Program-made: the position numbers and the translations under genes
Source of the DNA: an uncultured Thermoplasmatales archaeon
Lineage (GTDB): Archaea; Thermoplasmatota; E2; DHVEG-1
Length of the DNA stretch: 64,000 bases
Assembly: GCA_964648565.1 (NCBI GenBank)
Contig: CAZYLG010000001.1
Coordinates: forward strand, 12,315-76,314
Direction: 5' to 3'
Notes under the pieces: generated by a model
Database searches by the model: none
The model's input: the letters and a program-made list of their open reading frames with translations, nothing else
Told to the model about the DNA's origin: nothing
Shown: in pieces, positions 1 to 64,000 of the stretch
Position numbering within the stretch: position 1 is the stretch's first letter
How the letters are laid out: each line of letters opens with the position of its first letter

Positions 1-46
1 AAAAAAATATTTAATTAAACAAAAGATAATCGTAGAGAGAATAAAA

Positions 47-376
47 ATGTATTATGTAATATATGACAGTGAAGACAGAATGACATTAGTTTGTACCGAC
101 AAAAAACCCGTTATAGATGAAGATGCTATAGAATTTAGTTATATATATTGGATGGGAACTCTGATTGATGACGATGAAGGTGGACGGGGTAGATTTTCTG
201 GTTCAGAAAAATTTTTTATATTAGTTGAAAGTGATGAAATAAATGAAGAAAATCTTATTGTCACACAAAATTTTGATGAAATAAAAAATAAATTTAGATT
301 GATTGCAAAACATGTTAAGAATAAAGAAGATAGCATAAAGGCTTTTTTTGAAAAGAATAAACATGGTAATCAATAA
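47..376 (+). CDS. hypothetical protein, 109 aa, acidic
   Basis: Open reading frame with ATG start and AT-rich leader. No recognisable motifs. Confidence 0.4.
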   Translation: MYYVIYDSEDRMTLVCTDKKPVIDEDAIEFSYIYWMGTLIDDDEGGRGRFSGSEKFFILVESDEINEENLIVTQNFDEIKNKFRLIAKHVKNKEDSIKAFFEKNKHGNQ

Positions 377-388
377 AAGGAGCAAAAA

Positions 389-529
389 ATGAATAAAAGC
401 GATATGATTATAAAAGCACTAACTAAATTAATAAAACAAATCAATGAGATGAAGGAAGTAATGAATACTATGTCTGAATCAATTGATTTATTGGTTAAAA
501 TAGAGACAGAACGAATCAAGGAGGATTAA
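389..529 (+). CDS. small hypothetical protein, 46 aa (MNKSDMIIKALTKLIKQINEMKEVMNTMSESIDLLVKIETERIKED), absent from the ORF track because it is under 60 aa
   Basis: ATG at 389 sits 6 nt after AAAGGAG. The stop TAA at 527..529 is followed immediately by the next ATG at 531. The product is predicted to be helical. Confidence 0.45.
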   Translation: MNKSDMIIKALTKLIKQINEMKEVMNTMSESIDLLVKIETERIKED

Positions 530-530
530 T

Positions 531-758
531 ATGCCCCATAGAATAAATAAGTTACTAAATGAAAAAGGAACAGTAAGTTCATACAACAAACAAGATGTTT
601 CTACAAGAGAATATTATTATGATCGAGAAACAACTGATAAAAAACAACAAGATGAATTTGCCGACAATTTAAAAAAATTAGATAAATTTAATGCAAAACT
701 TATTAAAGAATTAGAAAAAGGTGAAAAAGCTGATTTTAAGTTAAGTAAAGAGGAGTAA
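531..758 (+). CDS. hypothetical protein, 75 aa, charged, likely coiled coil
   Basis: AAGGAGG precedes the ATG at 531. Translationally coupled to the neighbouring genes. Confidence 0.5.
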   Translation: MPHRINKLLNEKGTVSSYNKQDVSTREYYYDRETTDKKQQDEFADNLKKLDKFNAKLIKELEKGEKADFKLSKEE

Positions 759-762
759 ATAT

Positions 763-3700
763 ATGAGTTTCCCTTCAAGTCCAGTAAATGGTCAAGTATA
801 TGGTAATTATGAATGGGACGAATCATTAGGAGCATGGAGAGATACAGGCGGGGTAGACATCCCTGGTATTTTTTATGGTATATCTACCGGTGATAGAAGT
901 TTGGCTGGAGGTGCTCTTATTCCGTTTCAAAATGTAGTTAAAGAAAGTACATATCTCACGTATGATGATATAAATAATATTATTGAAATAGGTAGAGATG
1001 GTTGGTACTATATTACCTATCATATGACTACATATATTCCATCAGGTACCGGAGATAATAATTCGTATGCTTGGTTAGAAATTGATTCTGGAGCAGGATA
1101 CGACGAAGTAGTTGGTTCCAGGGGTGGTATGTATAATGAAGATGCTTCTACCGGAACTAATAGTACTTCTGTAGAAATCTATCAATATCTTAATGAAGGA
1201 GATAAAGTTCGTCTTTTTGCTTCTCAAGATAGTGGATCACAAGCAGTATGGTTACTTGGTGGGTCCACCGCATTACTTATTAGAACAGTTGAAGGCGTAA
1301 AAGGTGAAAAAGGGGAAGTACCTGAACATGAATGGAATGGTTCTGAATTACGATTTAGAAGTTCAGACGGAACATGGGGGAGTTACACAGATTTGTCTGG
1401 ACCTCCAGGAACTCCTGGACCACAAGGACCTCAAGGACAACCAGGTTTAGCCGCGGCGTGGACAACAGGGTCATATTCATATGGAGCTCTTGTATCACAC
1501 AATGATTTATTATATATTAGTACAGAAGCCGACAATACAGATGAACCTGGTACTACAGACACCTGGAAGCAATGGAATCCAGCATTAGAAATGGATGAAA
1601 TGCCATTGGGTACTATTTTACCGTGGCATGAAAGTTTTGAAGCAATGAAAAATCCGCCACGATCTATTGGGTTCAATGGTGAATATAAAGAAAACGCTTT
1701 ACAGGATAATTCTGCAGATTTTAATACTGATGGAGTTATGGTTGGTGATATTGTAGTAAACAAAACCGATCAGATTTTTGCTAAAGTAGTAGCAAAAGTT
1801 CCGCATATGATTACATTAGATTATGATGCTTTTCCTTCAGGTGGTGAAGAATATGAAGTATATCCACAAGCAATATTACATCCAGCATTTGAGAAATGTG
1901 ATGGTCAGACATTAAATGATTCGACATCTCCTTTTGACGGAAGACAACTACCTAATACAAATTCTGCTCGAGAATTTTTACGTGGAGGAAATTTATCTGG
2001 TGTTAAAGAATCTGATGCCTTTCAGGGTCACGAACATCAAGTATCATTCTCTCAATCATCTAATACATATGATTACTACCGTGTAGATAACACGTATTTT
2101 GTACTAAGTAATGATACAGATACCGTTGGGATAAAAGACAAAAGTGGTTACGGCACCGCTAGATATGATGTAGAGACTCGACCTGTAAATATGTCTGTGA
2201 TTTATATTATTAAAGTTCGTAATATTGATAGCATAAGATTTGCTACTGAATATAAAGTTGATGGTGATAATTTTCATAGTTTTACTCCAATAACACAATT
2301 ACGACCAGATATGGAATTCCCTGTATATGATCCTATAAGTTCTACATACCAAAAAATACGTTTAGATAATTTTGTTATATCAAAACCTTATTTAAGAATA
2401 GAGGATAATAAACCATTTGGAGAACATGGTGGGGCTGTACCAACTACTGACACATGGTTTACAAGAACATTAAACACTGTTTACAACAATGAAATTAATA
2501 ATTCTGATTTAAGTGGAAGTTTGATAACGTTACCGCCAGGGAGATATTATATTCGTTGGAAAGTACCAGGAAGGGCGATATTACGTTTCACATCACGTAT
2601 TTTAGATATCACACACAATAAAGTATTAGCATCTGGTTCTAATGAATATGCACACACTGGTTATTCACATTCACTTTGGTCTACTGGTGAAACTCAAATT
2701 GAACTAAAAGAAGATACACAACTTGCTGTTCAAATGATTGCCGGGACAAATAGTGGGAATGATGATCTCGGTATTAGTATGAATGGTGACGGACTTAATG
2801 AGATAGGACATGAAACATATACTACATTTGAAGCATGGCAACTACATTCAATATCAGAAACATATTCAACTGAAACTGTAAATAATGTTAATACTGCGCC
2901 AATGTTTCATTTAAGAGAAGAATTTGAACCTGGAACTTCAAGAAATTTATCACAAAATACATGGCATACACGTGAATTAAATACCGAACGTATAAATGAA
3001 GTTTCTGGCGCGACTTCAGATTTAGAAAATCATACTATTACTTTACCTGCTGGTAGATATTATTTTGAATTTAATTGTTATTCCTATGCTACTAATGCTA
3101 ATGTATGTAGGTTACAAGATGTAACTCATAACATAACATTGATAGAAGGTTTTACAGGGTATTCTAGTACATCAACTGACGTATATATACAAGGTTCTGG
3201 AGTGGTTGAACTACTAACAGAATCAACATTGGAATTGCAACATGCATGGGATAATGATGGTGGTAATAATGAATTTGGTGTTAACACAACTAATACTATG
3301 GGACAACGACAAATTCATGCTGAACTAAAGGGGTGGCAACATAATGCGTATGAAATTACTACTACCTTAGAACAACATCAGAATATTAATACTCCACCAT
3401 TATTCCAAATTGAACATAGAACCGATGATGAAATTTCACCGACTGATACAACTAATGATCATACATGGTTACCACGTAGTCTTAATACTACAGTTATAAA
3501 CGAAACAGATGCTATATTGGGAGATAATGGAGAATTTACTCTTACTCCTGGAAAATGGTACATTGATTGGTTCGAGGTTGGTTACAGAACATATCGCTGG
3601 GCAAGTATAATCTGGGATAAAACACATGGTAAAATGGCTTTAGTTGGAGCACAAGGGTATAATCATACAAGTTATTCGGTAATGACTCATTCTAATGGAA

Positions 3701-6700
3701 GTGGGTATATAGTCGTTAATGAAGACACTACATTTCAAATGATGCATTATTCTGAAACCAGTGGAGATGATAATAGAACATGGGGATTTTCTGACGGGGA
3801 ACCGTATACTCCATATAAAATTCATGCTCAGTTAAAAGCCTGGCAAGTTAATACTTATGATATTACTATTAATAAAACAATAACAACTGAACATAATATT
3901 AATCGTCCTCCAACAATTCATATACAAGAACGACAAGCTCCTGGAGCTGATGCTGGAGGATTTCTAAATGGAAACGGTTTATGGAGTCCAAGAAGAATAA
4001 ATTCTATAGTTATTAATGAAGTAACTGGAGCTTCATTTGATTCTGTAAATTATCAACTAACTGTTCCGGTTGGTCTATACGATTTAGATTGGTGGGCGAA
4101 CGCATATGATGTTAACGGTCACAAAACGAGAATATTTGATGTCACTCATAGTATTACCATCGCTGAAGGTTCTAATGAATATGCAGATACAAGTTACCAA
4201 CATATAACTCGTTCTAGAGGCTCTTTTACCCATCAATTCACTGAAGAGACTGTTATAGAATTACAACATGCAGCAGAAAGTGAATCTGGGGATAATCATG
4301 ACCAAGGTTTTCAAATGGCTAGTAGGTTTAATCCTGTAGAATATGAATTATATGCTGAATTAAAGTTACAGCAAGTCGAAGCATTTGAAATAACTAGAAC
4401 ATTTAATATAACTACTGAAAATAATATTAATCGACCACCTAAATTCCATATCCAAGAACGTCAGCCTAATGATATTAATTCATATGAACCAGCTCCATCA
4501 ACAGACAATACATGGATAACGAGAAAAATTAATACTCATGTATTAAATGAGATTACCGGAGCTTCACTTGATGATGTTGCTCATCAATTTACATTACCTC
4601 CTGGTAAATATGACATAGATTGGAGATGCTCATTATATAATCCAGATTATTTTAATTCAAGATTATATGATGTAACCCATATGAATACAGCTATTCAGGG
4701 GTATGGATCACATAATAATGATCAACATACACTAAGTGAAGGACGTCAAACCATAGAGTTAATTGAAGAAACAACATTTGAATTACAATTTATTGTATCA
4801 GATAACGCCGAAAGTTCATGGATCGGAGGTCACCAATCTGGGAATTCACACCCGTCAATATTATATGAATTATATTCAGATATCGAAATTTTTCAAATTG
4901 AAGAACATAATATTACGATTGATCATACTATAACCACTGAACACAACAGTAATCGTCCACCCCGAGTGCATGCTCAGGAAGTATTACCATATGGTACAGG
5001 TGATAGAAATCAAGGACGAGCTGGACCATTTGATGCCAATGATACATGGACAAGAAGAAGAATAAATATGCTTCGAAGTAACGAAATTAACGGAGTATTA
5101 TTTAGTTCAGATACTGGAAAATTTATTTTTCCAGCTGGTAGATATGACGTCGATTGGTATGCAATATCATATGCAGCATATTCTCACACAACACAATTAT
5201 ATGACTCAACTCATAATGAAGTTCTTGTACAAGGTTCGATGGGGTATAATCATGCTTCGTATCCATCTAATACGTATTCTGTTGGAAGAGGATCATTTGA
5301 ATTAACAGAAGAAACTATTATAGAAATTCGTCATATAGCTGATTCAAGTTCTACAGATTCTCATGCAATGGGAGAATCATACCCTGAGAATGTCATTTCT
5401 GGGTTGGAACAACAAATATATGCTGACGTATTATTCCAGCAAACAGAGGCTCTTGAAATAGTTCAAGAATATAATATTACTCAACAACATAATATTAATT
5501 TTCCTCCAACATTGTTTATGGAGGAACGTCAACCACTTGGTACCGATGCTGGTGATATAACACCAACTTGGAGACCACGAAAATTAAATACTATAATTAA
5601 AAATGAAATTACCGGAGCATCATTAGATACTTCAATAAATTCATTTACATTACCACCTGGTAAATATTTTATCAATTCTATTGCTCCTGCAAGATATGTT
5701 GACTTACATCGTACTCGATTATTTAATGAAACAAAATTTATACAGGAATTAATTAGTGATTCAGTAGAAGGAGATAATGACCAAGGTGGAGTTAGTTTCG
5801 CGCATTTAAGTGGTTATATAGAAATATCAGAGGAAACTACATTCCAGATACAACATAAAAGTAATTACCAAAGAAACGGGGATGGAATGGGTCAATCAAC
5901 CGGTATCGATTCAACATTTTATGATGCTGGATATGAAAAATATTGTACCACATACATTCAACAAATAGAAGAATATACTGTTAACAGAGAAATAGATTTT
6001 AGAACAGAATTTAGTCTCAATTCTCCACCACTGTTTTATGCTGAATATAGAGTAGAAAATGGTCAAAATTCAGAAGAAAGTATTCCGGCCAATACATGGA
6101 CTACAAGATTCATCAACACTCCAGTTACAAATGAAATTACAGGAGCGGAATTAAATAATAATGAAATTACTCTTCCTTCTGGACTATATTGGGTAGAGTG
6201 GTCTGCATTGGCCGGAGATGTAGATAGTCATAGATCAAGATTATATGATGTAACTCATAGTAAAACGTTACTTTATGGTAATTCGATGTTTGCTGAGAAT
6301 AGTTATTGGGTTCAAAATACTAGTGATGGACAAGGTAGAATTTATCTTGATGAAGAAACTATGGTACGAATAGAACATATTATGACTCATGATGGTAGTG
6401 GATCGAGAGCCGGATATAATACTAATTTTATAAGTAGTAGTCATGAAACATATAATTGGATAAAAATTGAAGCTACTGAAATCCATGAGATAACGCGAGA
6501 ATATACTCAGTCACAGGACAACAATATTAATCGACCACCAATATTACACGTGCAACACAGAATGCCGGCTGGCCAACATGGTGGCGCACTAGGTATTCAT
6601 AATGACACATGGTATACAAGACCATTGAATACAATTGTTACTAATGAAATAGAAGAAATATCTGGTACTAGAGCGAAAGCAATTGGAACAGAAGATGTAT

Positions 6701-9700
6701 CTGGGATAATTGATTGGACAGTTAATAATGAAACATTTGATATTGAAGTAAACGGTGGAACTGTATTTACTGTTACATTCACAACTATTACAAATAGTGT
6801 TTTAGAGGTTGTTACTGTTATAAATGATGAGTTTAACAGCCAAGGACTCTCAGATGTAATTCAAGCATATGATACTGGATCTAATACAATAGAAATTAGA
6901 ACAACTGCTATTGGTTCTAATCAAACATTCACATTAATATCAGGTACTACTAACGATGCTTTAACGATATTAGGGTTAACTCCTGGTACGTATACAGGTA
7001 CAAATGTGATAGGAGGATTAAATCCATATACAAATCAATTTACATTAACTGCTGGTATATATGACATCGATTGGAAACTAAATGCATACGGTAGTAATGA
7101 TTCAAATTCACAACTATATGATGTAACTCATGGTACAGTATTATTGTCTGGATCTTCAGAATTTACAAGTACATCATATCAAGCAAGCGTTAAGACATTC
7201 GGACATGGATCATTTGAATTAACAGAAACTACTACATTGGAATTACAACAAATAGTTCAAAGCAATGCGAACACAGATTCAGTAACTGGTAATTCGACAT
7301 CAAGTTATCCGGGGCTTATCCAACATGAAATATATGGAGATGTTTTAATATCAAAGATAAATTCTTTCAATATTAATAGAGAATTTACTATATCTCAGAA
7401 TAATAATATTAATACTCCACCCATGGTGCATCTTGAAGAACGACAACCAGTCGGAACTGAATCCGGTGATTTTGAATCTGGAGTATGGAGAACAAGAAAA
7501 TTAAATACTGTTGTTACAAATGAATTACCTGGAGATTCTAGCGCCACTCCACCTATACCTCCGGCACAATTTGATGTACTAACACATACTCTTATATTAC
7601 CAGCTGGTGAATATTATGCTGATATATGGGCACCAGTATATATAGTAGATAGTCATGTCGCTCGTCTACAAGATGTATCAAACAATACTACATTATTATG
7701 GGGTACTTCAGAATTTGCTCAAGACAACTATTACGTAAGTAACTACTCACATATTAGTGGAAGATTTATATTATCTGAAGAAACATCATTACAAGTTCAA
7801 CATCAATGTCAAGTAACACGTAATAGTAACGGATTTGGTGTAGCCGCAGGAAGCTCAATATCAGGCCTCGATCATGAAACATATTCTACAGCAAAATTTT
7901 GGCAAGTTACTGCTCAAGAAGTAGTTGGACGAGAACTTACGACGATAGAAGACCATTATCGCCCTCCATTATTTTATATTACTGATCAACGTAACGGGGT
8001 TAATGGTGGTCAGGCTTTATCTGGTTGGACACAAAATATAAGAGAATTAAATGTAATACGTACAAATGAAATTAGTGGAGCATCATTGGATGTGGCAACT
8101 GATACGATTACTCTTCCAGCTGGAAAATATTATATTGAATGGTCATGTCCTGCTTATGATGTCGGGTATCATGTTAGTAGATTACATAATCTTACTGATG
8201 CACAAATTTATATGGGAGAAGTAGCTCACTCAGGTGGCACTCAAACTCGTAGTGAAGGATCAACATCGTTCGAAATAATGCATGAATGTGAATTTCAAAT
8301 TGAACATGGTGTCGAATTGGGTGGATCGAACACTCAAGAATTAGGTTCTACAGCTGGTCATGGATATGGAGATGATGTTTATACTACGATAAGAATATGG
8401 CAAACATATGCAGATACAGTTACTCGGACATTAGATTATACTCATAACGTGAATATGCCTCCATTGTTACACATGGAAAGTAGAATCAACGGAAGTGCTA
8501 CTGAAACGACCCCTTCACCAAATGCTTGGAATATAAGAGAATTAAATACTATTGTTGGTGCAAACGAAATTAGTGGAGCATCATTGGATTCTACTACACA
8601 TGAATTTACATTACCTGCAGGAATGTATATGTTTGATGTTATTGTTCCAGCATATAAAACAAATGGATGGAGATCTCGGCTCTATAATGTAACAGCAGAC
8701 ACCACAGCATTATGGGGCACTACTACATATGCTAATGCTACTGGAAATGTAGAAAATAATTCATTTATAAAAGGGCGCTTAGATCTCACAGAAGAGACGA
8801 CACTACGAATAGAATATTATATTAATAATAATGATTCTAGTGCTGCTGGAAACGGATATAATGAAACAAGTGCGATGGGTGCATCATTCTCAACATATGC
8901 CGTAGCTCTTGTGTATGCTATAGAAGTATATAATATTACAAGAGATTTAACGATAGAACAAAACATCAATATACCACCAGTATTCCACGCACGAGAAACA
9001 TATACAGGTACGAATGATTCATATGATCTAGATAATGCATGGGTAACACGACATATTAATTCAGTAGTAAGAAATGAAATTACCGATGCAGCATTAAATA
9101 CATCTGATTATCAAATTACATTACCTGCTGGGAAGTACATGATTGAATGGAAGACATACATGCTTGGACAGGGATGGGGTAAATCTCGAATTCAAAATAT
9201 AGGAACATCTACTACTATAGCAGAAGGTATAGTAGAATCTGGTGGTTCTGCTTCTACAATGAGTCCATCAAAACAAATTATAGAGTTAACTGAAACTACG
9301 ACATTAGAATTACAAAATTATGTAAGTAGCTCTGCTATTGATTTTAATTCGGATACTCCTCCAGTTCCAGGTCCGTATATTTGGGCAGAATTCTATGCTT
9401 GGCAAATCAATACATTAGAAATAAATACAACAGCAACCTATACATATGAAGCTAATACTGCTCCAACATTAATTGTAGAAGAACGTCAACCAGTCGGAAC
9501 TGAATCTGGTGATTTTACATCAGGAAGTCGACAAAGAAGAGTAATAAATTCAGTTATTATTAACGAAATTACTGGAGCTGAATTAGAATTTGATCAACCA
9601 CAAATCACCTTACCTGCTGGGCAATATGAAATATCATTTGAAGCTCAAGCATATAAAGTAGATAGGCATAAAGCATGGTTACACTCTGTAACAAGTGGTC

Positions 9701-9930
9701 TTGATCATATTGAAGGTTCGACGGAGTATGCAGGGAGCACAATTGATGTAACCACATCATCAAAAGGATTTAATAGAGTTATCTTATCACAAAATGAAAC
9801 ATTAGAATTGCAACACGAGTGTGAGACAACAAAAACAACTAATGGGCTTGGAGTCGTAAGTGGTGGTGTATTCTCAACTGTAAATCATGAATGTTATTCA
9901 AAAATAATTATTAAACGGATAGGAGATTAA
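763..9930 (+). CDS. giant fibre-like structural protein, 3055 aa. It has an N-terminal MSFPSSP..W motif, a short collagen-like G-X-Y segment, about 14 tandem ~170-aa repeats, and one inserted module shared with the 1843-aa protein.
   Basis: AGGAG 6 nt upstream of the ATG. An uninterrupted 9.2-kb ORF. Each repeat carries TWxTRxLNT..NEITGASLD..TLPxGKY.I.W..RLYDVTHN..ELQH..NINRPP.FHxQERQ. Repeat starts near nt 2452, 2957, 3462, 3978, 4508, 5041, 5563, 6093, 6603, 7482, 8020, 8522, 9038 and 9525. The collagen-like run GPPGTPGPQGPQGQPG is at 1399..1446. Confidence 0.85.
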   Translation: MSFPSSPVNGQVYGNYEWDESLGAWRDTGGVDIPGIFYGISTGDRSLAGGALIPFQNVVKESTYLTYDDINNIIEIGRDGWYYITYHMTTYIPSGTGDNNSYAWLEIDSGAGYDEVVGSRGGMYNEDASTGTNSTSVEIYQYLNEGDKVRLFASQDSGSQAVWLLGGSTALLIRTVEGVKGEKGEVPEHEWNGSELRFRSSDGTWGSYTDLSGPPGTPGPQGPQGQPGLAAAWTTGSYSYGALVSHNDLLYISTEADNTDEPGTTDTWKQWNPALEMDEMPLGTILPWHESFEAMKNPPRSIGFNGEYKENALQDNSADFNTDGVMVGDIVVNKTDQIFAKVVAKVPHMITLDYDAFPSGGEEYEVYPQAILHPAFEKCDGQTLNDSTSPFDGRQLPNTNSAREFLRGGNLSGVKESDAFQGHEHQVSFSQSSNTYDYYRVDNTYFVLSNDTDTVGIKDKSGYGTARYDVETRPVNMSVIYIIKVRNIDSIRFATEYKVDGDNFHSFTPITQLRPDMEFPVYDPISSTYQKIRLDNFVISKPYLRIEDNKPFGEHGGAVPTTDTWFTRTLNTVYNNEINNSDLSGSLITLPPGRYYIRWKVPGRAILRFTSRILDITHNKVLASGSNEYAHTGYSHSLWSTGETQIELKEDTQLAVQMIAGTNSGNDDLGISMNGDGLNEIGHETYTTFEAWQLHSISETYSTETVNNVNTAPMFHLREEFEPGTSRNLSQNTWHTRELNTERINEVSGATSDLENHTITLPAGRYYFEFNCYSYATNANVCRLQDVTHNITLIEGFTGYSSTSTDVYIQGSGVVELLTESTLELQHAWDNDGGNNEFGVNTTNTMGQRQIHAELKGWQHNAYEITTTLEQHQNINTPPLFQIEHRTDDEISPTDTTNDHTWLPRSLNTTVINETDAILGDNGEFTLTPGKWYIDWFEVGYRTYRWASIIWDKTHGKMALVGAQGYNHTSYSVMTHSNGSGYIVVNEDTTFQMMHYSETSGDDNRTWGFSDGEPYTPYKIHAQLKAWQVNTYDITINKTITTEHNINRPPTIHIQERQAPGADAGGFLNGNGLWSPRRINSIVINEVTGASFDSVNYQLTVPVGLYDLDWWANAYDVNGHKTRIFDVTHSITIAEGSNEYADTSYQHITRSRGSFTHQFTEETVIELQHAAESESGDNHDQGFQMASRFNPVEYELYAELKLQQVEAFEITRTFNITTENNINRPPKFHIQERQPNDINSYEPAPSTDNTWITRKINTHVLNEITGASLDDVAHQFTLPPGKYDIDWRCSLYNPDYFNSRLYDVTHMNTAIQGYGSHNNDQHTLSEGRQTIELIEETTFELQFIVSDNAESSWIGGHQSGNSHPSILYELYSDIEIFQIEEHNITIDHTITTEHNSNRPPRVHAQEVLPYGTGDRNQGRAGPFDANDTWTRRRINMLRSNEINGVLFSSDTGKFIFPAGRYDVDWYAISYAAYSHTTQLYDSTHNEVLVQGSMGYNHASYPSNTYSVGRGSFELTEETIIEIRHIADSSSTDSHAMGESYPENVISGLEQQIYADVLFQQTEALEIVQEYNITQQHNINFPPTLFMEERQPLGTDAGDITPTWRPRKLNTIIKNEITGASLDTSINSFTLPPGKYFINSIAPARYVDLHRTRLFNETKFIQELISDSVEGDNDQGGVSFAHLSGYIEISEETTFQIQHKSNYQRNGDGMGQSTGIDSTFYDAGYEKYCTTYIQQIEEYTVNREIDFRTEFSLNSPPLFYAEYRVENGQNSEESIPANTWTTRFINTPVTNEITGAELNNNEITLPSGLYWVEWSALAGDVDSHRSRLYDVTHSKTLLYGNSMFAENSYWVQNTSDGQGRIYLDEETMVRIEHIMTHDGSGSRAGYNTNFISSSHETYNWIKIEATEIHEITREYTQSQDNNINRPPILHVQHRMPAGQHGGALGIHNDTWYTRPLNTIVTNEIEEISGTRAKAIGTEDVSGIIDWTVNNETFDIEVNGGTVFTVTFTTITNSVLEVVTVINDEFNSQGLSDVIQAYDTGSNTIEIRTTAIGSNQTFTLISGTTNDALTILGLTPGTYTGTNVIGGLNPYTNQFTLTAGIYDIDWKLNAYGSNDSNSQLYDVTHGTVLLSGSSEFTSTSYQASVKTFGHGSFELTETTTLELQQIVQSNANTDSVTGNSTSSYPGLIQHEIYGDVLISKINSFNINREFTISQNNNINTPPMVHLEERQPVGTESGDFESGVWRTRKLNTVVTNELPGDSSATPPIPPAQFDVLTHTLILPAGEYYADIWAPVYIVDSHVARLQDVSNNTTLLWGTSEFAQDNYYVSNYSHISGRFILSEETSLQVQHQCQVTRNSNGFGVAAGSSISGLDHETYSTAKFWQVTAQEVVGRELTTIEDHYRPPLFYITDQRNGVNGGQALSGWTQNIRELNVIRTNEISGASLDVATDTITLPAGKYYIEWSCPAYDVGYHVSRLHNLTDAQIYMGEVAHSGGTQTRSEGSTSFEIMHECEFQIEHGVELGGSNTQELGSTAGHGYGDDVYTTIRIWQTYADTVTRTLDYTHNVNMPPLLHMESRINGSATETTPSPNAWNIRELNTIVGANEISGASLDSTTHEFTLPAGMYMFDVIVPAYKTNGWRSRLYNVTADTTALWGTTTYANATGNVENNSFIKGRLDLTEETTLRIEYYINNNDSSAAGNGYNETSAMGASFSTYAVALVYAIEVYNITRDLTIEQNINIPPVFHARETYTGTNDSYDLDNAWVTRHINSVVRNEITDAALNTSDYQITLPAGKYMIEWKTYMLGQGWGKSRIQNIGTSTTIAEGIVESGGSASTMSPSKQIIELTETTTLELQNYVSSSAIDFNSDTPPVPGPYIWAEFYAWQINTLEINTTATYTYEANTAPTLIVEERQPVGTESGDFTSGSRQRRVINSVIINEITGAELEFDQPQITLPAGQYEISFEAQAYKVDRHKAWLHSVTSGLDHIEGSTEYAGSTIDVTTSSKGFNRVILSQNETLELQHECETTKTTNGLGVVSGGVFSTVNHECYSKIIIKRIGD
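1399..1446 (+). repeat. collagen-like Gly-X-Y triplet run (GPPGTPGPQGPQGQPG) inside the 3055-aa ORF
   Basis: Read directly from the translation. Loose GxY triplets (GEKGEV) precede it at about 1300..1330. Confidence 0.7.
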
Positions 9931-9932
9931 TT

Positions 9933-10469
9933 ATGAAAGACGGAACTATTGTATTACAGAAAGCTAGTGGACATGCTAAAGGTTTTGAAAAATTAGTATT
10001 AGATGCTATTGTATTTTTTACTGAAAGTCCTTATGTTCATGTGTTATTATATATGGATGATGAATTTTGGGAAAGTACTATATTTATGGATGGAAAATGG
10101 CTTTTTTCTGGCGTACGAACAAGAAAAAATGTACCTCATCAGGTTGCTTTAGAACCAATAAAAGACTTAACAGCTGAAGAAAAAAAGAAAATAAAGAAAT
10201 ATATGGAAAAAATGAGGGATTATAATGTACCTTATAATTTTGCTCGTTTAGTTGCTCTCGCTGTTGTATATCCATTAAAAGGTATTTTCAAACTACTTAA
10301 TTGGGTTCCTTTTAAGGCTGAATTTTTTGGTGAAGTATGTTCTACATTTGTAGATGAAGCATATGAACAAGCTGGAAGGGATTTATTACCTAATGAAATG
10401 GAAGAATATACTGCTCCTGGTGATTTTCTAAAATTAGTGGAATTAGGAACATTTAAAAGAATTAAATAA
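9933..10469 (+). CDS. hypothetical protein, 178 aa; possible permuted papain-like (NlpC/P60/YiiX-like) amidase, a tail-associated lysin candidate
   Basis: GGAG precedes the ATG. A conserved His (HVLLYMDD) lies N-terminal to a Cys in GEVCSTFVDEAYEQAG, the arrangement seen in permuted papain-fold amidases. The similarity is weak. Confidence 0.35.
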   Translation: MKDGTIVLQKASGHAKGFEKLVLDAIVFFTESPYVHVLLYMDDEFWESTIFMDGKWLFSGVRTRKNVPHQVALEPIKDLTAEEKKKIKKYMEKMRDYNVPYNFARLVALAVVYPLKGIFKLLNWVPFKAEFFGEVCSTFVDEAYEQAGRDLLPNEMEEYTAPGDFLKLVELGTFKRIK

Positions 10470-10824
10470 ATCTCCGTAATTTTTCGGTAGCTAAGTCACC
10501 CTTAATAATACTTGCCTCATCCTCGAGAATTCGATATAATTCCTCTTGGTCTATTTTTTTGGTCTCTAACTCCACCATCTTATCAACAATGTGAGATACT
10601 TTTTCTACAGTCATATTTTTATTTTTCAACTTATTTAATTCATCACTATATTTATTCAATTTATAGTTTGTATCATACAACAATTGTTTTGCGGATAAAT
10701 AATCTACAATTAATGCTGTTATTTCATTAGTTATATCTACTTCAAGACCTTTTCTATTTTTAATAGATACTTTACCGCCCTCTCGTATCACTCTTTTTAA
10801 TTGTTTAGTAAAATTATCATTCAT
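10462..10824 (-). CDS. hypothetical coiled-coil protein, 120 aa
   Basis: ORF 2 nt downstream of the gp6-like gene on the minus strand. Its stop overlaps the convergent + gene by 8 nt. Confidence 0.45.
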   Translation of the reverse strand: MNDNFTKQLKRVIREGGKVSIKNRKGLEVDITNEITALIVDYLSAKQLLYDTNYKLNKYSDELNKLKNKNMTVEKVSHIVDKMVELETKKIDQEELYRILEDEASIIKGDLATEKLRRFI

Positions 10825-10825
10825 A

Positions 10826-13102
10826 TTATAATTCTTCGAAATATAAAATTAACCCATGTGTTTTATTTTCTATTACTTCGATACCAGACCATTCATCTTG
10901 AGCTAATACTAAAATTTCATTATATTTTGCATTAATTTGAAATTCTACGTTATCAGCTTCAATCGATGCCAATTCTGAATCAGTAATAACGTCTAGAGCA
11001 TTTTGCCGGTATGCATAATAATCTCTTCCTAGATATGTGATTTCAACTAATCGCACTCCAGGATATGACATCATATACGAACTCAATTCTGTTTTAGAAA
11101 TTGATTGCCCAAATGTTTGTTTATTAATGTTATACTGATTTCTTGTATAATTATAAATATTCTCTTTTACAGTGTTCTTCATATTCTTAAATGTATATAC
11201 TGTAGCTACAACATCATATACTCCATATCGAGCGTCTTTAATATGATTATCAACACACAACATTTTTTGATTCTTAATATATTCTAAATACATATTTTCT
11301 TCAGAAGTATTATTCGGATCCCATCCATCAGCATAGTATGTAATGACAGTTTCATCATTTGTAATATTCGAAGTAGATGTAAGAATAATTTTATTAAATT
11401 CCCAATTAATTGTATAATCACTACCTTTTGTATATTTAGTTTGCCCTGTTTTATCATATATTTCAATTGGAAAATTTGGGTATAAACTGTTTAATGAAGT
11501 GTCTAATGTAATCGCATAATCATCAACTGATGAATCATATGCGAATGTGTGAACAACATTTTGTTTATGTTCTTCCCATGTATCATCAAATACATATAAT
11601 ACCCGTAATATTGTTGGTTCTGTTTCAGATGCTGGTGATGGAATTGTACCACCATCAACTGATTGTATTCTTGAAAATGTAGATTCAGATTCATTAATTG
11701 TATAATCTGTATCTTGTATATATGAATCCATGGCTAACCAATCTGTACTTCCAGTATCATAATGAACAACATACATAGTATTACTTTTATTCATTCTATA
11801 TTTTTTTAAATAAATAGTTTGTTTAGATGGATATAATTCTATATCTTCATAATCAACAACATAATGCGGATTATATGTTTTTGATAATCTAAACAAATCA
11901 TTAAATTCTACCGGACTAGTTTCTTCATACCCTTCTCTTAACGGACAAATATAAATCCATGTATCAAGAGGCGGTAAAAAATAACCATATTCTTGAAATA
12001 TAGCTTCTGGCTCATTGTCTTTACTTACAATTGTAGCATGTAATATTGTTGGATTATTTTCTAATTTTATAATATAATCTTCATTTGTAACTGTTTTATT
12101 CGCAGTTCGAAGTTCAAGAGGTGAACGAAATTTTGCAGTTTCTAAATCTTCAGTATCAGATCCTCCTGCTGCTGATTTAGTATTAGTGAATACTAATGTA
12201 ATCCGCTCACCAGCGAGAGTATATGTTTTAGTACTGTTAATTGTATTTGCTGGAATATTCGTATTTGTACCACCACCAACTCTATATGTTACTTGTAATC
12301 GTTCTCCTTTTTTTGGAATTTCAACTAAATTTTCATGTCCATATACGATATCAACAGAATTATCATTATTAACTTCAACACGATATGGTATTGTTTTTAA
12401 TGATTCATCAACTTCATTCTGTTGGGCTTCAGGAGAAATAAATGAATCTACTTCAAGGTGTTCTTTTCCAGTAGTTAATGATGTTATTCGTATAGAACTA
12501 TCAATAATTGGATTCTGTGTAAGAGTAAACCGTTCATTATTAATACCATCTGACCATATATCATCTTCAGTGACTGTTACACCCTGATAAAACGGAACAC
12601 CACTAATATTATAAATTTTATTTGTTTCATCACCACTCTCCACATGATAAACAAAACTATAATTTGGTTTACCGTCATCTGCCATTTCTATACACTCAAA
12701 TGTTGTTATAATACCATTTTTATCAGGTACATCTAGAGTTTCTAATGGATTGAGATTAAAAGGCGGAGTCCATTTTGCTAATTTTAAATTAACACTAACT
12801 CTCGCAGCTGATGGTAGTGGTGGTTTATAATTGATTAGTTTTAATATATTAATTACACTTTCTCTTTTAGTAGCTGTGGAAATAAACATTTCTCTAGCAT
12901 ACCAATCAGTTTTTGCGGCTACTTTTTCTGCGATGTAAGCACTTAACTCCAACAACATCCTTCCAGCATTCGTTTCAAGAAAATCATTCCAATTTTCTAA
13001 ATATTCTGGGTGTTCGGTAATTGAATTTTCTACATCTGTTATAATTGTATTAAAATCTAGTTCTGTATAACTAAATTTAGGTAGCTTTACTAAATTATCC
13101 AT
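10826..13102 (-). CDS. baseplate wedge protein, T4 gp6 / Baseplate_J-like, 758 aa
   Basis: The N-terminal region (NWNDFLETNAGRMLLELSAYIAEK...FISTATKRESV...YKPPLPSAA) follows the pattern of the T4 gp6 N-terminus (W..EFLD..GSRLNVLCDLLAY...ESF..A..R.SV..GY.P.S..A). It lies in the same orientation as the gp25 homologue, separated from it only by the 533-aa endonuclease-like gene. Confidence 0.65.
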   Translation of the reverse strand: MDNLVKLPKFSYTELDFNTIITDVENSITEHPEYLENWNDFLETNAGRMLLELSAYIAEKVAAKTDWYAREMFISTATKRESVINILKLINYKPPLPSAARVSVNLKLAKWTPPFNLNPLETLDVPDKNGIITTFECIEMADDGKPNYSFVYHVESGDETNKIYNISGVPFYQGVTVTEDDIWSDGINNERFTLTQNPIIDSSIRITSLTTGKEHLEVDSFISPEAQQNEVDESLKTIPYRVEVNNDNSVDIVYGHENLVEIPKKGERLQVTYRVGGGTNTNIPANTINSTKTYTLAGERITLVFTNTKSAAGGSDTEDLETAKFRSPLELRTANKTVTNEDYIIKLENNPTILHATIVSKDNEPEAIFQEYGYFLPPLDTWIYICPLREGYEETSPVEFNDLFRLSKTYNPHYVVDYEDIELYPSKQTIYLKKYRMNKSNTMYVVHYDTGSTDWLAMDSYIQDTDYTINESESTFSRIQSVDGGTIPSPASETEPTILRVLYVFDDTWEEHKQNVVHTFAYDSSVDDYAITLDTSLNSLYPNFPIEIYDKTGQTKYTKGSDYTINWEFNKIILTSTSNITNDETVITYYADGWDPNNTSEENMYLEYIKNQKMLCVDNHIKDARYGVYDVVATVYTFKNMKNTVKENIYNYTRNQYNINKQTFGQSISKTELSSYMMSYPGVRLVEITYLGRDYYAYRQNALDVITDSELASIEADNVEFQINAKYNEILVLAQDEWSGIEVIENKTHGLILYFEEL

Positions 13103-14696
13103 TATTGTTTTCCTTTATAAATTTTATATTACCACAATCATATATTCTATACCATCCAACTTCATCCATCATTTGTTTCTCAGTTTTTTCATCAGAATAA
13201 TTATCAAAATTTTTAAGTCTTTGTTTTCTAAAATTATATCTATGGTAAAGTTTCTTTCCATTCCAATAAAAATAGTTTGGGGGTGTATGAGAATCCAATT
13301 CAAAACCCAACTGTTTGTATAAATTACCTTGACTCCACCTTCTATCAGCATAACTATAAATTTCGTTCCATTCCCAATTACGTTCAAAATGTTTAAGCAT
13401 TTTAGAAGCCAAACCTGGGGTATATGTATCTGCGGTAGTAGCAAATCTGCTCAATTCCCATACTTCATTTTTTTTCTTTTGGTTCATAAAAATTCTAGGC
13501 TTAGAGAAAGTCATAACGCCAATAAGTTTATTATCATAGAAAGCCCCTAATTTTATTCTACTTTTATCTTCTCCTTGTATGTGATATTTATTAAGAAAAC
13601 CATTTTTTATTTTTGAATCAATTTCTTTGACTATAGTTTGTCTTGCTCCAATTCTCTGAGAATTGAGACCTAAAATATTCTTTAATCTATTTTTTACAAT
13701 ATGAAACTTATCATTTATTTCATTTTCAAAAATATGAATAAGTTTTATACCTTTGTTATTACATTCCTCTGTTTTTTCTAAATGATAGTTTTTATCTTTA
13801 TATATATCAGAGTGCCAATAAAGACCATCTATTTCTATAGCTAAATTATGATCTGGAAGATAAATGTCTAATTCTTTAGGTGAAATTATTTTTCTATCAT
13901 TTTCTTTAAAAATAACACTATTTTCATTTAAAAATTCTTTAATTAATTTTTCTGTTTTAAACTTTTCACTTTTATTACAATTAGAACAAAATAATCTTTT
14001 ACCTCTTTCTAAATTTGAATAAAATACTTTCTTACATTTTTCACATTTCCATTTATATTCTTTTTTTATATTTAAATATTCATTTTCATCAAATAGAGGT
14101 ATAATATGTAAACCTAATAAATTATTGTAATAATTTGTTTTTTTAATCTTTACATTATTAGATACAACTTTTTTTTGATTCCATGGAGATTTCATTCCAT
14201 ATTTTTTTAAATTAGTTTCTTGTCTTTTAATAGTGGTTTCTTTTAATTTTGATATGTTATTTACTCCATATTTTTTAATCATACCACTTTCTCTTTTATT
14301 TTTATCTCTAAGAATATAATCAACTCCGTATTTTTTTAAATTTGTAGCTTTCGTTTTATTTTTTACATCTTTTCTTTGAGCAATATTTTCGACACCATAC
14401 TTTTGCAAATTTATTTTCTTCATTTTATCTTGAAATTCTGGATCACTTGTTTGACACCTAGCTGAGCAATATTTTCTATATCCTCTTGTAAAACCTACAA
14501 ATGAAACTTTTTTACCACAAACACATTTAGGTTTTTCTGTAATATTATTTAAAAAACAATACAAATTTTCACTTCTATTATTTGATATAAACAATTTATA
14601 ATTTTCTTCAAAAAAATCATTTGCCCTTCTAATAGTACCATTATTAGGACTATCAGTTAAAATATTTTTTAATTCAGCTTTAATTTCACTTATCAT
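13095..14696 (-). CDS. multi-domain endonuclease-like protein, 533 aa. Two zinc-ribbon motifs, an array of four (N/I)LKKYGV repeats, a Vsr/DUF559-like PD-(D/E)XK nuclease core (AIEIDGLYWHS) and a C-terminal domain of unknown function. Likely a free-standing homing endonuclease.
   Basis: Zinc ribbons CVCGKK..YCSARC and CEKCKK..FCSNCN. The KYG(V/M) motif repeats four times about 22 aa apart. IEIDG..H resembles the DUF559/Vsr endonuclease motif. The SD is weak. The gene is inserted between the gp25 and gp6 homologues. Confidence 0.55.
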   Translation of the reverse strand: MISEIKAELKNILTDSPNNGTIRRANDFFEENYKLFISNNRSENLYCFLNNITEKPKCVCGKKVSFVGFTRGYRKYCSARCQTSDPEFQDKMKKINLQKYGVENIAQRKDVKNKTKATNLKKYGVDYILRDKNKRESGMIKKYGVNNISKLKETTIKRQETNLKKYGMKSPWNQKKVVSNNVKIKKTNYYNNLLGLHIIPLFDENEYLNIKKEYKWKCEKCKKVFYSNLERGKRLFCSNCNKSEKFKTEKLIKEFLNENSVIFKENDRKIISPKELDIYLPDHNLAIEIDGLYWHSDIYKDKNYHLEKTEECNNKGIKLIHIFENEINDKFHIVKNRLKNILGLNSQRIGARQTIVKEIDSKIKNGFLNKYHIQGEDKSRIKLGAFYDNKLIGVMTFSKPRIFMNQKKKNEVWELSRFATTADTYTPGLASKMLKHFERNWEWNEIYSYADRRWSQGNLYKQLGFELDSHTPPNYFYWNGKKLYHRYNFRKQRLKNFDNYSDEKTEKQMMDEVGWYRIYDCGNIKFIKENNNG

Positions 14697-14702
14697 AATA
14701 TA

Positions 14703-15065
14703 CTATTCTTGTTTTAATACATTAAATTCTAAAAATCTTTCATCATCAGGTGTTTCTTCTTTTAATTTAAATCCTATAACAACTTTTACTTTATTTTCAT
14801 CAGCTAAATTTTCTATATTTAAATCTAATATATCGACTCTTGGTTCATATAATTCAATTTGTTCGACAATTCTATCTTTTAAGAATCCTACAGTTTCATC
14901 ATCTCCTGGCTCAAATAACATAGAATTAATACTAACTCCAAAATAAGGATTCTTCAATCGCTCATTTTCATTCGTATTAAATAAGCGGCTTATTGATTCA
15001 GAAATTAAATCATGATCTTCTTTTATAATAAAAAAATCATGTCCGTACATTGCTATACCGCGCAT
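14703..15065 (-). CDS. baseplate wedge subunit gp25-like (GPW/gp25 lysozyme-like family), 120 aa
   Basis: NPYFGVSINSMLFEPGDDETVGFLKDRIVEQIELYEPRVDILDLNI aligns with T4 gp25 SRPFDPEFGCDLSDQLFENMTPLTADTVERNIESAVRNYEPRIDKLAVNV. GGAGG lies 8 nt upstream of the ATG. Confidence 0.85.
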   Translation of the reverse strand: MRGIAMYGHDFFIIKEDHDLISESISRLFNTNENERLKNPYFGVSINSMLFEPGDDETVGFLKDRIVEQIELYEPRVDILDLNIENLADENKVKVVIGFKLKEETPDDERFLEFNVLKQE

Positions 15066-15078
15066 TACTAATCCTCCT

Positions 15079-15095
15079 GAATTTATAGTTATCTT
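15079..15095 (-). promoter_or_regulatory. promoter-like motif AAGATAACTATAAATTC (minus strand) directly upstream of the gp25 SD; contains a T4-late-like TATAAAT
   Basis: Reverse complement of the + strand gaatttatagttatctt. A variant of the + strand motif TAAGATAATATAAA[TC] found at 15276, 16947 and 49224. Confidence 0.45.
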
Positions 15096-15129
15096 TTCAT
15101 AAATTCGAATTTATTTACAATTTTTCTTA

Positions 15130-15218
15130 GTGTTCACCAGCTGAACTCAATTTTTGGCTGTTCGTGTGCTGAACCCCACTGTTCGCCAGCTGAACCCTGC
15201 TGTTCGTCTGGTGGAACC
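15130..15218. repeat. array of four GC-rich palindromic repeats (consensus CTGTTCG-N5-CTGAACC, i.e. GTTC-N7-GAAC around a central CAGCTG), phased 21 bp apart in a divergent intergenic region
   Basis: R1 15130..15146 gtgttcaccagctgaac. R2 15158..15175 ctgttcgtgtgctgaacc. R3 15179..15196 ctgttcgccagctgaacc. R4 15200..15218 ctgttcgtctggtggaacc, which has an N8 spacer. GTTC starts fall at 15132, 15160, 15181 and 15202. This is a conspicuous GC island in AT-rich DNA. Confidence 0.8.
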
Positions 15219-15275
15219 TATATAGATATAATATATAGATATATAATAAAAATATACTACTACAGGCGGTGGATG

Positions 15276-15290
15276 TAAGATAATATAAAC
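15276..15290 (+). promoter_or_regulatory. conserved motif TAAGATAATATAAAC, promoter-like and T4-late-like, 8 nt upstream of the SD of the YegP-like gene
   Basis: One of three exact copies of TAAGATAATATAAA in the window. Confidence 0.5.
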
Positions 15291-15308
15291 TATAGTATAG
15301 GAGGTAAT

Positions 15309-15650
15309 ATGGGTAAATTTGAATTATATAAAGATAAATCTGGTGAATGGAGATTTCGTCTTAAAGCTGGCAACGGTGAAATAATAGCGGATTCTGAATC
15401 ATATAAAACAGAAGTAAACTGTTTAAATGGTGTTGCTTCACTCAAGAAAAATGTTTCAGAAACTAGTGCGTTTGAACAATTTCAAGATAAAGCTGATAAA
15501 TGGAGATTTAATATAAAAGCTAAAAATGGTGAGATTATAGCTAAATCAGAGGCATATGAATCAAAAGCAATGTGTGAGCATGGTATTGAATCTGTTAAAG
15601 AAAATGCAGTAAATTCCAGAATAATTTCAGAAGGTAGATTAATAAGTTAG
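15309..15650 (+). CDS. YegP-like (DUF1508/UPF0339) tandem-domain protein, 113 aa
   Basis: Two ~50-aa repeats: KDKSGEWRFRLKAGNGEIIADSESYKTEVNCLNGVASLKKN and DKADKWRFNIKAKNGEIIAKSEAYESKAMCEHGIESVKEN. This is the diagnostic YegP architecture. AGGAGG lies 4 nt upstream of the ATG. Confidence 0.8.
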   Translation: MGKFELYKDKSGEWRFRLKAGNGEIIADSESYKTEVNCLNGVASLKKNVSETSAFEQFQDKADKWRFNIKAKNGEIIAKSEAYESKAMCEHGIESVKENAVNSRIISEGRLIS

Positions 15651-15659
15651 AGGTTATTT

Positions 15660-15956
15660 ATGAGAGGAGACTCCACTCGTTATGCTAAAAAAAATATAAA
15701 CAACAATACTAATATGGATGATAAACGTCGATTAAAAAAACCCAAAGTATCGACGATACAAAAAAAGTATTATACATCACCAAAAACTAATACTTCTCAT
15801 TCTTCATCTACGTACGATGACTTAGAAAAATATATTAATAAAGTTACTGAAAAGACTATGAAAGAATTACGAAAAGGTTGGAAGAAATCGTACTCAGAAA
15901 AGTTTCAAAATACATATCCACAACTTAGTAAAAAAAATATCAATCTTAAGATATGA
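15660..15956 (+). CDS. small basic protein, 98 aa, Lys/Arg-rich; possible nucleic-acid-binding protein
   Basis: ORF with an AGAGG-like SD. Composition only, no motif. Confidence 0.4.
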   Translation: MRGDSTRYAKKNINNNTNMDDKRRLKKPKVSTIQKKYYTSPKTNTSHSSSTYDDLEKYINKVTEKTMKELRKGWKKSYSEKFQNTYPQLSKKNINLKI

Positions 15957-15959
15957 AAT

Positions 15960-16550
15960 ATGGAAACAAATACCCATTATGCGTTAAAATTTAAAGCTCT
16001 TCAATGGCTCTATCAAGCTTGTTCTTGTAGATATATAGCATTAGAACTTCAATTTGGTAAGTATATTTTTGATGTAATTGGTTCTGACGGAAAAAATGTC
16101 TATATTATAGAAGCCAAACAATCCAAATCTGATTTTCTAAAAGACTGCAATGACCCAGATGTAATAAAAGCTAATATCGTTTCATATAAAAATCTGTTGA
16201 TAGAAACAGGAGATAAAGAATATAAAAAATTTATAGAACATGAAAGAAGTAAAAGTACTAAATTTTATGATAAAGGATTTTTAAAATTTAGTAATGAACG
16301 ATACATTATAGCACCAGATTCAGTTATTTCTGAAGATATTATCCCAGATAATTGGGGATTATTGAATGAAGAACCAAGAAAAATAAAAAAAAGTGAAATA
16401 ACACAAATTGATGTAAAATATACTAATAAAATAATTAAAGAGATAGCGAAAAAAAATACTAAAATGTATATGAAACATATAGGAGTAGATTTCGATACTA
16501 AATATCCAGTGTTTCCGTCTTGGGAGCATTATATAAAGGAGGATAGATGA
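15960..16550 (+). CDS. PD-(D/E)XK-fold nuclease-like protein, 196 aa
   Basis: FDVIGSDGKNVYIIEAKQSK gives a D..(E)xK catalytic-core pattern typical of restriction-endonuclease-like or resolvase folds. Confidence 0.45.
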   Translation: METNTHYALKFKALQWLYQACSCRYIALELQFGKYIFDVIGSDGKNVYIIEAKQSKSDFLKDCNDPDVIKANIVSYKNLLIETGDKEYKKFIEHERSKSTKFYDKGFLKFSNERYIIAPDSVISEDIIPDNWGLLNEEPRKIKKSEITQIDVKYTNKIIKEIAKKNTKMYMKHIGVDFDTKYPVFPSWEHYIKEDR

Positions 16551-16906
16551 TACGTTATATATGGCAAATCCCACAACATTTACTTGCTTTGCTTATAATA
16601 AAGATAAGCAAGGCCAATTTTAAAAAACAGTATAATCATACAAAAGTATATGTCACTGATAGAAGATTTGGTATTTCTTTAGGTAATTATATTATAGTTT
16701 ACAGGTATTCAGATAAACAATTGATGAAGCATGAATATGGACATTCTATTCAATCACTTTATTTTGGACCATTATATTTAATTATTATAGGATTACCTTC
16801 TATTATTATGAATATTTTAACACGATTAAGAATTTTAAAATTGTACAACTATTATAAAAGATGGCCAGAAAATTGGGCTGATACATTAGGTAATGTAGAT
16901 CGTTAA
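16547..16906 (+). CDS. small membrane protein with an HExxH motif (HEYGH), 119 aa; possible membrane zinc metallopeptidase-like protein
   Basis: Its ATG overlaps the upstream stop. There are two hydrophobic helices after the HEYGHSIQS motif. Confidence 0.4.
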   Translation: MIRYIWQIPQHLLALLIIKISKANFKKQYNHTKVYVTDRRFGISLGNYIIVYRYSDKQLMKHEYGHSIQSLYFGPLYLIIIGLPSIIMNILTRLRILKLYNYYKRWPENWADTLGNVDR

Positions 16907-16946
16907 AAATAAAAATTAAATTTTATAAAGAAAAATAATCTCTTAT

Positions 16947-16961
16947 TTAAGATAATATAAA
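16947..16961 (+). promoter_or_regulatory. conserved motif TAAGATAATATAAAT (contains TATAAAT), 5 nt upstream of an AAGAGG SD
   Basis: Second exact copy of the 14-mer. Confidence 0.5.
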
Positions 16962-16981
16962 TTAAGTAAGAGGTATTTTTT

Positions 16982-17410
16982 TTGAAATTTAACGAAACAC
17001 TCTCAGAATCGTTTAAAAAATATAACCTACGCTACAAAGGCACACAACCAGATTATAAAATACATGATAAAAATCCTTTTGTGCTTGCTATAGATGATAA
17101 ATACAATCCAGATGACCAAGGTAAATCAATTCTTGGTATTAATCTTAATTATTATACTGGTAATAAAAATAAATTGATTAAAAAGATAAATAAAAATGAT
17201 AATGAAGCTGGATTTAGAGGATTTGAAGGTAAATTAAAGGTTCGTAAATTTATTAATAAAGACATCGAAGAATATGAGGAAACACAGAGAAAAAAACGAT
17301 ACGATAATTTTATTAAAACTTTTCCTCATTTAGAAAAATATATACGACGATATAAATATGATGGTCCTAAAGGAACTGGTATTAAATCTAAGAAAAGAAA
17401 GATATTATGA
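16982..17410 (+). CDS. hypothetical protein, 142 aa, probable TTG start
   Basis: The first in-frame start codon after AAGAGG (16967..16972) is TTG at 16982. The product is lysine-rich. Confidence 0.45.
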   Translation: MKFNETLSESFKKYNLRYKGTQPDYKIHDKNPFVLAIDDKYNPDDQGKSILGINLNYYTGNKNKLIKKINKNDNEAGFRGFEGKLKVRKFINKDIEEYEETQRKKRYDNFIKTFPHLEKYIRRYKYDGPKGTGIKSKKRKIL

Positions 17411-17685
17411 TTAAATTAAGTAAAATAACATTTCCTACATATGTATACAGGTTCTATAAAAATAAACCAGGTGAAATATATAGAATATATAAAGGAAATG
17501 TGAATAATGGAATTCAATATAATATAAAAATTTTTACAAGTTATTGGTCTGATTCGGCACGATTTAAAAAAAATGAAGGGACAATAAAGTACAATACATT
17601 TTCACATTTTAATCATATTAATAAGATATCCATGCGTTATAAACAAAACTTAATTAGAGGTATACTTGAAAATGAGGTTTCATGA
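17407..17685 (+). CDS. hypothetical protein, 92 aa
   Basis: ATGA overlap with the upstream gene. Confidence 0.45.
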   Translation: MIKLSKITFPTYVYRFYKNKPGEIYRIYKGNVNNGIQYNIKIFTSYWSDSARFKKNEGTIKYNTFSHFNHINKISMRYKQNLIRGILENEVS

Positions 17686-18004
17686 TTTAGTAGAAGTACA
17701 ACAAAGTACAGTTCAAATATTAAACAAAATAGAAGATTATTTCAGTAAAGAAGGTCAGTTTAGGGAAATATATCCTGAGATATGGAAAAAGATTCATCAT
17801 GTGCGAAGAGAAAACTACATCTATAATAGAGGTAATAAACAATTATATGCTGTATTAGTCGTTCTACAAGATGATTTATATAATAAAGATGAGGAGAAAG
17901 TTGAGGAAACAATAAAAGATTTAGAAATTATTAAAGATAATAATGCAAGAGTAGAAAGAAATAATTTATTAATAAAAATATTAGTACCGGAGGAAACAGA
18001 GTAA
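17666..18004 (+). CDS. hypothetical protein, 112 aa; start is either TTG at 17666 or ATG at 17672
   Basis: AGAGG at 17655..17659. The gene ends 2 nt before the giant ORF. Confidence 0.45.
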   Translation: MKMRFHDLVEVQQSTVQILNKIEDYFSKEGQFREIYPEIWKKIHHVRRENYIYNRGNKQLYAVLVVLQDDLYNKDEEKVEETIKDLEIIKDNNARVERNNLLIKILVPEETE

Positions 18005-18005
18005 T

Positions 18006-21000
18006 ATGTCAATTACTAAAAAATGGTCAACTGGGCCATTAGGAAATGAATATCCAGATCATAGTGAAAGAGGAAACCCTAATACTCGTGGTTTGACTGA
18101 TAATGGTATACCAGGGGTTGAAGGTTATGTTGAAGAAGATCGTGTTGTTGCTTCAGAAGATAATCGACCATTAAAAAATTTAACTCAGAATGATCAAATA
18201 TTAGAAAACAATCTCGTTGATGTAGCATCAGAAGTTGATTATGGAGTATTAAAAGACAAATACGATGAATTTGATTTAGAAATTCAGGAATTAGATTATC
18301 ATCAAGATCCGGAGTCTGATAATCCAGATGACGTTGTTGAAATTACTCCATTACGAATTAAATCTGGTTCCTCATTTATTGATGGACAAGTAACTCGTAC
18401 CGGAAACCAACAGATTATTTATTTCTTACGTGATGACGAGTCATATTTATTTCCAGATTATGATGAACATCAAGGTGAAGTGGTTATCGAGTTGTTTGAT
18501 AAAGATTACTTCGGAGAATACAGACCTGTTTACAATACATTAGCAGAAGAGTTACCTTCGAACTTCACAGATTACGAGATTAAAATAACAAATACTGATT
18601 CTTCTGGATCATTAGAAGATAGAACATCATATTATAAAGTATATCGAGATTGGGAAGATATTGTTCCATATCCACCAGAAGAAGAATCACAATCACAGGT
18701 TCTCGATTTTGAATATGATGCGAATTATGGACAGGATTCAGAAGGTGTATGGCTCAATCCAGAGAATGATGTAATTAATATAAAAGTAAGTGACGTTGAA
18801 GTTAAAAAAAATATTCAAGTATTAGATAAACATCTTCGTCATAACGATTTTAAGTTAAATCCTTCTACTGGTAATTATGAACAAATTCTTATCACTGATG
18901 GTATTTTCTTTGACAACATTCGATGGGATACTTCAGGTGAAGTTGTTGATATACAAGATTTAGTAGTAGATAAAGATGATAATATATTTTTTATTTATGA
19001 TCCTTATAAATTAAATTTAGGTGAAATTGATACACTTTTATTATATAAATTATCTGCTGAATCAGAGCAAATAGATAATATAGAAATTACGAATATTCTT
19101 CCTACAGAAAAACCGATGCGATTAAAATTAATTGATGGTTATTTATTTGTTTTAGGTGAAGGTGCTTTAATCAAATTCTTAGATATTTATGTAAGTTCTA
19201 CTGTTAATGAATTTATTACACCACTTACTGGAGATACAACTCAAACGTTTAAAGATGTTGTAATATGGGATGATACATTGTGGATAGCATCGAATAACAC
19301 ACTATATTATACATCATGGGAAGATTTTAAAACTTCTCCACGACATGCCACTTTTACGACAATTGATTTTGCTTCGGAAATTGAATCTCAAGGTCATGCT
19401 GATACATTAGATTATATTCAAAATATATTTACTCTTAAAGGAAATTATGTTGTTGATTCATCATTAATTCATGATATTGACAATATAATAGATAATCCAT
19501 CATTTGAAGAAGGTGGGATTAATAATCCTCCTACTTCATGGGATGTAACATCAAGTTCTGGAAGTGCTACGTTAAAAGTAGCTAGTGGTAATGCACAAAT
19601 TGGTCAAATGCGAGCTGTACTTCAACCAGCTATTAATGATAATGAAATATCAGTATACCAAGATAAAAAATTCGATTTTGAAACAAGTCAAGATTATACA
19701 TTCTCTATTTATTTAAAAGCATCTACGGATACTGATGTAGATATAATACTATCAGAGTTAGATGACTCTGATGCTATAGTTGATTCTACCACTCAATCAG
19801 AAACCGTAACGGGAAATGATACATGGATTCGATTTTCAGTAACTCATACAGTAACTGATTCAACGAGTGTAAAATTACGAGTAGAAGTGAAGAAAACAGA
19901 TGTTAACGTTCTTCAATTTGACGGTGGGCAATTAGAACTTGGGGCGTCTGTCTCACAATTTGTTCATGGGTATAATTATCTGTTTATTACATTTAGAAAA
20001 AAAGATGATACAACAAATCCACCATTCGCTATTATTGATGAACGAAAAAAATATGATATCCAGTATACTCCTAATTTATATGGGAAAATTCAATCTATTA
20101 ATGATATATTAGATAGAAATCATAATGAAATTTATTTTATTGATGATAGCCATATTTATTCTATGCAACTATTAAATGATGTCGATCATTATGATAGAAT
20201 TAATATAAGTAATCTTTCATCACAATTATTTGGAGATGATTTCAGAGAGAGAGTCAAACAATTATATTCCATCGAAGAATTAAACAGTAGAATTTATATT
20301 GGTGGCACAATATTAAACAAAAATATATCATTTACTATTGATGATGGTGAGACACATACTGTAGAATTATTACATGCAAATGAAGTAACTGGTGGTGGAA
20401 GTTATTTAGATTTTCTTACAATTATTGGCGATTATAATTTTATTCAGGCAAGTGAAAATTCACCAGCAAGAGTAGAGTTTTCAAGAACAGAAGAATTGTA
20501 TGAATCACAAAATCCTACTCCGACAGAAGGATTTTATAGTGCTGAACAAATATATGCATTTGGTATACGAATTGATGACATTGAATATTTAATAAAAGTT
20601 GATTCAGCTCCCCAAGAATTTAATAGTCCATGGTCAATAGAGGACGTATACAATAAAATAGTAACACATACGACATCAGAAGGTTATGATGTATTTAGTT
20701 GGCATTTTGATAATTCTACATTGATTGTTGATGGTTTATATAGTATTGGTATGAATAAACCCACACGATATCTTCGTGGTAACATTAAAAAGATTTTCAA
20801 ACAAGAAAATGCTGAAGAAAAGGATGTTAATGAAAGACATTTATATATAGCTCGTGAAAATACAATTATTCGTTCGAAATATGATCCTAATATTAAAAAA
20901 GTAGGTGATAGTTATCCATCCGAACCAGTAGTACGAGGGTATGTAGATTCGATGGATGATTTACCATCTGATCCAGATAATAATGATGTATATTATGTTG

Positions 21001-24000
21001 AAGGATGGGGATACTTTAAATGGATAGAAAGTACAAGTGAATGGATTGATACTCACTATTTTCATAGATGGGATATATCAGATTCTAATTATGAATTAAG
21101 AGAATTCACAAAAATAGCAAATGAAACTATTACATTTAATGATACTACCCATAATAGATTATTTGTTGATATTCCAGTATCATCAGGATGTGAATTATTA
21201 ACAGGTAGTGTACGATTAAAAATAAATGATGAAACTGAATATGGATTTATAGAAGGCAAGGATTACTTTATAAACTATGAAAACAAAACAGTTATCCGAA
21301 ATGACGGTAAGAATTTACTATCTGATTCTAAATTAGAACATATCGATGACCCTTCAACACAATGGAATATATGGTCGACCCATGATGATCCAGAATTTAA
21401 TTCACTAACAAATGAATTTAATGAAATTTTTGCTGAATTCTATACGGTTAATCAAATAACAGAGTATGTCAACTTCCATCAAGTAGTCGTACCAAATACT
21501 CTTTCTGTCGGCGAAACATTCACGTTTTCAATATATGTAAAATCTAATATAGAATTTACTAGTGGTAATATCAGGTTAGCTGAACGTATTAATTCCGGAA
21601 CAAATAAAAATGATTTATCATTATTTTATGATGATTTTATTGATGGATCGACACAGACATTTTTCATTTCAAATTCAGAATTAGATATTGGTAAATGGCA
21701 TAGAATAGAGGTTACCCATACTATTCAAAATACAGAATCAGATTGTTTACGAGTAGAATTTTATTCTGCACTTAATCATCAAATATTTGTAAAAAATGCT
21801 CAATTAGAAGAAAATCCGTTTGCTACTCCGTATGTGCCTGAGGAAGGGTTTTCAAGAATTGATCCGCAAGATACTGTATATTGTGATTTTATAGAATATA
21901 AAGTATTAACAGAAGGATCAGATTATACATTTAATACTGATGATAATCGAAGAATTTGTTTATTGAATCCAATTGGAAGTAATTCAGAATTATATTTTGA
22001 TTATGAATATGAAAGAATATTTAACCCGTATAAATATGGTAATTCTCTTCCAACATTTGATGTACGATATGATAACCGTGATGATTATTTTCTTTATGAG
22101 AATAGTGGTCGTATTTGGGCGATTAACCAAATATTAGCACTTTTATCATTAGATGAAAGCTTGAATGTTTCATATAAATATCATTATCCTCGAATCGATA
22201 AAATAAAAATTAGAAATATACCTGATAAATATGGAAATTTCTTATATATTGTAAAAGGTGATTTTGATGTTGAAAATCCGTATAGTCCTGGTGATCTAGG
22301 AAATCAACGACAGGTATACGTAGATGGAGTGTATGATGTATCTATTGATGATGTTAACAATGAAGATAATGATGTATTATATGAATTAAATGTTGTGGAT
22401 TTAAATTTTAATAAAAATGATATTTATGATAGAAGAATTTTTATTGATTCTGATACGAGTCCATATTTCAGTATTTCTTTACAGAATGAAACATTAGCAT
22501 ATTTCCCATTCGTTAAAGATTTTATTTCTACAAATGGTATTCATCCATTAAATCAAATTGATGCTTCTCGTATCGTTTCAATTGTTAAAAATTATAGTAT
22601 TCAACAGAACGAAGAAGTTGGAGCATGGGGAACTGATTATCAAATGTCGTTGCGATATAAAGATGGATACCCCGAAAATATTGGTCCTTCTCTTTCTACA
22701 TTTGTTGATAATGATAATGGTAAAGATGATGATCCAGCATATGATGGTACTTCTCAACTCCTTGCATTTAAAACAATCGGAAGAGCTGTAGAAGCTATTC
22801 GAGATGAAGGAGCTCAACCAAATATAGTTATTATTTCTACTTCTACTATTACTGAAGATGTGGAAATTGATTTAACTCAAGAAATTTTAATTAAAGCTAA
22901 AACGTATACCCGTTGGAGAGGCAATTTACAAAATAGAAGTAAAATCACGTTTCAGGGTATCATATTTGAAAATTTCAACTTTTATGCGATAGCAGATTTA
23001 GATTTTTATCATTGTAATTTAGAAGATTCTTCAATTAATAATTATTATCCTCTTAATATTTCGTTATATAATTGTAAAATTTTAGATGCTACAAATACAT
23101 TTTTACGAATAAGTTCACAATTATTTCCAACTCCATTTGCACACCCATATATGAGAAATATTACAAGAGATGATGGTGTCCCTGGAAGTCCAGAATCTGT
23201 AGCGACATCTGACGGTGAGGCAATACATCCAGAGGATTTACAATATAATTTTGAATTGTTTGGTGATCCTATTGGAAATTATACAATGTATCGATGTCTC
23301 ATGAATGGTTTATCAGATGATTTAATCCATTATGATTTAACAAATACACAAGATTGGATTAGCAATTTTGATGTAGAAAAATGTACTATTGTTAACAGTA
23401 AACTTCTCTTTAAAACATCAAAACCAGGTCAATCAATTCTTTTCAATGAATGTATTGTATGGAATAACGGAGAAATACGAAGTGGAGAGAAAAAATATTT
23501 TGATTCACGATCTAACATTGAATTTTTAAATTCATTTATTGATTTTTCAGTCGATCCAGAATTAGTACCAGCTAGTGAACTGAATTTTAATCCAATTGGA
23601 GGTATTTTTGGAAGAGAAACTTGTCAATTTTCAGGACCCAATAAAGATCCTGGATTTATTAGTACTGATGAAGAAACAGAAGATTATCATCTTCGTTCAA
23701 TAGCAAAAGGATTTTTAACAGATTCTGTATGTATTGGAAAAGCATCAGACGGGAAAGATATTGGATGCTATGATGAAATTCGGGAACGAGTTGATTTAGA
23801 CGTACCTAAAAAATTTAAATCTAATTTTGCTTATATAGCAGAATCAATTCATTATCCAATAGTTGTTAATTCAGAAAAAATTACATTCACTGTTGAATTT
23901 AAGCCTACTGAAACATACAACAATACAGGAATTTTATTTGATACTCGATCGGATACTGATGATGATGATTATATTGTATTATTATACAACAATAATACTG

Positions 24001-27000
24001 GAGAGAAACGTGCTAATCTTACTCCAGATTCACAAGCTGAACCGTCTGACCCATATACATTTAAGATTATTGTTGCCAATAAATATAAAAAATATGCAGT
24101 AATATCACCATTACAAATTCTATCAGATGCTGATTATCAACAATGGCATAAGATTTCATTCACAGTAAACTATGAAAAAGCATTTAATCAGAAACCAGCA
24201 TTTGATGAAAAAGACAAATATCAGAATATTATTACATTCTATCACAATAATCAATTAGCAATAGAATCATTTATTGTTAATGATTTAAATAGAGATGAGA
24301 AAGGTGAATTAATTCTTAATGAGTTAGCACAAGGAAATGAAATTGTAGAAGGATTTAAAGAAGAAGAAACAACAAATGCTTGGAATTATAATGATATCTC
24401 ATATTATATTACTATTGGTGGTGCATTTGATCAGACTCAATTATTAAGCGGTTATTATTCAGAATTACGAATAGATAATAAATTCACCAATAGAAAAGAA
24501 TTAACATATTGGAATGACAAAGAACTTCCTTTTATTGACCCCACAAATTATATCGACCAATCTACGTTTGTTAAAACTATAGATAGTAGAATTTTAAATG
24601 AATTCTGGTCATTAAAAAATGAATATGGTATAGGAGCGAAAGGGAATACGTTTGAAGATAAAACAAGAAAAAGATTTACTTATTTAAATAGTGAATTGGT
24701 ATGGGCACTAATGGAACCAACAATGAACTATTTAGAAAATTCAGATTTTACTGAAAACGAATTTGCTCATATTATTACAGATGTCCCACCACGTTTAAAT
24801 TCAAATATTAGTAAATATATGTTTATTTCTACTACTGGTTCACGAATTGCTACTGATAATGCTCAATCTACAATTAATGATGATGCATATGGTATATCAG
24901 TTCGTTTTTTCACGGATGAAGATGACTACGCAAATGGAATGAATTTTTATTCAGCAAAAGAATTGGTAGATCATATTAATGATGAGATATTCAGAACTGA
25001 TGGTGGAACGCCAGTAAATGGGAATACATATATTAGATGTCGATTACGAAAAGACGGAAAAATTGAATTTTATACAAAAGATTGGCAAGCTACATCAATT
25101 AAAATACAATTTGAAAATTCTGGTGATCATAGAGAAATAGGATTCAATAATGATAATCCTGATTTAATTGATTGGGAATATATGGGAGAATTACAAGGTG
25201 ATGAAGCAAATGTATATTTTATCGATACATTGCGTTCTGATTCATATGTACCAGACGGATCTCCTGCATATCCATTTAAATCATTTTTCGCAGCGAAATC
25301 ACAATTAGAAGTAGGATACGTATTATATATCGCAAATGGAGAAACAAATCCAGGATCTACATATGCAGATTTTGGAATTACTACAGGTGGTGGTGGCGGA
25401 ACAGTATTATTTACTGGACGTCAAATAACGAAAACAAAAGATACAAATTTTGAGATTTTAGGTTTAGATGGTGATACGGTAGGAAGACATGAAGTATGGA
25501 ATGAGTTCGATCCATTATATACTCGTTTGTCAAATAGAAGTTGGGGTATATTAAAAAATAGGGCATTGGGTGAAGATGAAACGATAACAATTTATTTTGA
25601 AAAAATTACACAAACAGGCGGCGCTCCTATTGATTTTGTACCGGGAGAATATTATACATTTTCTATGTATGTATATAGTGAAGATGAAGTTAGTAGTGAA
25701 AAAATTAAATTTATTAAAAGAGAAAATGGTACTGAAACAGAATTCTTCTTTGATGATATAGAAAAAATATATGGTAGTTGGATGAAGTTGACAAAAACAA
25801 CATCTTTCTCATCAGATCTTCAAGCAGATATCGGTATTATAGTAAAAAGAGATATTGAATTCTATATTGATGCTGTACAGTTAGAACGATCTAAATTCTC
25901 AACTCCATATATTAAAGAAAGAAATGATAACCATGGCGTGATTGAAATTAGTAGAGCATTGGTACAAAAACAACGTGGTATCATATTTTTTAGATTTAAA
26001 CCAATTATAAATTTTGATACTGAAGATGAAATTGTACTTTTAGAAGCAGTAAAATATCAAATTGATGAAGCGGGTGATTTAGTATATAAAGAAGGAAGTG
26101 ATGTACCACTTGTAGATTGGAATCGCGGATTTAGAATATCATATTATTATGATCCAACAATTGAAAAGGGTATCATAACATTTAAAACTGATAGTCTAGT
26201 AATTAATGATACCTCGACACATAAATTTTATATCGTAGAATCATTATGGGATTACTGGCATTCAGTCGCCATCTATTATGATTATCCTACAAATAGATTT
26301 ATCTATTATTTCGATCATTTTAAGTATGATACCGAATCTGGTGCGGCAGTTCAACCATTCGCATCCAATTTTTATATTGGTCGTGATGTGCCTAAAGACT
26401 ATACATCAAGTGGATCATTTGAATGGACTGATTCTATTGGATATGACGAAACAAAAAATCGTCCTTCAGCAAACATATTGGTGAAAGATGTTATTATTAC
26501 AAATTATCCAATATCTGACAGAGAATTATCTAATTGGAAAAATATACAAGAATTTTATAAAGAGAGTTCTTATATCCATTTATTAGATTACTATCAAGAT
26601 CAAGTATTACAAAGAATCTCTAACTTAGAATTAGTATCAGAAAATACAATTGAAATTAGTAATAAAATTGACTCATTTGAACAACAAATAAATCAGTTCG
26701 AAGAAAACCTAAATAATAACGTTAATACTCAATTACCACAAATAGAAAGTGATATTGCCACAAATGCAGCAAATATAACTACAAATGCAGATGACATCGA
26801 TGTATTAGAGCTTAATGTATCAAATTTAACAGCAGAACAATCTAATCAAGATGGTAGAATTACACAAAACGAGAGTGATATTGATTACAATTATAATTTG
26901 ATTCTTGCAGAAACACAAGCGCGAATCGATGCTGACGACATTATAGTAAATAGATTAATATCAAATAACATTGGTGATGGAGCTTCAACTGTTGGAATAG

Positions 27001-28853
27001 CAGATACAAATAATCGTTTTTCAGCTACAAATGTAGAAAATGCATTGCAAGAATTGGCTGGAGTGGATAGAGATGCTACCCATACGGTAAAGGGTAATTA
27101 TGATCTTATTCAAACTAATATCACTACCCTCACAGATTTACAAGAAGATGTACAGTACGCTCTTGATGCGAATACTGGTTCTTGGACTCAAGTGAAAGCA
27201 ACAAATAATGGTTGGAATATCGCAGATCTACGAACCGATGTAACAACAAATGCTGGAGATATAACCACTAATGCGGGAGATATCGCTCAAGAAATTATTG
27301 ATAGAGCTAACGCAGATCAACAGATTAGAGATGATTTGATTTCTACTGATAATGGTAAAGGAGCTTCATTAATCGGAGTAGAAGATTCAAACGGTGTGTT
27401 AACTGAAATTAATCTCGAAGCTGCTTTATATGAAATAATTGGATCAGGAAGAACAAATCAAACAATTAAAGATAATTGGGATCTTATTCAAACCAATATA
27501 AGTGATATTACAGATATTCAAAATGATGTTTCGAATATTAATACCGATTTATTAGAAATCGGTAAAATGAAAGACGGTACTGATGGATCTACTTGGGATT
27601 CATCAATGAATCTTAAGGATCATGAGGATCGATTAGATACCGCCGAAACAAATATTAGTACAAATGCTTCGGATATCGATACGAATGAAACAGATATCGC
27701 GAATACTCTTTCTTATGCTCAAGGGGTAAGAACAGACCTAACAACTGAAATTAGTAATAGACAGCAGGGCGATCAAGATATACGAAATGATTTAGCATCT
27801 ACTTCTGCTACGAAAGGTGCTTCAATGGTTGGAGTGAAAGATGAAAATGGATATTTTACCGAGAATACAGTAGAGGAAGTGTTATCTGAATTAGATGAAA
27901 AAATACAAACATTAGAAACAAGTCTTAACTGGAAAGAACCTGTTGATACTGTCGGTGACTTACCGACAACTGGTAATGATGATGGGGATGCTCGAACTGT
28001 ATTAGATGATGGTGATGGATTTGCAGCTCAATATGTATGGAATGGAACCTCATGGGTTAAAATTGCAGATATTAATTGGGGAACTGCATCGGATATTTCA
28101 TATACTAATACGACAACAGGAATGGATGCTACAAATGTACAATCTGCTATTGATGAAGTATATGAACGTTCACAAGATCCTTCTAAAGCAGAAGATGAAG
28201 TTGAAACTACTGATTATTCATCTAGTGGTGGTCGGTATTTTTATGATATTGATCATGAATTAAATACTCAAGACGTAACAGTTATACCGATTAGTAAAAC
28301 CGATGGTAGAGTTGTAGGAGTTGATGAAATAGAAGCTGTTGATTTTAACACAACACGAGTATGGGTAACTGATAACTCCGAGGGATTAAATTTTATAGTA
28401 TTCGGGGCTGTTCATAATTATTCAAAAACTGTAGGATCGTGGACACCTTCTAGTGGCACATATTATCATACAGTTAATCATAATCTTAATTCTCAACAAT
28501 TATTATTATCGGTATTCGACTTAAGTACTGGACATAGAGTAAATCTTGATGAAATACTATTTACTGATGATAATACGATTACACTTTGGACATCAGACAA
28601 CTTATTACAAGTCAATGTCTTTGTATTAAAACGAACATCAGATACAAAAGTAAAAGATATCGATAATTGGAATCCGGTGGCTGGCATGTATGAGGCATCC
28701 ATTAAAATGCCAGAAGATTATGATGCTGTTTATCAATTTATTGATCCTTCTACTGGAAGAATTGTTGGAGTTGATGATGTATGGTTTGATGGTGATTATC
28801 TTAAAGTACGAAGTTCAGATGATTCTCGTTTACGAATGGTTATCTTAAGATAA
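18006..28853 (+). CDS. giant mosaic tail-fibre/spike protein, 3615 aa. It has CBM-like (NPSFE...) jelly-roll domains, two DUF1565-type right-handed beta-helix segments, a coiled-coil/heptad region with a threefold GAS(L/M/T)(I/V)GV repeat, one WKEPV..DLP..GD.R.VL repeat, and three C-terminal ~60-aa repeats.
   Basis: GAGGAAACAGAG then ATG. CBM-like domains sit near nt 19500, 21400 and 25550. Beta-helix starts AFKTIGRAVEAI (~22760) and YPFKSFFAAKSQ (~25270). The heptad region spans ~26620..27920. The C-terminal repeats span ~28230..28850. Confidence 0.85.
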   Translation: MSITKKWSTGPLGNEYPDHSERGNPNTRGLTDNGIPGVEGYVEEDRVVASEDNRPLKNLTQNDQILENNLVDVASEVDYGVLKDKYDEFDLEIQELDYHQDPESDNPDDVVEITPLRIKSGSSFIDGQVTRTGNQQIIYFLRDDESYLFPDYDEHQGEVVIELFDKDYFGEYRPVYNTLAEELPSNFTDYEIKITNTDSSGSLEDRTSYYKVYRDWEDIVPYPPEEESQSQVLDFEYDANYGQDSEGVWLNPENDVINIKVSDVEVKKNIQVLDKHLRHNDFKLNPSTGNYEQILITDGIFFDNIRWDTSGEVVDIQDLVVDKDDNIFFIYDPYKLNLGEIDTLLLYKLSAESEQIDNIEITNILPTEKPMRLKLIDGYLFVLGEGALIKFLDIYVSSTVNEFITPLTGDTTQTFKDVVIWDDTLWIASNNTLYYTSWEDFKTSPRHATFTTIDFASEIESQGHADTLDYIQNIFTLKGNYVVDSSLIHDIDNIIDNPSFEEGGINNPPTSWDVTSSSGSATLKVASGNAQIGQMRAVLQPAINDNEISVYQDKKFDFETSQDYTFSIYLKASTDTDVDIILSELDDSDAIVDSTTQSETVTGNDTWIRFSVTHTVTDSTSVKLRVEVKKTDVNVLQFDGGQLELGASVSQFVHGYNYLFITFRKKDDTTNPPFAIIDERKKYDIQYTPNLYGKIQSINDILDRNHNEIYFIDDSHIYSMQLLNDVDHYDRINISNLSSQLFGDDFRERVKQLYSIEELNSRIYIGGTILNKNISFTIDDGETHTVELLHANEVTGGGSYLDFLTIIGDYNFIQASENSPARVEFSRTEELYESQNPTPTEGFYSAEQIYAFGIRIDDIEYLIKVDSAPQEFNSPWSIEDVYNKIVTHTTSEGYDVFSWHFDNSTLIVDGLYSIGMNKPTRYLRGNIKKIFKQENAEEKDVNERHLYIARENTIIRSKYDPNIKKVGDSYPSEPVVRGYVDSMDDLPSDPDNNDVYYVEGWGYFKWIESTSEWIDTHYFHRWDISDSNYELREFTKIANETITFNDTTHNRLFVDIPVSSGCELLTGSVRLKINDETEYGFIEGKDYFINYENKTVIRNDGKNLLSDSKLEHIDDPSTQWNIWSTHDDPEFNSLTNEFNEIFAEFYTVNQITEYVNFHQVVVPNTLSVGETFTFSIYVKSNIEFTSGNIRLAERINSGTNKNDLSLFYDDFIDGSTQTFFISNSELDIGKWHRIEVTHTIQNTESDCLRVEFYSALNHQIFVKNAQLEENPFATPYVPEEGFSRIDPQDTVYCDFIEYKVLTEGSDYTFNTDDNRRICLLNPIGSNSELYFDYEYERIFNPYKYGNSLPTFDVRYDNRDDYFLYENSGRIWAINQILALLSLDESLNVSYKYHYPRIDKIKIRNIPDKYGNFLYIVKGDFDVENPYSPGDLGNQRQVYVDGVYDVSIDDVNNEDNDVLYELNVVDLNFNKNDIYDRRIFIDSDTSPYFSISLQNETLAYFPFVKDFISTNGIHPLNQIDASRIVSIVKNYSIQQNEEVGAWGTDYQMSLRYKDGYPENIGPSLSTFVDNDNGKDDDPAYDGTSQLLAFKTIGRAVEAIRDEGAQPNIVIISTSTITEDVEIDLTQEILIKAKTYTRWRGNLQNRSKITFQGIIFENFNFYAIADLDFYHCNLEDSSINNYYPLNISLYNCKILDATNTFLRISSQLFPTPFAHPYMRNITRDDGVPGSPESVATSDGEAIHPEDLQYNFELFGDPIGNYTMYRCLMNGLSDDLIHYDLTNTQDWISNFDVEKCTIVNSKLLFKTSKPGQSILFNECIVWNNGEIRSGEKKYFDSRSNIEFLNSFIDFSVDPELVPASELNFNPIGGIFGRETCQFSGPNKDPGFISTDEETEDYHLRSIAKGFLTDSVCIGKASDGKDIGCYDEIRERVDLDVPKKFKSNFAYIAESIHYPIVVNSEKITFTVEFKPTETYNNTGILFDTRSDTDDDDYIVLLYNNNTGEKRANLTPDSQAEPSDPYTFKIIVANKYKKYAVISPLQILSDADYQQWHKISFTVNYEKAFNQKPAFDEKDKYQNIITFYHNNQLAIESFIVNDLNRDEKGELILNELAQGNEIVEGFKEEETTNAWNYNDISYYITIGGAFDQTQLLSGYYSELRIDNKFTNRKELTYWNDKELPFIDPTNYIDQSTFVKTIDSRILNEFWSLKNEYGIGAKGNTFEDKTRKRFTYLNSELVWALMEPTMNYLENSDFTENEFAHIITDVPPRLNSNISKYMFISTTGSRIATDNAQSTINDDAYGISVRFFTDEDDYANGMNFYSAKELVDHINDEIFRTDGGTPVNGNTYIRCRLRKDGKIEFYTKDWQATSIKIQFENSGDHREIGFNNDNPDLIDWEYMGELQGDEANVYFIDTLRSDSYVPDGSPAYPFKSFFAAKSQLEVGYVLYIANGETNPGSTYADFGITTGGGGGTVLFTGRQITKTKDTNFEILGLDGDTVGRHEVWNEFDPLYTRLSNRSWGILKNRALGEDETITIYFEKITQTGGAPIDFVPGEYYTFSMYVYSEDEVSSEKIKFIKRENGTETEFFFDDIEKIYGSWMKLTKTTSFSSDLQADIGIIVKRDIEFYIDAVQLERSKFSTPYIKERNDNHGVIEISRALVQKQRGIIFFRFKPIINFDTEDEIVLLEAVKYQIDEAGDLVYKEGSDVPLVDWNRGFRISYYYDPTIEKGIITFKTDSLVINDTSTHKFYIVESLWDYWHSVAIYYDYPTNRFIYYFDHFKYDTESGAAVQPFASNFYIGRDVPKDYTSSGSFEWTDSIGYDETKNRPSANILVKDVIITNYPISDRELSNWKNIQEFYKESSYIHLLDYYQDQVLQRISNLELVSENTIEISNKIDSFEQQINQFEENLNNNVNTQLPQIESDIATNAANITTNADDIDVLELNVSNLTAEQSNQDGRITQNESDIDYNYNLILAETQARIDADDIIVNRLISNNIGDGASTVGIADTNNRFSATNVENALQELAGVDRDATHTVKGNYDLIQTNITTLTDLQEDVQYALDANTGSWTQVKATNNGWNIADLRTDVTTNAGDITTNAGDIAQEIIDRANADQQIRDDLISTDNGKGASLIGVEDSNGVLTEINLEAALYEIIGSGRTNQTIKDNWDLIQTNISDITDIQNDVSNINTDLLEIGKMKDGTDGSTWDSSMNLKDHEDRLDTAETNISTNASDIDTNETDIANTLSYAQGVRTDLTTEISNRQQGDQDIRNDLASTSATKGASMVGVKDENGYFTENTVEEVLSELDEKIQTLETSLNWKEPVDTVGDLPTTGNDDGDARTVLDDGDGFAAQYVWNGTSWVKIADINWGTASDISYTNTTTGMDATNVQSAIDEVYERSQDPSKAEDEVETTDYSSSGGRYFYDIDHELNTQDVTVIPISKTDGRVVGVDEIEAVDFNTTRVWVTDNSEGLNFIVFGAVHNYSKTVGSWTPSSGTYYHTVNHNLNSQQLLLSVFDLSTGHRVNLDEILFTDDNTITLWTSDNLLQVNVFVLKRTSDTKVKDIDNWNPVAGMYEASIKMPEDYDAVYQFIDPSTGRIVGVDDVWFDGDYLKVRSSDDSRLRMVILR

Positions 28854-28945
28854 ATTTGAGGAATAATGAAATCTAAATACATACTACCAACATTCAAGAA
28901 TTTAGATGGATATTATGTATCTCTGGTGGTTATATCAGCAAGGGT

Positions 28946-29119
28946 ATGACTATTACTAAATATGAAATTTTATATCCTTGTGAACTAGATAGAGAAACTC
29001 AAAGACGTGTGAGATTTCAAATAAAAGGAAATGGTACTTCTGTTAAAGGGACTATATTTAAGAAAGAAAAATTTCATGACTCATTAAAAGGTATATTTAA
29101 GGATCTATTTAGTGGCTAA
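28946..29119 (+). CDS. small hypothetical protein, 57 aa (MTITKYEILYPCELDRETQRRV...)
   Basis: ATG at 28946 after a weak AAGGG. Short ORF, low confidence. The shorter ORF 28866..28952 overlaps it. Confidence 0.25.
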   Translation: MTITKYEILYPCELDRETQRRVRFQIKGNGTSVKGTIFKKEKFHDSLKGIFKDLFSG

Positions 29120-29480
29120 AAGAAAGAAAATGACATTACGCCAATATTATAAGACAGAACATTGGAAAAAGTTGAGAAATAAATTAGCTTATGGTGATGA
29201 TGCACAATGTGAGATATGTGGTGCCAATAGATGGGAGAACTATAAGATAGGTCCCAAGAAAGGTCAAAGGAGGCCTAAGAGTGTTAATAAGATACATATC
29301 CATCATAAACATTATGATACCATGTTGAATGAATCAAGAAATGACGTGATGCTTCTGTGTGACTCCTGTCATAAATTTTTTCATATGTTGGAGAAGATGA
29401 GAAAAAAACATTCTATGTATGAAAAAGCATATCAGGAGTTAAAAAAGGAATCAAAATGGGAATACAAGAAGCGAAAATAA
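29112..29480 (+). CDS. HNH endonuclease, 122 aa from GTG at 29112 or 116 aa from ATG at 29130
   Basis: CEICG...HIHHKHYD...LLCDSCHKFFH matches the HNH C..C / H..H / C..CH zinc-knuckle catalytic motif. Confidence 0.7.
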   Translation: MAKRKKMTLRQYYKTEHWKKLRNKLAYGDDAQCEICGANRWENYKIGPKKGQRRPKSVNKIHIHHKHYDTMLNESRNDVMLLCDSCHKFFHMLEKMRKKHSMYEKAYQELKKESKWEYKKRK

Positions 29481-29494
29481 GAGGAAGATATTAA

Positions 29495-29845
29495 ATGAAT
29501 TGGAAAGATAAATACGATGATGTAAGTGATTTTAAAGAAGGTAGAGCTAAAGTTGAACTAAATAATAAATATGGTCATGTAGATAAAAATGGTAATGTAA
29601 CTACCCCTATTATCTATGATATAACAGGATATTTTCAGGGAGGTAGGGCCGGTGTTGAGCTAAATGACAAACAAGGGCACGTTGATAAAAATGGTAATGT
29701 AACTACTCCTATTATTTATGATAGTGTAGGAAATTTTAGAAAAGGCGAAGCTTTGGTTAGATTAAATCGTAAAGAAGGTTATGTAAATAAAAATGGCAAA
29801 GTAATAGAAGGTCACTATGATTTAATTATAGGAGTTTTTAAATGA
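29495..29845 (+). CDS. KWG/WG-repeat protein, 3 repeats, 116 aa
   Basis: Repeats of GRAKVELNNKYGHVDKNGNVTTPIIYD.. match WG_beta_rep-like repeats with W replaced by Y. AGAGGAAG precedes the ATG. Confidence 0.7.
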   Translation: MNWKDKYDDVSDFKEGRAKVELNNKYGHVDKNGNVTTPIIYDITGYFQGGRAGVELNDKQGHVDKNGNVTTPIIYDSVGNFRKGEALVRLNRKEGYVNKNGKVIEGHYDLIIGVFK

Positions 29846-30396
29846 ATTGGAAAAATAAATATGATTATGTAAGTGATTTCCAAGAAGGTAGAGCTAAGGT
29901 TCGATTAAATGGTAAACAAGGTCATGTAGACAAAGAAGGTAACATTACTACTCCTATTATTTATAATAATGTAGGATATTTCCAAGAAGGTAGAGCTAAG
30001 GTTCGATTAAATGGTAAATACGGTCATGTTGATAAAGATGGTAACATTACTACTCCTGTTATTTATAATAATATAAGTCATTTCCAAGAAGGTAGAGCTG
30101 AAGTTGTAAAAAATGGTAAATACGGTCATGTAGACAAAAATGGTAATGTGACTACTCCTATTATTTATGATCTTATAGGAAATTTTCAAGGAGGTAGAGC
30201 TATAGTTGAATTAAATAATAAACAAGGTCATGTAGACAAAAACGGTAACATTACTACTCCTATTATTTATGATAATGTAGGATATTTCCAAGAAGGTAGA
30301 GCTAGAGTTGGATTAAATGGTAAATACGGTCATGTAGACAAAAATGGTAAAGTAATAGAAGGACAGTATGATTTAATTATAGGAGTTTTTAAATGA
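29842..30396 (+). CDS. KWG/WG-repeat protein, 5 repeats, 184 aa
   Basis: ATGA overlap with the upstream paralogue. The 39-aa repeats are near-identical at the DNA level. Confidence 0.7.
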   Translation: MNWKNKYDYVSDFQEGRAKVRLNGKQGHVDKEGNITTPIIYNNVGYFQEGRAKVRLNGKYGHVDKDGNITTPVIYNNISHFQEGRAEVVKNGKYGHVDKNGNVTTPIIYDLIGNFQGGRAIVELNNKQGHVDKNGNITTPIIYDNVGYFQEGRARVGLNGKYGHVDKNGKVIEGQYDLIIGVFK

Positions 30397-30641
30397 ATTG
30401 GAAAGATAAATATGATTATGTAAGTGATTTCCAAGAAGGTAGAGCTATAGTTGTAAAAAATGGTAAATATGGTCATGTAGACAAAAACGGTAATGTAACT
30501 ACTCCTATTATTTATGATCTTATAGATCATTTTAAAGAAGGTAGAGCTGAAGTTGGATTAGATGGTAAACAAGGACATGTAGACAAAAATGGTAAAGTAA
30601 TAGAAGGTCACTATGATTTAATTATAGGAGCGTTTAAATAA
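30393..30641 (+). CDS. KWG/WG-repeat protein, 2 repeats, 82 aa
   Basis: ATGA overlap. Same N-terminal cap (MNWKDKYDYVSDFQEGRA) and C-terminal cap (GKVIEGHYDLIIG.FK) as the other two. Confidence 0.7.
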   Translation: MNWKDKYDYVSDFQEGRAIVVKNGKYGHVDKNGNVTTPIIYDLIDHFKEGRAEVGLDGKQGHVDKNGKVIEGHYDLIIGAFK

Positions 30642-30708
30642 ATTATAAAAAACCCATAAAATAGTAAAGATAAATTAATAAGATGGACTGCACACAGTTC
30701 TTCTTAAT

Positions 30709-30762
30709 GGATTGTACTATATAGGTACAAAAACTATATATTGTACTTAATAGGTACAATCC
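30709..30762. promoter_or_regulatory. two operator-like palindromic sites TTGTAC-N7-GTACAA, nested in an outer inverted repeat GGATTGTAC...GTACAATCC, upstream of the TTG-start 1843-aa gene
   Basis: Site A 30709..30730 (ggattgtactatataggtacaa). Site B 30740..30762 (attgtacttaataggtacaatcc). Centres are about 29 bp apart and about 30 nt upstream of the start codon. Confidence 0.6.
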
Positions 30763-30792
30763 AATGAGTATATCTCAATAAGGAGGCACACC

Positions 30793-33700
30793 TTGGACTG
30801 GAAAGGTAAAATTAATTTTGACAAAGCAATCACTCTCAAAGGAAAACCCCATGGTATTGATAGGGAAACTACTCTTCCTACATTCGATCAACCACAAGAT
30901 GAAGGAAGAGTTGTATTCACAGAAGATACAAAAAAATTATGGGTAGGTACTGATACAGAATGGTCAGAACTTACTCCAGGAGGTATTGGTGTTCATTATC
31001 ATGATGATGTATACTATACAGAAACCGAAATTGATGACTTTTTTGAAGGAGAATCTGGTGGTAAAAAACAAGTTGATTGGATTAATATAACAACTAAGCC
31101 AACTGAATTTACTCCAGCAGATCATGATAATACTGTACATAGTGCGACATATATTGAAGTTGACGCTGTAAATTTTACAAATTTATCAGATAACGGAGCT
31201 GTAGGTACTTCTTCTAATCAAGTTGCAGTTGGAAGTCATAATCACGACTCTTCATATGCTCCATTAAATCCACCAGCAAATTCTATAACATATGATAATA
31301 CGACATCAGGACTTTCATCTACTGATGTTCAGGGTGCTATCGATACACTAGATTTACGTATTGATTATTCAGAAAATGCTGTTGAAGGAATTTTTTGGGT
31401 TGATAACACTAGAACTGATCCATACACAGAAACAGGTAATTTGGGAAAACCATTTAAGACAATTTCAGCGGCAATCACATACATAACCACAAATCATAGT
31501 GGTAAAGGAACCATTATGTTGGCTGAATCTGAATATGATGAGACGTTTACATTAGGTCCTAAAATGTCATTAAAGGGTTTCAGTTTCACAAAAATTATTG
31601 GTTCAGATACAGTTACGATTGGAGATGGTTCCACAAACGGTTCAAATTTAATAGAAAATGTTGTGTTTGAAAAAGAAGTAATTGTTAATATGGTTGATTC
31701 AGTACGATTTTCAAATGTGACTATTCAACAAGCTGGTTTTCTTACATTAACTGCCGGAAGTATTGAAGGAGATATTTCAGTTCAAACCAATTCAACTTCA
31801 CCGGCTTTAGTTATGAATGGTGGAGTATTATTTGGATATAATAGTTCATTCACAGCTACTCAAAATAGCGTTGTTACACATAATGGTGGTGAATTAATTC
31901 TATCAAATAGTGATATTTATGGAGTTACCACAGATACAACATTAATTTCAACTTCTGGTATTGTTAATCTATCTGATACAAGAGTAATTAATGCTTCAGG
32001 ATCGGGTCCAGCACTTTCGATTAATAATGGTGCTACAGTGGGGAATCCCAATATTTTATCAAATGTATACAAGGTTGGAGCTGGTGATTCAGACACTGCT
32101 GTAACATTAATAGATGGAGTGTTTGGTGATTCTACAATTACTGGTACTGCTCAAGCGTATAGAACATCAAAAAGAATTGGGTTCGACCCATCAACATCAA
32201 CTCTTACTTCTACCACAGTTCAGGGTGCTATTGATGAATTAGCAAATTCACATTCTGATTTTCAGTTAACAACTACTATTTACGTGGATAAAGATAGAAC
32301 TGATACGTATACTCCAACTGGAGCGATTGATCGGCCATTCACGAATATTGACGATGCTATAGCAGCCGCAGAAGCTGGTGATACAATCTTTCTTTTTAAG
32401 GGTGGATATTCATCATCAGGTACAATAACTCTTCCCGATAATGTTAATCTTATTGGAATGGGACAAGGTAAATCCAATATTTATAGTCCACTAGAAACAG
32501 GTGCAAATGGAAAATGTAGATTAGAACATATTTCATTTAGAAATACATTAACAATAAATACTGAAACGTATGTAGAATATATATACGCGAATACTACTGT
32601 AACTCTTAATGCAGGACTACAAGGTGAGGGATTCTCTATTATGGTTGATAGCGGACCGGCGTTGATTATGAATTCAGGTGGAAGTACAATGACGCTTAAT
32701 ACTTTATCTACTACAGATACAAATGAATCCGCGGTAGTAATGAATGCTGGATGTGGAGTCCTCACTCTTCAAGCTGCGAAAATACAAAATAATAGTGCTA
32801 CTGAACCGGCGCTAAATTCAGATGGTGGTTCAGTAATTCTTCTTACTACATCACTAATAAATACAGGTGGTGGTCTGGCAGCTGATTTAGAAAATGAATC
32901 CACAACATCAAATCCTAATATGTTGAGTAATGTTATTCATGTTGGTGGTATGGATACTGATGCTTCACCTACAATTATTGAAGGTGTACACGGTGGCGAT
33001 CCTTCTGGTACTGCTATGGCTTTACGACCAGCCACACAAATCGGATATGATCCTACTTCTTCTGGGCTATCTCTAACGACATTAGATGTACAATCAGCAA
33101 TCGATGAAGTCGCTGGAAGTCTAGGAACAGGTTCAGCGGTCAATATATCATATAATAATACAGATTCAACATTAGATTCGGTTAATGTTAAAGAGGCACT
33201 TGATGAATTAGATGCAGAAAAAGTAGGAAGCAGTCATAATCATAATAGTCTATATTATACTCAATCACAAATAGATACCAATTATTTATCTAAATCACAA
33301 CTATCTGATGTTACTCTTCAAAACGAACGAGCGGCATATCAAGAAGTTAATCTAACTGGTCAAAATGAAAGTGATCCATCGGGTCTCACTCCAGGAGATA
33401 CATATGATTTTACAATTGATGTAGATAGTACTGGAGAACAAACATTTTCTATTACCCCAGGGGTAGCTACCGCGGGTTATCAGGAATTAGGTCTGGGCGG
33501 AGTAGATGCTGGAACTGATAGTGGGTTATCTTCAGGAATATATTACTTCAAAATAAAAGTCAATGATAATACATTAAATCAATATAGTATAGAATTGGAT
33601 CCAGCAGAAGCTGCTTCACATGTTGGAACCGAAGATTTATCATCAGGATATAATTGGGAAAATGATAATCAAGATTTTGATATTAGTGTTAACGGTGGTT

Positions 33701-36324
33701 CTTCATTCACTGTTGATCTCACTGTATCATCAACTGGACTCACCGACATCATTTCAGAAATTAATTCAGTATTCACAAGTGAGGGAGTAAATTCAGAAAT
33801 TGAAGCTTATGATGCCGGTTCAAATCATGTGGGTATTAAAACAATTGCTACTGGATCATCAGAAACATTTACATTAACCTCTGGATTAAATGATGCGTTA
33901 ACTACATTAGGAATGACTGCTGGAACATATACTGGTTCAGATGCAACAGCAGGTTATCAAGACGTGAATCTTGATGGACAAATAACAAGTTTATTAAATG
34001 AAAGTGGTTTAAGCCAAGGCAACACATATAATTTTGTTGTTAATGGTTCATCATATAATATAGATGTTTTAGGTCCAACATCTGGCTACCAAGAATTAGG
34101 ATTAAGTGGAATATCTGGAGGTGATGATAGCGGATTAACAGCAGGTACAGTATATAATTATAATATAAAAATCGATGGTGGTTCTGCAACACCTCAAACT
34201 GTTACATTGTCCACTGGTGATAAAGAAGTAACAGAAGTTACTTGTCCAGCAGATTCTTCACAATCATTAAGCGGAGCATACTGGTTACTGTATAGTGCAA
34301 ATGATGCTACTGAGTATTATGTATGGTATAGAATGCAAGAGACAGCAGCACAACCTGCTAGTCATACCGGCACAGCTGATTTATCAAGCGGTTATACAGG
34401 TTGGTCTTCTACACCAGAAGACTTTAACATCAATTATAGTGGTTCAGATTACAACATCGTACTTGATACGGACACTACTGATGTAGCAACTACTGTAACA
34501 GAAATTAATAATTCATTATCTACAGCTGGTCTATCAGGAATAGAAGCATTCGCTTCTAGTAATAATGTTGGTTTAAGAACAACAGCCGCTGGTTCAACTG
34601 AATCGTTTACTCTTTCTGCTGGAGACACGGTAGATGCATTATCTACATTAGGAATGACTGCTGGAACATATACTGGTTCAGATGCTACATATTCAACAGA
34701 TCCTGCTCCTTCTGGAAAAACCCCTCTACAAGTTAATATTAGTGAAGATGATACAGCAGATAGTGTTGCATCAGCCACACAATCAATAATTGATGGCAAT
34801 AGTAATTTTGATGCTACTGTTAGTACAAACGTGGTAACAACAACAAATGCAGATACTGGAGTGACGACTGATGCAAATGATCCTGCTTCTAATTTTACAT
34901 TTACGATAACAACACAGGGTACTAATGATTCTACTACATATAATGATTTAGTTACTGTTCTAAGTAGTGTGACAGGGGTAACCTGGTCAATAACTGGTGG
35001 TGATTTAAGAGCTACATCTGATACGACTGGAATATCTTCAACAATAGAATTAAGTGCTGGAGGATCACCAGATTTATTAGCTGCACTCGGGGCTTCATTG
35101 GAACCCTCTATGTCAGGATCTGACGGTACTGATACAACATGGGATAGTATTCTATTCGAATTAAACACAGAAACCTCAGGTATTGCTACATGGACAGAAG
35201 AAAGTGGAAATATTCGGTGTACTAATGATACCACTGGTTCGAGTTCAACGATAACACTTGCTGATGGAAGTACAAATAATTTATTTTCATCATTAAATTA
35301 CATACAAGCCACACATTTTATTAATCAAACTTCTGGAGTGGATGCACAACCGGCTAGCCATGACGGAACAGTCGATGTATCTGGTTCAATTGATTTTACA
35401 GACAAACGAGAAACATTAGTAATTAATAGCACTACAGTGACATTAGATGCAGATACAATCAATTTAACTGAAGTGATAGCTGAAGTTAATGATGCATTGA
35501 CTCCATTAAGTGATTTACAAGCTTATGATGCCGGTTCAAATCATGTGGGTATTAGAACAATTGCTACTGGATCATCAGAAACATTTACGATTAATTCAGG
35601 AGATGGTCTACTTACATTAGGGTGGACTGCTGGAACATATACAGGTGCAGATGCTACAGATACAACATGGTCTAATATTATATCACTAATGAATGCATCT
35701 ACGATATCAAGCTGTACATGGACAATTGTGAGTGGTGATGTTCGATGTACAGCAGATTTTACAGGAGATTCTTCGACTATTGATTTACAGCCAGGAGATA
35801 CAAATGATTTATACAATGCTTTAGGGGCTTCAACTCCATACGATACTGCAGTGGATGGTACTGATGCTTCAGATTTATTCAGTGATGTTTTAACACAGAT
35901 GAATAGTTCAACAACTATCGGTGTAACTTGGACATGGGAGAGTGGAAATATTAGAGCTACAAGAGATATGATCGGGTCAAGTTATTCAGTCATTATTTCT
36001 GCTGGACCATCAAATGATTTATTTTCAAATCTTAATGGATATATAGGAATCTCTTCTGCTGTATCTGGTTTAGATGAAGATACAACTACCGGTTCAGACT
36101 GGATAGGAGTAGAAGGTATAGAAGGAGTTACTCCAACTGGAAAATCTGTTGGAGATAGTGGTACACTACAGGAAGTATTAGAGGGGGTAGCAACAAAACC
36201 ACTAAGTCTCACTTCCGGCTCTCCATCAGATAGTCCTTTACCAGGAACAGCAAAATTTGATACATCAACAAATATATTATATGTTTATAATGGTACTTCT
36301 TGGGTAAGTACTACATTATCATAA
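30793..36324 (+). CDS. giant fibre/spike protein, 1843 aa, probable TTG start. Two DUF1565-type beta-helix domains. Three copies of a ~100-aa module are also present in the 3055-aa protein. Contains HxH..YYT motifs.
   Basis: AGGAGG at 30781..30786, 6 nt before the TTG. Beta-helix starts GNLGKPFKTISAAI (~31440) and AIDRPFTNIDDAIAAAEAGDTIFLF (~32320). Module copies sit near 33640..33960, 34390..34700 and 35380..35650. Confidence 0.8.
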   Translation: MDWKGKINFDKAITLKGKPHGIDRETTLPTFDQPQDEGRVVFTEDTKKLWVGTDTEWSELTPGGIGVHYHDDVYYTETEIDDFFEGESGGKKQVDWINITTKPTEFTPADHDNTVHSATYIEVDAVNFTNLSDNGAVGTSSNQVAVGSHNHDSSYAPLNPPANSITYDNTTSGLSSTDVQGAIDTLDLRIDYSENAVEGIFWVDNTRTDPYTETGNLGKPFKTISAAITYITTNHSGKGTIMLAESEYDETFTLGPKMSLKGFSFTKIIGSDTVTIGDGSTNGSNLIENVVFEKEVIVNMVDSVRFSNVTIQQAGFLTLTAGSIEGDISVQTNSTSPALVMNGGVLFGYNSSFTATQNSVVTHNGGELILSNSDIYGVTTDTTLISTSGIVNLSDTRVINASGSGPALSINNGATVGNPNILSNVYKVGAGDSDTAVTLIDGVFGDSTITGTAQAYRTSKRIGFDPSTSTLTSTTVQGAIDELANSHSDFQLTTTIYVDKDRTDTYTPTGAIDRPFTNIDDAIAAAEAGDTIFLFKGGYSSSGTITLPDNVNLIGMGQGKSNIYSPLETGANGKCRLEHISFRNTLTINTETYVEYIYANTTVTLNAGLQGEGFSIMVDSGPALIMNSGGSTMTLNTLSTTDTNESAVVMNAGCGVLTLQAAKIQNNSATEPALNSDGGSVILLTTSLINTGGGLAADLENESTTSNPNMLSNVIHVGGMDTDASPTIIEGVHGGDPSGTAMALRPATQIGYDPTSSGLSLTTLDVQSAIDEVAGSLGTGSAVNISYNNTDSTLDSVNVKEALDELDAEKVGSSHNHNSLYYTQSQIDTNYLSKSQLSDVTLQNERAAYQEVNLTGQNESDPSGLTPGDTYDFTIDVDSTGEQTFSITPGVATAGYQELGLGGVDAGTDSGLSSGIYYFKIKVNDNTLNQYSIELDPAEAASHVGTEDLSSGYNWENDNQDFDISVNGGSSFTVDLTVSSTGLTDIISEINSVFTSEGVNSEIEAYDAGSNHVGIKTIATGSSETFTLTSGLNDALTTLGMTAGTYTGSDATAGYQDVNLDGQITSLLNESGLSQGNTYNFVVNGSSYNIDVLGPTSGYQELGLSGISGGDDSGLTAGTVYNYNIKIDGGSATPQTVTLSTGDKEVTEVTCPADSSQSLSGAYWLLYSANDATEYYVWYRMQETAAQPASHTGTADLSSGYTGWSSTPEDFNINYSGSDYNIVLDTDTTDVATTVTEINNSLSTAGLSGIEAFASSNNVGLRTTAAGSTESFTLSAGDTVDALSTLGMTAGTYTGSDATYSTDPAPSGKTPLQVNISEDDTADSVASATQSIIDGNSNFDATVSTNVVTTTNADTGVTTDANDPASNFTFTITTQGTNDSTTYNDLVTVLSSVTGVTWSITGGDLRATSDTTGISSTIELSAGGSPDLLAALGASLEPSMSGSDGTDTTWDSILFELNTETSGIATWTEESGNIRCTNDTTGSSSTITLADGSTNNLFSSLNYIQATHFINQTSGVDAQPASHDGTVDVSGSIDFTDKRETLVINSTTVTLDADTINLTEVIAEVNDALTPLSDLQAYDAGSNHVGIRTIATGSSETFTINSGDGLLTLGWTAGTYTGADATDTTWSNIISLMNASTISSCTWTIVSGDVRCTADFTGDSSTIDLQPGDTNDLYNALGASTPYDTAVDGTDASDLFSDVLTQMNSSTTIGVTWTWESGNIRATRDMIGSSYSVIISAGPSNDLFSNLNGYIGISSAVSGLDEDTTTGSDWIGVEGIEGVTPTGKSVGDSGTLQEVLEGVATKPLSLTSGSPSDSPLPGTAKFDTSTNILYVYNGTSWVSTTLS

Positions 36325-36339
36325 TAGGGAGCGAAATAT

Positions 36340-39300
36340 ATGCCAAGAGATACAAATGAGAGTTCTATAAAATTAATATGGGAGAATAACCCTGATACTC
36401 CGCTAACATCCTCAGCTCTTTCTAAATCATTAGATTTTATTGCTTCATATAAAAATTATAATACAGATTATTCACCTGGAGTTCATGGTGAATTTACTCT
36501 TCTTACAATAGACCCTAACGATGCCACTCAATTGCTATTCAAACGTGGTTCCATTATACAAATTATTAATGAAGCTGAAGACGCAGGAACTCCACTCATA
36601 CCTGAAAATCAACAATATAGAATGTTTGATGTTGGTTTAGATGACATTATTATCACGTCAGAGGATACAGATGAAACACTTCCAACAAAAACAACATGGA
36701 CTGATGCATATTGGTTTGTATATATTTGTGATAGAGATGATTCGGCTATTTATGGAGAGGAATCTGGAGACGGTTATGGCGGGGGAGCTCAAATCATTAT
36801 ATCAAAACGCAACAACTACCCTGTTAACATTCAAGTACCCGGTCGTCCAAGTGATACATATACAGAAAAGGACACTCGTATTATTGGTGGATTTCAAACA
36901 AATGCTGGTAATATCATTGCCAACTCAATATGGGATATCGCTGGGTATTCAGATACAGTAAAAACAAAAAATGGATATTATGTATTAAACCCATATACGA
37001 CAGGAACCTCATATTCTTTTCGTCAAATTGATTTACGTGATCTTAATACAGATAGAAGCAACATTATTGATGGGACTCTAACAATCAATGATGATACAAT
37101 TATTAATGGAGATACAACAATATCAGGAGACATACAATTAAACAGCGATGAGTTTAATATTGACTCATCTAACGGATATATACATTATGAAGATGATGGT
37201 TCATCTGTATTATTGGAAATTAACGCTCCAACTACGTTATCTGAAACTATAACATGTAATGGTACTGTTACAATACAAAATGAGATTACTCATACTGGAA
37301 ATTATGGCATAACAGGAGATATAACACAAACTGGAGATTTATCTGTAACAGGTTCAACTACGTTAACTGGATCATTATCACAATCTAGTGGTAATGTTTC
37401 ATTTGGAGGATCAGGAGCTACTATAACAACTGCTGGTACATGGAGTCATAGTGGAAGTATAGATATTACCGGCAACCCCATAATAACCGGATCAACTACA
37501 TTAAACGGCACTGTAGTAGCAACCGCAAATTCAATTACATTGAAAAATATTGCTGATGATCTTTCTGTAGTCGTGGATAATTCATCTGATAAAATTATAT
37601 TAACAGGAGACGTGGAGATATCAGGAGATGTATATTCACATAATGGTACAGTTAGTCTTCAATCTAATGGGGATATTATTACATCAGTTCCTGGTGGAAA
37701 TACATTCAAACATTCTCAAGGATCATTTATTGTAGATAATGCAGATTTCACAGTACAACAGAATAATTCAACTCCTGTGGTTAATATCGATACTAGTGAA
37801 AAGATTACAACATTTTATGGAGATATAGTTGGAATATTAGATACTGGGAATACATTCACGCTAGAAACACCAAGTTCAGACCCAATATTTACTGTAGAGG
37901 AAGATAATGCTATATTAGAAGGGAACATGACTGTCAGAAATGATTTAACAGTAGATGGGACAATTAATGCTACTATTAGTGGTTCATCCTCTGAAGCAAC
38001 AAAATGGTCAAATACGTTAACACTACATTTTACTGATGATATGACTGGAGACGTTACATTCGATGGAAGTGAAGGCACTCTTAATGTATCTTTAACTGCC
38101 GGAAGCACAATGTATACGAAATCAGATTTAGATGGCGGGCAGTTAGATGATAGATACTATACTGAAGATGAAATTAATCCACTTGATGTATTTTCAAATC
38201 CAATCTGGAGCCCTGCTACTCCATTAGACAAACGATATTATACTAAGAATGGATTAGACACAGGACAATTAGATGGTAGATACTATAATCGTACAGATGC
38301 CGACAATGAATTCTATCCTCGTGTGGATATTATTCCAAGTAGTTCAGGACCAGGAATAGCTAGTGATTCAGATGATATGGATTGGACTGGAACAGAAATA
38401 GACTTAAGATATTATACAAAAGTCGCATTAAACCCAAATACTACTGGAGATGGAATTGGATCAGGAATCGATATAGGTGCTGCTGGTGATGGGGCGTTAG
38501 ATGATAGATACTATACTGAAACAGAAATTGTTACGAATTATTATACTAAAACAAATTTAGAAACAGAAGGTGAAGCTATAGTCCACTGGGGCAACATCAG
38601 TTTTATTCCCTATGGACAGCGAGGAAGTAGTGAGTTCATATCAAGGAATGATCATACCCACTCAATTAATTTTATTGATGCGGCAACAGAAGAATATTTA
38701 TTTGATTTACACAATGAAGAAGTAGATTGGGATTTCTCGTCTTCATTAATGGATATTAGTGTTGGGGATCTGCAATCAGAAATACAATTTTTGAGTGATG
38801 ATCCTTTAGAATATCAGGGAGTATATTTTATTCTCTATTATAATGATGGAGTAAGTACAATAGAATTTTGGTTTCAGAATAGTGGAACTCCTGCTGCCGC
38901 CCCGGACGGTACATCAACATTAGATCAAATTATTGATATCACCGGTCTAACAACAGTAACAGACATACGAGATACTGTTATTGCTGCGATTAGTGGTTTA
39001 ACTGCACCATCTCCTAATCCATTTAATGCTACAGATATTGATGATGATATAATGAGTATTACATATACTGATTTAACTACATTCGGAGATCCAGACGATT
39101 ATGTTCCTACATCATCTGATGATGGTGTTGTAGATGCATATAGAAGTTATTACGGTTCATTACACTTTGATTTGGAAAGTAATGTATATAGTAAGTCTGA
39201 AATTGATACTAATTATTATACTCAGTCTGATCTACAAACATCTGGTAGTGCTGAAGTACATTGGGGTAATATAACAACTAAGCCGACAGAATTCGCTCCA

Positions 39301-39828
39301 ACAGATCATGATAATACTGCTCATAGTGCTGTATATATTGAGGCCACAGATGTTACATATAATAATCTTAACAACAATGGAGATGTTGGTACTAGTGCCA
39401 ATCAAGTGGCTGCTGGTGATCATGATCATGATAGTGATTACTATACTGAAACAGAAACCGATTCACTATTAGCAGGAAAATCCGATACAAGTCATACTCA
39501 TCATGATTTATATTATCAAGAATCAGAATTAAATCCTGGTACATCGAGTGGACTTGCTACAGATGTTACGAATGTTACTTGGGGTACTACAGGAACACAA
39601 GATTTGTCTGGGGTATTAATTAATGATGCTGGTGGGACTACTACTTCAAATAAAAATGATGCTTCTGAGACTGATACACGTTATTATACAAAAGAGGATG
39701 TCGCTATTATTATAGATAATGTTTTACGGAATGTAGCACAACAGATTTATAATGCAGCTTCTTCTTTAGATCTTACTTTTACTAATCCTATTAATGGAAG
39801 TGGTATTAATAAAGATGGATATGCATAA
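36340..39828 (+). CDS. tail-fibre protein, 1162 aa. Its N-terminal module LIWENNPDTP..SKS is shared with the 657-aa and 1277-aa proteins. Also has a beta-helical GxxTxTG repeat and repeated D(D/G)RYYT(K/E)xE and HDHD motifs.
   Basis: GGGAG precedes the ATG. RIIGGFQTNAGNIIANSIWDIAGY is conserved in its paralogues. The segment ~39240..39440 is about 75% nt-identical to 1843-aa gene segment ~31090..31260. Confidence 0.8.
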   Translation: MPRDTNESSIKLIWENNPDTPLTSSALSKSLDFIASYKNYNTDYSPGVHGEFTLLTIDPNDATQLLFKRGSIIQIINEAEDAGTPLIPENQQYRMFDVGLDDIIITSEDTDETLPTKTTWTDAYWFVYICDRDDSAIYGEESGDGYGGGAQIIISKRNNYPVNIQVPGRPSDTYTEKDTRIIGGFQTNAGNIIANSIWDIAGYSDTVKTKNGYYVLNPYTTGTSYSFRQIDLRDLNTDRSNIIDGTLTINDDTIINGDTTISGDIQLNSDEFNIDSSNGYIHYEDDGSSVLLEINAPTTLSETITCNGTVTIQNEITHTGNYGITGDITQTGDLSVTGSTTLTGSLSQSSGNVSFGGSGATITTAGTWSHSGSIDITGNPIITGSTTLNGTVVATANSITLKNIADDLSVVVDNSSDKIILTGDVEISGDVYSHNGTVSLQSNGDIITSVPGGNTFKHSQGSFIVDNADFTVQQNNSTPVVNIDTSEKITTFYGDIVGILDTGNTFTLETPSSDPIFTVEEDNAILEGNMTVRNDLTVDGTINATISGSSSEATKWSNTLTLHFTDDMTGDVTFDGSEGTLNVSLTAGSTMYTKSDLDGGQLDDRYYTEDEINPLDVFSNPIWSPATPLDKRYYTKNGLDTGQLDGRYYNRTDADNEFYPRVDIIPSSSGPGIASDSDDMDWTGTEIDLRYYTKVALNPNTTGDGIGSGIDIGAAGDGALDDRYYTETEIVTNYYTKTNLETEGEAIVHWGNISFIPYGQRGSSEFISRNDHTHSINFIDAATEEYLFDLHNEEVDWDFSSSLMDISVGDLQSEIQFLSDDPLEYQGVYFILYYNDGVSTIEFWFQNSGTPAAAPDGTSTLDQIIDITGLTTVTDIRDTVIAAISGLTAPSPNPFNATDIDDDIMSITYTDLTTFGDPDDYVPTSSDDGVVDAYRSYYGSLHFDLESNVYSKSEIDTNYYTQSDLQTSGSAEVHWGNITTKPTEFAPTDHDNTAHSAVYIEATDVTYNNLNNNGDVGTSANQVAAGDHDHDSDYYTETETDSLLAGKSDTSHTHHDLYYQESELNPGTSSGLATDVTNVTWGTTGTQDLSGVLINDAGGTTTSNKNDASETDTRYYTKEDVAIIIDNVLRNVAQQIYNAASSLDLTFTNPINGSGINKDGYA

Positions 39829-39860
39829 AAAAAGCTCCTCGAAAGAGGAGCTCTATATAT
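39826..39860. terminator. bidirectional intrinsic terminator: AGCTCCTC-GAAA-GAGGAGCT hairpin with an A7 tract upstream and a T-rich tract downstream
   Basis: Perfect 8-bp stem 39833..39840 / 39845..39852 with a GAAA loop. On the minus strand TTTTTTT follows the stem. It lies between the convergent 1162-aa gene and the lipoprotein gene. Confidence 0.8.
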
Positions 39861-39877
39861 CATTAAATTGGTTTTAA

Positions 39878-40594
39878 TTATTGTTTAATAAATTCATGCA
39901 ATGTACTATTACCAAACTTTGTAGTATTATCGGAAACAACATCTGGATCCCAGTGAGTTTCGAATTCGAAATCATCACCTATATTTTCTTTTGTCCAAAT
40001 TTCAAATTCAGCATTTTCACCGCTTCCATTATCATTTTCTACTACTTTCCAATCAGCAAAGTTCATATCGACATCACCTAACCAATAGTTAACTCTTTGA
40101 AATCTAGCTGTACCATCAGAATTAAAAGTCCAGATATCAGTGGTAGTTTGACCACCTTCGTCGAATTCTCGTTCCCAGGTTCCATCAAGAACATCACCAT
40201 CAGATACATAAGAGTAATCATATACCTCTATAGTAACACTGTCAGTATAACCACCGTCATCAGTTTCGAATTCAATGGTTACATTCTTAACAGTATCAGT
40301 GACAGAATCATCGAATGAAATAGAATCTTCAGTTACATTAACACCCGAGGGGGCGGTGACAGTGACGTCAGTATTGTCTGCGTCATTCGGTTTAACTTTG
40401 ATTTCAATGCCTATGCTTTCATTGTCATAAGCAACCAATTTGTCTGCTACTACCGTGATGCTTTCAACATCAATGGTATCATCACCAGTATCTTCAGGCG
40501 GATCCATCGAAATATCACACCCAAACATAACAACCAACGCAACCAAAACCATCATTACAATCATCATTTTCTTCATAATCTCTAAATCCTCCAT
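39878..40594 (-). CDS. secreted lipoprotein-like acidic protein, 238 aa from the first ATG. The likely true start is the second Met at 40576, giving MKKMMIVMMVLVALVVMFGC...
   Basis: Signal peptide with KK, a hydrophobic core and Cys at position 20 (lipobox-like VMFGC). GGAGG lies 7 nt upstream of the second ATG. The mature part is rich in Asp, Thr and Glu. Its own terminator lies downstream. Confidence 0.6.
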   Translation of the reverse strand: MEDLEIMKKMMIVMMVLVALVVMFGCDISMDPPEDTGDDTIDVESITVVADKLVAYDNESIGIEIKVKPNDADNTDVTVTAPSGVNVTEDSISFDDSVTDTVKNVTIEFETDDGGYTDSVTIEVYDYSYVSDGDVLDGTWEREFDEGGQTTTDIWTFNSDGTARFQRVNYWLGDVDMNFADWKVVENDNGSGENAEFEIWTKENIGDDFEFETHWDPDVVSDNTTKFGNSTLHEFIKQ

Positions 40595-40612
40595 AGATTT
40601 AATATAATATTA

Positions 40613-40804
40613 TTATACAACAGCATCATCAACTGCTAAATTTTTTTCTTCAAAAAACTCACAAATTTTTTCTTTAGGTATATATTGTGGGTTTTCAGAT
40701 TTAAATGTACCTTCAGAATAATAACATCGTGCGTTATATATGAGAGCAGAGAATTTACATTCACGGCAAGTTTTCTTTAATAACATCAACTTTGCTTTAT
40801 TCAT
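40613..40804 (-). CDS. small Cys-containing protein, 63 aa (CRECK...C..), possibly zinc-binding
   Basis: ORF directly upstream of the lipoprotein gene on the minus strand, with the same orientation. Confidence 0.35.
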   Translation of the reverse strand: MNKAKLMLLKKTCRECKFSALIYNARCYYSEGTFKSENPQYIPKEKICEFFEEKNLAVDDAVV

Positions 40805-40901
40805 AATACTATTATACTATATATAAACTATCTGCTAAAATAATCTTAAAACATTTCAGAAAAACTACAAAGATAATTAAAAATATATACGGAGAGGAAA
40901 T

Positions 40902-42875
40902 ATGTATAATAGTGCTGGTTCACTTAAAATGTGGGAGAATAATGCCGACACTCCGATAACAGCATCAAATTTATCAAAATCAATTAATTTTCAAGCTTCT
41001 TCAAAATTCATCTATTTAACCACAGAAGAAGATGATTATGAATTATGGGCAGATGTTGTTATCACTGGAGATTTTCCATTAGAATCAGAGATATCAACTG
41101 AATGGGCGAATAAAATGGTATATAATTCAGATACAGGAGTAGCGAAAAAAGCTGTATATGATAATTCAGGATTTCAATGGCAACCTATACGAACTGAAGA
41201 TCGTTTTGATACTACAAACAGACTTTTAAAGGTTAAGGGTGGTATCCAAATTGCCATGTCGTATGTAGATAAAGACACATCTGCCCGAGTATATGAAAAC
41301 TTTGATTTTGGTTCTGATGATCAGGTTATATCATTTGATGATGTATTGAATGAAGATTTCACGTTAAGTAATTTTAATTCATATACAGTATATAATATTT
41401 ATTTAATGCATAATTTTTCATATGGAGATAATGCATATTGTAAAATTATATCTTCAGCTGACCAGACTAAAACATATTGGAAAGAAATTGCAGATAATCC
41501 GTTAAGTCCTACTGGTAATGAAGTGATCTCATATAGAAAAATCGGTGGATTCAAGACTGATTCAAATGGAGAAATCATAGAAGACTCTATATGGGATTTG
41601 TTTACATATAGAGAAGAAGTTACGGTAGAAAAGATAAATAAATATGAGGACGGTGTCGTAAGAGAAATTAATGCTAGTGATATAAATATTGTTAATGATC
41701 AACAAATATTTAATGCTACTGATGTTGAAGGAGCTATTCAAGAATCACGATTTCTATTAAATAGTATTCAAGAACAATTCTATACAAATAAAAGAATCGG
41801 AGCCAACTTAAAGTTTAGTCCTTTTAAAATAGATACATCTGGGGATTTAATTCAAACTGCGATTAACGAATTAACATTAATGATTTCCTCTGGGTATATT
41901 GATGTATTAGGAACACAAAAAGTTATTGATGATAATGTATTTCTTAATAGTTCGACTTTACCGATTAGTGTTAATGATGCTACTCCTGTAACTGGAGTGA
42001 CATTGGGTTCAGGAACAAATAAATTAGATGCTGGTATCTGGAGAGTATATTTAGATGCTTCTAATTCAATTACGTCTGGGAATATTACTATAAAAAAAGA
42101 TACTGTAGAACGTCCTCGTTTTCGTCCAGAAAATTATGGTTGGTTTGACTCATTAGGTAATCGTTGTATAGGAAAATTTAAAGTACGAGACGATAACGGT
42201 TTTTATATTGAAAAAATGTCGGTGACAGACACATTCGATCAAAATGTTCCACCTAATACCATTCATATTCATCATGGAACATTAGTACCTGATGGGTTAT
42301 TATTATGTGATGGAAAATGGCATGATGTAATAGGAATAGATAATAATGTATATAGTACATGGAGTGATTTGGTGGCCGCAGTAGGAATGGATTGGGGTGA
42401 TAGTTGGTATGAAGAAACTCCCAATTTAATGGATACATTTTTAAAGATGCCACCATTGTCATACATTAATATGAATACAGGACAAAATTTTACATTGCCT
42501 ACAGGTGGGGCAGAATCGAATGGAGGATCAGCGGATTGTGGAAGAACAGGGGGAGCAAACACTCATATTCATGAATTTCCACATCAACATGGAACTGGTA
42601 ATATTAATATTATATCCAGTGGAGCTCATCCCCAACAACATTCAGTAGCATTCAGTGGAACTACAGATTCAGTTACAGTCGAGACCGTACCATCTGGATC
42701 TACAGTCTCAGTAGAAGAACATACACATAATATGATTATAAGTGGTGGTAACCATAATCATCCTACAGAATCAGTACAAGGGAATACTGAGAGATTGGAA
42801 GATGCGGATGCAGAAACAGATTCTGCTAGTAGTTTACCACCGTATAAAGAAATGCTTTTTTGCATTAAAAAATAA
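40902..42875 (+). CDS. tail-fibre protein, 657 aa. It shares the N-terminal module MWENNADTP..SKS and the RKIGGFKTD..SIWD motif. The His-rich C-terminus has a phage-tail-collar-like motif.
   Basis: GGAGAGG precedes the ATG. C-terminus: NFTLPTGGAESNGG...HIHEFPHQH...HTHNMIISGGNHNHP. Confidence 0.75.
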   Translation: MYNSAGSLKMWENNADTPITASNLSKSINFQASSKFIYLTTEEDDYELWADVVITGDFPLESEISTEWANKMVYNSDTGVAKKAVYDNSGFQWQPIRTEDRFDTTNRLLKVKGGIQIAMSYVDKDTSARVYENFDFGSDDQVISFDDVLNEDFTLSNFNSYTVYNIYLMHNFSYGDNAYCKIISSADQTKTYWKEIADNPLSPTGNEVISYRKIGGFKTDSNGEIIEDSIWDLFTYREEVTVEKINKYEDGVVREINASDINIVNDQQIFNATDVEGAIQESRFLLNSIQEQFYTNKRIGANLKFSPFKIDTSGDLIQTAINELTLMISSGYIDVLGTQKVIDDNVFLNSSTLPISVNDATPVTGVTLGSGTNKLDAGIWRVYLDASNSITSGNITIKKDTVERPRFRPENYGWFDSLGNRCIGKFKVRDDNGFYIEKMSVTDTFDQNVPPNTIHIHHGTLVPDGLLLCDGKWHDVIGIDNNVYSTWSDLVAAVGMDWGDSWYEETPNLMDTFLKMPPLSYINMNTGQNFTLPTGGAESNGGSADCGRTGGANTHIHEFPHQHGTGNINIISSGAHPQQHSVAFSGTTDSVTVETVPSGSTVSVEEHTHNMIISGGNHNHPTESVQGNTERLEDADAETDSASSLPPYKEMLFCIKK

Positions 42876-42885
42876 GGAGGATTAT

Positions 42886-43380
42886 ATGTCATTTCCAACA
42901 TCACCTACAGATGGTGATATACATCAACAATATGTTTATAATGGTACAGTAGGAGTATGGGACAAAATGGATCCTAGTAAATATTATCCAATAGGGTTTA
43001 TATATGTTCAATTTCCTAGTCAATCATCTCCAGGAGATTTAGGATGGTATGGTACATGGACTAATGTTTCTTCAACATACGCAGGTGATTTCTTTAGGGC
43101 TGAAGGAGGAGATGCTAGTGCTTTTGGAGGTGGAGAACAATTGGATCAGATGCAAGGGCATTATCACAAACTTGGGCAATTAGGTAATCCCGATTATTAT
43201 GATGCGCGTAATTGGTGCGGTGGAAGTAGTTCTGATGAGATTGCTCCTACTAACTCAGGAGCGACTACTCAACCATTCGCTACAACTCCGTATAATGATC
43301 AAACAAATGGAGAACCTCGCACTGGATCAGAAACAAGACCAGTAAATCAAACTGTAAGAGTATGGAAGAGAACAGCGTAA
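42886..43380 (+). CDS. phage tail collar domain protein, 164 aa, with N-terminal MSFPTSPTDG motif shared with the 3055-aa protein
   Basis: The true start is the ATG at 42886, after AAGGAGG. The ORF track started at 42742 inside the upstream gene. GDFFRAEGGDASAFGGGEQLDQMQGHYH matches the tail-collar pattern ..RG....G..Q.D..Q.H.H. Confidence 0.7.
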   Translation: MSFPTSPTDGDIHQQYVYNGTVGVWDKMDPSKYYPIGFIYVQFPSQSSPGDLGWYGTWTNVSSTYAGDFFRAEGGDASAFGGGEQLDQMQGHYHKLGQLGNPDYYDARNWCGGSSSDEIAPTNSGATTQPFATTPYNDQTNGEPRTGSETRPVNQTVRVWKRTA

Positions 43381-43396
43381 TATAGAGGAGAATAAA

Positions 43397-43705
43397 ATGG
43401 TATATATACAATTATCAGAACCAATACGAGGGTATAATAAAGTAGCAGTTACCCAATTTAGTTATTTTGAACAAGCAGAATTTGGAGCAGATACATCAAT
43501 ATCATTTAAGTATATTGTATTTAAAGATGTATCCAGCGAAAGAATAGTATTATACGAAAAGGTAGTAGATATTAATGATGAATTTATTAATAGATTAAAA
43601 AATCAACAAAATAAAAATCTTTCGTCATTCGATGGATTTTGTCGTATATTATTAGAATATTTAATAGAGAACTCAATAGAAACTGGAACGTTAGAGGTAC
43701 GTTAA
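43397..43705 (+). CDS. hypothetical protein, 102 aa; possible fibre assembly or adaptor factor
   Basis: GAGGAG precedes the ATG. It sits between the collar-domain gene and the fibre gene. Confidence 0.45.
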   Translation: MVYIQLSEPIRGYNKVAVTQFSYFEQAEFGADTSISFKYIVFKDVSSERIVLYEKVVDINDEFINRLKNQQNKNLSSFDGFCRILLEYLIENSIETGTLEVR

Positions 43706-43706
43706 T

Positions 43707-46700
43707 ATGGCATCATTTAAATTATTATGGGAAAATAACCCAGACACTCCAATAGATTCTAATCGATTATCAAGTTCTATAGATTATTATTCCAAACAAT
43801 CTATTTTATACTTTGATAGTAATGAATTGGAAAGTGGAGAAGATATATTAAAATTACGAAGTAATGTAAAAGTAAATATAGAAATCCCTACTACATTATC
43901 TGCATGGGATTTTAATAATTCATTAGTTTCATATAATAGTAAATTTGCTCCAGAAGACGCAGAAAATATTATTTTTAGAGATGAATATAATAATTCTCCA
44001 GGGAGTGTTGCGATTGATGCAGCAATCGATAATGTTCTAACAAATTCAGGATTCGAGAGTGGTTTAACTGATTGGACATTTACTGATGATAATGGTTCTA
44101 TTGTTTCAGTATCCACGTCTGAATATTATCCGTCAAATCTAAGTACTCAATCTGCAGAAATAACTGTTAATTCAAGTGGAACACTTTGTGAATTATCTCG
44201 TCAATCCGATACAAGTACAGTAGTTGGAAACTATTCACTATCATTTTATTATAAAACAAGTACAGATTTATATTTACAAATTAAAACATTTAAAAATGGT
44301 AATGATAATTATTGGAATGGCAATAATTGGGTATTTTCCCAGGCATACTTTACGATGCCTTATACAGATAATCAATGGCATAGATATGAAATGCAAGAAA
44401 TCGATGTTAGTCTTATTAATTATGTAGAAATCATTTTGTATTCTGATTATCCTAATTCGACTCATTATGTTGATTCATTTCTTTTAGAATTAAAAGATTA
44501 TTGTTCATCATATTATCCAACATCTATTGGTGATTCTCTTCTCACGTACAGTAGAGATGTTATTATTCTTCGAGAAGGTTTGATTGATTTTACATTTTAT
44601 CCTAAAATAAAAGAGGATGTAACATTATTTCTAGTAAAAAGCGTAAGCGGCAACGATTTATTAAAACTTGTATTCGATGAAAGTGAAAATAAATTTGTTT
44701 TTACGATTTATGATAAAAACACATCACAAGAATTGACGTATGATATAATTTTTAATTTTGATAATATTATTGATGAATGGACAAGAGTAATAATTAGTTG
44801 GAGTGAAACACTAAAAAAAGTATACGTAAATATCGGAACATATTTACGAGAATTTGATTTACCTACTGGGTATTTTGCTGAAGATCAAAGCAATATTAGT
44901 AAAGTATATATAGGAAGTGATTCTGACGGTACTCATCTTGCTAAATCATTATTTGAATTCCTGAAATTTGACATAGAATATAAAAATTTAGATGAAATTA
45001 ATAATTTACTTCTTTATCCTTCTGAAATTAATGATAGTGATTTTAAAGTATTCGAAAATGAAAATAAATCATTAATTATTAACCATCATTTATTAGATAC
45101 TGGCACAAATTTTGCTAATAATAGAACATATTATATTTGGGTTGCAGACAATAATGACGGTGATAGTTGTGAGCTGTTGGTGTCATTGAGCGATCATAAT
45201 CCTTCTGGATATATTTGGTATCGATCACGGATTATCGGTGGATTTAGAACTGATTCAAGTAGAAATATTATAAAAAATAGTGTATGGGATATTAGTACTA
45301 AATTAACTACTAATTTACATATTGACAGATTATTAATTGGAGGAACCCGAACCCTGACAATTGATGATGTTGGAGCTGGTGAAGATCCTACTCCAGTAGA
45401 AATTAGTACTACCCCGTATGGTGATGTAAATAATGCTATTTATAATATTGACTCCTATTTCACGCGACATGTATACGGAAGAAATATTACAGATGGAAAT
45501 TTTTTAGATATTGATAATGAAAATGGATCTATAACAATAGATGATATTCATATAGATGGTCATATAATGAATTCAAATGATACAGATTTTGAGCTGTATG
45601 CTTCTGGTTCGAATACTCTTTCTTTACATTCAGATGAAATTATAATAACATCTGAGGGAACAGACGTAAAAATTGATGATATACGAATATTGAATAATAC
45701 GATATATGTGGCAAATGGGAATGATTTAATTATTAATTCAAATATTGATGATGCAACAAGTGATAATAATATTCAGGTGATTGCAAATGATGTGATAGTA
45801 GAACCTAAAAACGATTTTGTTGTCGATGCTGATAATCAGATACAATTAACTGCAGAAAATTCTATATTGATAACATCAAATACGAATAATATAGTTACGT
45901 CTTCAAACAATTTTACCGTATCGACTGATAATATTATTACTTTAGACGATATAAAAATTGATGCTAATAAAATTTATCGTGACGGAACATTAGAAGTAAT
46001 TAATATAGAATCAACTGGTAACATTAATATTAATTCATTAGACGAGAATGTAACAATAGAAGAAATCGATTTTAATGATAATAAAATTTTTCAAACAAAT
46101 GATGTTCATCGTTATATATCATTTTATGATGATGGAAGTCCTGTGGGGTTTTCAGATTCTGCAGAAAATATTGATATCGCAGCTGGTAATAAAGTAGTTA
46201 TTGATTCTCCTGTATTCCATGTTAAATCACAGGAAGTGTGGTTTGAGGCTGATTTATCTGATTTCATACGATTAGATTATATAAAAATTAATGGAAGTCA
46301 GTTGTATACTGAAACTGGATACCCTTTGAGTATATTATCACCAGAGAATATAACAATAAATTCTGGTTCTACACTGTCACTTCAAGGACCGCCTGTACAG
46401 ATTGAAAATATAACATTAACCGATAAAACACTTGAACCATTAGACGGGGCATGGACATTAGGGAATATTATACATCAAACAAATATTAAAGGTAATGGGT
46501 TTGATGTATATAGTGAAACTGGATACGTAGATTTTAGTTCAGATATACGGGTAAGTAGTGGTAGTGGTTCTATTTTAGCGAATGCTTCATCTGCTACAGA
46601 ATTTGAAACTGCTGTAGATTTAGATTTTGCTTCTACTGATACTACTCAAATGGATACATATAATCAAGTATATACATTAACAGGAACCGAAGGTACAATT

Positions 46701-47540
46701 GATGTTGATGTGACACATACTCATGATGGTCGTTATTATACTGAAACAGAGGCAGATAATAGATTCGTAAATATGAATGGTGATACGATGACTGATGATT
46801 TAAATTTTACTATTACAGCTTCTGCGACATCAAAAGGGATAACATGGACCGGATTAACTGACGAGCATAAAATTTATGTCGAGGAGACTGCGGGAGGTGA
46901 AGAAACATCATTAATTATAGAAAGTGGAAATAACGCAGGTACTGATAAAACTATTTTTAGAAATAGAGACGGAGTAGCTCCTATTGATGTATTAACATTA
47001 AACAATAATTTAGTTCATTCTCATAAAGATGTTCAAATTGGTGATTCTGGAACATTAGAATATAACCAGTCAAACCCAGTTGGAACAGAGATATTAGGGT
47101 ATAATGGTTATTTTTATGCAAACAGGGTATATAATGCTGTATGGCAAGATTTAGCCGAATGTTGGGAAAAGAATCCTCAATATACATTTGGATATAATAT
47201 TGTTGTAGTACAAACTGAACATGGAGTAAGACCATCAATGAAACGCGCAGAGAAAACAACAGTAGGAGTAATTTCTGATACATATGGTTATATTTTGAAT
47301 GCAGATAAACTTTTTGAACATGATTTAAATAAATCAGAATCTGTTCCTGTAGCGATTGCTGGTAGAGCGATTGTAGCTTATGTAGGAGATATAGCGATTG
47401 GAGATGAGGTCGTATCATATAAAAATGGTAATTCAATTAAAGCGAATATATTTGAAAAAATATGTAAGCGAGATAGGATCCTTGGAAAGGTTGATAAAAT
47501 CTTGTCTTCAAATCTGATTAAAATAAAAGTTTATGGATAA
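43707..47540 (+). CDS. tail-fibre protein, 1277 aa. It shares the N-terminal module LLWENNPDTP..SSS and has a CBM-like jelly-roll domain and a distinct C-terminal domain.
   Basis: The CBM-like domain NVLTNSGFESGLTDWTF...YVDSFLLEL sits at ~44030..44500. RIIGGFRTDSSRNIIKNSVWDIS is conserved. HTHDGRYYTETEADNRF lies near 46720. Confidence 0.8.
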   Translation: MASFKLLWENNPDTPIDSNRLSSSIDYYSKQSILYFDSNELESGEDILKLRSNVKVNIEIPTTLSAWDFNNSLVSYNSKFAPEDAENIIFRDEYNNSPGSVAIDAAIDNVLTNSGFESGLTDWTFTDDNGSIVSVSTSEYYPSNLSTQSAEITVNSSGTLCELSRQSDTSTVVGNYSLSFYYKTSTDLYLQIKTFKNGNDNYWNGNNWVFSQAYFTMPYTDNQWHRYEMQEIDVSLINYVEIILYSDYPNSTHYVDSFLLELKDYCSSYYPTSIGDSLLTYSRDVIILREGLIDFTFYPKIKEDVTLFLVKSVSGNDLLKLVFDESENKFVFTIYDKNTSQELTYDIIFNFDNIIDEWTRVIISWSETLKKVYVNIGTYLREFDLPTGYFAEDQSNISKVYIGSDSDGTHLAKSLFEFLKFDIEYKNLDEINNLLLYPSEINDSDFKVFENENKSLIINHHLLDTGTNFANNRTYYIWVADNNDGDSCELLVSLSDHNPSGYIWYRSRIIGGFRTDSSRNIIKNSVWDISTKLTTNLHIDRLLIGGTRTLTIDDVGAGEDPTPVEISTTPYGDVNNAIYNIDSYFTRHVYGRNITDGNFLDIDNENGSITIDDIHIDGHIMNSNDTDFELYASGSNTLSLHSDEIIITSEGTDVKIDDIRILNNTIYVANGNDLIINSNIDDATSDNNIQVIANDVIVEPKNDFVVDADNQIQLTAENSILITSNTNNIVTSSNNFTVSTDNIITLDDIKIDANKIYRDGTLEVINIESTGNININSLDENVTIEEIDFNDNKIFQTNDVHRYISFYDDGSPVGFSDSAENIDIAAGNKVVIDSPVFHVKSQEVWFEADLSDFIRLDYIKINGSQLYTETGYPLSILSPENITINSGSTLSLQGPPVQIENITLTDKTLEPLDGAWTLGNIIHQTNIKGNGFDVYSETGYVDFSSDIRVSSGSGSILANASSATEFETAVDLDFASTDTTQMDTYNQVYTLTGTEGTIDVDVTHTHDGRYYTETEADNRFVNMNGDTMTDDLNFTITASATSKGITWTGLTDEHKIYVEETAGGEETSLIIESGNNAGTDKTIFRNRDGVAPIDVLTLNNNLVHSHKDVQIGDSGTLEYNQSNPVGTEILGYNGYFYANRVYNAVWQDLAECWEKNPQYTFGYNIVVVQTEHGVRPSMKRAEKTTVGVISDTYGYILNADKLFEHDLNKSESVPVAIAGRAIVAYVGDIAIGDEVVSYKNGNSIKANIFEKICKRDRILGKVDKILSSNLIKIKVYG

Positions 47541-48222
47541 TGAAAAACTCGAATCTCTATTAAATGATTTTATTGAACGTTCTCGTTCAATAGAAAATAG
47601 TATTATGTCCTCACTTACTGATGCAAATTCAGATATAGAAATGGTACTGCGTGAATTATTAGTATATTTAAATTCTACGTCAAAATTTTTAGATGAAATT
47701 CAAGAAAAAATTGAATTATTTAATCAAAAGACAACACGGTTAGATAGTATACCATCTAAATTAGATTATATGGATGATAAAATTGATGTAATTTCACCTA
47801 ATAACCAACAACATATTAATGAGCAAACTAAAAAGATATTTGGTGCATTAAAAAAAATAACTGAAAATAATAATAAATTTTTAAATTTAATATTAACTCA
47901 TATTCAAGGATTAAAAGAAGATCGAAAACTATTAAACAAAATAGTTGAAACGTTATACGAAATTAATACAAAAATTGATAAAGATTATGAAGAAACTCAG
48001 AAAACACATAAAGATGTGTCAAAAAGTCAAGAGCATTTAATGCATATTATTAATAATTTTATGAATATGTCTAAAGAATCAAATCAACAAACTGTTGAAA
48101 TACAAAAAAGTGAACATGAAATACGAATAGAAAAAATTAAATTATATGGTAAATTGTTGGGATTAATTTTAGGATCTGGCGGAATATTATATTTAGTAGT
48201 AAGCAGCTTATTGGGAGGATAG
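47533..48222 (+). CDS. coiled-coil protein with a C-terminal transmembrane anchor (LLGLILGSGGILYLVVSSLLGG), 229 aa
   Basis: Its ATG overlaps the upstream stop. The heptad-rich sequence ends in a hydrophobic helix. Confidence 0.5.
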   Translation: MDNEKLESLLNDFIERSRSIENSIMSSLTDANSDIEMVLRELLVYLNSTSKFLDEIQEKIELFNQKTTRLDSIPSKLDYMDDKIDVISPNNQQHINEQTKKIFGALKKITENNNKFLNLILTHIQGLKEDRKLLNKIVETLYEINTKIDKDYEETQKTHKDVSKSQEHLMHIINNFMNMSKESNQQTVEIQKSEHEIRIEKIKLYGKLLGLILGSGGILYLVVSSLLGG

Positions 48223-48225
48223 TAA

Positions 48226-48801
48226 ATGAACAATAATCTTGAGGATATTAAAAAATCCTTTAATAAAATGAAGAATACGCTTTATACGAATACATATGAT
48301 ATTAAAAAATATGAATATACAGATATAACTAGTATTATTACCAAAGAACATAAAACTGAAGAAGACTGGAAAGTGCTGGAGAAATTTTACCATTTTATTA
48401 CAAATATTAAGAATGTCGTTGAGGATTTAGGAACTGAGATTATTAATGTTAAAAATTTAGATTTTAATAATAAGAATGAAATTGAATTATTCTCTCGTAG
48501 TATGATTGAATTAATTGATAAATTTATTGATACATTGGTGGCAATTAATGAACATTTTAGTTTTAAGAATGATGATATTAATACTCGAATGAGTGAATAT
48601 AAATTAAAATCTTTGAGAACAAAGTTTGTTCAAAAAATAAATAAATATAGAATTCAATTCGATGTTAATGCTGATAAAAGTGAAGTTGATAAAATACGAG
48701 TATTAATTAGTGATATTTTAGATGATATTATTAAGGAAACAGTGTCACTAAGAATTAAAAAATTACATGAAGTATTATCTCGACAGTTTGAGGATAAATA
48801 A
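48226..48801 (+). CDS. hypothetical protein, 191 aa
   Basis: ORF 3 nt after the upstream stop. Confidence 0.45.
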   Translation: MNNNLEDIKKSFNKMKNTLYTNTYDIKKYEYTDITSIITKEHKTEEDWKVLEKFYHFITNIKNVVEDLGTEIINVKNLDFNNKNEIELFSRSMIELIDKFIDTLVAINEHFSFKNDDINTRMSEYKLKSLRTKFVQKINKYRIQFDVNADKSEVDKIRVLISDILDDIIKETVSLRIKKLHEVLSRQFEDK

Positions 48802-49203
48802 ATGAGTTGGTTTAAAAAGCTTACTAGTTCAGTAGGTATTATTATGACTTCTTCTTCAATGACTGGTATTACATATGATGAATTAGTACGAGAATTCGGA
48901 GAACCAAATGATGTTGAAAAACATGGTAAAATAGCAACTGAAGCACGATGGAAGCTACAAATTCTCGGTACAAAAATACAAATACAAATCAATTCATCTG
49001 ATTGGTTAATGAATCATTGGCCAGAAGGAGAAAAATCTGCTCCAGTACCATCAATTGAGAATCCTAAAGTTGACGAGATTAAAATTCTAGGTGACAGAGA
49101 AAAAATCAATTTTATTCAAGAACTTATATATATGATTATAAATAATGATTATTCCTCCTCGATAACTCATCAAGCTATTAAAAAAGCGTTTACGGAAATG
49201 TAA
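48802..49203 (+). CDS. hypothetical protein, 133 aa
   Basis: Its ATG abuts the upstream stop. Confidence 0.45.
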   Translation: MSWFKKLTSSVGIIMTSSSMTGITYDELVREFGEPNDVEKHGKIATEARWKLQILGTKIQIQINSSDWLMNHWPEGEKSAPVPSIENPKVDEIKILGDREKINFIQELIYMIINNDYSSSITHQAIKKAFTEM

Positions 49204-49223
49204 TAAAAAAATCATATTATTTT

Positions 49224-49238
49224 TAAGATAATATAAAT
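49224..49238 (+). promoter_or_regulatory. third exact copy of TAAGATAATATAAAT (contains TATAAATA), abutting the ATG of the 1692-aa gene
   Basis: No SD lies between the motif and ATG 49239. Confidence 0.45.
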
Positions 49239-52200
49239 ATGATTGAAAATATTGTTATTTCTAAAATCGGTTCAGAAACATCAGACCCAGACAGAAAAAC
49301 GTACTCATCTACTCATTCTTGGGAACAAAATGGATCCAATCTTATCGTATATGTTAATAATTCGATTAAAGTAAAAGATGAAGATTATATCGTTGTTGAT
49401 GAATTTACTATTGAATTTTCTAATTCTGTTCATACATCAGATAAAATACAATTTGTTATTACTTCTGTTACTGATCCTTCAGAGTTTTTCACGTATGAAG
49501 ATCGAATCCACCAATTAGATAGGGTGGAGAAGAAACAGGAAAATAAAGTTCAAACAACAATTAATAAACGTCCAGAAGAAGAAATTTTTAATACATATCA
49601 AATTATATCTACAGAACAAATATGGGCTACCGAAGTAGCTGATACTCCTCTTCAAGCTCAACAAGATGGAGTAGCTAGATTGCGAGATAAATTTGAATTG
49701 ACAGAAGACGTCACAGTATCGGATCATAAAGGATGGTTTGCTTCTTCTACCGGATCACTAGATGGTAGAATAACAGATTGGATTCCTCCAAGTTTTGGAC
49801 AGGGATTTACTGTTCGTTTATTTGATGATGATGATACAGAAATACCGTCGTCTGATGTGATTAAATGGAAATGGGATTACGCGGCTGGATACCTTACTAT
49901 TCAAAACTCAGATCACGATTATCAACTACCTTTTCATATTTATGGATATGAATATATAGGTAAATTTGCGTCTGATAGACTTGTAACTTGGAAAGAACCT
50001 GTATTTAGTGAAGATTTTTTACCGTTATATCATAATGAAGATGGTGATATCCGGTTGGTATTAACTGAAAATCGATTTATGCGTTTCGATTCTATAGCAA
50101 ATATGTGGAGAAATTTAAATTATGGCTCTGATATTTTACGAGATCCAGTAGTTGCTGTCGGTGATTTACCGACAGAAAATAATCAGAGAGGTGATTTACG
50201 ATTAGTATTAGAAGATAGTGATTTATATTTATGGGATGATACTATTGGTGAAAGTGGAGATTGGATAATTTTAACAGGGCAATCTTTTTCTCCAGAAAAC
50301 TATTATAAACGTGATGTTTTAGACGGATTTTTAGATGACAAATCAGACATTGGACACGTTCATGATAGTTTATATTATAGAAAACCTGAAGTCGATGATT
50401 TAGTCCGATGGAGACCCTCTCGACTTTCATTTAATGATTTACCTCCGTATACAGAGAATATAGACGGTGATGTTATTCTAACTCGTGATACAAATACCAT
50501 TTATCGCTGGGTAACTGAAAACCCCAATACTGGTCAGGGGCATTGGGAACCTATAGTTCAATCTAATTTTACATGGAAAGGTCCAGTTGATCAATTGAAT
50601 GATTTACCTCCAATAGGAAATAATCCTGGTGATGTTCGTTTGGTAAGAGATGAAGAAATAGCCTATTGGTGGGACGGAACTGAATGGAAAGAATTAAAAT
50701 CAACTATTCAAGAACATGATCATGATGATGTATATATATTAAAAACAAATTTTTATTGGAAACCACCTGTTACATCTTTTGGAGATTTACCATCAGTTGA
50801 TAATAATGATGGTGATGTACGACTTACATTAGATGATAATTTAATTTATCGTTGGGATTCCTACAACTATAAATGGACGTTAATCTCATATCGTTCATCG
50901 TGGCGCTCACCAGTAGAAACATTAACGGAATTACCAAGTGATAATGATGATAATGATGTTATTTTTGTTAAAGAAACTTCTCAAGTATATTATTGGGATG
51001 AAGATGAATCTATATGGAATTCTATTGAACTAAAGGATCATAATCACGATGATGTATATTACACGCAATCAGAGATAAATGACTTATTTGATACAAGTTC
51101 TGGTCATGATCATGATGGAGTAAATTCTCGTCAGATCAATTATAATGATTTATTAAATATACCTTATTTCTATTGGAAAAATCCAGTAGTATATGATACT
51201 GATCTGCCTGCTTCTGGGAATACACCAGGAGATGCAAGAATTGTATTAAACAACAAATCAATTCATGTTTGGACCGGTACTGAGTGGTTTCTTATTGTAT
51301 CTGGTGAATTTGTTTTAGAACATGATCATGATAGTAGATACTATACAGAAACTGAAATGGATACAATCATTAATAATACAATTACCTCATTAACTGCTCA
51401 AATTGCTACAAAAGCAAATGTTATCCATGATCATGATGATATATATTATCGAAAAGATTTTATTAATACTCATATTAATGATTTTGAACAACATGAACAT
51501 GATGGTATTGATTCTAAAAGAATAAATTTTCATGATTTAGAAAATATTCCAGATTTTAGTATTAATCATGATCATGATCATCGATATTATACACAAACAG
51601 AACTTCAAACTCCCGGACAGTCATCAGTACATTTCGAAAATATTACTAATATGCCTGCTTTTACTAGTAATTGGAAAAGTCCTGTTCAAGAATATAGTGA
51701 TCTTCCAATGACTGGTAATGAAGAAGGTGATTTACGTATTGTATTGGATACAAGAGAGATTTATGAATGGGATGGTAGTGGATGGAATTACGTAGGTGTA
51801 TGGGATGTGTCTACTACATCGAACTGGAAAGATCCTGTTAACACAACTGGAGATTTACCTTTAGTTGATAATATTAATGGTGATGTACGATTAGTATTAT
51901 CAACAAATACATTTTATCGATGGAACGCTGTTCAAGAAGAATGGATAATTATTCAAGCTGCAGGAGGTGGTGGATCAGAAAACTTTTTAGAAGAAAGCAC
52001 GATTCTTGTATTCAAAAATGGAATAAATTTACAAAAAGATGAAGAGTGGGAAATATCGGGCACATCATCGATAAATTTATTAATTGATACAGAAGATCAA
52101 GACAAAATCGCTATTATTGTTTATCATAGTAATAGTAATTTTTATCGAAGATATGACTTCACATCATTCGCGTTACAGCAGTCATTTGAGATTGGAACAG

Positions 52201-54317
52201 CAAGAGTTTTCCGACAAGAAACAGTATTATCCGAAGGGCAAACTACTGTAACATTGGCATCTCCATATACAATAGGAAGTGGTGATTTGTTGATATGGTG
52301 GAATGGTTTATTACAGAAAAGAGGAGATGATTATACAGAAACTTCTCAAACGACAATAGAATTAATTGAGGAGGCAGAAGAAGATGATGTTATTATAGCA
52401 TTGATTTTTGATTCAGCCGGTGCAAATACCATTTTTACGAAAGAAGAACAGGTGGCTACACAGGATCAACAAGAATTTGAATTAGAATATACGTATAGGG
52501 TAGGACAAAATCATTTATTAGTATATCTTAATGGACAATTACAGGAGGTTGATAGTGATTATGTTGAAATTGATGTAAATACAATTGAGTTATTAGATCC
52601 TCTTGATGCTGGAGAAAAACTTACATTTATGGCATTTAATGCTGATTTTTCATCTGGTGAGGATGAGATATCTACCGCGTGCGATTTACCAATAGGAACC
52701 CCACCAGATGGTTATTGGTCAGATGGATTGTTTCCTTGGAATTCAAATACACTTACATGTGAAGCATTAGATGATATTAATGAAGCCTTAGTTGGTTTAA
52801 CGACAGACAAACCATCAACACTCGATGGAGTTGAATTAATATGTTCTGCTACGTTAAAAGAGGGTTGGATATCAGACGGTAATGTAAACACAGAAGATGG
52901 TGTTGGAATTGAGAAAAATTATCTTATACACAATGCTGTATTTGATGTATATACTCCTGATAACTCACTATTAGATGCAGATGAAGGTATGATAAAATTA
53001 CTTGTGAATGGATCAGAAGTTGATTCGTTTCATTTAGGTAATGCATTTATAGAATCAGATAGAGCAAACGATGATGGCCAATCTGCCCTTCGTTACGGAC
53101 AGATGGCATACGGAGCATTGGCAAATGTTGGTCAATCTTCAACTCATGGAGGTATACGTGATTCAGACAATGGATATATAACAGTTGTGTTTGTAACAAA
53201 ATATCAAGAATTTACAAATTGGCAATATGGAAAAATTAAAATAAATGTCGATAATTCTTTATTACAAAGTGGATATAATGAAATTCAACTTCGCCATCAA
53301 TTATCAGCAAATATAAGAAATTCAACAATATTCAAAGTGTTTTATGATGATTCTATGAATGCACCAATCGTTGATACTGATATTACTATTATAGAAGATG
53401 AATTAAATTCAAATAAATACCTATCTGGAATCAGATATTATTCTATTGGTGATATTTTTGACATATCATTTAGTATTGATAATATATTTGATTCCACATA
53501 TGTACAAGATATTATTAGTTATACATTTCCTGGTACTGATAATATCGAACTGGATGTGGATGACGGTGATTTGAGTGGTGTATCACTTATACCCCATAAA
53601 GATGATATCGTGGACTATAATGGTTTAGTAGTAATAAATGAAGTTAATGAATATTCAATTGATGCTAAAGTTGGAGTTAATTTATATTATCCATTCGGTA
53701 CGAATGGCGAATTTATTTCAGATTCATATAATATATTAATTAACACTCATCAAATTTCTTCATCGAATTTAGAAGAAAATTTTTATGACGAATATTATCG
53801 TTTACCTATAGGAAATTATGATACGATACCTAATCCAATTACTAATAATTGGAATAGTTCACAATTATTGTCTGACGGTAATGCATTGATATTCGATGGT
53901 TCTTTACAATATGCAAATATAGAATTAACTGATTATTTACCCAATCAAACTGTTGACTACACTGGATTTTCTTTAGATCAGATGTATCTGCGAGCATTTC
54001 GTCATAATGATGCCCCTCACAACAGCGGTAAAATTCTTATCGATGGAATTAGTAAAAACGACCTTCTAACCAACAAGATAATAATAGACATCAAATTACC
54101 AACTCAGACTGGTTGGTTAAATGCGAATACTCGATATGATGTGGCTTCATTTGATGGAGAGGACGGTGATGGATGTTTGGTTGATGTTGAAGATGATTTT
54201 ATTTATTATACATCGGGGGTATATTCGACGGCGTATAGTAGTAAAATGATTATAGTACGTTTAACATTACAATCAGATTCACCGTCGGTGAATAAAATTA
54301 AGTTGTTTTGGGATTAA
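49239..54317 (+). CDS. giant fibre/neck-like protein, 1692 aa. Eight copies of a ~40-aa W(K)xPV...DLP...GD.R.VL...W repeat alternate with eight HDHD..YY-type His motifs.
   Basis: W-repeat starts near 49989, 50139, 50573, 50756, 50901, 51174, 51672 and 51825. HxH motifs sit near 50357, 50716, 51040, 51100, 51322, 51427, 51492 and 51567. The N-terminal region shares PFH(I/L)YGY(E/R)YIG with the 347-aa protein. No SD was found. Confidence 0.8.
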   Translation: MIENIVISKIGSETSDPDRKTYSSTHSWEQNGSNLIVYVNNSIKVKDEDYIVVDEFTIEFSNSVHTSDKIQFVITSVTDPSEFFTYEDRIHQLDRVEKKQENKVQTTINKRPEEEIFNTYQIISTEQIWATEVADTPLQAQQDGVARLRDKFELTEDVTVSDHKGWFASSTGSLDGRITDWIPPSFGQGFTVRLFDDDDTEIPSSDVIKWKWDYAAGYLTIQNSDHDYQLPFHIYGYEYIGKFASDRLVTWKEPVFSEDFLPLYHNEDGDIRLVLTENRFMRFDSIANMWRNLNYGSDILRDPVVAVGDLPTENNQRGDLRLVLEDSDLYLWDDTIGESGDWIILTGQSFSPENYYKRDVLDGFLDDKSDIGHVHDSLYYRKPEVDDLVRWRPSRLSFNDLPPYTENIDGDVILTRDTNTIYRWVTENPNTGQGHWEPIVQSNFTWKGPVDQLNDLPPIGNNPGDVRLVRDEEIAYWWDGTEWKELKSTIQEHDHDDVYILKTNFYWKPPVTSFGDLPSVDNNDGDVRLTLDDNLIYRWDSYNYKWTLISYRSSWRSPVETLTELPSDNDDNDVIFVKETSQVYYWDEDESIWNSIELKDHNHDDVYYTQSEINDLFDTSSGHDHDGVNSRQINYNDLLNIPYFYWKNPVVYDTDLPASGNTPGDARIVLNNKSIHVWTGTEWFLIVSGEFVLEHDHDSRYYTETEMDTIINNTITSLTAQIATKANVIHDHDDIYYRKDFINTHINDFEQHEHDGIDSKRINFHDLENIPDFSINHDHDHRYYTQTELQTPGQSSVHFENITNMPAFTSNWKSPVQEYSDLPMTGNEEGDLRIVLDTREIYEWDGSGWNYVGVWDVSTTSNWKDPVNTTGDLPLVDNINGDVRLVLSTNTFYRWNAVQEEWIIIQAAGGGGSENFLEESTILVFKNGINLQKDEEWEISGTSSINLLIDTEDQDKIAIIVYHSNSNFYRRYDFTSFALQQSFEIGTARVFRQETVLSEGQTTVTLASPYTIGSGDLLIWWNGLLQKRGDDYTETSQTTIELIEEAEEDDVIIALIFDSAGANTIFTKEEQVATQDQQEFELEYTYRVGQNHLLVYLNGQLQEVDSDYVEIDVNTIELLDPLDAGEKLTFMAFNADFSSGEDEISTACDLPIGTPPDGYWSDGLFPWNSNTLTCEALDDINEALVGLTTDKPSTLDGVELICSATLKEGWISDGNVNTEDGVGIEKNYLIHNAVFDVYTPDNSLLDADEGMIKLLVNGSEVDSFHLGNAFIESDRANDDGQSALRYGQMAYGALANVGQSSTHGGIRDSDNGYITVVFVTKYQEFTNWQYGKIKINVDNSLLQSGYNEIQLRHQLSANIRNSTIFKVFYDDSMNAPIVDTDITIIEDELNSNKYLSGIRYYSIGDIFDISFSIDNIFDSTYVQDIISYTFPGTDNIELDVDDGDLSGVSLIPHKDDIVDYNGLVVINEVNEYSIDAKVGVNLYYPFGTNGEFISDSYNILINTHQISSSNLEENFYDEYYRLPIGNYDTIPNPITNNWNSSQLLSDGNALIFDGSLQYANIELTDYLPNQTVDYTGFSLDQMYLRAFRHNDAPHNSGKILIDGISKNDLLTNKIIIDIKLPTQTGWLNANTRYDVASFDGEDGDGCLVDVEDDFIYYTSGVYSTAYSSKMIIVRLTLQSDSPSVNKIKLFWD

Positions 54318-54321
54318 TACT

Positions 54322-54921
54322 ATGAGATTTAAAAAAATTAATATAGAAAACAGAAGTAATAAATATTCAGAGCAGCAGCGAGATAGTTTAATGTCGATTT
54401 CTGCTAATCTTAATAAAATTGGTGAATTTTTTGATATTCTTATTGAATTCGAGCAATCAGTTATAAAAGACATTAAAAAAGAATTAACCGATTTTTTAAA
54501 AATTAGAGAAAACAGAGAAGAAATTATCAAAGAAAATGGTAAGAAATATTATATTGACAATTTTTTTATTCCTATAGCAAATGAATTAGAATCGGCTTTA
54601 ACAATAGCGATAGAAAATTGGAATACAAATAAAAATGATTTTAATATAGAAATATTAAATGGTTTTATTAATAATTTAAAAATATTAAATAATAGTTTAA
54701 GAGAATTAAAAAAAGTTACTGGAAGTACTATTGAAACATTTGATGCTATTCAGAATTTAATTAATACATTTGGTAATTTTACAGTATATAAAGCAGTGAT
54801 ATCAGATAATAGAGCTGAAAGATTTGAAGCATTATTAATGTTACAAGACAATATTGATAATATTAATGAGTCATCTGATGATAATACAGTAAATAAAAAA
54901 TTAACTATTGATGATTTATAA
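54322..54921 (+). CDS. hypothetical protein, 199 aa
   Basis: ORF 4 nt after the upstream stop. Helical, Asn- and Ile-rich. Confidence 0.45.
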   Translation: MRFKKINIENRSNKYSEQQRDSLMSISANLNKIGEFFDILIEFEQSVIKDIKKELTDFLKIRENREEIIKENGKKYYIDNFFIPIANELESALTIAIENWNTNKNDFNIEILNGFINNLKILNNSLRELKKVTGSTIETFDAIQNLINTFGNFTVYKAVISDNRAERFEALLMLQDNIDNINESSDDNTVNKKLTIDDL

Positions 54922-54932
54922 GGAGTAAGATA

Positions 54933-55184
54933 ATGAGTCCAAAAAACAATAAAGAAGCGATTGAACATATTAATGAAATTCTTAAAAATATGAAACTTAA
55001 AAAACCTATTAGTCAAAAAAAAATTGGAATTCTTTACAGTATATTGGAGAATGATTTTGATGAAAATTTAGATAAAATAGAGAATATTTTATTAAATGAA
55101 TACAACAATTCTAATAAAAATGGCAAAATTAATTCATTGCAAGATTTATTGAATAAAAATATAGGAGAAAAATATGGCGATTGA
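54933..55184 (+). CDS. hypothetical protein, 83 aa
   Basis: AAGGAG precedes the ATG. Confidence 0.45.
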   Translation: MSPKNNKEAIEHINEILKNMKLKKPISQKKIGILYSILENDFDENLDKIENILLNEYNNSNKNGKINSLQDLLNKNIGEKYGD

Positions 55185-55410
55185 AGGACTACAATCAATA
55201 CTTGAAGCTCAACAAAAACAAAGAGATAAGTTACAGGATTCAGAATCAGATGGTCCAGATAATAATGAAGTTATTAGTATTCTTAAATTAATATTTGAAT
55301 ATATGAAAAAAAATGATTCATATATTATGGATGTTGTTAATTCATTAGCAGATAGTCATAAGGAAGTTAAAAATCAATTAGAAGAAATCAATAAAAAATT
55401 GGATAAATAA
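55174..55410 (+). CDS. hypothetical protein, 78 aa
   Basis: Overlapping coupled ORF. Confidence 0.4.
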   Translation: MAIEGLQSILEAQQKQRDKLQDSESDGPDNNEVISILKLIFEYMKKNDSYIMDVVNSLADSHKEVKNQLEEINKKLDK

Positions 55411-56453
55411 TGAATAAAGAAGATTTGTTGTATAAAAATTACAAATCAAGAGAATTTACTTCAGATGATAAAAAATGGTATGAGGAAAAAACATCCGATC
55501 CTCAACATATCCATTTTGGTAATGTTCTTCTTGATGAAATTCCAGAATCACCCCCAGCTATTACCACAGACGTAGTAGAAATTATCAGTGATCTTACTCT
55601 AACTAAAGATTTTACCACAGATGATAATAAGGCATGGTATGCATGTTCTACTCAAGGAATATTGAGTACTCGTTTATACGATTTTATACAACCAGATAAA
55701 AATAAATCGAATAAATATAATATTAAAATTTTTGATAATACAGGTATCCAATTATTAGTTGATGACATTCTATGGGACTTTGATTATCAGAATGGAATAC
55801 TTACGTTTGAAACGGATCCAACATTAGAATACGAAGCTCCTTTCCATTTATACGGGTATCGTTATATTGGTGAAAAAGCATCGAAAGAATCATTAGGTGC
55901 TCAAACATTAGATGAAGCATACAACGGTGGATCAGAAATTAATACAGACAATGGTCCCGTTATTATTACACCATCGGCTGGATCATCAGCATTAAAAATA
56001 ACATCAGTAGATTATGTACCTACAGAAGATTTAACCGGTGATGAATTAATTAACTATAAGGGTATTTTATACATCTATGACACATTTAGAAGTACATGGA
56101 TTAGTCTCGATCGTCAAACTGTCAGTTTCGGTGTTAAGAGAGCAGATGGAATATTCTTGAATTTAAGTAATTTTTCTTCGAATATGAGTGGATGGCCCGC
56201 AATACGTGATGGAATGATTTTAGGTATCACAGCCCAAGCTGCAGGGGGGTATCCCAATAAAAGAATTAAACTATTCAAAAAAGATACCCCAGGACCACTT
56301 TTTGAATTCGATTTAGATGATTTATTTTATGCGAATGGAGATATTGGTATCCCATTCGAGAAAAATGATTTAATTAAGATATTCGTGTCATCAGAATTTA
56401 GCACAGTATATAATCTTATAGTAAATATAGAAATAGGATGGAGAGCTTCTTAA
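55410..56453 (+). CDS. structural protein, 347 aa, sharing a ~80-aa domain with the N-terminus of the 1692-aa protein
   Basis: KAWYACSTQG...DFDYQNGILTFETD...PFHLYGYRYIG aligns with KGWFASSTGS...KWDYAAGYLTIQNS...PFHIYGYEYIG. Confidence 0.55.
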   Translation: MNKEDLLYKNYKSREFTSDDKKWYEEKTSDPQHIHFGNVLLDEIPESPPAITTDVVEIISDLTLTKDFTTDDNKAWYACSTQGILSTRLYDFIQPDKNKSNKYNIKIFDNTGIQLLVDDILWDFDYQNGILTFETDPTLEYEAPFHLYGYRYIGEKASKESLGAQTLDEAYNGGSEINTDNGPVIITPSAGSSALKITSVDYVPTEDLTGDELINYKGILYIYDTFRSTWISLDRQTVSFGVKRADGIFLNLSNFSSNMSGWPAIRDGMILGITAQAAGGYPNKRIKLFKKDTPGPLFEFDLDDLFYANGDIGIPFEKNDLIKIFVSSEFSTVYNLIVNIEIGWRAS

Positions 56454-56815
56454 ATGTTCAAATAATGCAATAATGTTTTTGCTTTTAAAGTAGCATAATC
56501 AGGGTATTGTTTCACATATTCACGCGCATCGAGAAAATAAAGAGCTGCTGAACTTTTAGATTTAATGTAAATCATACTCCACCAAAATCTTTCTTCATCA
56601 GACATCTCGGAATTAAATGATAAAAGTACACTTCCATTTTCACATGGAAAATCAAGTGATCCCCCAATAAAGTAACCACCAGCTTTATCGAAAAAAATGT
56701 CTTTTAATACATCTTTATGCTCACCATTGCTACGTGTCTGCATATCATAAGTATGTGTATCTTGCGCGACAGGGGTTTCATCTTTCTGAACAAAAATTTT
56801 CTTCAACAAATTCAA
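56450..56815 (-). CDS. hypothetical protein, 121 aa. The start is uncertain: the track start overlaps the CCA gene stop by 38 nt, and an internal Met at residue 25 (about 56743) would remove the overlap.
   Basis: Its stop overlaps the stop of the convergent + gene by sharing TTAA. Confidence 0.35.
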   Translation of the reverse strand: MNLLKKIFVQKDETPVAQDTHTYDMQTRSNGEHKDVLKDIFFDKAGGYFIGGSLDFPCENGSVLLSFNSEMSDEERFWWSMIYIKSKSSAALYFLDAREYVKQYPDYATLKAKTLLHYLNI

Positions 56816-58115
56816 GAACTTTCTCCTTATCTGTTAACTCATCTTCTAATTGAAGAATACGCACAGAATCTAAAATTTTTTTAAAAATAGGACCAGGTTT
56901 AAATCCTAATGTAATTAAATCATTGCCATCGATAATTGGATCTGGTAATAATGTTTCCGGGGTGTCAAATTCTTTTTGTTTTTCTCTAATAAATGTCAAC
57001 CATCCAAAAGAATCTTTGCTTTTACCAACACAATCGGCAGCACAAAGAGTCAGTAACTCTTCAATCCATTCCTCGGCAAGCAACATCCTGACAGTAGATT
57101 TTTTCATCTTTTTCACGTCATAGGGTTTCATATGATTTTTTACAAGAAACACTACCTTATCGATAAATTTATTAGAGAACTTAAAACGAGTCAAAATGTC
57201 TTCAGTAATTTCAGCTCCAACATGAGCATGCCGTTTTGAAGTGATGACTCCATCAATGATTTTAGTAGTTGAAGGTTTACCGACATCATGCAGAAGAGCA
57301 GCCCAAATTAGTTCTGTAGAACTATCTTTAGGAAGAGCTTCCATAACCTGAATTGTATGTTCAGAAACCCAAATTTCGGGATGAAATTTTTTATTTTGGC
57401 GACAGGTAAACATTACTTCGATTTCAGCAAGTACGACAAATAAAATGCCTGATTCTCTCAATAATGTAAGAGCTCGTCGAGGCTGGTGATACGAAAATAA
57501 TTTCACTAATTCATCTCTAATTCGTTCTTTTGATACAGTCATGATTTCAAGTGAATTATCACAAATAGCTTTCCATGTTTCTTCTTCAATAGAAAAACCC
57601 AATTTTACAGCAAAACGGATTGCTCTTAGAAGACGAAGTTTATCCTCTTTAATTCTTTCTTCGGGGTTGCCAATAAATCTAATTCTTCTTTCAAGTAAAT
57701 CTTCAATACCGTTTACATAATCTAATGTTTCATCTGTCATAGGATCATAAAATAAACCATTGATGGTAAAATCTCTCCTTTGAGCATCTTTTTCAGCTGT
57801 AGAAAAAGAAATAGAAGAAGGCCGTCTTCCATCTTCATATTCGATATCTGTACGGAATGTCGATACCTCAAAAGAATATCCATTCTCGATGACGTTAATA
57901 ACTCCAAAAGCCTTTCCAATGGGAACCGTTTTTTTGAAAATATGCTCAATTTCTGATGGTTTAGCTGATGTAGCAATATCAATATCAGAAGGATGCGTAC
58001 CGAATTTCATGTCTCTTACAGCACCACCAGCAATATAAGCAGTATGGCCATAATCTTTAAGAGTGGAAATAATAGATGTAGCAATCTGTAGTTCAGTCAT
58101 ATATATATTATACAT
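56778..58115 (-). CDS. cca: CCA-adding tRNA nucleotidyltransferase with a C-terminal HD domain, 445 aa
   Basis: Pol-beta head-domain motifs GGAVRD...DIDIAT and RRDFTING. HD motif LLHDVGKP. Confidence 0.8.
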   Translation of the reverse strand: MYNIYMTELQIATSIISTLKDYGHTAYIAGGAVRDMKFGTHPSDIDIATSAKPSEIEHIFKKTVPIGKAFGVINVIENGYSFEVSTFRTDIEYEDGRRPSSISFSTAEKDAQRRDFTINGLFYDPMTDETLDYVNGIEDLLERRIRFIGNPEERIKEDKLRLLRAIRFAVKLGFSIEEETWKAICDNSLEIMTVSKERIRDELVKLFSYHQPRRALTLLRESGILFVVLAEIEVMFTCRQNKKFHPEIWVSEHTIQVMEALPKDSSTELIWAALLHDVGKPSTTKIIDGVITSKRHAHVGAEITEDILTRFKFSNKFIDKVVFLVKNHMKPYDVKKMKKSTVRMLLAEEWIEELLTLCAADCVGKSKDSFGWLTFIREKQKEFDTPETLLPDPIIDGNDLITLGFKPGPIFKKILDSVRILQLEDELTDKEKVLEFVEENFCSER

Positions 58116-58136
58116 CTTTTATGACAACTGCTAAAA

Positions 58137-59039
58137 TTATCCGAATTTTTTTGTAGTATCAAAAGTAGAATGTAGTGAGGCAACCAATTCTTTTTGTTTC
58201 TCATTCAATTGCTTTGGGTATTCAATATGCACCCGTATAATCATATCTCCTCGAGTATTTTCGGCGATAGGAAATCCTTTATTTTTTATTACAAATGATT
58301 GTCCATCTTTGATACCTTCTGGTATAGAAGTTTTGATGTTCTCACCATCTATATTTTTAATAAAAATTGTATCACCAAGAAGAGCTTGTGTAAAATTAAT
58401 TGTTATTGTACATAGTAAATTATATCCATCGTATTGAAAAAATGGATGAGCTTTTAGCCGTGGATATATTTTTATATCTCCTGCCTTTCCACCGTTCATT
58501 CCATGATGGCCTTCACCTTTTAGTACAATTGGTTTATTAGGATTAAAGCCTTTTTGGATGTTTAATTTAAATGTCCTCTTTTTTTCTACTATAACTCCGT
58601 GTTCATTCTCTCTTCGGGTTATCGGAATATTCATTGATTTACCAGTAAATACATCAATAAAATCCAACCGAACTTCAATTTTAATATCTTTACCTTTTCT
58701 TTTTCTTTGAGATCCGCCCATTCCGAATGTGGTAAAAATATCTTCCCATGTGTCCGTTCCCCCTCCCCATGTGAATCTAACATTAAATCCGCCGAATGGA
58801 TCACCACCCGTAGAAGCAAAAGGATTACCACTTCCACTAAACGGGTTGGGGTTATCATATTCTTTTCGTTTTTGTTCATCAGATAGAATAGAGTACGCTT
58901 CTTGAATTTCTTTAAATTTAGTGTCATCACCCTGAGATGTATCTGGATGATATTGTTTTGAGAGTTTTCTATACGCTTTTTTTATTTCATCTTGTGAGGC
59001 ATTTTTATCTACTCCTAATATTTTATAATAATCTTTCAT
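58137..59039 (-). CDS. DnaJ/CbpA-like J-domain co-chaperone, 300 aa: J domain, G/F-rich linker and C-terminal substrate-binding domains, with no CxxCxGxG zinc finger
   Basis: [33 protein letters not shown] contains the HPD motif. Followed by a Gly/Phe-rich region. Confidence 0.8.
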
Positions 59040-59047
59040 ATAGTTAA

Positions 59048-59311
59048 CTATGCCTTATAATATTCTTCTTTTAATTGTATAGGAATTCCATTTAATGTCA
59101 TTCCATCAACTGTAATATATATTAATCGTGTCATCATTAATTCGGTTTCACCTACAGTATGATATATACTTTCATCTTCGTAGAATGCGTATGTAATAAC
59201 TCCATTTTCTTGTAATAAAAATACCTTCGTTGTATAATCAGACGACCAGAGCATACAGGTCATCGAATCTTGCAGAAATGTTTTTGCTACTAAATCATCT
59301 CGAGCTTTCAT
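59048..59311 (-). CDS. hypothetical protein, 87 aa
   Basis: ORF in an operon-like array. Confidence 0.4.
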
Positions 59312-59312
59312 T

Positions 59313-59645
59313 TTACTGTAAAAAGAATCCTTTTTCTGGAGTCCATATCCATACCTCAGTATCTGGAAGCGTGGATATTACAGTATCTTCAAAATTTTCA
59401 GCAATTTTATCTGAAAACATTCGGATAGCTTTATGAAGACCATGTGGTCCTTCTCCGGAATAACCAACTGCGAATCCTGTGGCTTCATAGGCAGTATGAT
59501 CTTTAAATATAAACGTAGTTAACATAGGAAATCCTGGTTCAATAACAACTCTTTCCAAAATTTTATTGTTGAATTGTTTTAAATTTTGAAAACTAGTTTC
59601 GGTAATTCCATCGACATCACTATTAACTACTGTATATATCATCAT
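59313..59645 (-). CDS. hypothetical protein, 110 aa
   Basis: ORF only. Confidence 0.4.
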   Translation of the reverse strand: MMIYTVVNSDVDGITETSFQNLKQFNNKILERVVIEPGFPMLTTFIFKDHTAYEATGFAVGYSGEGPHGLHKAIRMFSDKIAENFEDTVISTLPDTEVWIWTPEKGFFLQ

Positions 59646-59668
59646 TTACTCCTTTATTATAAATATGC

Positions 59669-59950
59669 TCAATCAATTCTTACTAATATAAATCTGGGTA
59701 GTTCACGTGAAGTATCAAAAATTTTACGTATATTCTCTTCATTGATATTTTTTCCTGTTAAATGTACAATGTGATCTTCTAATTGAGTAAAAGTAGCAGA
59801 AGAAACTTCATAACTTGTGATATAAAATTCTCCTATTATTCGATCCTTAATCTCTTGTACTTTTTCACCGTTAAGTAATAAAATGGCTAAATCGACTAAT
59901 TCGTCTTTACTTAATGAATTCACGTCTTTCATATAATATACCTCGGACAT
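59669..59950 (-). CDS. hypothetical protein, 93 aa
   Basis: ORF only. Confidence 0.4.
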   Translation of the reverse strand: MSEVYYMKDVNSLSKDELVDLAILLLNGEKVQEIKDRIIGEFYITSYEVSSATFTQLEDHIVHLTGKNINEENIRKIFDTSRELPRFILVRID

Positions 59951-60963
59951 TTTCTATTATTTTCAATTAATTGTTTTCTAAATTGTTTTACTTCTTCTGA
60001 ATTCCATATCTGAAAAAAATTATTTGAAAATAAAACACTAATACCATTTTTTTCTTCAAGAAATGAACATGGAAAAAACTCCCCTTTAGCATTAATGTAT
60101 GACGAGAATAATCCAGACTCACATGGCTCTACAAATTCTTCATACATCGAACGATTTTCAATATTATCTAAAAATTTATTTGCCGAACATGAATCAAATC
60201 CTATAGGGACATTATAATTAATAGCTTTATTTACGAGATGTTTAAAACTCTCTTTATTGAGAATATTATGGTTTTCTCCTCGACCTTTTTGCTTAAGAGA
60301 GAGAAAAATAATGGCGTTAACATGTTTATCATCAAACGTATTAATTAAATCAAGGGCTTTCGAATATGTTTCTTGCATGAGGGGAAAATGAATATTAATT
60401 TGTTTCATACCATTTTTATACAGTTTATCGACTAATCGGAATGTTTTTCCTTTATCATAATAAGAGATTGCTACAGCTCCAAAATATGAAGCGATTTTTC
60501 TTGCCATATCATCAGTTAATTCCTCATAACAATGCATTGTAAAATTGGGTATAATACCAGATTTTCGAGCATATTTCGCCATCTCAAAAAAATCAGGATT
60601 AGTATTAATATTCATAATTCCAAATGCAATTTGGGTTAATTGAGGCCCCATTTTATGTAATATTTCTTTAAATTCATCAAATGTCATATTATATGTTGGA
60701 TAATTTCCGTTTGATTTATAACAGAATGAACATTGTCCTTTACATCCTCCATCATAAACAAGTCTATCTTCTGGATAGTTTTCAGAATTGTGGACAGATG
60801 TGCTGATCTCGATGTCAAGTATTTCAGGTCCTATTGGAGAATAATCTGGGTCATCATCAATATCTTTACCCCAACGAATAAAAAGACCGTTGTGTTTATC
60901 AAAATTATAATTATAATTTTTACTTCGTACTATTTTTTCATCTTTAGAATTATATATCTTCAT
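59929..60963 (-). CDS. radical SAM domain protein, 344 aa, with additional C-terminal cysteines
   Basis: CKGQCSFC is the CxxxCxxC [4Fe-4S]/SAM-binding motif. C-terminal cysteines lie in VEPCESG...FPCSF...RKCPRY. Confidence 0.65.
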   Translation of the reverse strand: MKIYNSKDEKIVRSKNYNYNFDKHNGLFIRWGKDIDDDPDYSPIGPEILDIEISTSVHNSENYPEDRLVYDGGCKGQCSFCYKSNGNYPTYNMTFDEFKEILHKMGPQLTQIAFGIMNINTNPDFFEMAKYARKSGIIPNFTMHCYEELTDDMARKIASYFGAVAISYYDKGKTFRLVDKLYKNGMKQINIHFPLMQETYSKALDLINTFDDKHVNAIIFLSLKQKGRGENHNILNKESFKHLVNKAINYNVPIGFDSCSANKFLDNIENRSMYEEFVEPCESGLFSSYINAKGEFFPCSFLEEKNGISVLFSNNFFQIWNSEEVKQFRKQLIENNRKCPRYII

Positions 60964-61142
60964 TATAAACCCTTACAATAGTCAGTAAAACCCTCAAAAC
61001 ACTTTTCACGAGTTGGATAAGAGCCAATCCATTCAGTCCAAGTCTCATCTGAAAAATACCATTTATCGTTTTTCTTTATGAAATAGTCATTTGCGTTATT
61101 AGTTTTTAAAAAGAATTTCGCTATTTCAGTAGTAATATTCAT
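60963..61142 (-). CDS. small hypothetical protein, 59 aa (MNITTEIAKFFLKTNNANDYFIKKNDKWYF...), not in the ORF track
   Basis: ATGA overlap with the upstream gene and a TAATG overlap with the radical-SAM start. This is coupling geometry. Confidence 0.35.
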   Translation of the reverse strand: MNITTEIAKFFLKTNNANDYFIKKNDKWYFSDETWTEWIGSYPTREKCFEGFTDYCKGL

Positions 61143-61438
61143 CCATCAATCCATTTTTGATGCATTTTTTTCATTTCATTATACATAGAATTCAATTGAG
61201 GAACATCAATTTCTTGACGAATAAGATCATAAACAATATCAGAAACATCATCTTCATCGAGAGGTTGATCACATTCAATATTATTTACTTCTTGTCGTAA
61301 TTCTTCGAATTCTTCTCGTGATACAATATATGGTTTCACAAAACGATAAATCTTCTCACTTTCAGTTTCACCAGGAAACGCATTCGCTTTTATAGCTTCT
61401 TCAATGACATCAACTAAATTTTCCATTTTATCCTCCAT
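61139..61438 (-). CDS. hypothetical acidic protein, 99 aa
   Basis: ORF only. Confidence 0.4.
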   Translation of the reverse strand: MEDKMENLVDVIEEAIKANAFPGETESEKIYRFVKPYIVSREEFEELRQEVNNIECDQPLDEDDVSDIVYDLIRQEIDVPQLNSMYNEMKKMHQKWIDG

Positions 61439-61730
61439 TAAATAATTTTATTTCATTCATTACATCTCTTATGTCATTATCAATTAGATACCATATAAAC
61501 TTCTCTATTTCCAATAGATATCGCAATCGTACTATAGTAAAATATGCTATAATACTATTAAGAAATCCAAGTAATATAAGATTTCCTAAAAGACACAATA
61601 TACCTACAGTAATACTGCTCAAAATAGTTAAAATGTATATTGATTTGGTTAATAGCGTTTTCTGTATTTTCATTAATTTAGAATATCCAACGACATCACG
61701 AAGAATTTGTTGATTAGATTTTTTAAACAT
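61428..61730 (-). CDS. small membrane protein, 100 aa, with two predicted transmembrane helices
   Basis: Hydrophobic stretches ILTILSSITVGILCLLGNLILLGFLNSIIAYFTIV. Confidence 0.45.
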   Translation of the reverse strand: MFKKSNQQILRDVVGYSKLMKIQKTLLTKSIYILTILSSITVGILCLLGNLILLGFLNSIIAYFTIVRLRYLLEIEKFIWYLIDNDIRDVMNEIKLFNGG

Positions 61731-61777
61731 ATATCCTCCTTATCCCATCAACTTTGCTTTATTCATATTTAAGAAAT

Positions 61778-61981
61778 TCATATATTGATTATATAATAAT
61801 TGGAACCTATTATTACATCATCGATGTATACAGGAAGTTCATAAAGTACTAAACCAGTGGGAGTAATTGTGAATGAGTCGTCTCCATATAATTTTCTTTT
61901 CGCTGTTTCAGCAACTGTTTCATTTCTACATATTTCTCGAATATAACGAAATGAATCATTCCCCATTACAACTATTTTCAA
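61778..61981 (-). CDS. hypothetical protein, 67 aa
   Basis: ATGA overlap with the upstream DHH gene. Confidence 0.35.
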   Translation of the reverse strand: MKIVVMGNDSFRYIREICRNETVAETAKRKLYGDDSFTITPTGLVLYELPVYIDDVIIGSNYYIINI

Positions 61982-63009
61982 TCTCCCTCGCCTTCTTCTT
62001 CATAATTCCAATTTTCTTTTAATACATTTTTAAACATATGTTTTCGTGTTACTTTCCAGAATGCATCGGAGTTTTTATCATCTAAATCTGTATAAAAATT
62101 TAATGGAATTTTTGCTGCTCCAGCGTTAGATTTCCCGCCTCCATATTCGCCGAATAAATCTTTCATCATTTGATTTACATCTAAACTAACTAGATGAGTT
62201 CTGATTGAAACTTCTAAATATTTTTTACCGGTAATTGCGAATATGACTGCTGTTTGAACTGATTCCATTCGAGTATATTCTTCAGCCAATATTGCTATAA
62301 CATCTCGCTGATCAGTAGGTACAAGACCAATTCCTCCTACAAATACTCCATTCGCTTCTTGTGAATTTCCTTCTTCATGTAATTTAATTCTTTTATCATA
62401 TAAATATCGAGGCAATGGATAATTCATGGCTTTTTGAAGGACATCTTTATCTGCTAATTCTAATAACTCTTGATATGCTACGAAATCATTTTTAGTCATA
62501 TGCTCGCTAATTAAGTCATTTGTATCGGTTCTAATACCAAGAAGTAAAGCGGTATATACATCAGAATGTTCAGTAGATATCTCTATTTTATATTCTTTTA
62601 ATAATTCCCATACTAATGTTGCGTTGGCTCCGTAATTTACGTCAATAATTTTATTTTTTGCTTTAGAGTCACTTTTATGATGATCAATGACCAGTGATGG
62701 ATTACGTGCTATAGAATTATGTTCAGTACAATCAACACAAATTTCTATTGAATCTTCAGTTAATTTTTCTTTTTTTATAATTGGTATACTCAATAAATTA
62801 ACGATAGTTTTATTTTGTGGGTGGGAGATATCTCCAGAATATATGATTTTACAATCGTAATCATAATACTGAAGCAATAGAGCTATTCCGAGAGCTGATC
62901 CAACTGCATCTGGATCAGGAGCTGGATGTACTATGATGTTAATGTTTGGTTCTTCTATTTCTTTTAATGTTTCGAGAAAACTATCTACAATTGTTTTTTT
63001 ATTCTTCAT
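61978..63009 (-). CDS. DHH/DHHA1-family phosphoesterase, NrnA-like nanoRNase/pAp phosphatase type, 343 aa
   Basis: N-terminal HPAPDPDAVGSALG and DHH (VIDHHKS). The C-terminal DHHA1 motif is GGGKSNAGAAKI, which is GGGH..AAG-like. Confidence 0.7.
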   Translation of the reverse strand: MKNKKTIVDSFLETLKEIEEPNINIIVHPAPDPDAVGSALGIALLLQYYDYDCKIIYSGDISHPQNKTIVNLLSIPIIKKEKLTEDSIEICVDCTEHNSIARNPSLVIDHHKSDSKAKNKIIDVNYGANATLVWELLKEYKIEISTEHSDVYTALLLGIRTDTNDLISEHMTKNDFVAYQELLELADKDVLQKAMNYPLPRYLYDKRIKLHEEGNSQEANGVFVGGIGLVPTDQRDVIAILAEEYTRMESVQTAVIFAITGKKYLEVSIRTHLVSLDVNQMMKDLFGEYGGGKSNAGAAKIPLNFYTDLDDKNSDAFWKVTRKHMFKNVLKENWNYEEEGEGD

Positions 63010-63348
63010 TTATGACTCCAATGCTGTTAATACTATTGATTCGAATTCACCAGTTTTCATCAATTGTTTTACAGTAATTTTTGAAGACTTTTCAGCAACA
63101 GAATACGTTGATAATGGATCAATAGTAATTTCATATTTCCCTAATACATTATCCACCTTATAATTCTTAGGAGTAAAATATGCTTTTGCATGGAGAAATT
63201 GATGGGTATCAATGTCTGGAGTATTATATAATTTTATTCCATCCAATAGTTTCCCGCGAATAAACGGAAACATAAAAAAATCACCTACATTTACAATAAT
63301 TACTTCCATTTCTTGATTCATTTGTTGGATAAGAATATCAAATTTCAT
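63010..63348 (-). CDS. hypothetical protein, 112 aa
   Basis: ORF abutting the DHH gene. Confidence 0.4.
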   Translation of the reverse strand: MKFDILIQQMNQEMEVIIVNVGDFFMFPFIRGKLLDGIKLYNTPDIDTHQFLHAKAYFTPKNYKVDNVLGKYEITIDPLSTYSVAEKSSKITVKQLMKTGEFESIVLTALES

Positions 63349-63592
63349 TAATATCTCCTTTGAGCAGCATTTTTGCTACTTCTACTTCTATATCAATTAT
63401 CTTGTACATATCTGGGATATTATTGAGTAAAACCTTATCCTTAATCATTTTTTCTAATCGTTTCTCAGATATTGAATTTCTAAAGATATTGGCTTCTTTA
63501 TCTATTATAAACGTTTTATTTCCAATAATAATACCATATGACGGGAACTGTTTATACCCATTATAATGTGGACTAAAGTAATAATATTGCAT
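63338..63592 (-). CDS. hypothetical protein, 84 aa
   Basis: Overlapping coupled ORF. Confidence 0.4.
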   Translation of the reverse strand: MQYYYFSPHYNGYKQFPSYGIIIGNKTFIIDKEANIFRNSISEKRLEKMIKDKVLLNNIPDMYKIIDIEVEVAKMLLKGDINEI

Positions 63593-63831
63593 TAAAATCC
63601 TTTATGAGATAATAGTAATTTTGCCTTATCTGTATTCGAGGCAATAGTTATTTTCCCAGTTTGTACCATATCAAAAAACTCCTCACCATTAAGTGTTTGA
63701 GTATCACTATTAGGAATACATTTAATATATATAATGAATTCTTTTTCTCTTTTTTCGACGTTTGTCACTTTTATATATTGTACATCTTTAAGGATTCCAT
63801 TTTTCACTTTATAAATTTCAACTGGACTCAT
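63592..63831 (-). CDS. hypothetical protein, 79 aa
   Basis: AAGGAAG precedes the ATG on the minus strand. Confidence 0.4.
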   Translation of the reverse strand: MSPVEIYKVKNGILKDVQYIKVTNVEKREKEFIIYIKCIPNSDTQTLNGEEFFDMVQTGKITIASNTDKAKLLLSHKGF

Positions 63832-64000
63832 TATTTTCTTCCTTCTGAGAAAGTAGTAGTAATTTAGAAAATTCAGATGTATTTATTGCCTTCAACTTTT
63901 CATCTTCTATTGCTTTAATGAATTCAGGTATTGAGTACCACATATCTTTTTTTCTATATGAATAAGACCACCATAATCCTTTTGGGACATCATCTCTCTC
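63818..64000 (-). CDS. 3' end of a gene that starts beyond the window edge; partial, 61 aa or more (...IPEFIKAIEDEKLKAINTSEFSKLLLLSQKEENNESS)
   Basis: An open frame runs from the window edge to a TGA at 63818..63820. It overlaps the start of the next gene by 14 nt. Confidence 0.3.
   Translation of the reverse strand, partial: ERDDVPKGLWWSYSYRKKDMWYSIPEFIKAIEDEKLKAINTSEFSKLLLLSQKEENNESS

Follow-up and report, generated by a model that had tools for sequence, protein, structure and literature searches.

The question raised by this locus is what the product of a single gene, a chain of 3,615 residues, does and to what structure it belongs. The gene lies in a window of 64,000 nucleotides, by which we mean the whole stretch of DNA that was analysed. 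The original prediction described its product as a mosaic spike. The mosaic reading frame has turned out to be a real and intact gene, whose ATG start is supported because its homologues align from residue 1; the label of spike is loose, and the protein looks like a long fibre. The reading that we favour, with some reserve, is that the product is a giant, probably homotrimeric, baseplate-associated fibre of an uncultivated megaphage, which binds host surface glycans multivalently. It is most likely a large but fairly ordinary host-attachment protein, made mostly of known types of module. The gene and its neighbours are:

10826..13102, minus strand: gp6-like baseplate wedge gene (PHROG baseplate wedge)
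14703..15065, minus strand: gp25-like wedge gene (PHROG baseplate wedge)
16982..17410, plus strand: 142-aa ORF, which in each of the five related loci sits just before the giant gene
17666..18004, plus strand: 112-aa ORF, found in three of the five related loci
18006..28853, plus strand: giant mosaic fibre gene, 3,615 aa, ATG start, intact (ORF list, translation)
30793..39828, plus strand: fibre-like genes for 1843 and 1162 aa, which follow the giant gene in related loci

The protein belongs to a family that is so far unannotated. Full-length homologues (n = 24) are 3,140-4,784 aa long, have 35-58% identity and sit on metagenomic contigs, the largest of 732 kb. At E < 1e-30 the family forms 17 representative clusters among 1.84 billion proteins searched, which makes the gene a marker for a megaphage lineage. 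When 50,697 GenBank phage records were searched with both DNA and protein, the gene had no match, and neither had aa 1-2400 of its product; the last 715 aa have a single match of 65 aa, in Moorella phage MTATph1. Without a relative among GenBank phage records, the protein can inherit no function from a characterised phage. Whole-protein scans of Pfam and PHROG are nearly empty, and neither Beta_helix (PF13229) nor DUF1565 (PF07602) is matched in the whole-protein Pfam scan. Family matches emerged after the chain was cut into segments or with NCBIfam. When PDB sequences were searched with either the protein or a 16-sequence profile, the matches were all marginal and of the coiled-coil type. Structural comparisons were made on two monomeric AF2 models (mean pLDDT 61 and 68), for which the Foldseek TM-scores are low because the query models hold many domains. 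The modules that could be recognised by these means are all of known kinds.

The giant gene is encoded in a baseplate/tail-fibre module, and the block is syntenic in five loci. The gp6-like and gp25-like genes of the window match PHROG baseplate wedge families with E-values of 2e-26 and 3e-20; an endonuclease gene lies between the two. In one of the related loci (L001), homologues of both wedge genes are found upstream of the giant gene and on the same strand, the order being gp25, gp6-like, Tail_P2_I, small ORFs and giant gene. In P2-type modules, it is a tail fibre gene that occupies the position of the giant gene in this order. Each of the five related loci has matches to the 142-aa ORF (which has no family match), the giant gene and the 1162-aa gene; the 112-aa ORF and the genes for 1843, 657 and 1277 aa are matched in subsets of the five. 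The N-terminal parts of the 1162-aa gene (all five loci) and of the 1843-aa gene (L002-L005) have their matches downstream of the giant gene, and the alignment in L002 ends far short of the query's end. The window holds further fibre-like giants; one of them, a gene for 3055 aa, contains 12 stretches that match a PHROG tail-fibre family. Scans for promoters and terminators near the giant gene did not outperform shuffles, and the window has no tRNAs. Mtd-like domains are present near the giant gene; a template/variable repeat pair of a diversity-generating retroelement was not seen in the window. The available labels (one Gammaproteobacteria MAG and one "archaeon") are too weak to be used in naming a host.

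The chain itself can be divided as follows:

18006..19493, plus strand: N-terminal region, aa 1-496, the presumed virion-attachment end
19494..19955, plus strand: CBM-like jelly roll 1, aa 497-650 (PF02018 CBM_4_9, NF048003)
19956..21323, plus strand: region with no recognisable fold, aa 651-1106 (no family or PDB sequence match)
21324..21860, plus strand: CBM-like jelly roll 2, aa 1107-1285 (NF048003, hhalign)
21861..22709, plus strand: strongly conserved core, aa 1286-1568 (dense invariant residues; no family match)
22710..23819, plus strand: right-handed beta-helix, aa 1569-1938, with DUF1565-like cap AFKTIGRAVEAI and DPGF..DYHL end motif (AF2, Foldseek, profile)
23820..24500, plus strand: LamG/ConA-like beta-sandwich 1, aa 1939-2165 (AF2, Foldseek)
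24501..25160, plus strand: mixed alpha/beta region, aa 2166-2385 (AF2; no family match)
25161..25448, plus strand: variable linker, aa 2386-2481, with cap-like motif YPFKSFFAAK (family alignment, AF2)
25449..25901, plus strand: CBM-like jelly roll 3, aa 2482-2632 (AF2, hhalign)
25923..26555, plus strand: LamG/ConA-like beta-sandwich 2, aa 2640-2850 (AF2, Foldseek, BFVD)
26556..27917, plus strand: heptad coiled-coil stalk, aa 2851-3304 (AF2, periodicity, repeats)
27918..28199, plus strand: WKEPV module, aa 3305-3398 (jackhmmer, DNA repeat D3, AF2)
28200..28850, plus strand: C-terminal tip of three tandem beta-sandwich repeats, aa 3399-3615 (BLAST, HMM, hhalign, AF2)

The three CBM-like units that had been predicted were all located; they are mutually homologous, and copies 1 and 2 lie above curated cut-offs. 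Comparison of the copies gives E-values of 3e-7 and 2e-6 in BLAST of fragments, and 99.7% (1 vs 2), 96.4% (1 vs 3) and 92.8% (2 vs 3) in hhalign. Copy 1 matches Pfam CBM_4_9 (PF02018) with 34.9 bits, the cut-off being 25.9, and the orthologous position in the homologues P0002, P0008 and P0019 also matches this family; copy 2 is under the threshold with 18.5 bits. Against NF048003 (GTA_spike_fiber, cut-off 36), copies 1 and 2 score 43.1 and 47.4 bits, and copy 3 stays under the cut-off with 19.4. Copy 3, the only one that was modelled, is a beta-sandwich in AF2 (pLDDT 70-88), and CBM22 4xuo is among the Foldseek matches for the model that holds it. The CBM fold is thus borne out both by curated family thresholds and by an AF2 model with Foldseek.

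Two LamG/ConA-like domains, which the original prediction did not mention, are seen in the models. In the first (pLDDT about 80), Foldseek matches neurexin LNS, CBM40, pentraxin and BoNT Hc with E-values of 1e-4 to 1e-5; to neurexin LNS, CBM40 and pentraxin, the TM(target) is 0.5-0.63 and the probability 1.00. The second (pLDDT about 80-89) matches, together with CBM copy 3, the LG4-5 pair of laminin (E 3e-6) and also L2-L3 of neurexin, and its matches in BFVD are annotated as ConA-like lectin/glucanase. Pfam scans of the segments aa 1935-2165 and 2480-2850 found no LamG family. In the whole protein, Laminin_G_2 reaches only 12.9 bits and is located in CBM copy 2, not in the LamG domains, and the two LamG domains have no detectable sequence homology to each other. 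Domain searches have returned both of the folds named at the outset, beta-helix and CBM. Because these two folds are present, we infer on good grounds that the giant fibre binds glycans, and the two LamG domains and the match to the RcGTA fibre strengthen the case.

The beta-helix opens with the cap AFKTIGRAVEAI at aa 1587 (nt 22764). AF2 models aa 1569-1938 as a ladder of short strands with pLDDT 85-93, and the top PDB match in Foldseek of the model that contains them is the CBA120 TSP2 tailspike (6w4q/5w6p; E 7e-6, probability 0.99). A profile built from 18 helix segments of the family retrieves 320 proteins at E <= 1e-3, and the distant relatives among them, about 300, match the cap and end motifs. 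Six of the ten distant relatives scanned have Beta_helix, DUF1565, Pectinesterase or Pel9A-like matches (E <= 0.001), and in five of the six at least one such match exceeds the Pfam cut-off. The original prediction had more than one beta-helix. The first of the two proposed starts is sound on the evidence of AF2, Foldseek and transitive homology; the second, YPFKSFFAAK at aa 2422 (nt 25269), is a motif without a domain. It lies about 60 residues from CBM copy 3, in a linker where AF2 pLDDT is < 50 and coils are absent, and the profile of the first helix finds no match there. In the query and the four relatives closest to it, the linker exceeds that of P0005-P0013 by about 65 aa, and other relatives have unrelated inserts of 46-943 aa at this position. 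YPFKSFFAAK is just a cap-like motif in a clade-specific stretch of the linker.

A helix of this type raises the possibility that the protein is primarily a depolymerase of the tailspike type, in which aa 1569-1938 would cleave capsule, EPS or O-antigen, with the substrate supplied by the CBM and LamG domains. We entertain this tentatively, as the best of the alternatives. The TSP2 tailspike at the head of the structural matches is enzymatically active, and the distant relatives include pectinesterase, pectate-lyase-like and Beta_helix proteins. The helix is also well conserved (mean identity 47% within the family), with four invariant acidic residues (E1617, D1736, D1846 and D1918) and a nearly invariant one (E1738), and a loop of about 50 aa inserted into it is strongly conserved (LFPSPF.HPY...SVATSD.ESI.PG). 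However, the helix segment alone (aa 1560-1940) has no match in Pfam or NCBIfam at E up to 0.5. Moreover, many beta-helix domains of fibres are binding-only or structural, and the helix of a tailspike is usually C-terminal, whereas here it is in mid-chain and makes up about 10% of the chain. A catalytic activity of the helix is putative, and we think it somewhat doubtful.

In the glycan-binding fibre that we favour, a distal stalk of about 450 residues would carry three small knobs, and the far tip would consist of the WKEPV module and three tandem beta-sandwich repeats. The heptad region and its threefold unit, both anticipated in the original prediction, are confirmed by a periodicity of 3.5, a repeat with a BLAST E-value of 2e-20 and the DNA repeat D10, which has a spacing of 378 nt. 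The stalk is modelled by AF2 as long helices with three short hairpin interruptions, and is interrupted three times by the small unit GAS.(V/I)G..D.N..F....VE.AL.EL. In six of the seven AF2 helices the period-3.5 hydrophobic power is above that of 500 shuffles (fraction <= 0.03), and heptad windows of high power concentrate at aa 2850-3200. An I/N-rich a/d pattern can be read from the translation in the stretch IESDIATNAANITTNADDIDVLELNVSNL. The unit also matches phrog_7154 and a Moorella phage protein.

Of the WKEPV repeat, the giant gene does have a single copy (nt 27930). The repeat is less specific to the 1692-aa gene than had been supposed: jackhmmer finds nine copies in that gene, which is itself fibre-like, and one more near the N-terminus of the 1843-aa gene (iE 1e-12). 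AF2 makes the module a small beta domain (pLDDT 75-81). The C-terminal repeats are three in number, as predicted, and about 70 aa long, not ~60. They are related to each other with a BLAST E-value of 8e-10 and hhalign values of 94-99%, an HMM made from copies 1 and 2 alone recovers copy 3 (iE 2.6e-5), and AF2 models them with pLDDT 80-89. They match phrog_21918, a family of unknown function, and have no fold match among the matches listed. Pfam TSP_C also came up on these repeats (E 2e-4), and was rejected at 21.7 bits against a cut-off of 25.6.

About 45% of the chain, ~1,600 residues, is without a recognisable fold (aa 1-496, 651-1106, 1286-1568 and 2166-2385). Searches of Pfam, NCBIfam, PHROG and PDB sequences gave no match to aa 1-496, and hhalign detects no internal homology of aa 651-1106. 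In the AF2 monomer, pLDDT is < 50 at aa 1290-1496, and aa about 2255-2380 are partly confident (pLDDT 70-88). Hidden copies of the CBM, LamG or tip-repeat domains were not found in these regions at an hhalign probability >= 50%. The most conserved part of the protein is its first 125 aa, with 61% mean identity and many invariant residues; mean identity is 53-58% in the core at aa 1286-1568 and 56% in the first LamG domain, and the CBMs, at 32-34%, rank with the least conserved regions. This pattern fits fast-evolving ligand sites upon a constrained scaffold. Some observations count against the reading that we favour. The protein is conserved end to end, tip included, which is unusual for a receptor-binding protein that determines specificity, and the ~1,600 residues without a fold could hide an unrecognised function. 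The regions without a fold might indeed have undescribed functions or folds and form, with an active mid-chain helix, a single-chain organelle specific to megaphages that binds, cuts and signals and is more than a passive fibre. This we consider unlikely. The foremost candidates are the two most conserved stretches, aa 1-300 and 1286-1568; were the idea true, one might find there, for instance, a novel type of interwoven trimeric shaft or a baseplate-signalling element.

The place of the fibre on the virion can also be questioned. NF048003, the "phage head spike fiber domain", is the only curated family that is passed in two copies, and its being named after a head fibre counts against a tail fibre. 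The RcGTA fibre is a head structure that is reported to bind capsule (PMC10218006), and the giant protein could likewise be a capsid fibre or decoration, which would widen the capture radius of a large, slowly diffusing virion. We hold this to be very unlikely. The shared element is only a jelly-roll module of the broad CBM_4_9 type, the gene is in a baseplate/fibre block and not beside any identified head gene, and the N-terminus is unlike anything known in Pfam and NCBIfam, no head-anchoring signal having been found. Still harder to credit is that the protein has no structural role in a phage at all but is a surface adhesin of bacteria or archaea, encoded on mis-binned contigs, or a protein secreted during infection: one homologue is labelled "[archaeon]" and one is in a MAG labelled Gammaproteobacteria, but all contexts examined are phage-like (gp25, gp6-like, Tail_P2_I, fibre-like genes and Mtd-like proteins), near-identical genomes recur among contigs of about 480 kb, and the window has dense co-oriented small ORFs with PHROG tail and endonuclease matches.

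The general picture that we prefer is that of the baseplate-associated, glycan-binding fibre. The protein is presumably present in the virion, probably as a trimer, and attached by its highly conserved N-terminus, most likely to the baseplate. Five lectin-type beta-sandwiches (three of the CBM type and two LamG) and the central beta-helix would then provide many weak sites for sugars. Adsorption may start with multivalent and reversible binding to a surface polysaccharide (capsule, EPS or LPS), which would capture the very large virion and orient it. In a second step, host specificity may reside to a larger extent in the neighbouring fibres, which the 1843-aa and 1162-aa genes encode; this order of events is our proposal.

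What is known of megaphages with genomes of 480-730 kb comes almost entirely from metagenomes, and ideas about their hosts and the way in which they adsorb are mostly guesswork. In one such lineage, a conserved fibre of > 3,000 aa has five lectin-type modules and a beta-helix, which suggests that the first receptor is a surface polysaccharide. Its domains could be expressed for finding hosts, for example by staining environmental cells with fluorescent probes made from CBM or LamG. Since all the recognised modules are of kinds familiar from phage fibres and spikes, what the protein offers is of practical more than conceptual value.

Among known systems, the RcGTA head spike fibre (rcc01080/GhsB; NF048003) has a domain type in common with three modules of the query. 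It is beta-rich and lectin-like, cell binding rises with capsule, and it is anchored to the base of the head spike via its first roughly 10 residues (PMC10218006). The likeness is confined to the jelly roll: the RcGTA fibre is small, whereas the query is a chain of 3,615 aa that has the module three times and is encoded in a tail/baseplate module. CBA120 TSP2 (6w4q, 5w6p) has the beta-helix fold of the AF2 model of aa 1569-1938 at a sequence identity of about 10%; the helix of the query is internal, with lectin domains on either side, and has the conserved inserted loop of about 50 aa. The cap motif of this helix aligns with the start of DUF1565 in the distant relative P0154, and in other distant relatives DPGF..DYHL follows the helix.

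The stalk has a weak sequence likeness to two trimeric coiled-coil fibres, reovirus sigma-1 (6gaj, 6gao) and the P22 tail needle gp26 (4lin, 4zxq), the E-values of 0.0045-0.08 being marginal and typical of coiled-coil composition. Unlike these proteins, the stalk of the query is broken three times by a conserved unit, and it accounts for 12% of the chain. Among viral structures, those that best match the C-terminal model do so with E-values of 6e-9 to 1e-5 and are alike at the level of fold only, with 7-16% identity. They are large phage proteins in BFVD, annotated as ConA-like lectin/glucanase, from uncultured Caudovirales and T4-like cyanophages, such as V5USF6 (Synechococcus phage ACG-2014h) and Q5GQG3 (S-PM2), and also the tail fibres of PBS1 and Trina.

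A further parallel is offered by gpH of P2 and the long tail fibre of T4; the query gene comes after gp25-, gp6- and gpI-like wedge genes. The query is far larger than gpH or any single subunit of the T4 long fibre, it has no sequence or demonstrated structural similarity to them, and, unlike them, it is conserved to the very C-terminus. What it shares with the baseplate-attached type of fibre is a conserved N-terminus and a fibre block of several genes.

The giant gene (18006..28853, + strand) is an uninterrupted ORF that encodes 3,615 aa from an ATG start, and the ORFs overlapping it on both strands are all short (85 aa or fewer). Among 5.8 billion clustered proteins, 24 relatives of 3,140-4,784 aa were found at 35-58% identity; their alignments start at residue 1 and cover the giant protein essentially to its end. 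These relatives show that the gene is real. The family is rare and unannotated. No relative is present among 50,697 GenBank phage records, and IMG/VR and the GTDB MAGs each hold one contig with a member. Contigs bearing relatives are 137-732 kb long, and a near-identical genome of ~480 kb with a family member recurs across many samples. In the cluster of one relative (P0013), the usual 3,441-aa gene is called in a contig of 479,101 bp as a 2,281-aa and a 1,161-aa product, split just ahead of the position of the family's variable linker; the cause could be an error in sequencing or a variant in which the gene is truly split.

The original prediction described the product as a mosaic spike, and by motif positions nearly all of the features that it listed are located where it placed them. 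The recognised parts are as follows:

aa 497-650, 1107-1285 and 2482-2632: CBM-like jelly rolls 1, 2 and 3 (CBM1-3)
aa 1569-1938: beta-helix (helix-1)
aa 1939-2165: first lectin-type domain (LamG1)
aa 2386-2481: variable linker
aa 2640-2850: second lectin-type domain (LamG2)
aa 2851-3304: heptad region, the stalk
aa 3399-3615: three C-terminal repeats, part of the tip

The three predicted CBM-like units are indeed homologous to one another (fragment BLAST E 3e-7 and 2e-6; hhalign 99.7%, 96.4%, and 92.8%). In a segment-wise scan CBM1 passes the family threshold of Pfam CBM_4_9 (34.9 bits, cut-off 25.9), which the homologues match at the orthologous position. CBM1 (43.1 bits) and CBM2 (47.4 bits) also exceed the cut-off of 36 for NCBIfam NF048003, the "phage head spike fiber domain" (GTA_spike_fiber), CBM3 being under threshold. 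Mean identity in the CBMs (32-34%) is among the lowest in the protein and the scaffold is conserved, a pattern consistent with ligand sites that evolve while the frame around them is constrained. Two further domains were absent from the first description. LamG1 is a beta-sandwich with structural matches to neurexin LNS, CBM40, pentraxin, and BoNT Hc domains. LamG2 and CBM3 jointly resemble the laminin LG4-5 pair (E 3e-6), and LamG2 is also similar to BFVD phage proteins annotated as ConA-like lectin/glucanase. Both domains have the LamG fold; direct Pfam membership was found for neither.

Of the two beta-helices that had been proposed from DUF1565-like starts, the one at AFKTIGRAVEAI is borne out by structural modeling, PDB matches, and the family matches of distant relatives. 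In an AF2 model of aa 1290-2489 built on the family alignment, pLDDT is 85-93 over aa ~1569-1889, with the short-strand ladder typical of a parallel beta-helix, and the top PDB matches of the helix-bearing model are to the CBA120 TSP2 tailspike (E 7e-6, probability 0.99). An exhaustive profile search with the helix segment returned 17 family representatives at E < 1e-30 and, besides the family, ~300 distant proteins, which align chiefly to the N-terminal cap (profile positions ~4-60) and to a C-terminal DPGF..DYHL motif (~300-360). Six of the ten distant proteins scanned carry Pfam Beta_helix, DUF1565, Pectinesterase, or Pel9A-like beta-helix matches. Helix-1 thus has a beta-helix fold, with no Pfam match when the segment is scanned directly. 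The second start, YPFKSFFAAK, lies in the variable linker and no helix follows it. Compared with relatives P0005-P0013, the giant protein and the four relatives closest to it have a linker ~65 aa longer; AF2 confidence around the motif is low, no coils are seen, and the helix-1 profile does not match the stretch. The motif is cap-like only and was rejected as a beta-helix domain.

Helix-1 may be a polysaccharide depolymerase, since it resembles an active tailspike (CBA120 TSP2), has invariant acidic residues, and carries a conserved loop insertion. However, no catalytic site was mapped in it, and it matched no curated enzyme family in Pfam and NCBIfam scans. About 1,600 residues elsewhere (aa 1-496, 651-1106, 1286-1568, and 2166-2385) received no assignment in Pfam, NCBIfam, PHROG, PDB sequence, and hhalign searches. 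In two of these stretches conservation is among the highest in the protein, with a mean identity of 61% over aa 1-125 and of 53-58% over aa 1286-1568. The AF2 monomer has pLDDT <50 for aa 1290-1496 despite strong conservation, a combination that would fit an obligate oligomeric fold. The combination of novel folds or functions in such conserved but unassigned regions with a catalytic mid-chain helix seems improbable.

The predicted heptad region shows a 3.5-residue periodicity far over shuffles in six of seven predicted helices, and its threefold unit is recovered at E 2e-20 and seen in DNA as a repeat (D10) with 378-nt spacing. In the AF2 model the stalk consists of long helices with three interruptions, each a small hairpin unit that bears the motif GAS.(V/I)G..D.N..F....VE.AL.EL; the unit also matches phrog_7154 and a Moorella phage protein. 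The WKEPV module is present in one copy from nt 27930 and nine copies in the 1692-aa gene, but it is not exclusive to them as had been thought, one copy being at the N-terminus of the 1843-aa gene; in the latter, aa 202-248 also match the beta-helix cap weakly (iE 0.02). The C-terminal repeats are three in number, as claimed, but ~70 aa each rather than ~60; a family-wide HMM from copies 1 and 2 alone recovers copy 3 (iE 2.6e-5; hhalign 94-99%). The tip thus comprises a small WKEPV beta domain and three beta-sandwich repeats (AF2 pLDDT 80-89), with no named fold among the matches listed.

The genes around the giant gene include the following:

763..9930, + strand: 3,055-aa gene, another giant fibre gene of highly repetitive sequence; the PHROG tail-fibre family phrog_24210 matches 12 stretches of its product (E 5e-131)
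10826..13102, opposite strand: gp6-like baseplate wedge gene, upstream of the giant gene
13095..14696, - strand: 533-aa homing / HNH endonuclease gene (phrog_3339, E 1e-127)
14703..15065, opposite strand: gp25-like gene, upstream of the giant gene
16982..18004, + strand: 142-aa and 112-aa ORFs, conserved upstream of the giant gene
30793..39828, + strand: 1843-aa and 1162-aa genes, N-terminal parts matched downstream of the giant gene in related loci L002-L005

On the 732-kb contig of related locus L001 the order on a single strand is gp25, gp6-like, Tail_P2_I, small ORFs, and the giant gene. In P2-type modules the tail fibre gene sits at this position. The best-supported reading is that the giant protein is a baseplate-associated fibre, probably trimeric. 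A role as a head fibre, to which the name of NF048003 and the precedent of RcGTA point, is a weaker reading against which the gene context argues. The same context argues against a non-virion adhesin, also a weaker rival.

In L001 the gp25-like and gp6-like genes adjoin, whereas in the window the endonuclease gene (Pfam matches to DUF7487, Mom, and, below threshold, Vsr) separates them, so it looks like a mobile insertion. The 142-aa ORF, close upstream of the giant gene, is matched in all five related loci (47-65% identity; no PHROG match) and the 112-aa ORF in three (41-65%); they could be fibre assembly factors. The 3,055-aa gene is one example of the other giant fibre-like genes in the window; DNA repeat families D2 and D4 fall inside it, matching its protein stretches. 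Directly after it, a 178-aa ORF (9933..10469, +) has a weak enoyl-CoA hydratase / crotonase-like PHROG match (E 1e-6), odd next to a fibre gene. Between the giant and 1843-aa genes, a 300-nt unit occurs in five copies that have diverged to 60-80% identity (29495..30714, +) and make up consecutive small paralogous ORFs of 116, 184, and 82 aa; in L003 the 1843-aa homologue directly follows the giant gene without them. Farther away are a CCA-adding tRNA nucleotidyltransferase (PolyA_pol + HD) and a DnaJ-type co-chaperone (DnaJ + DnaJ_C) at 56778..59039 (-); the window has no tRNA genes.

For a baseplate fibre we infer a virion location, a trimeric state, N-terminal anchoring, and glycan binding. 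The five lectin-type modules and the beta-helix would give multivalent, reversible binding of host surface polysaccharide, and the coiled-coil stalk would present the conserved beta-sandwich tip. Among the other neighbouring genes, the 1162-aa gene is matched in all five related loci, the 1843-aa gene in four, and the 657-aa gene in two; for the Mtd-like 1277-aa gene, two loci have matches to its N-terminal half. For the 1843-aa and 1162-aa genes the L002 matches end at ~aa 480 and ~aa 610, about the N-terminal third to half, although the sequence continues, which suggests that their C-terminal parts have been exchanged; the flanks of L004 and L005 are too short to judge the extent of the matches. 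Since the giant protein is conserved end to end and the L002 matches stop early, these comparisons suggest that the giant protein might serve generic glycan capture and the downstream 1843-aa and 1162-aa products carry more host specificity. The 1277-aa protein (43707..47540, +) contains the second domain of Mtd (PF21916, E 4e-8), and the L001 gene after the giant gene (20611..22125) has Mtd_N. Such folds make up the tropism determinant of Bordetella phage, a protein that a DGR diversifies; within the window, no pair of template and variable repeats was seen.

The modules are individually of known kinds: the CBM_4_9 / GTA spike-fibre jelly roll in CBM1-3, the tailspike-type beta-helix in helix-1, the LamG lectin fold in LamG1 and LamG2, and a coiled-coil shaft of the sigma-1 / gp26 type in the stalk. 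This megaphage lineage is set apart by their combination, the size of the protein, and its dark conserved regions, yet these do not amount to a new kind of system.

What the first reader, a model, noticed from the sequence alone, without database searches (positions are those of the whole stretch)
29112..30641. HNH endonuclease followed by three tandem KWG/WG-repeat mini-genes with near-identical DNA repeats
Three complete paralogues of 116, 184 and 82 aa carry 3, 5 and 2 repeats. Each has the same MNWKDKYD cap and ..GKVIEGHYDLIIG.FK end, is linked by ATGA overlaps, and consists only of 39-aa WG-type beta-repeats (GKYGHVDKNGNVTTPIIYD..F.EGRA.V). Stretches of 40 to 60 nt are identical between copies, for example at 29842 and 30393. 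WG/KWG repeat proteins are of unknown function, and no precedent is known to me for their presence as a tandem family inside a phage fibre locus. The repeat-number differences look like products of unequal recombination. The adjacent HNH nuclease could promote such rearrangement or mark a mobile cassette. They could be fibre-associated adaptor or decoration proteins, or intracellular modulators.
Basis: partly seen in the sequence, partly recalled or inferred. Interest (0 to 1): 0.55.

Follow-up and report, generated by a model that had tools for sequence, protein, structure and literature searches.

The report
Mobile nuclease cassette carrying amplified WG-repeat genes
Between two giant tail-fibre genes of an uncultivated large phage sits an insertion made of a small HNH-type nuclease gene and a beta-repeat ("WG") gene amplified to three copies; related phages carry the same cassette elsewhere or lack it, so it is a movable accessory module, not a fixed fibre component.

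Summary
Window 29112-30641 encodes a 122-aa HNH-like protein followed by three genes of 116, 184 and 82 aa. Each is an 8-aa cap, then 3, 5 or 2 WG_beta_rep units, then a 6-aa end, and the genes are joined by ATGA overlaps.

Two corrections: the unit is 34 aa (102 nt), not 39. The longest exact shared run is 42 nt, or 72 nt with one mismatch.

Comparison with relatives decides the interpretation.
- In one syntenic relative the two fibre genes lie 46 nt apart, with no cassette.
- In a closer relative the same gene set (small ORF, HNH, one 3-repeat WG gene) lies in a different slot, which is empty (9 nt) in the window.
- In a 437-kb phage the HNH is ATGA-coupled to a 7-repeat WG gene.

Small, signal-less, capped WG genes with 2-7 repeats form arrays of up to 8 genes in several other huge-phage contigs.

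I read the block as a mobile HNH cassette whose WG cargo was amplified by unequal recombination. The WG proteins are predicted to be soluble all-beta repeat arrays. I infer that the arrays are open-ended. Their biochemical function remains unknown. This is a new variant of known kinds and of moderate interest.

The parts
18006..28853 (+). Left flank: 3615-aa giant fibre-like protein. Its orthologue in the relative L014 ends 46 nt before the orthologue of the right-flank gene.
   Evidence: 52% identity over 1817 aa to L016; 31-42% to L014
28866..28949 (+). N-terminal remnant of the cassette's first ORF. It is homologous to residues 1-25 of the 88-aa ORF of L016 and is cut off by a 10-nt deletion (frameshift). 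The left edge of the cassette lies 12 nt after the fibre gene's stop codon.
   Evidence: (DNA homology window 28862-29119 to L016 9464-9731, 81%)
28946..29119 (+). 57-aa ORF, the C-terminal part of the 88-aa cassette ORF. It is 86% identical to L016, with dN/dS 0.13. No family match.
29112..29480 (+). 122-aa HNH-like (His-Me finger) protein, basic (pI 9.9), with zinc-type CxxC...CxxC. The probable catalytic residues are H64/H65, D78 and H87/H91.
29495..29845 (+). WG gene A, 116 aa: cap + 3 units + tail. It is the orthologue of the single 117-aa WG gene of L016 (65.5% identity, dN/dS 0.26).
29842..30396 (+). WG gene B, 184 aa: cap + 5 units + tail. ATGA overlap with A. AF2 model: all-beta, pLDDT 94.4, with a low-confidence C-terminal tail.
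30393..30641 (+). WG gene C, 82 aa: cap + 2 units + tail. ATGA overlap with B.
30712..30759 (.). Two perfect copies of a palindromic 19-bp site, TTGTAC-N7-GTACAA, 29 nt apart, in the spacer before the right-flank gene. The empty site of the relative has a single GTAC-centred hairpin here. Probably a terminator or operator of the backbone rather than part of the cassette.
30793..36324 (+). Right flank: 1843-aa fibre-like protein (TTG start). Its N-terminal 156 aa are 52.6% identical to L014 5178-6653.
15650..15660 (.). Empty site in the window that corresponds to the slot holding the cassette in L016. It lies between the DUF1508 gene 15309-15650 and the ORF 15660-15953.

Best explanation
The 1.9-kb block 28866-30641 is an accessory, mobile gene cassette that has landed in the spacer between two tail-fibre genes of a T4-like-baseplate jumbo phage.

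Its core is a small HNH (His-Me finger) nuclease gene. Ahead of it is a small ORF of unknown function. Behind it is a WG beta-repeat gene that travels as linked cargo and is ATGA-coupled to the HNH in two relatives.

The most likely means of movement is the one known for free-standing homing endonuclease genes. The nuclease cuts a cassette-less phage genome during co-infection, and recombinational repair copies the nuclease gene and its neighbours.

In this lineage the single 3-repeat WG gene was amplified into three tandem genes with 3, 5 and 2 units. The mechanism is unequal homologous recombination between the 102-nt units and between the near-identical gene ends. Each gene end also carries the Shine-Dalgarno sequence and the ATG of the next copy.

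The products are small, hydrophilic, signal-less all-beta proteins. I infer an open, capped array of 34-aa three-strand units. That architecture tolerates any repeat number and usually serves as a binding scaffold. I infer that they act as dispensable binding proteins for a host or phage ligand, and that their dose and length evolve quickly.

Shown here: gene structure, family membership, purifying selection, presence/absence and relocation among relatives, and concerted evolution of the units.

Inferred, not shown: nuclease activity, homing as the transfer mechanism, time of expression, and the ligand.
For: **Structure and family.**

**Empty site at the window's slot.** In the syntenic relative IMGVR_UViG_3300002026_002465, the orthologues of the 3615-aa and 1843-aa genes are 46 nt apart (L014 5131 to 5178).

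**Same cassette in another slot.** This is seen in the closer relative ENA ERZ23499083 scaffold_499 (L016), whose baseplate wedge is 63% identical and whose giant protein is 52% identical.
- The order there is 88-aa ORF (86% identical to the window's 57-aa ORF), a 94-aa ORF, HNH (75%), one WG gene (65.5%, 3 units), and a 69-aa ORF.
- This set lies between orthologues of window 15309-15650 and 15660-15953.
- Those two genes are 9 nt apart in the window.

**HNH-WG pair with a 4-nt overlap.** It is also found in a 437-kb contig (L019), where the WG gene has 7 units. The same HNH protein is indexed on at least 24 long contigs.

**Other slots.**
- A lone WG gene lies after the orthologue of window 49239-54317 in L011, where the window has a 4-nt gap.
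- Two WG genes fill the gp25/gp6 slot in L007. In the window that slot holds a 533-aa homing endonuclease, and in L016 it is empty.

**Real, constrained genes.** dN/dS between window and L016 is 0.26 (WG), 0.16 (HNH) and 0.13 (small ORF), at dS of about 0.5-0.9.

**Unequal recombination.** Units are most alike within a genome, while the terminal unit is orthologous between genomes.

**Fold.** The AF2 model has pLDDT 94.4 and pTM 0.86, with three strands per unit. It resembles propeller blades only locally (TM 0.27-0.48). Repeat numbers of 2-7 in paralogues and up to 24 matched stretches in bacterial relatives argue for an open array.

**Known framework for nuclease genes with cargo in phages.** PMC10448857.
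Against: - **The HNH assignment is not secure.** Pfam is below its cut-off. NCBIfam gives nothing. The top five Foldseek hits are HNH nucleases (Cap5, Gme), but only at E 0.3-0.8.
- **The protein is small.** At 122 aa it has no recognisable extra DNA-binding domain, unlike the T4 Mob and Seg homing enzymes.
- **The HNH-WG linkage is facultative.** Most close HNH homologues have no WG gene within 5-6 kb (L018/L020, L021-L024, L030-L033, L035-L037). Most WG arrays have no HNH nearby.
- **The cassette is not strikingly better conserved than the backbone.** Cassette proteins are 65-86% identical to L016 against 52-68% for backbone proteins. There is no sign of a recent transfer.
- **No cleavage site or co-conversion tract could be identified.**
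- **WG genes recur next to baseplate or fibre genes.** This holds for the window, L016, L007, L010 and L011, and leaves a structural role open.
- **Nothing shows what the WG proteins bind.**
Confidence: 0.6

Rival explanations
1. The WG proteins are fibre- or baseplate-associated structural accessories (adaptor, decoration or assembly factor). They are expressed late from the fibre operon. The HNH gene is an unrelated neighbour.
For: - They are on the same strand as the flanking fibre genes, tightly packed with them, and no convincing promoter of their own was found.
- WG genes lie beside baseplate or fibre genes in the window, L016, L007, L010 and L011.
- A conserved C-terminal tail (Y-x-L-I-x-G-x-F), modelled with low confidence, could be a docking peptide.
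Against: - Orthologous fibres in relatives have no WG gene next to them (L014). The WG gene of L011 follows a different fibre gene. They are therefore not dedicated partners of the flanking fibres.
- In L001/L002, L008, L009, L012 and L019 the genes lie among small non-structural genes.
- There is no match to tail-fibre chaperone or assembly families in Pfam or PHROGs.
Confidence: 0.2
2. The block is an ordinary variable 'moron' region shaped by illegitimate or homologous recombination. The HNH protein has a housekeeping role, for example DNA processing as in terminase-associated HNH proteins of cos phages. It does not mobilise anything.
For: - The HNH family is well conserved (57-77% identity) across many large phage contigs and mostly occurs without WG genes.
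- It has the architecture of small phage HNH proteins: an N-terminal W..LR helix, CxxC, HH, CxxCH (comparison with HK97 gp74-type proteins is from my own knowledge).
- No target site was found.
Against: - No terminase lies in the 64-kb window around it.
- The gene was not recovered from UViG_3300002026_002465 by the pattern scan of IMG/VR and it occupies different slots in related backbones. This is not how a core function behaves.
- Three genes move together as a set.
Confidence: 0.25
3. The three genes are an assembly or sequencing artefact: one long WG gene broken by frameshifts, or a mis-assembled repeat with the wrong copy number.
For: - Short-k-mer assemblies break inside the array (L015 ends at window 29827; the L003-L005 contigs all start inside a WG gene).
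- Exact sequences A and B are not in the protein collection, although C and the HNH are.
Against: - The junctions are not repeat-to-repeat. Each has the full tail (KVIEGHYDLIIGVFK), a stop codon, and the full cap (MNWKDKYD). Both are the true termini of single-copy orthologues in L016, L019 and P0020.
- The copies differ at 8-48% of nucleotide positions and share at most 42 exact nt, so ordinary reads can resolve them.
- An independent assembly reproduces the left junction at 100% identity.
- The same ATGA-linked tandem arrangement is seen in another phage (L003).
- Copy number itself could not be checked without reads.
Confidence: 0.04
4. The 102-nt repeats are template and variable repeats of a diversity-generating retroelement. 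A neighbouring protein has an Mtd-type domain.
For: The 1277-aa protein at 43707-47540 matches the Pfam Mtd second domain.
Against: - Differences between the closest units are spread over all base types and are not adenine-specific.
- No reverse transcriptase turned up among the window proteins scanned against families.
- The repeats are in-frame protein units of a known Pfam repeat.
Confidence: 0.01

Closest known systems
Free-standing HNH homing endonuclease genes of T4-like and other lytic phages (T4 mobA-E; 'HEG islands' with cargo genes, PMC10448857; PMC2790892; PMC2988022)
   Same: - A small nuclease gene sits in a spacer between conserved genes.
- It is present, absent or relocated among related genomes, with precise empty sites.
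- Neighbouring genes move with it.
- A second, unrelated homing endonuclease (533 aa, PHROG 3339) occupies another slot of the same baseplate module in this window.
   Different: - The protein is only 122 aa with no recognisable DNA-binding extension.
- Nuclease activity, target site and biased inheritance are untested.
- The cargo is a non-essential repeat gene rather than a core gene.
- The cassette shows no elevated nucleotide identity relative to the backbone.
Pfam WG_beta_rep (PF14903; 'WG containing repeat', also called KWG Leptospira repeat) proteins of bacteria
   Same: - The same repeat at sequence level (E down to 7e-42).
- The same W-x-K-x-Y-D-x-V start of the first unit as in small secreted Chitinophagaceae proteins.
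- Function unknown in both.
   Different: - Bacterial members are typically long (median 456 aa in 80 loci; up to 24 matched stretches). They carry signal or lipoprotein peptides or extra domains.
- The phage genes have 2-7 units and no signal peptide.
- The tryptophan is mostly replaced (K[YQE]GHVD).
- They have a conserved C-terminal tail and are tandemly amplified.
Multigene families of repeat proteins in large DNA viruses (ankyrin, kelch and BTB-WD40 families of poxviruses and giant viruses); 'gene accordion' amplification (from my own knowledge)
   Same: - Many paralogues per genome.
- Tandem arrays.
- Variable repeat number.
- Lineage-specific expansion.
- Dispensable position in the genome.
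   Different: - A different fold, and a bacterial virus.
- No evidence yet of a host target or of selection by a host defence.
Small repeat lectins that build beta-propellers by oligomerisation (e.g. Ralstonia RSL, two repeats x 3; from my own knowledge)
   Same: - Very small proteins made of two or a few blade-like beta units.
- Foldseek places the units nearest to propeller blades.
   Different: - Global superposition on propellers is poor (TM 0.27-0.48, rmsd 7-14 A).
- The free variation of 2-7 units argues against a closed ring.
- Oligomerisation was not testable here.

Membership tests
WG_beta_rep (PF14903) | Match to the Pfam repeat model above the gathering score, in several tandem copies | tested here: met
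   76.8, 141.5 and 57.9 bits against a cut-off of 25.6, with 3, 5 and 2 stretches
WG_beta_rep (PF14903) | Conserved Trp-Gly in each unit | tested here: not met
   the position is Y, Q or E in all ten window units (K[YQE]G). W is present in some units of the L019 orthologue. This departs from the family consensus, but the model score is unaffected.
HNH / His-Me finger endonuclease | Sequence match to HNH profiles | tested here: inconclusive
   Pfam HNH E 0.31, 11.7 bits against a cut-off of 21.4. PHROG HNH families E 6.7e-7 to 4e-3. NCBIfam gives nothing. JGI names two homologues McrA.
HNH / His-Me finger endonuclease | Conserved catalytic and metal ligands: HH, Asn or equivalent, His, and two CxxC pairs | tested here: met
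   C33, C36, H64, H65, D78 (at the Asn position), C83, C86, H87 and H91 are invariant or nearly so in 29 homologues
HNH / His-Me finger endonuclease | Beta-beta-alpha-metal fold | tested here: inconclusive
   The AF2 model (pLDDT 86.8) has a hairpin at 53-65, a strand at 79-83 and a helix at 84-99. The top five PDB matches are HNH nucleases, but at E 0.3-0.8 and TM 0.26-0.37.
Free-standing homing endonuclease gene | Sporadic presence among related genomes, with an intact empty site in genomes that lack it | tested here: met
   empty site in L014 (46 nt), and a reciprocal empty site in the window at 15650-15660 for the L016 slot
Free-standing homing endonuclease gene | Site-specific cleavage of the endonuclease-less allele and biased inheritance with co-conversion of flanks | not testable with these tools
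   Needs enzyme assays and co-infection crosses
Tail-fibre chaperone or assembly proteins (Tfa, gp38, gp57A types) | Profile match to a known chaperone or assembly family | tested here: not met
   no such family among the Pfam or PHROG matches. The only PHROG hits are weak matches to families of unknown function.
Tail-fibre chaperone or assembly proteins (Tfa, gp38, gp57A types) | Conserved position directly after the cognate fibre gene in relatives | tested here: not met
   absent after the orthologous fibre gene in L014, and at other positions in L016 and L011
Closed beta-propeller | Fixed blade number and global superposition on propeller structures | tested here: not met
   2-7 units in paralogues; best TM 0.48 at rmsd 7-14 A
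Diversity-generating retroelement repeats | Adenine-specific differences between template and variable repeat | tested here: not met
Known anti-phage defence proteins (PADLOC) | Profile match | tested here: not met
   no match for the WG proteins or the small ORF; only a chance-level Cas10 hit for the HNH

The most novel reading that the evidence does not exclude
The HNH and WG genes form a functional two-part system. The 34-aa beta units, whose variable residues cluster at a few fixed positions, would be a modular recognition array. That array would direct or regulate the small nuclease, which has no DNA-binding domain of its own. Alternatively, it would bind a host defence or surface component whose variation drives the copy- and repeat-number 'accordion'. 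On this reading, huge phages carry a rapidly evolving beta-repeat specificity family that has not been described.
Probability: 0.07. Interest if true: 0.8.

Novelty: new variant of a known kind. Interest (0 to 1): 0.42.

Why it matters
WG/KWG repeats are a very large protein family: more than 72,000 clusters at 50% identity match the profile. No function is known and no structure has been solved.

The phage genes are the smallest natural versions, at two to seven units with defined caps. They are soluble by prediction and occur as natural series of different length. That makes them convenient material for solving the fold and for finding a ligand.

The locus also gives a clean three-genome example of a nuclease-linked cassette hopping between spacers of a tail module and amplifying its cargo. 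This bears on how fibre regions of huge phages diversify.

It would not change current concepts unless the nuclease and the repeat protein prove to work together.

Tried and rejected
- **DNA search in deposited phages.** A search of the block against 50,697 deposited phages found no match.
- **Protein search in deposited phages.** It found only long lipoprotein-type WG genes in Clostridioides phages and a faecal phage, and a 564-aa WG ORF in Wolbachia WO. None is a mini tandem array.
- **Finding relatives through the fibre genes.** Using the fibre C-terminus or the next fibre's N-terminus as query found nothing. Relatives were reached instead through the WG and HNH proteins and by walking along a contig.
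- **PDB sequence search.** No match for the WG protein and only noise for the HNH.
- **Promoter and terminator scans.** Uninformative in this AT-rich repeat. The T4 late-promoter motif TATAAATA is not enriched.
- **MDWKGK / MNWKDK resemblance.** The first residues of the 1843-aa fibre resemble the WG cap. I judged this coincidental, because the L014 orthologue starts MRWQGS.
- **DGR hypothesis.** Rejected.
- **Defence-system match.** None.
- **Neighbours of WG arrays in other loci.** No informative Pfam domains.
- **Source record.** Looking up gene C to get the NCBI record name failed.
- **Literature.** Searches found no functional study of WG repeats and no description of the phage arrays.
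- **Composition.** The cassette is only slightly more AT-rich than its flanks, about 30% against 33-37% GC. This is not decisive.
Full report
**1. What is in the sequence**

The window region 28854-30792 lies between two very large co-directional genes: 18006-28853 (3615 aa) and 30793-36324 (1843 aa). It contains five small ORFs on the + strand:
- 28946-29119, 57 aa
- 29112-29480, 122 aa, GTG start
- 29495-29845, 116 aa (gene A)
- 29842-30396, 184 aa (gene B)
- 30393-30641, 82 aa (gene C)

A/B and B/C overlap by ATGA.

Pfam assigns A, B and C to WG_beta_rep (PF14903), with 3, 5 and 2 stretches at E 1.2e-21, 7.4e-42 and 9.8e-16. Tandem Repeats Finder gives a period of 102 nt.

Written in register, each protein is MNWK[DN]KYD, then n units of 34 aa, then IIG[VA]FK.

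The cap imitates the end of a unit (..PIIYD), and the tail imitates the start of one (NVGYFQ). The codons of the tail (ATA GGA GTT TTT AAA TGA) contain the Shine-Dalgarno sequence and the start codon of the next gene.

The longest exact shared stretches are 30, 37 and 42 nt. The region around the B and C starts is 72 nt with one mismatch. There is no other WG ORF in the window.

**2. Are the genes real?**

Three observations reject the 'one gene with frameshifts' idea.
- Single-copy orthologues in other phages have the same cap and tail. These are the L016 117-aa gene, the L019 252-aa gene and P0020 at 116 aa.
- Against the L016 orthologue, gene A has dN/dS 0.26 at dS of about 0.9. The HNH gives 0.16 and the 57-aa ORF 0.13.
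- An independent Logan assembly (L015) is 100% identical to window 27504-29827. It stops exactly where a 37-nt stretch is shared with gene C. This is what a k-mer assembler is expected to do.

Copy number itself cannot be verified without reads.

**3. The 122-aa protein**

The Pfam HNH match is below threshold (E 0.31). Several PHROG HNH-endonuclease families match at E of about 1e-6.

Twenty-nine homologues of 57-100% identity keep these residues invariant or nearly so: C33-x2-C36, H64-H65, D78 (at the Asn position), C83-x2-C86-H87 and H91.

The AF2 model (pLDDT 86.8) has a beta hairpin followed by a strand and a long helix. Its five best PDB matches are HNH nucleases (CBASS Cap5 and Gme HNH). 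They are not significant, at E 0.3-0.8.

I treat it as a probable His-Me finger nuclease. It is basic (pI 9.9) and has no recognisable additional DNA-binding domain.

**4. Genomic setting**

The window is the baseplate and fibre region of a large myovirus-type phage.
- 14703-15065 is gp25-like (Pfam GPW_gp25).
- 10826-13102 is a gp6-type baseplate wedge protein (PHROG 219).
- The 1692-aa protein has tail-fibre PHROG hits.
- The 1162-, 657- and 1277-aa proteins share an N-terminal LWENNPDTP..S.LSKS.DF motif. This is what several receptor-binding proteins docking on one adaptor would look like.

No deposited phage resembles the block at DNA level.

**5. Relatives decide the interpretation**

(a) IMGVR_UViG_3300002026_002465 (178 kb; L011 and L014) is syntenic with window 26000-56500 at 30-52% protein identity.
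- The orthologue of the 3615-aa gene ends at L014 5131, and the orthologue of the 1843-aa gene starts at 5178.
- The 46-nt spacer holds only a GTAC-centred hairpin.
- The whole block is absent.

(b) ENA ERZ23499083 scaffold_499 (L016) is closer: baseplate wedge 63%, gp25-like 58%, giant protein 52% over 1817 aa.
- It carries, in order, an 88-aa ORF (86% identical to the window's 57-aa ORF), a 94-aa ORF, the HNH (75%), one WG gene of 117 aa with 3 units (65.5% to A), and a 69-aa ORF.
- These lie between the orthologues of window 15309-15650 (DUF1508) and 15660-15953.
- Those two genes are 9 nt apart in the window.
- DNA homology between the two cassettes starts at window 28862, 9 nt after the fibre stop codon. 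The cassette's first start codon follows at 28866.
- The window copy of the first ORF has a 10-nt deletion. The deletion splits it into a 27-codon remnant (28866-28949) and the 57-aa ORF.

(c) In a 437-kb contig (L019), the HNH (71-76%) overlaps by ATGA a 252-aa WG gene with 7 units. That HNH protein is indexed on at least 24 long contigs. The HNH and WG genes also overlap by ATGA in L016.

(d) WG genes occupy further slots.
- One frameshifted copy (in an A9 run) lies after the orthologue of window 49239-54317 in L011. The window has a 4-nt gap there.
- Two copies lie between the gp25-like and gp6-like genes in L007.
- In the window that same slot holds a 533-aa homing endonuclease (PHROG 3339, E 1e-127). 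In L016 the slot is empty.

(e) The linkage is not obligatory.
- Most other close HNH homologues have no WG gene within 5-6 kb.
- Most WG arrays have no HNH nearby.

**6. The WG mini-gene family**

Capped, signal-less WG genes of 82-275 aa with 2-7 units occur in arrays in several uncultivated huge-phage contigs:
- seven in 7 kb in L001
- four plus two in UViG_3300028920_000032
- two plus two in UViG_3300028920_000056
- eight in 6 kb in L012
- at least two ATGA-linked copies in L003, where three independent contigs all break inside the upstream copy

Units are most similar within a genome: C1/B3 92% and B1/B2 90% in the window, L19_1/L19_4 95% and L19_2/L19_3 93% in L019. The special terminal unit (..GKVIEGHYDL) is orthologous between genomes. 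This is the signature of repeated, lineage-specific unequal recombination.

The wider WG family is very large, with 72,116 clusters at 50% identity at E <= 1e-3.
- Bacterial members are long (median 456 aa in 80 loci).
- The small bacterial ones carry a signal peptide directly followed by the same W-x-K-x-Y-D-x-V cap.
- The nearest bacterial relatives, at about 50% identity, are in Bacteroidales and other Bacteroidota MAGs. This is a weak hint about the host.
- WG genes in deposited phage records are long genes, two of them of lipoprotein type, not mini arrays.

**7. Fold**

AF2 on gene B with 98 homologues gives pLDDT 94.4 and pTM 0.86. The model is all-beta with three strands per unit. Only the last 20 or so residues, the conserved tail, have low confidence.

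Foldseek finds propeller proteins (BamB, WD40, hemopexin) only with poor global fit: TM 0.27-0.48 and rmsd 7-14 A. No solved structure matches by sequence.

Together with the free variation in unit number, this points to an open, capped array of blade-like units rather than a closed propeller. That is an inference, because I could not inspect the coordinates.

The proteins are hydrophilic, have no hydrophobic segment, and range in pI from 5.4 to 9.3.

**8. Interpretation**

The best-supported reading is a mobile accessory cassette built around a small HNH nuclease gene. It has a WG repeat gene as co-transcribed cargo, it inserted in a fibre-gene spacer, and its cargo has been amplified from one gene to three.

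This fits what is known of free-standing homing endonuclease genes and their cargo in lytic phages (PMC2988022, PMC2790892, PMC10448857).

What the WG proteins do is not shown by any result. I infer a dispensable binding function whose dosage and length change quickly.

A dedicated role in assembling the neighbouring fibres is unlikely, because orthologous fibres lack WG neighbours. A looser association with the tail module cannot be excluded.

The DGR idea, a match to known defence systems, and the artefact idea were tested and rejected.

**9. Novelty and score**

Both ingredients are known kinds: the WG_beta_rep repeat and phage HNH cassettes. The following appear new:
- the minimal, signal-less, capped form of the repeat
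- its amplification into arrays in huge phages
- its recurrent ATGA coupling to a small HNH gene that changes slot between related genomes

I found no description of these in the literature. Interest is moderate at 0.42. It would rise sharply only if the nuclease and the repeat protein were shown to act together.

Noticed in passing
window 13095-14696 (- strand): A 533-aa homing endonuclease (PHROG 3339 E 1e-127; PHROG 559 HNH E 5e-99) sits between the gp25-like gene (14703-15065) and the gp6-like baseplate wedge gene (10826-13102). The same junction is empty in L016 (3-nt gap). In L007 it holds two WG genes plus a 108-aa ORF.
   Followed up: partly
window 30712-30730 and 30741-30759: Two perfect copies of a palindromic site, TTGTAC-N7-GTACAA, lie 29 nt apart just upstream of the 1843-aa gene. 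None occurs elsewhere in the window. The relative has a single GTAC-centred hairpin (TGTGGGTAC-TCA-GTACCCACA) at the equivalent empty site (L014 about 5143-5163). It could be an operator, a terminator or a nuclease target.
   Followed up: partly
window 43707-47540: The 1277-aa protein matches the Pfam 'Mtd second domain' (PF21916, E 3.6e-8), a domain of the DGR-diversified receptor-binding protein of Bordetella phage BPP-1. I did not search for a reverse transcriptase or for template/variable repeats.
   Followed up: no
window 36340-39828, 40902-42875, 43707-47540: Three large proteins (1162, 657 and 1277 aa) share an N-terminal motif, LWENNPDTP..S.LSKS.DF, which is also present in their L014 orthologues. 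This suggests several receptor-binding proteins with a common anchor.
   Followed up: partly
window 28866-29119: The small ORF ahead of the HNH is a split version of an 88-aa ORF that is intact in L016. A 10-nt deletion shifts the frame, leaving a 27-codon remnant and a 57-aa ORF that starts at an internal Met.
   Followed up: yes
L011 9987-10370: The single WG gene of the relative UViG_3300002026_002465 is interrupted by a frameshift in a run of nine A. With eight A the ORF would be intact (MTIRQLKKIYDYTDDEF...). This is a sequencing error, a pseudogene or a slippery run.
   Followed up: partly
L014 4229-4245: In the relative, the orthologue of the 3615-aa protein is split into two overlapping ORFs (1-4245 and 4229-5131). 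The split falls at the point corresponding to window residue 3330 or so.
   Followed up: no
window 15309-15650: This protein has two DUF1508 repeats (113 aa, E 1.5e-40), where the L016 orthologue has one (87 aa). It is another small repeat-number difference between the two phages.
   Followed up: no
window 56778-58115, 59929-60963, 61978-63009 (- strand): A tRNA nucleotidyltransferase (PHROG 2244 E 5e-76), a radical SAM/SPASM protein and a DHH-DHHA1 phosphoesterase lie on the opposite strand at the right end of the window. No tRNA genes were found in the window.
   Followed up: no
window 30007-30189 and 30330-30530 (- strand): Antisense ORFs of 60 and 66 aa run through the WG repeats, and similar antisense ORFs appear in L001. 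They are by-products of the AT-rich in-frame repeat, not genes.
   Followed up: partly

Follow-up and report, generated by a model that had tools for sequence, protein, structure and literature searches.

Results

Three fibre genes with a common N-terminal module

The window, by which we mean the whole 64-kb stretch of DNA analysed, comes from a large uncultured phage, probably a myovirus. It encodes three fibre proteins of 1162 aa (A), 657 aa (B) and 1277 aa (C), all on the plus strand (Table 1). The trio genes are located among baseplate wedge genes and giant fibre-like genes.

Table 1. Features of the fibre locus and its neighbours, in window positions.
Feature	Position	Strand	Basis or remark
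Baseplate wedge genes	10462..15065	-	PHROG baseplate wedge matches, E=3e-20 and E=2e-26
120-aa ORF in wedge cluster	10462-10824	-
gp6/J-like gene	10826-13102	-
Homing-endonuclease ORF, inserted among wedge genes	13095-14696	-
gp25-like gene	14703-15065	-
1843-aa fibre-like protein, directly upstream of A	30793..36324	+
Gene A, 1162 aa, A-type fibre, distal part most variable of trio	36340..39828	+	ORF
A motif 1, conserved N-terminal peptide, aa 9-33, SIKLIWENNPDTPLTSSALSKSLDF	36364..36438	+
A beta-sandwich core, aa about 50-205	36487..36954	+	AF2 model; PF21916 via family profile
A motif 2, aa 174-201	36859-36942	+	inside sandwich core
A beta-helical shaft, GxxTxTG / bactofilin-like repeats, aa 234-560	37039..38019	+	Pfam
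A distal part, aa 561-1162, D-x-RYYT-x-E fibre repeats and intercalated domains	38020..39825	+
Gene B, 657 aa, B-type fibre, conserved end to end in clade	40902..42875	+	ORF
B N-terminal module, aa 1-240	40902..41621	+	module profile, AF2
B motif 1, aa 7-35	40920-41006	+
B motif 2, aa 202-235	41505-41606	+
B helix (aa 275-294) and beta domain (aa 300-441)	41724..42224	+	AF2 secondary structure
B His-rich tip, aa 442-657, PDGLLLCDGKWHD, C-terminal PPYKEMLFCIKK	42225..42872	+
102-aa ORF, precedes every C-type gene	43397..43705	+
Gene C, 1277 aa, C-type fibre with split module	43707..47540	+	ORF
C motif 1, aa 2-39	43710..43823	+	module profile positions 5-43, domain E=1e-8
C intra-module insertion, aa 40-442	43824..45032	+	stands in for module profile positions 44-90
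C second sandwich half with motif 2, aa 443-534	45033..45308	+	Pfam PF21916
C N/D-rich shaft, presumed beta-solenoid, aa 535-957	45309..46577	+	sequence composition
C distal part of mature fibre, aa 958-1117, HTHDGRYYTETE at aa 1003	46578..47057	+	tblastn
C C-terminal intramolecular chaperone, aa 1148-1277	47148..47537	+	family profile

As the initial annotation had recognised, all three proteins begin with a common motif 1, WENN(P/A)DTP...LS.S, whose onset lies at aa 14, 11 and 8 of A, B and C, respectively. A second motif, R(I/K)IGGF..S(I/V)WD(I/L), is also carried by each protein. It had been placed at about 200 to 240 aa throughout, but its positions in A, B and C are aa 180, 212 and 508. 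The consensus proposed for the two motifs contained small slips of residue and spacing: an I precedes the W in A, the (T/D)(S/A)S of the consensus reads DSN in C, and within motif 2 the spacing of A is not that of B, by one residue. Scanned with a six-frame regular expression and with an HMM, the whole window contains the module only in the A, B and C reading frames.

The similarity is not confined to fewer than 20 residues: the alignment of A with B extends from aa 9 to aa 266 (28% identity, E=4e-10). When C is compared with A and with B, two blocks are common to each pair, one of 26 aa (62% identity) and one of 29-59 aa (39-55%), with E-values of 5e-7 to 5e-5. The resemblance among the three modules is far above chance. 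The shared part spans ~200-235 aa. A module profile matches aa 1-248 of A (E about 5e-94) and aa 5-278 of B (E about 1e-48), and its positions 91-202 match the second half of the split module in C (E=2.6e-14). Searched against 1.84 billion representative proteins, the profile yields 86 matches at E<=1e-3, almost all of which are A-, B- or C-type proteins. Between types, identity is 44-49% in motif 1 and about 40% in motif 2, compared to 7-21% in the remainder of the module, which points to one common constraint, for example a common partner or interface.

In AF2 models, the sandwich region of A (aa 51-200) consists entirely of beta strands, with mean pLDDT of 82-95 per 10-residue block except at aa 131-150 (57-64). 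The corresponding blocks of B (aa 31-230) range from 70 to 90, except aa 91-100 (57). In both models pLDDT is low around motif 1 (<50 in the A monomer), yet no segment is more strongly conserved. Such a conserved but poorly ordered N-terminal peptide looks like one that binds a partner.

A divergent Mtd-type sandwich forms the module core

What kind of fold do the three proteins have in common? The core of the module is a divergent version of the second-domain beta-sandwich of Mtd (Pfam PF21916). C matches this family at aa 454-521 with 34.1 bits (cut-off 24.6 bits; E=3.6e-8), and distant relatives reached via the module profile are strong members, with E-values of 1e-15 to 1e-32; compared directly with PF21916, A and B do not reach the cut-off. 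For the B-family profile, Mtd is the best PDB match, aligned at RK(V/I)GGF...SLWD(I/L) so that motif 2 falls on Mtd residues 123-171 (E=0.1). For the AF2 models of both A and B, the HFTV1 tail fibre gives the top structural match, at its base (PDB 9h7v_BG; E=3e-3 and E=1.8e-2 for the two models). The BFVD entry A0A410N721 is also matched (E=2.2e-4, probability 0.99), and further BFVD matches carry the name 'Receptor Binding Protein'. With TM-scores of 0.23-0.33, every structural match is weak, and Mtd (1yu0 and related entries) is not among the Foldseek matches of either model. Mtd itself is located on fibre ends (PMC2408619), where its N-terminal prism and sandwich are presumed to fix the trimer to the fibre (PMC10743442). 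Profiles, models and the analogy with Mtd together support the view that this common N-terminal part belongs to the fibre-attachment type.

Distal parts of A, B and C

Behind the module, the distal parts look, by sequence, like fibre or receptor-binding parts. The idea of a common anchor with different tips stands, inasmuch as an attachment-type module is followed by fibre-like distal parts; the complete divergence once described for these parts does not, as A and C have short H-x-H-D-x-(R)YYTETE fibre motifs in common, which also occur in the neighbouring 1843-aa and 1692-aa proteins.

The A sequence is identical to P0046. Its shaft matches Pfam Bactofilin with E=1.3e-5 and 25.8 bits, under the 27.9-bit cut-off, and homologues are named 'CcmA (bactofilin family)' by JGI. 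The distal repeats belong to families D6, D7 and D10; HxH sites lie at aa 772, 1028 and 1052, and aa 959-1034 share 56% identity with a segment of the 1843-aa protein (aa 74-155). Neither a chaperone domain nor a match in Pfam, PDB or the phage collection was detected for this distal part, the most variable of the trio. Total length varies from 503 to 1162 aa among the A-type proteins of the compared loci (503-1013 aa in the other loci), and of four relatives, two are similar over aa 1-260 only and the remaining two up to aa 610-670.

B is conserved over its whole length, with 34-42% identity to four orthologues; its family has 16 members of 622-684 aa. In the AF2 model, block-mean pLDDT is 64-85 for aa 301-440 and a less confident 52-71 for the preceding helix, while the model fails at the tip (pLDDT <50 in the monomer). 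HxH pairs start at aa 555, 561, 607 and 618 of the tip, and H555, 557, 561, 563, 576, 607, 609, 618 and 620 are invariant across the 16 family members. The Pfam Collar domain is found in 2/16 of these (E=0.02); the window's B protein has no significant Collar (PF07484) match and no PDB sequence match.

C, identical in sequence to P0086, has a split module. The CBM-like domain, assigned to the distal part in the initial annotation, lies within a ~400-aa insertion inside the module (aa 40-442), between motifs 1 and 2. This insertion comprises a CBM-like jelly roll (~aa 108-200) followed by a LamG/ConA-like domain. Its profile matches CBM61 (PDB 2xom) with E=0.0085, and among 11 C homologues CBM_4_9 is found in two (E=0.0036) and Laminin_G_3 in two (E=3.4e-8). 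The CBM, LamG and G2 assignments come from family profiles and homologues, the window's C protein having no direct Pfam match for these domains. No significant Pfam match was obtained for the C shaft either. In ~25 C-type relatives, conservation covers aa 1-700/900 and the final ~140 aa; alignment is lost between ~aa 680 and 900, and the later shaft and the tip after it are most variable. Residues 958-1117 match, at 40-50% identity (E about 1e-4), a protein named 'long tail fiber distal subunit' in 50 Vibrio phages of the KVP40-like group.

The C-terminal family profile of C aligns with residues 689-745 of the phi29 pre-neck appendage gp12 (E=5e-6), placing the family motif vWnDlAEcwe on gp12 TWSDFAEYFE. 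The separately solved C-terminal chain of gp12, 3gqh, starts at the aligned D. Peptidase_G2 is detected in 9/16 family members (best E=1e-4), and D1148 and E1151 are invariant. From this alignment, we predict self-cleavage of C before D1148.

A fixed trio with unequal variation

Exactly three module copies are found in the window and in the stretch read (~9-23 kb) of nine other loci; the order A, B, C is identical in 10/10 related metagenomic loci examined (clade contigs, 137 to 481 kb). Identity between types is 25.0% within one genome versus 24.9% between genomes. By this measure, A, B and C are old paralogues without gene conversion or concerted evolution. In the window, we saw no inversion or DGR-like repeats, invertible segment or other switching device.

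Strong variation exists only in A and in the middle of C. B, conserved end to end, and C, conserved over ~700-900 aa, are consequently not free host-range cassettes.

Neighbouring genes

Orthologues of the 1843-aa protein, from 263 to >2428 aa long, lie directly upstream of the A-type gene in 10/10 loci. Their N-terminal ~190 aa and last ~40 aa are kept, with a hugely variable middle. Its position makes this protein a candidate for carrying A or for acting as its partner. The 102-aa ORF is 31-41% identical to the same-position ORF in four other loci (L001, L003, L004, L005), without a Pfam or PHROG match; it is a candidate assembly factor or small connector. The wedge proteins are candidate docking partners of the fibres.

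Discussion

Why would one phage encode three fibres with the same attachment end? We consider it somewhat more probable than not that A, B and C are old paralogous fibres or spikes, mounted simultaneously via a common attachment module and dividing labour. The module would consist of the short conserved N-terminal peptide (WENNPDTP..LSKS) and an Mtd second-domain-type beta-sandwich whose final strands bear R-x-IGGF...S-x-WD. It would anchor each fibre on the tail, either at the baseplate periphery or on another fibre, and the peptide would probably fold only upon binding. The three proteins are probably trimeric. The virion would carry A, B and C together, with tasks split among them. A, with its fast-evolving distal part, may be the main host-range determinant. 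B would be a conserved fibre whose His-x-His tip presumably binds metal and which, like short tail fibres, likely recognises a conserved surface component. C would present two lectin-like domains inside its anchor in addition to a variable distal end, and would trimerise with the aid of its phi29 gp12-type chaperone, later released by self-cleavage. A fixed old trio without gene conversion, inversion or DGR-like repeats fits three fibres used at once better than a switch, and in other phages several RBPs with a common N-terminus, carried together, widen recognition (PMC6872550, PMC13352976).

Could the modules dock onto another fibre protein, so that a branched or jointed, multi-tipped appendage results? 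By analogy with Mtd, the partner of the module could be another fibre rather than the baseplate, as Mtd-type modules join fibre ends (PMC2408619, PMC10743442), and branched RBP complexes are known (PMC6872550, PMC13352976). The obvious candidate carrier would be the variable-length protein upstream of A (1843 aa here), which adjoins A in every locus and combines conserved ends with a middle of ~30 to >2000 aa; its C-terminal motif has sub-threshold matches to DUF2793 and Mtd_N (E 0.05-0.16). These Pfam hints are not significant, however, and the adjacency concerns A only, not B or C. Nor did Pfam reveal a T4 gp10-like branching domain, the sole trace being Gp10_C (E=0.5) in a different small ORF. 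We regard a branched appendage as unlikely.

The initial annotation viewed the trio as an alternative or switchable set, with the RBPs competing for, or switched at, a single baseplate site. One partner surface could indeed accept any of them, the N-terminal peptide being nearly identical in the trio, and in other phages different RBPs are docked by shared N-terminal peptides (PMC6872550). Against a switchable host range, the order and number of the genes are fixed in all ten loci, the types are separate orthologous groups of old origin without homogenisation, B is conserved end to end, no switching device is seen in the window, and known multi-RBP phages bear their RBPs simultaneously (PMC6872550). 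We give this proposal little chance.

The conserved motifs could also serve trimerisation or folding rather than docking. The module would then be a 'starter' inherited from one ancestral fibre gene without a common docking role; attachment would proceed via other parts, or some of the proteins would not be fibres at all, B for instance having a structural role at the periphery of the baseplate. In Mtd, the sandwich belongs to an intertwined trimer (PDB 1YU0), the motifs lie within the compact beta-sandwich of the AF2 models, and the end-to-end conservation of B would suit a structural protein. This account is very improbable, given that the most conserved peptide lies no more than 8-17 residues from the N-terminus and has little order in the monomer models, and that all known fold relatives have the sandwich at the attached end of receptor-binding proteins.

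How does the favoured arrangement, three fibres mounted together, compare to known systems? Klebsiella Menlow and PhiK64-1 groups, K1-5/SP6, G7C and CBA120 likewise combine a short conserved RBP N-terminus with unrelated distal domains. Those multi-RBP phages use T7 gp17-type anchors and T4 gp10-like branching domains, with peptides of 7-11 or more residues, whereas here we find a ~200-235-aa Mtd-sandwich module and no gp10-like domain. Also unlike in those phages, the distal parts are fibres without a recognised depolymerase, and two of the trio are conserved rather than serotype cassettes.

T4-type fibres offer a parallel to B and C. In T4 fibres, metal ions are coordinated by HxH pairs. B resembles the T4 short tail fibre gp12 in its repeated invariant HxH pairs and has a collar-like tip (PDG..CDG.W / PPYKE..CIKK), but its N-terminal attachment is of another type; C aa 958-1117, through their likeness to the KVP40-like distal subunit, recall the distal long tail fibre gp37. 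The W-x-D-x-A-E site of C aligns with that of the phi29 gp12 auto-chaperone (PDB 3GQH, 6QZ9; Peptidase_G2, PF11962). A gp12-like end, which in C makes up the last 130 aa, is also present in some short A-type relatives. The alignment with gp12 covers no more than its initial ~55 residues, and the window protein stays below Pfam detection; cleavage is a prediction.

HFTV1 (Haloferax tailed virus 1) gp42 (PDB 9H7V/9H5B) is a trimeric fibre held on the baseplate hub by the N-terminal base that was matched, and siphovirus RBPs such as that of Lactococcus phage 1358 were matched alongside it in BFVD. The similarity to gp42 is weak (TM-score 0.23-0.31, 10-13% identity), HFTV1 is a siphovirus of archaea, and no relationship to the module was detected at the sequence level.

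A further close system is Mtd, the major tropism determinant of Bordetella phage BPP-1 (PDB 1YU0-1YU4, 2IOU). Its beta-sandwich ends in S-x-PTG....RK(V/I)GGF....SLWD(I/L) and lies just ahead of the receptor-binding part of a trimeric receptor-binding protein, the N-terminal region being the presumed attachment end (PMC10743442, PMC2408619). Unlike Mtd, the proteins described here have the WENNPDTP peptide in place of an N-terminal beta-prism, are without C-type lectin domain or DGR repeat, continue into long shafts after the module and occur as three paralogues per genome, one of which (C) is interrupted by the 400-aa lectin-like insertion. The three proteins form a sequence family that is new; the design behind it is well known.

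Results

A module shared by three fibre genes and split in one of them

The coordinates and lengths of the three large fibre genes, here called A, B and C, agree with those of the initial annotation and are listed in the table. All three proteins carry the peptide WENN(P/A)DTP (motif 1) and, further along, R(I/K)IGGF...S(I/V)WD(I/L) (motif 2). Motif 2 had been placed at about 200 to 240 aa throughout, which fits B, is slightly off for A and is wrong for C. BLASTP aligns A with B over aa 9-266 (28% identity, E=4e-10), and aligns C with A or B in the two motif blocks only (26 aa at 62% and 29-59 aa at 39-55% identity). On these alignments the N-terminal similarity is not confined to fewer than 20 residues. 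An HMM based on 21 modules of A and B type matches exactly three ORFs of the 64-kb window. It matches C twice, with profile positions 5-43 at aa 1-39 and 91-202 at aa 443-534, and the module of C therefore contains an insertion of about 400 aa.

A set of multiple receptor-binding proteins is expected to share an N-terminal segment between at least two fibre genes and to differ in fibre- or receptor-binding-like distal parts. Three genes share the segment in the window, as do three in each of nine related metagenomic loci. The distal parts, fibre- or receptor-binding-like in type, show no pairwise similarity past the module (BLASTP), as had been described, but short RYYT motifs are shared.

Features of the window: position, strand, length and motif starts
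Feature	Position	Strand	Length (aa)	Motif 1 from (aa)	Motif 2 from (aa)
Giant fibre-like protein	763-9930	+
gp6/J-like baseplate wedge gene	10826-13102	-
ORF between the wedge genes	13095-14696	-	533
gp25-like baseplate wedge gene	14703-15065	-
Giant fibre-like protein	18006-28853	+
Small paralogous ORFs	29495-30641
Tandem units of about 300 nt	29517-30714	+
Giant fibre-like protein upstream of A	30793-36324	+	1843
A	36340-39828	+	1162	14	180
ORF between A and B	39878-40594	-	238
B	40902-42875	+	657	11	212
ORF after B	42886-43380	+	164
ORF before C	43397-43705	+	102
C	43707-47540	+	1277	8	508
Giant fibre-like protein	49239-54317	+	1692
Protein sharing a module with the 1692-aa protein	55410-56453	+	347
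Auxiliary genes	56778-63009	-

An old trio with a fixed gene order

A word-indexed search returned 28 relatives of the module proteins, and an HMM search run exhaustively over 1.84 billion representative proteins returned 86 at E<=1e-3, divided approximately into 37 of A type, 17 of B type, 25 of C type and 9 distant ones. All are metagenomic, and the collection includes the window's own A and C. Contigs with family members measure 137 kb, 224-388 kb and 370-481 kb; the clade therefore includes huge phages. Searching INPHARED by tblastn with the A module, B and distal A gave no match, and PHROGs gave essentially nothing for A, B and C.

The gene order of the window recurs in all nine other loci fetched: a fibre gene of variable length, the A type, a variable slot of small genes, the B type, an ORF of about 100 aa and the C type. 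The step with the 100-aa ORF is shown for L001 and L003-L005, where the C-type gene is followed by two to three conserved small genes and then by a protein of about 1680-1690 aa. In the stretch read of each locus the HMM finds exactly three copies of the module. Copies of different type are 25.0% identical when taken from one genome and 24.9% when taken from two, and from this equality we conclude that the triplication is old and that the copies are not being homogenised. Only motifs 1 and 2 stay similar across the three types (44-49% and about 40% identity); the remaining module stands at 7-21%.

The 102-aa ORF lies directly before the C-type gene in five of five genomes compared (31-41% identity) and has no family match; possible roles are assembly factor and small connector. 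The sole match in a genome collection, L007 (CAZLSE010000003.1, a 47.6-kb contig), carries the A-B-C trio and was binned with an uncultured Gammaproteobacteria MAG. This binning and a likeness of C to KVP40-like Vibrio phage fibres hint weakly at a host among the Gammaproteobacteria, possibly a marine one; we dropped host identification from the binning, a weak clue rather than evidence.

Sequence links between the module and the sandwich domain of Mtd

PF21916, the second domain of Mtd, the receptor-binding protein of a Bordetella phage, matches C at aa 454-521 with 34.1 bits (E=3.6e-8; gathering cut-off 24.6 bits). It has no direct match in A and B and matches weakly in 4 of 21 A- and B-type modules (best E=0.0012). 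P0105-P0114, distant relatives reached by the module profile, match PF21916 at E 1e-15 to 1e-32 and carry the motif SRKIGGF.TD..G.I.E.S.WDLRT, as the family modules do. Through them the A and B modules are linked transitively to PF21916.

In a profile search of the PDB, the B family finds six Mtd entries as its best matches, aligned exactly at motif 2 (E=0.1). SSPTG..VI.YRKIGGFKT...IIEDSLWDLS of the B family is set against Mtd residues 123-171, SAPTGYTSTTARKVGGFHY...INEYSLWDIK, and so matches the motif with which the Mtd sandwich ends (SAPTG..ARKVGGF....EYSLWDIK). With an E-value of only 0.1 the support comes from the motif match and not from statistics: the match is striking and, taken alone, not significant. 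Single-sequence PDB searches with A, B and C returned nothing, and the module profile (A2) gave a chance match only.

AF2 models of A and B contain a confident beta-sandwich, with a mean pLDDT of 82-95 in most 10-residue blocks of aa 51-200 in A and of 70-90 in most blocks of aa 31-230 in B. The conserved N-terminal peptide is poorly ordered in both (pLDDT <50). Foldseek searches with these models did not recover the solved Mtd structure. Their top match, obtained independently with each, is the tail fibre of Haloferax tailed virus 1 (HFTV1), as PDB 9h7v_BG (E=3e-3 and E=1.8e-2 for the two models) and as a BFVD entry (E=2.2e-4, probability 0.99). Other BFVD matches are named 'receptor binding protein', and all TM-scores are low (0.23-0.33). 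The N-terminal base of the HFTV1 fibre sits on the baseplate hub; the paper that describes it makes no comparison with Mtd (bioRxiv 10.1101/2024.12.09.627619). We conclude, mainly from profile homology, that the module is probably a divergent attachment domain of the Mtd-sandwich type that follows a clade-specific N-terminal peptide.

Distal parts of A, B and C

In A, GxxTxTG repeats with sub-threshold Bactofilin matches occupy aa 234-560, and D-x-RYYT-x-E repeats with three HxH sites occupy aa 561-1162; aa 959-1034 are 56% identical to the 1843-aa protein encoded just upstream. A-type relatives in the compared loci range from 503 to 1162 aa, some of them with a C-terminal chaperone of Peptidase_S74 or G2 type.

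Conservation of B extends along the entire protein (34-42% identity). A helix (aa 275-294) is followed by a beta domain (aa 300-441) and by a tip with invariant histidines (H555/557, 561/563, 576, 607/609 and 618/620), the motif PDG..CDG.WHD and, at the C-terminal end, PPYKE..CIKK. The tip had been called collar-like and His-rich. The histidines and HxH sites are confirmed, but Pfam lends the collar label little weight: PF07484 (Collar) does not match B of the window and matches 2 of 16 homologues at E=0.02. The B-family profile finds no gp12 in the PDB either, and a T4 gp12-like or Collar tip was thus not found. The AF2 model of aa 442-657 has a pLDDT <50.

The insertion in C (aa 40-442) is kept across all C types and, in family-level searches, looks like a CBM followed by a LamG/ConA-like domain. 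Then come the second half of the sandwich and an N/D-rich shaft. Alignment with relatives ends at about aa 680-900 and resumes at about aa 1103-1148. Over aa 958-1117, C is similar to the long tail fibre distal subunit encoded by KVP40-like Vibrio phages. Its last 130 aa show homology to the auto-chaperone of phi29 gp12, including the cleavage-site motif, with W-Q-D1148-L-A-E aligned to W-S-D-F-A-E of gp12. The C-terminal family profile matches 6qz9_A residues 689-745 (E=5e-6) and 3gqh (E=1e-4) in the PDB, PF11962 (Peptidase_G2) matches 9 of 16 family members but not C of the window, and D1148 and E1151 are invariant in the family. By this homology the conserved C-terminus is an assembly device and not a receptor-binding tip, and cleavage of C before D1148 is predicted.

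The fibre gene upstream of A

To what do the modules attach? If they follow Mtd, their partner could be a further fibre. The gene immediately preceding each A-type gene, in the window and in L001, L003-L005 and L007-L011, is a positional candidate because conserved ends flank a variable middle. Its N-terminal 190 aa or so are kept, as are its last 40 aa or so (..PSDSP..GT.RFD..TN.LY[IV]YNG..W.ST.L), around a middle of about 30 to >2000 aa; the protein measures 263 aa in L001, 1843 aa in the window and >2428 aa in L009. In Pfam the C-terminal motif points to DUF2793 and Mtd_N below threshold only, and a PDB profile search with it gave nothing. One could picture a jointed appendage with several tips, an Mtd-type unit split across genes in which the conserved, prism-like C-terminus of the upstream fibre would socket the modules of A, B and C, each made up of the WENNPDTP peptide and the sandwich. 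Three different tips would then sit on one carrier, whose length (263 to >2428 aa) would set the reach. We consider this arrangement improbable. The C-terminal motif as a specific socket present three times was rejected, since a regular expression finds one copy in the window; the related hairpin motifs, being general fibre building blocks, also speak against such a socket. Stop-codon readthrough from the 1843-aa gene into A was likewise rejected: in the window the two share a frame with one stop between them, but the frames differ in L001 and L004 and two stops intervene in L005.

Surrounding genes

The window holds the tail-fibre region of a large, uncultured myovirus. Its G+C content is about 31%, and a run of very large ORFs occupies the plus strand (3055, 3615, 1843, 1162, 657, 1277 and 1692 aa). 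Identity of the gp6-like protein to its counterparts in T4-like cyanophages and other myoviruses is only about 25%, and megablast of the region DNA against the INPHARED phage collection gave no match. The two baseplate wedge genes are split by the homing-endonuclease-like 533-aa ORF, which matches homing endonuclease/HNH, Vsr, Mom and DUF7487 families.

The non-conserved 238-aa ORF between A and B has a signal peptide and a lipobox-like LVALVVMFGC. Different small genes fill this slot in each related genome, and the slot behaves as a cargo or moron site would. The 164-aa ORF, with PTSPTDGD..YVYNGTVGVW at its N-terminus, has weak PHROG tail-fibre matches and a Gp10_C match at E=0.5; it is missing between B and the 102-aa ORF in four of four compared loci (L001, L003-L005). 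Just upstream of the 1843-aa gene, five diverged tandem copies of a unit of about 300 nt (60-80% identity) correspond to a series of small paralogous ORFs.

Module sharing is widespread in the giant fibre-like proteins. A second shared N-terminal module joins aa 90-245 of the 1692-aa protein, whose length is steady across relatives (1680-1692 aa), to aa 1-158 of the 347-aa protein (31% identity, E=4e-16; phrog_9417). A repeated domain of about 130 aa is common to the 1843-aa and 3055-aa proteins (46% identity), repeated WK.PV..GDLP...GD.R hairpin units are common to the 1692-aa and 3615-aa proteins, and the phrog_24210 unit occurs in about 12 copies within the 3055-aa protein. Downstream of the fibre cluster lie genes for a CCA-adding tRNA nucleotidyltransferase, a DnaJ homologue, a radical SAM/SPASM protein and a DHH/DHHA1 phosphoesterase. 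Auxiliary sets of this kind are typical of very large phages.

Discussion

Our results fit three fibres carried at the same time, each attached by a module of one common type. A would be the rapidly diversifying receptor-binding member of the trio, B the conserved member with a presumably metal-stabilised tip, and C a lectin-decorated fibre that would mature by self-cleavage. The initial annotation had read the three as a common anchor with different tips, and in kind this reading is supported. Its further claims fared differently. We found no support for docking to one baseplate site. A Pfam scan detected no T4 gp10-like branching domain. A host-range cassette role for all three is disfavoured by the full-length conservation of B. 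The proposal of alternative or switchable fibres is likewise unsupported, and no switching device was found in the window.

New are a module sequence family that lacks both cultured representatives and a PHROG, its putative Mtd-sandwich nature, a fixed and old trio in a clade with huge phages among its members, and the split module of C. The analysis thus defines a small, previously undescribed family of attachment modules (86 among 1.84 billion proteins, none from cultured phages) and a conserved three-fibre set in an uncultured phage clade with contigs up to 481 kb. It gives domain boundaries for engineering and expression, namely a module end near aa 235-240 in both A and B and the predicted cleavage of C before D1148, and it directs the search for host-range variation to A and the middle of C.

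How do these fibres compare with known systems? The prism and sandwich at the N-terminus of Mtd are the presumed link between trimer and fibre (PMC10743442), and Mtd trimers are located at fibre ends (PMC2408619). If the sequence relationship holds, the second-domain type of Mtd would extend from the DGR-diversified tips of podoviruses to the long fibres of large myoviruses. An Mtd-type DGR system of tropism switching combines a C-type lectin (CLec) variable domain with a template/variable repeat pair and a reverse transcriptase. Unlike in such a system, no CLec domain was found in A, B and C, and the 64-kb window has no near-identical long direct repeats of the TR/VR kind; a DGR or other switching device was dropped on the latter ground. 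There is ample documentation of receptor-binding protein sets with a common N-terminal anchor or short conserved docking peptide, among them those of K1-5/SP6, G7C, CBA120 and the Klebsiella Menlow and PhiK64-1 groups (PMC6872550, PMC13352976). A shared anchor with different tips being so well established, current understanding is not overturned: like these multi-receptor-binding-protein phages, the trio combines a shared N-terminal part with different distal parts.
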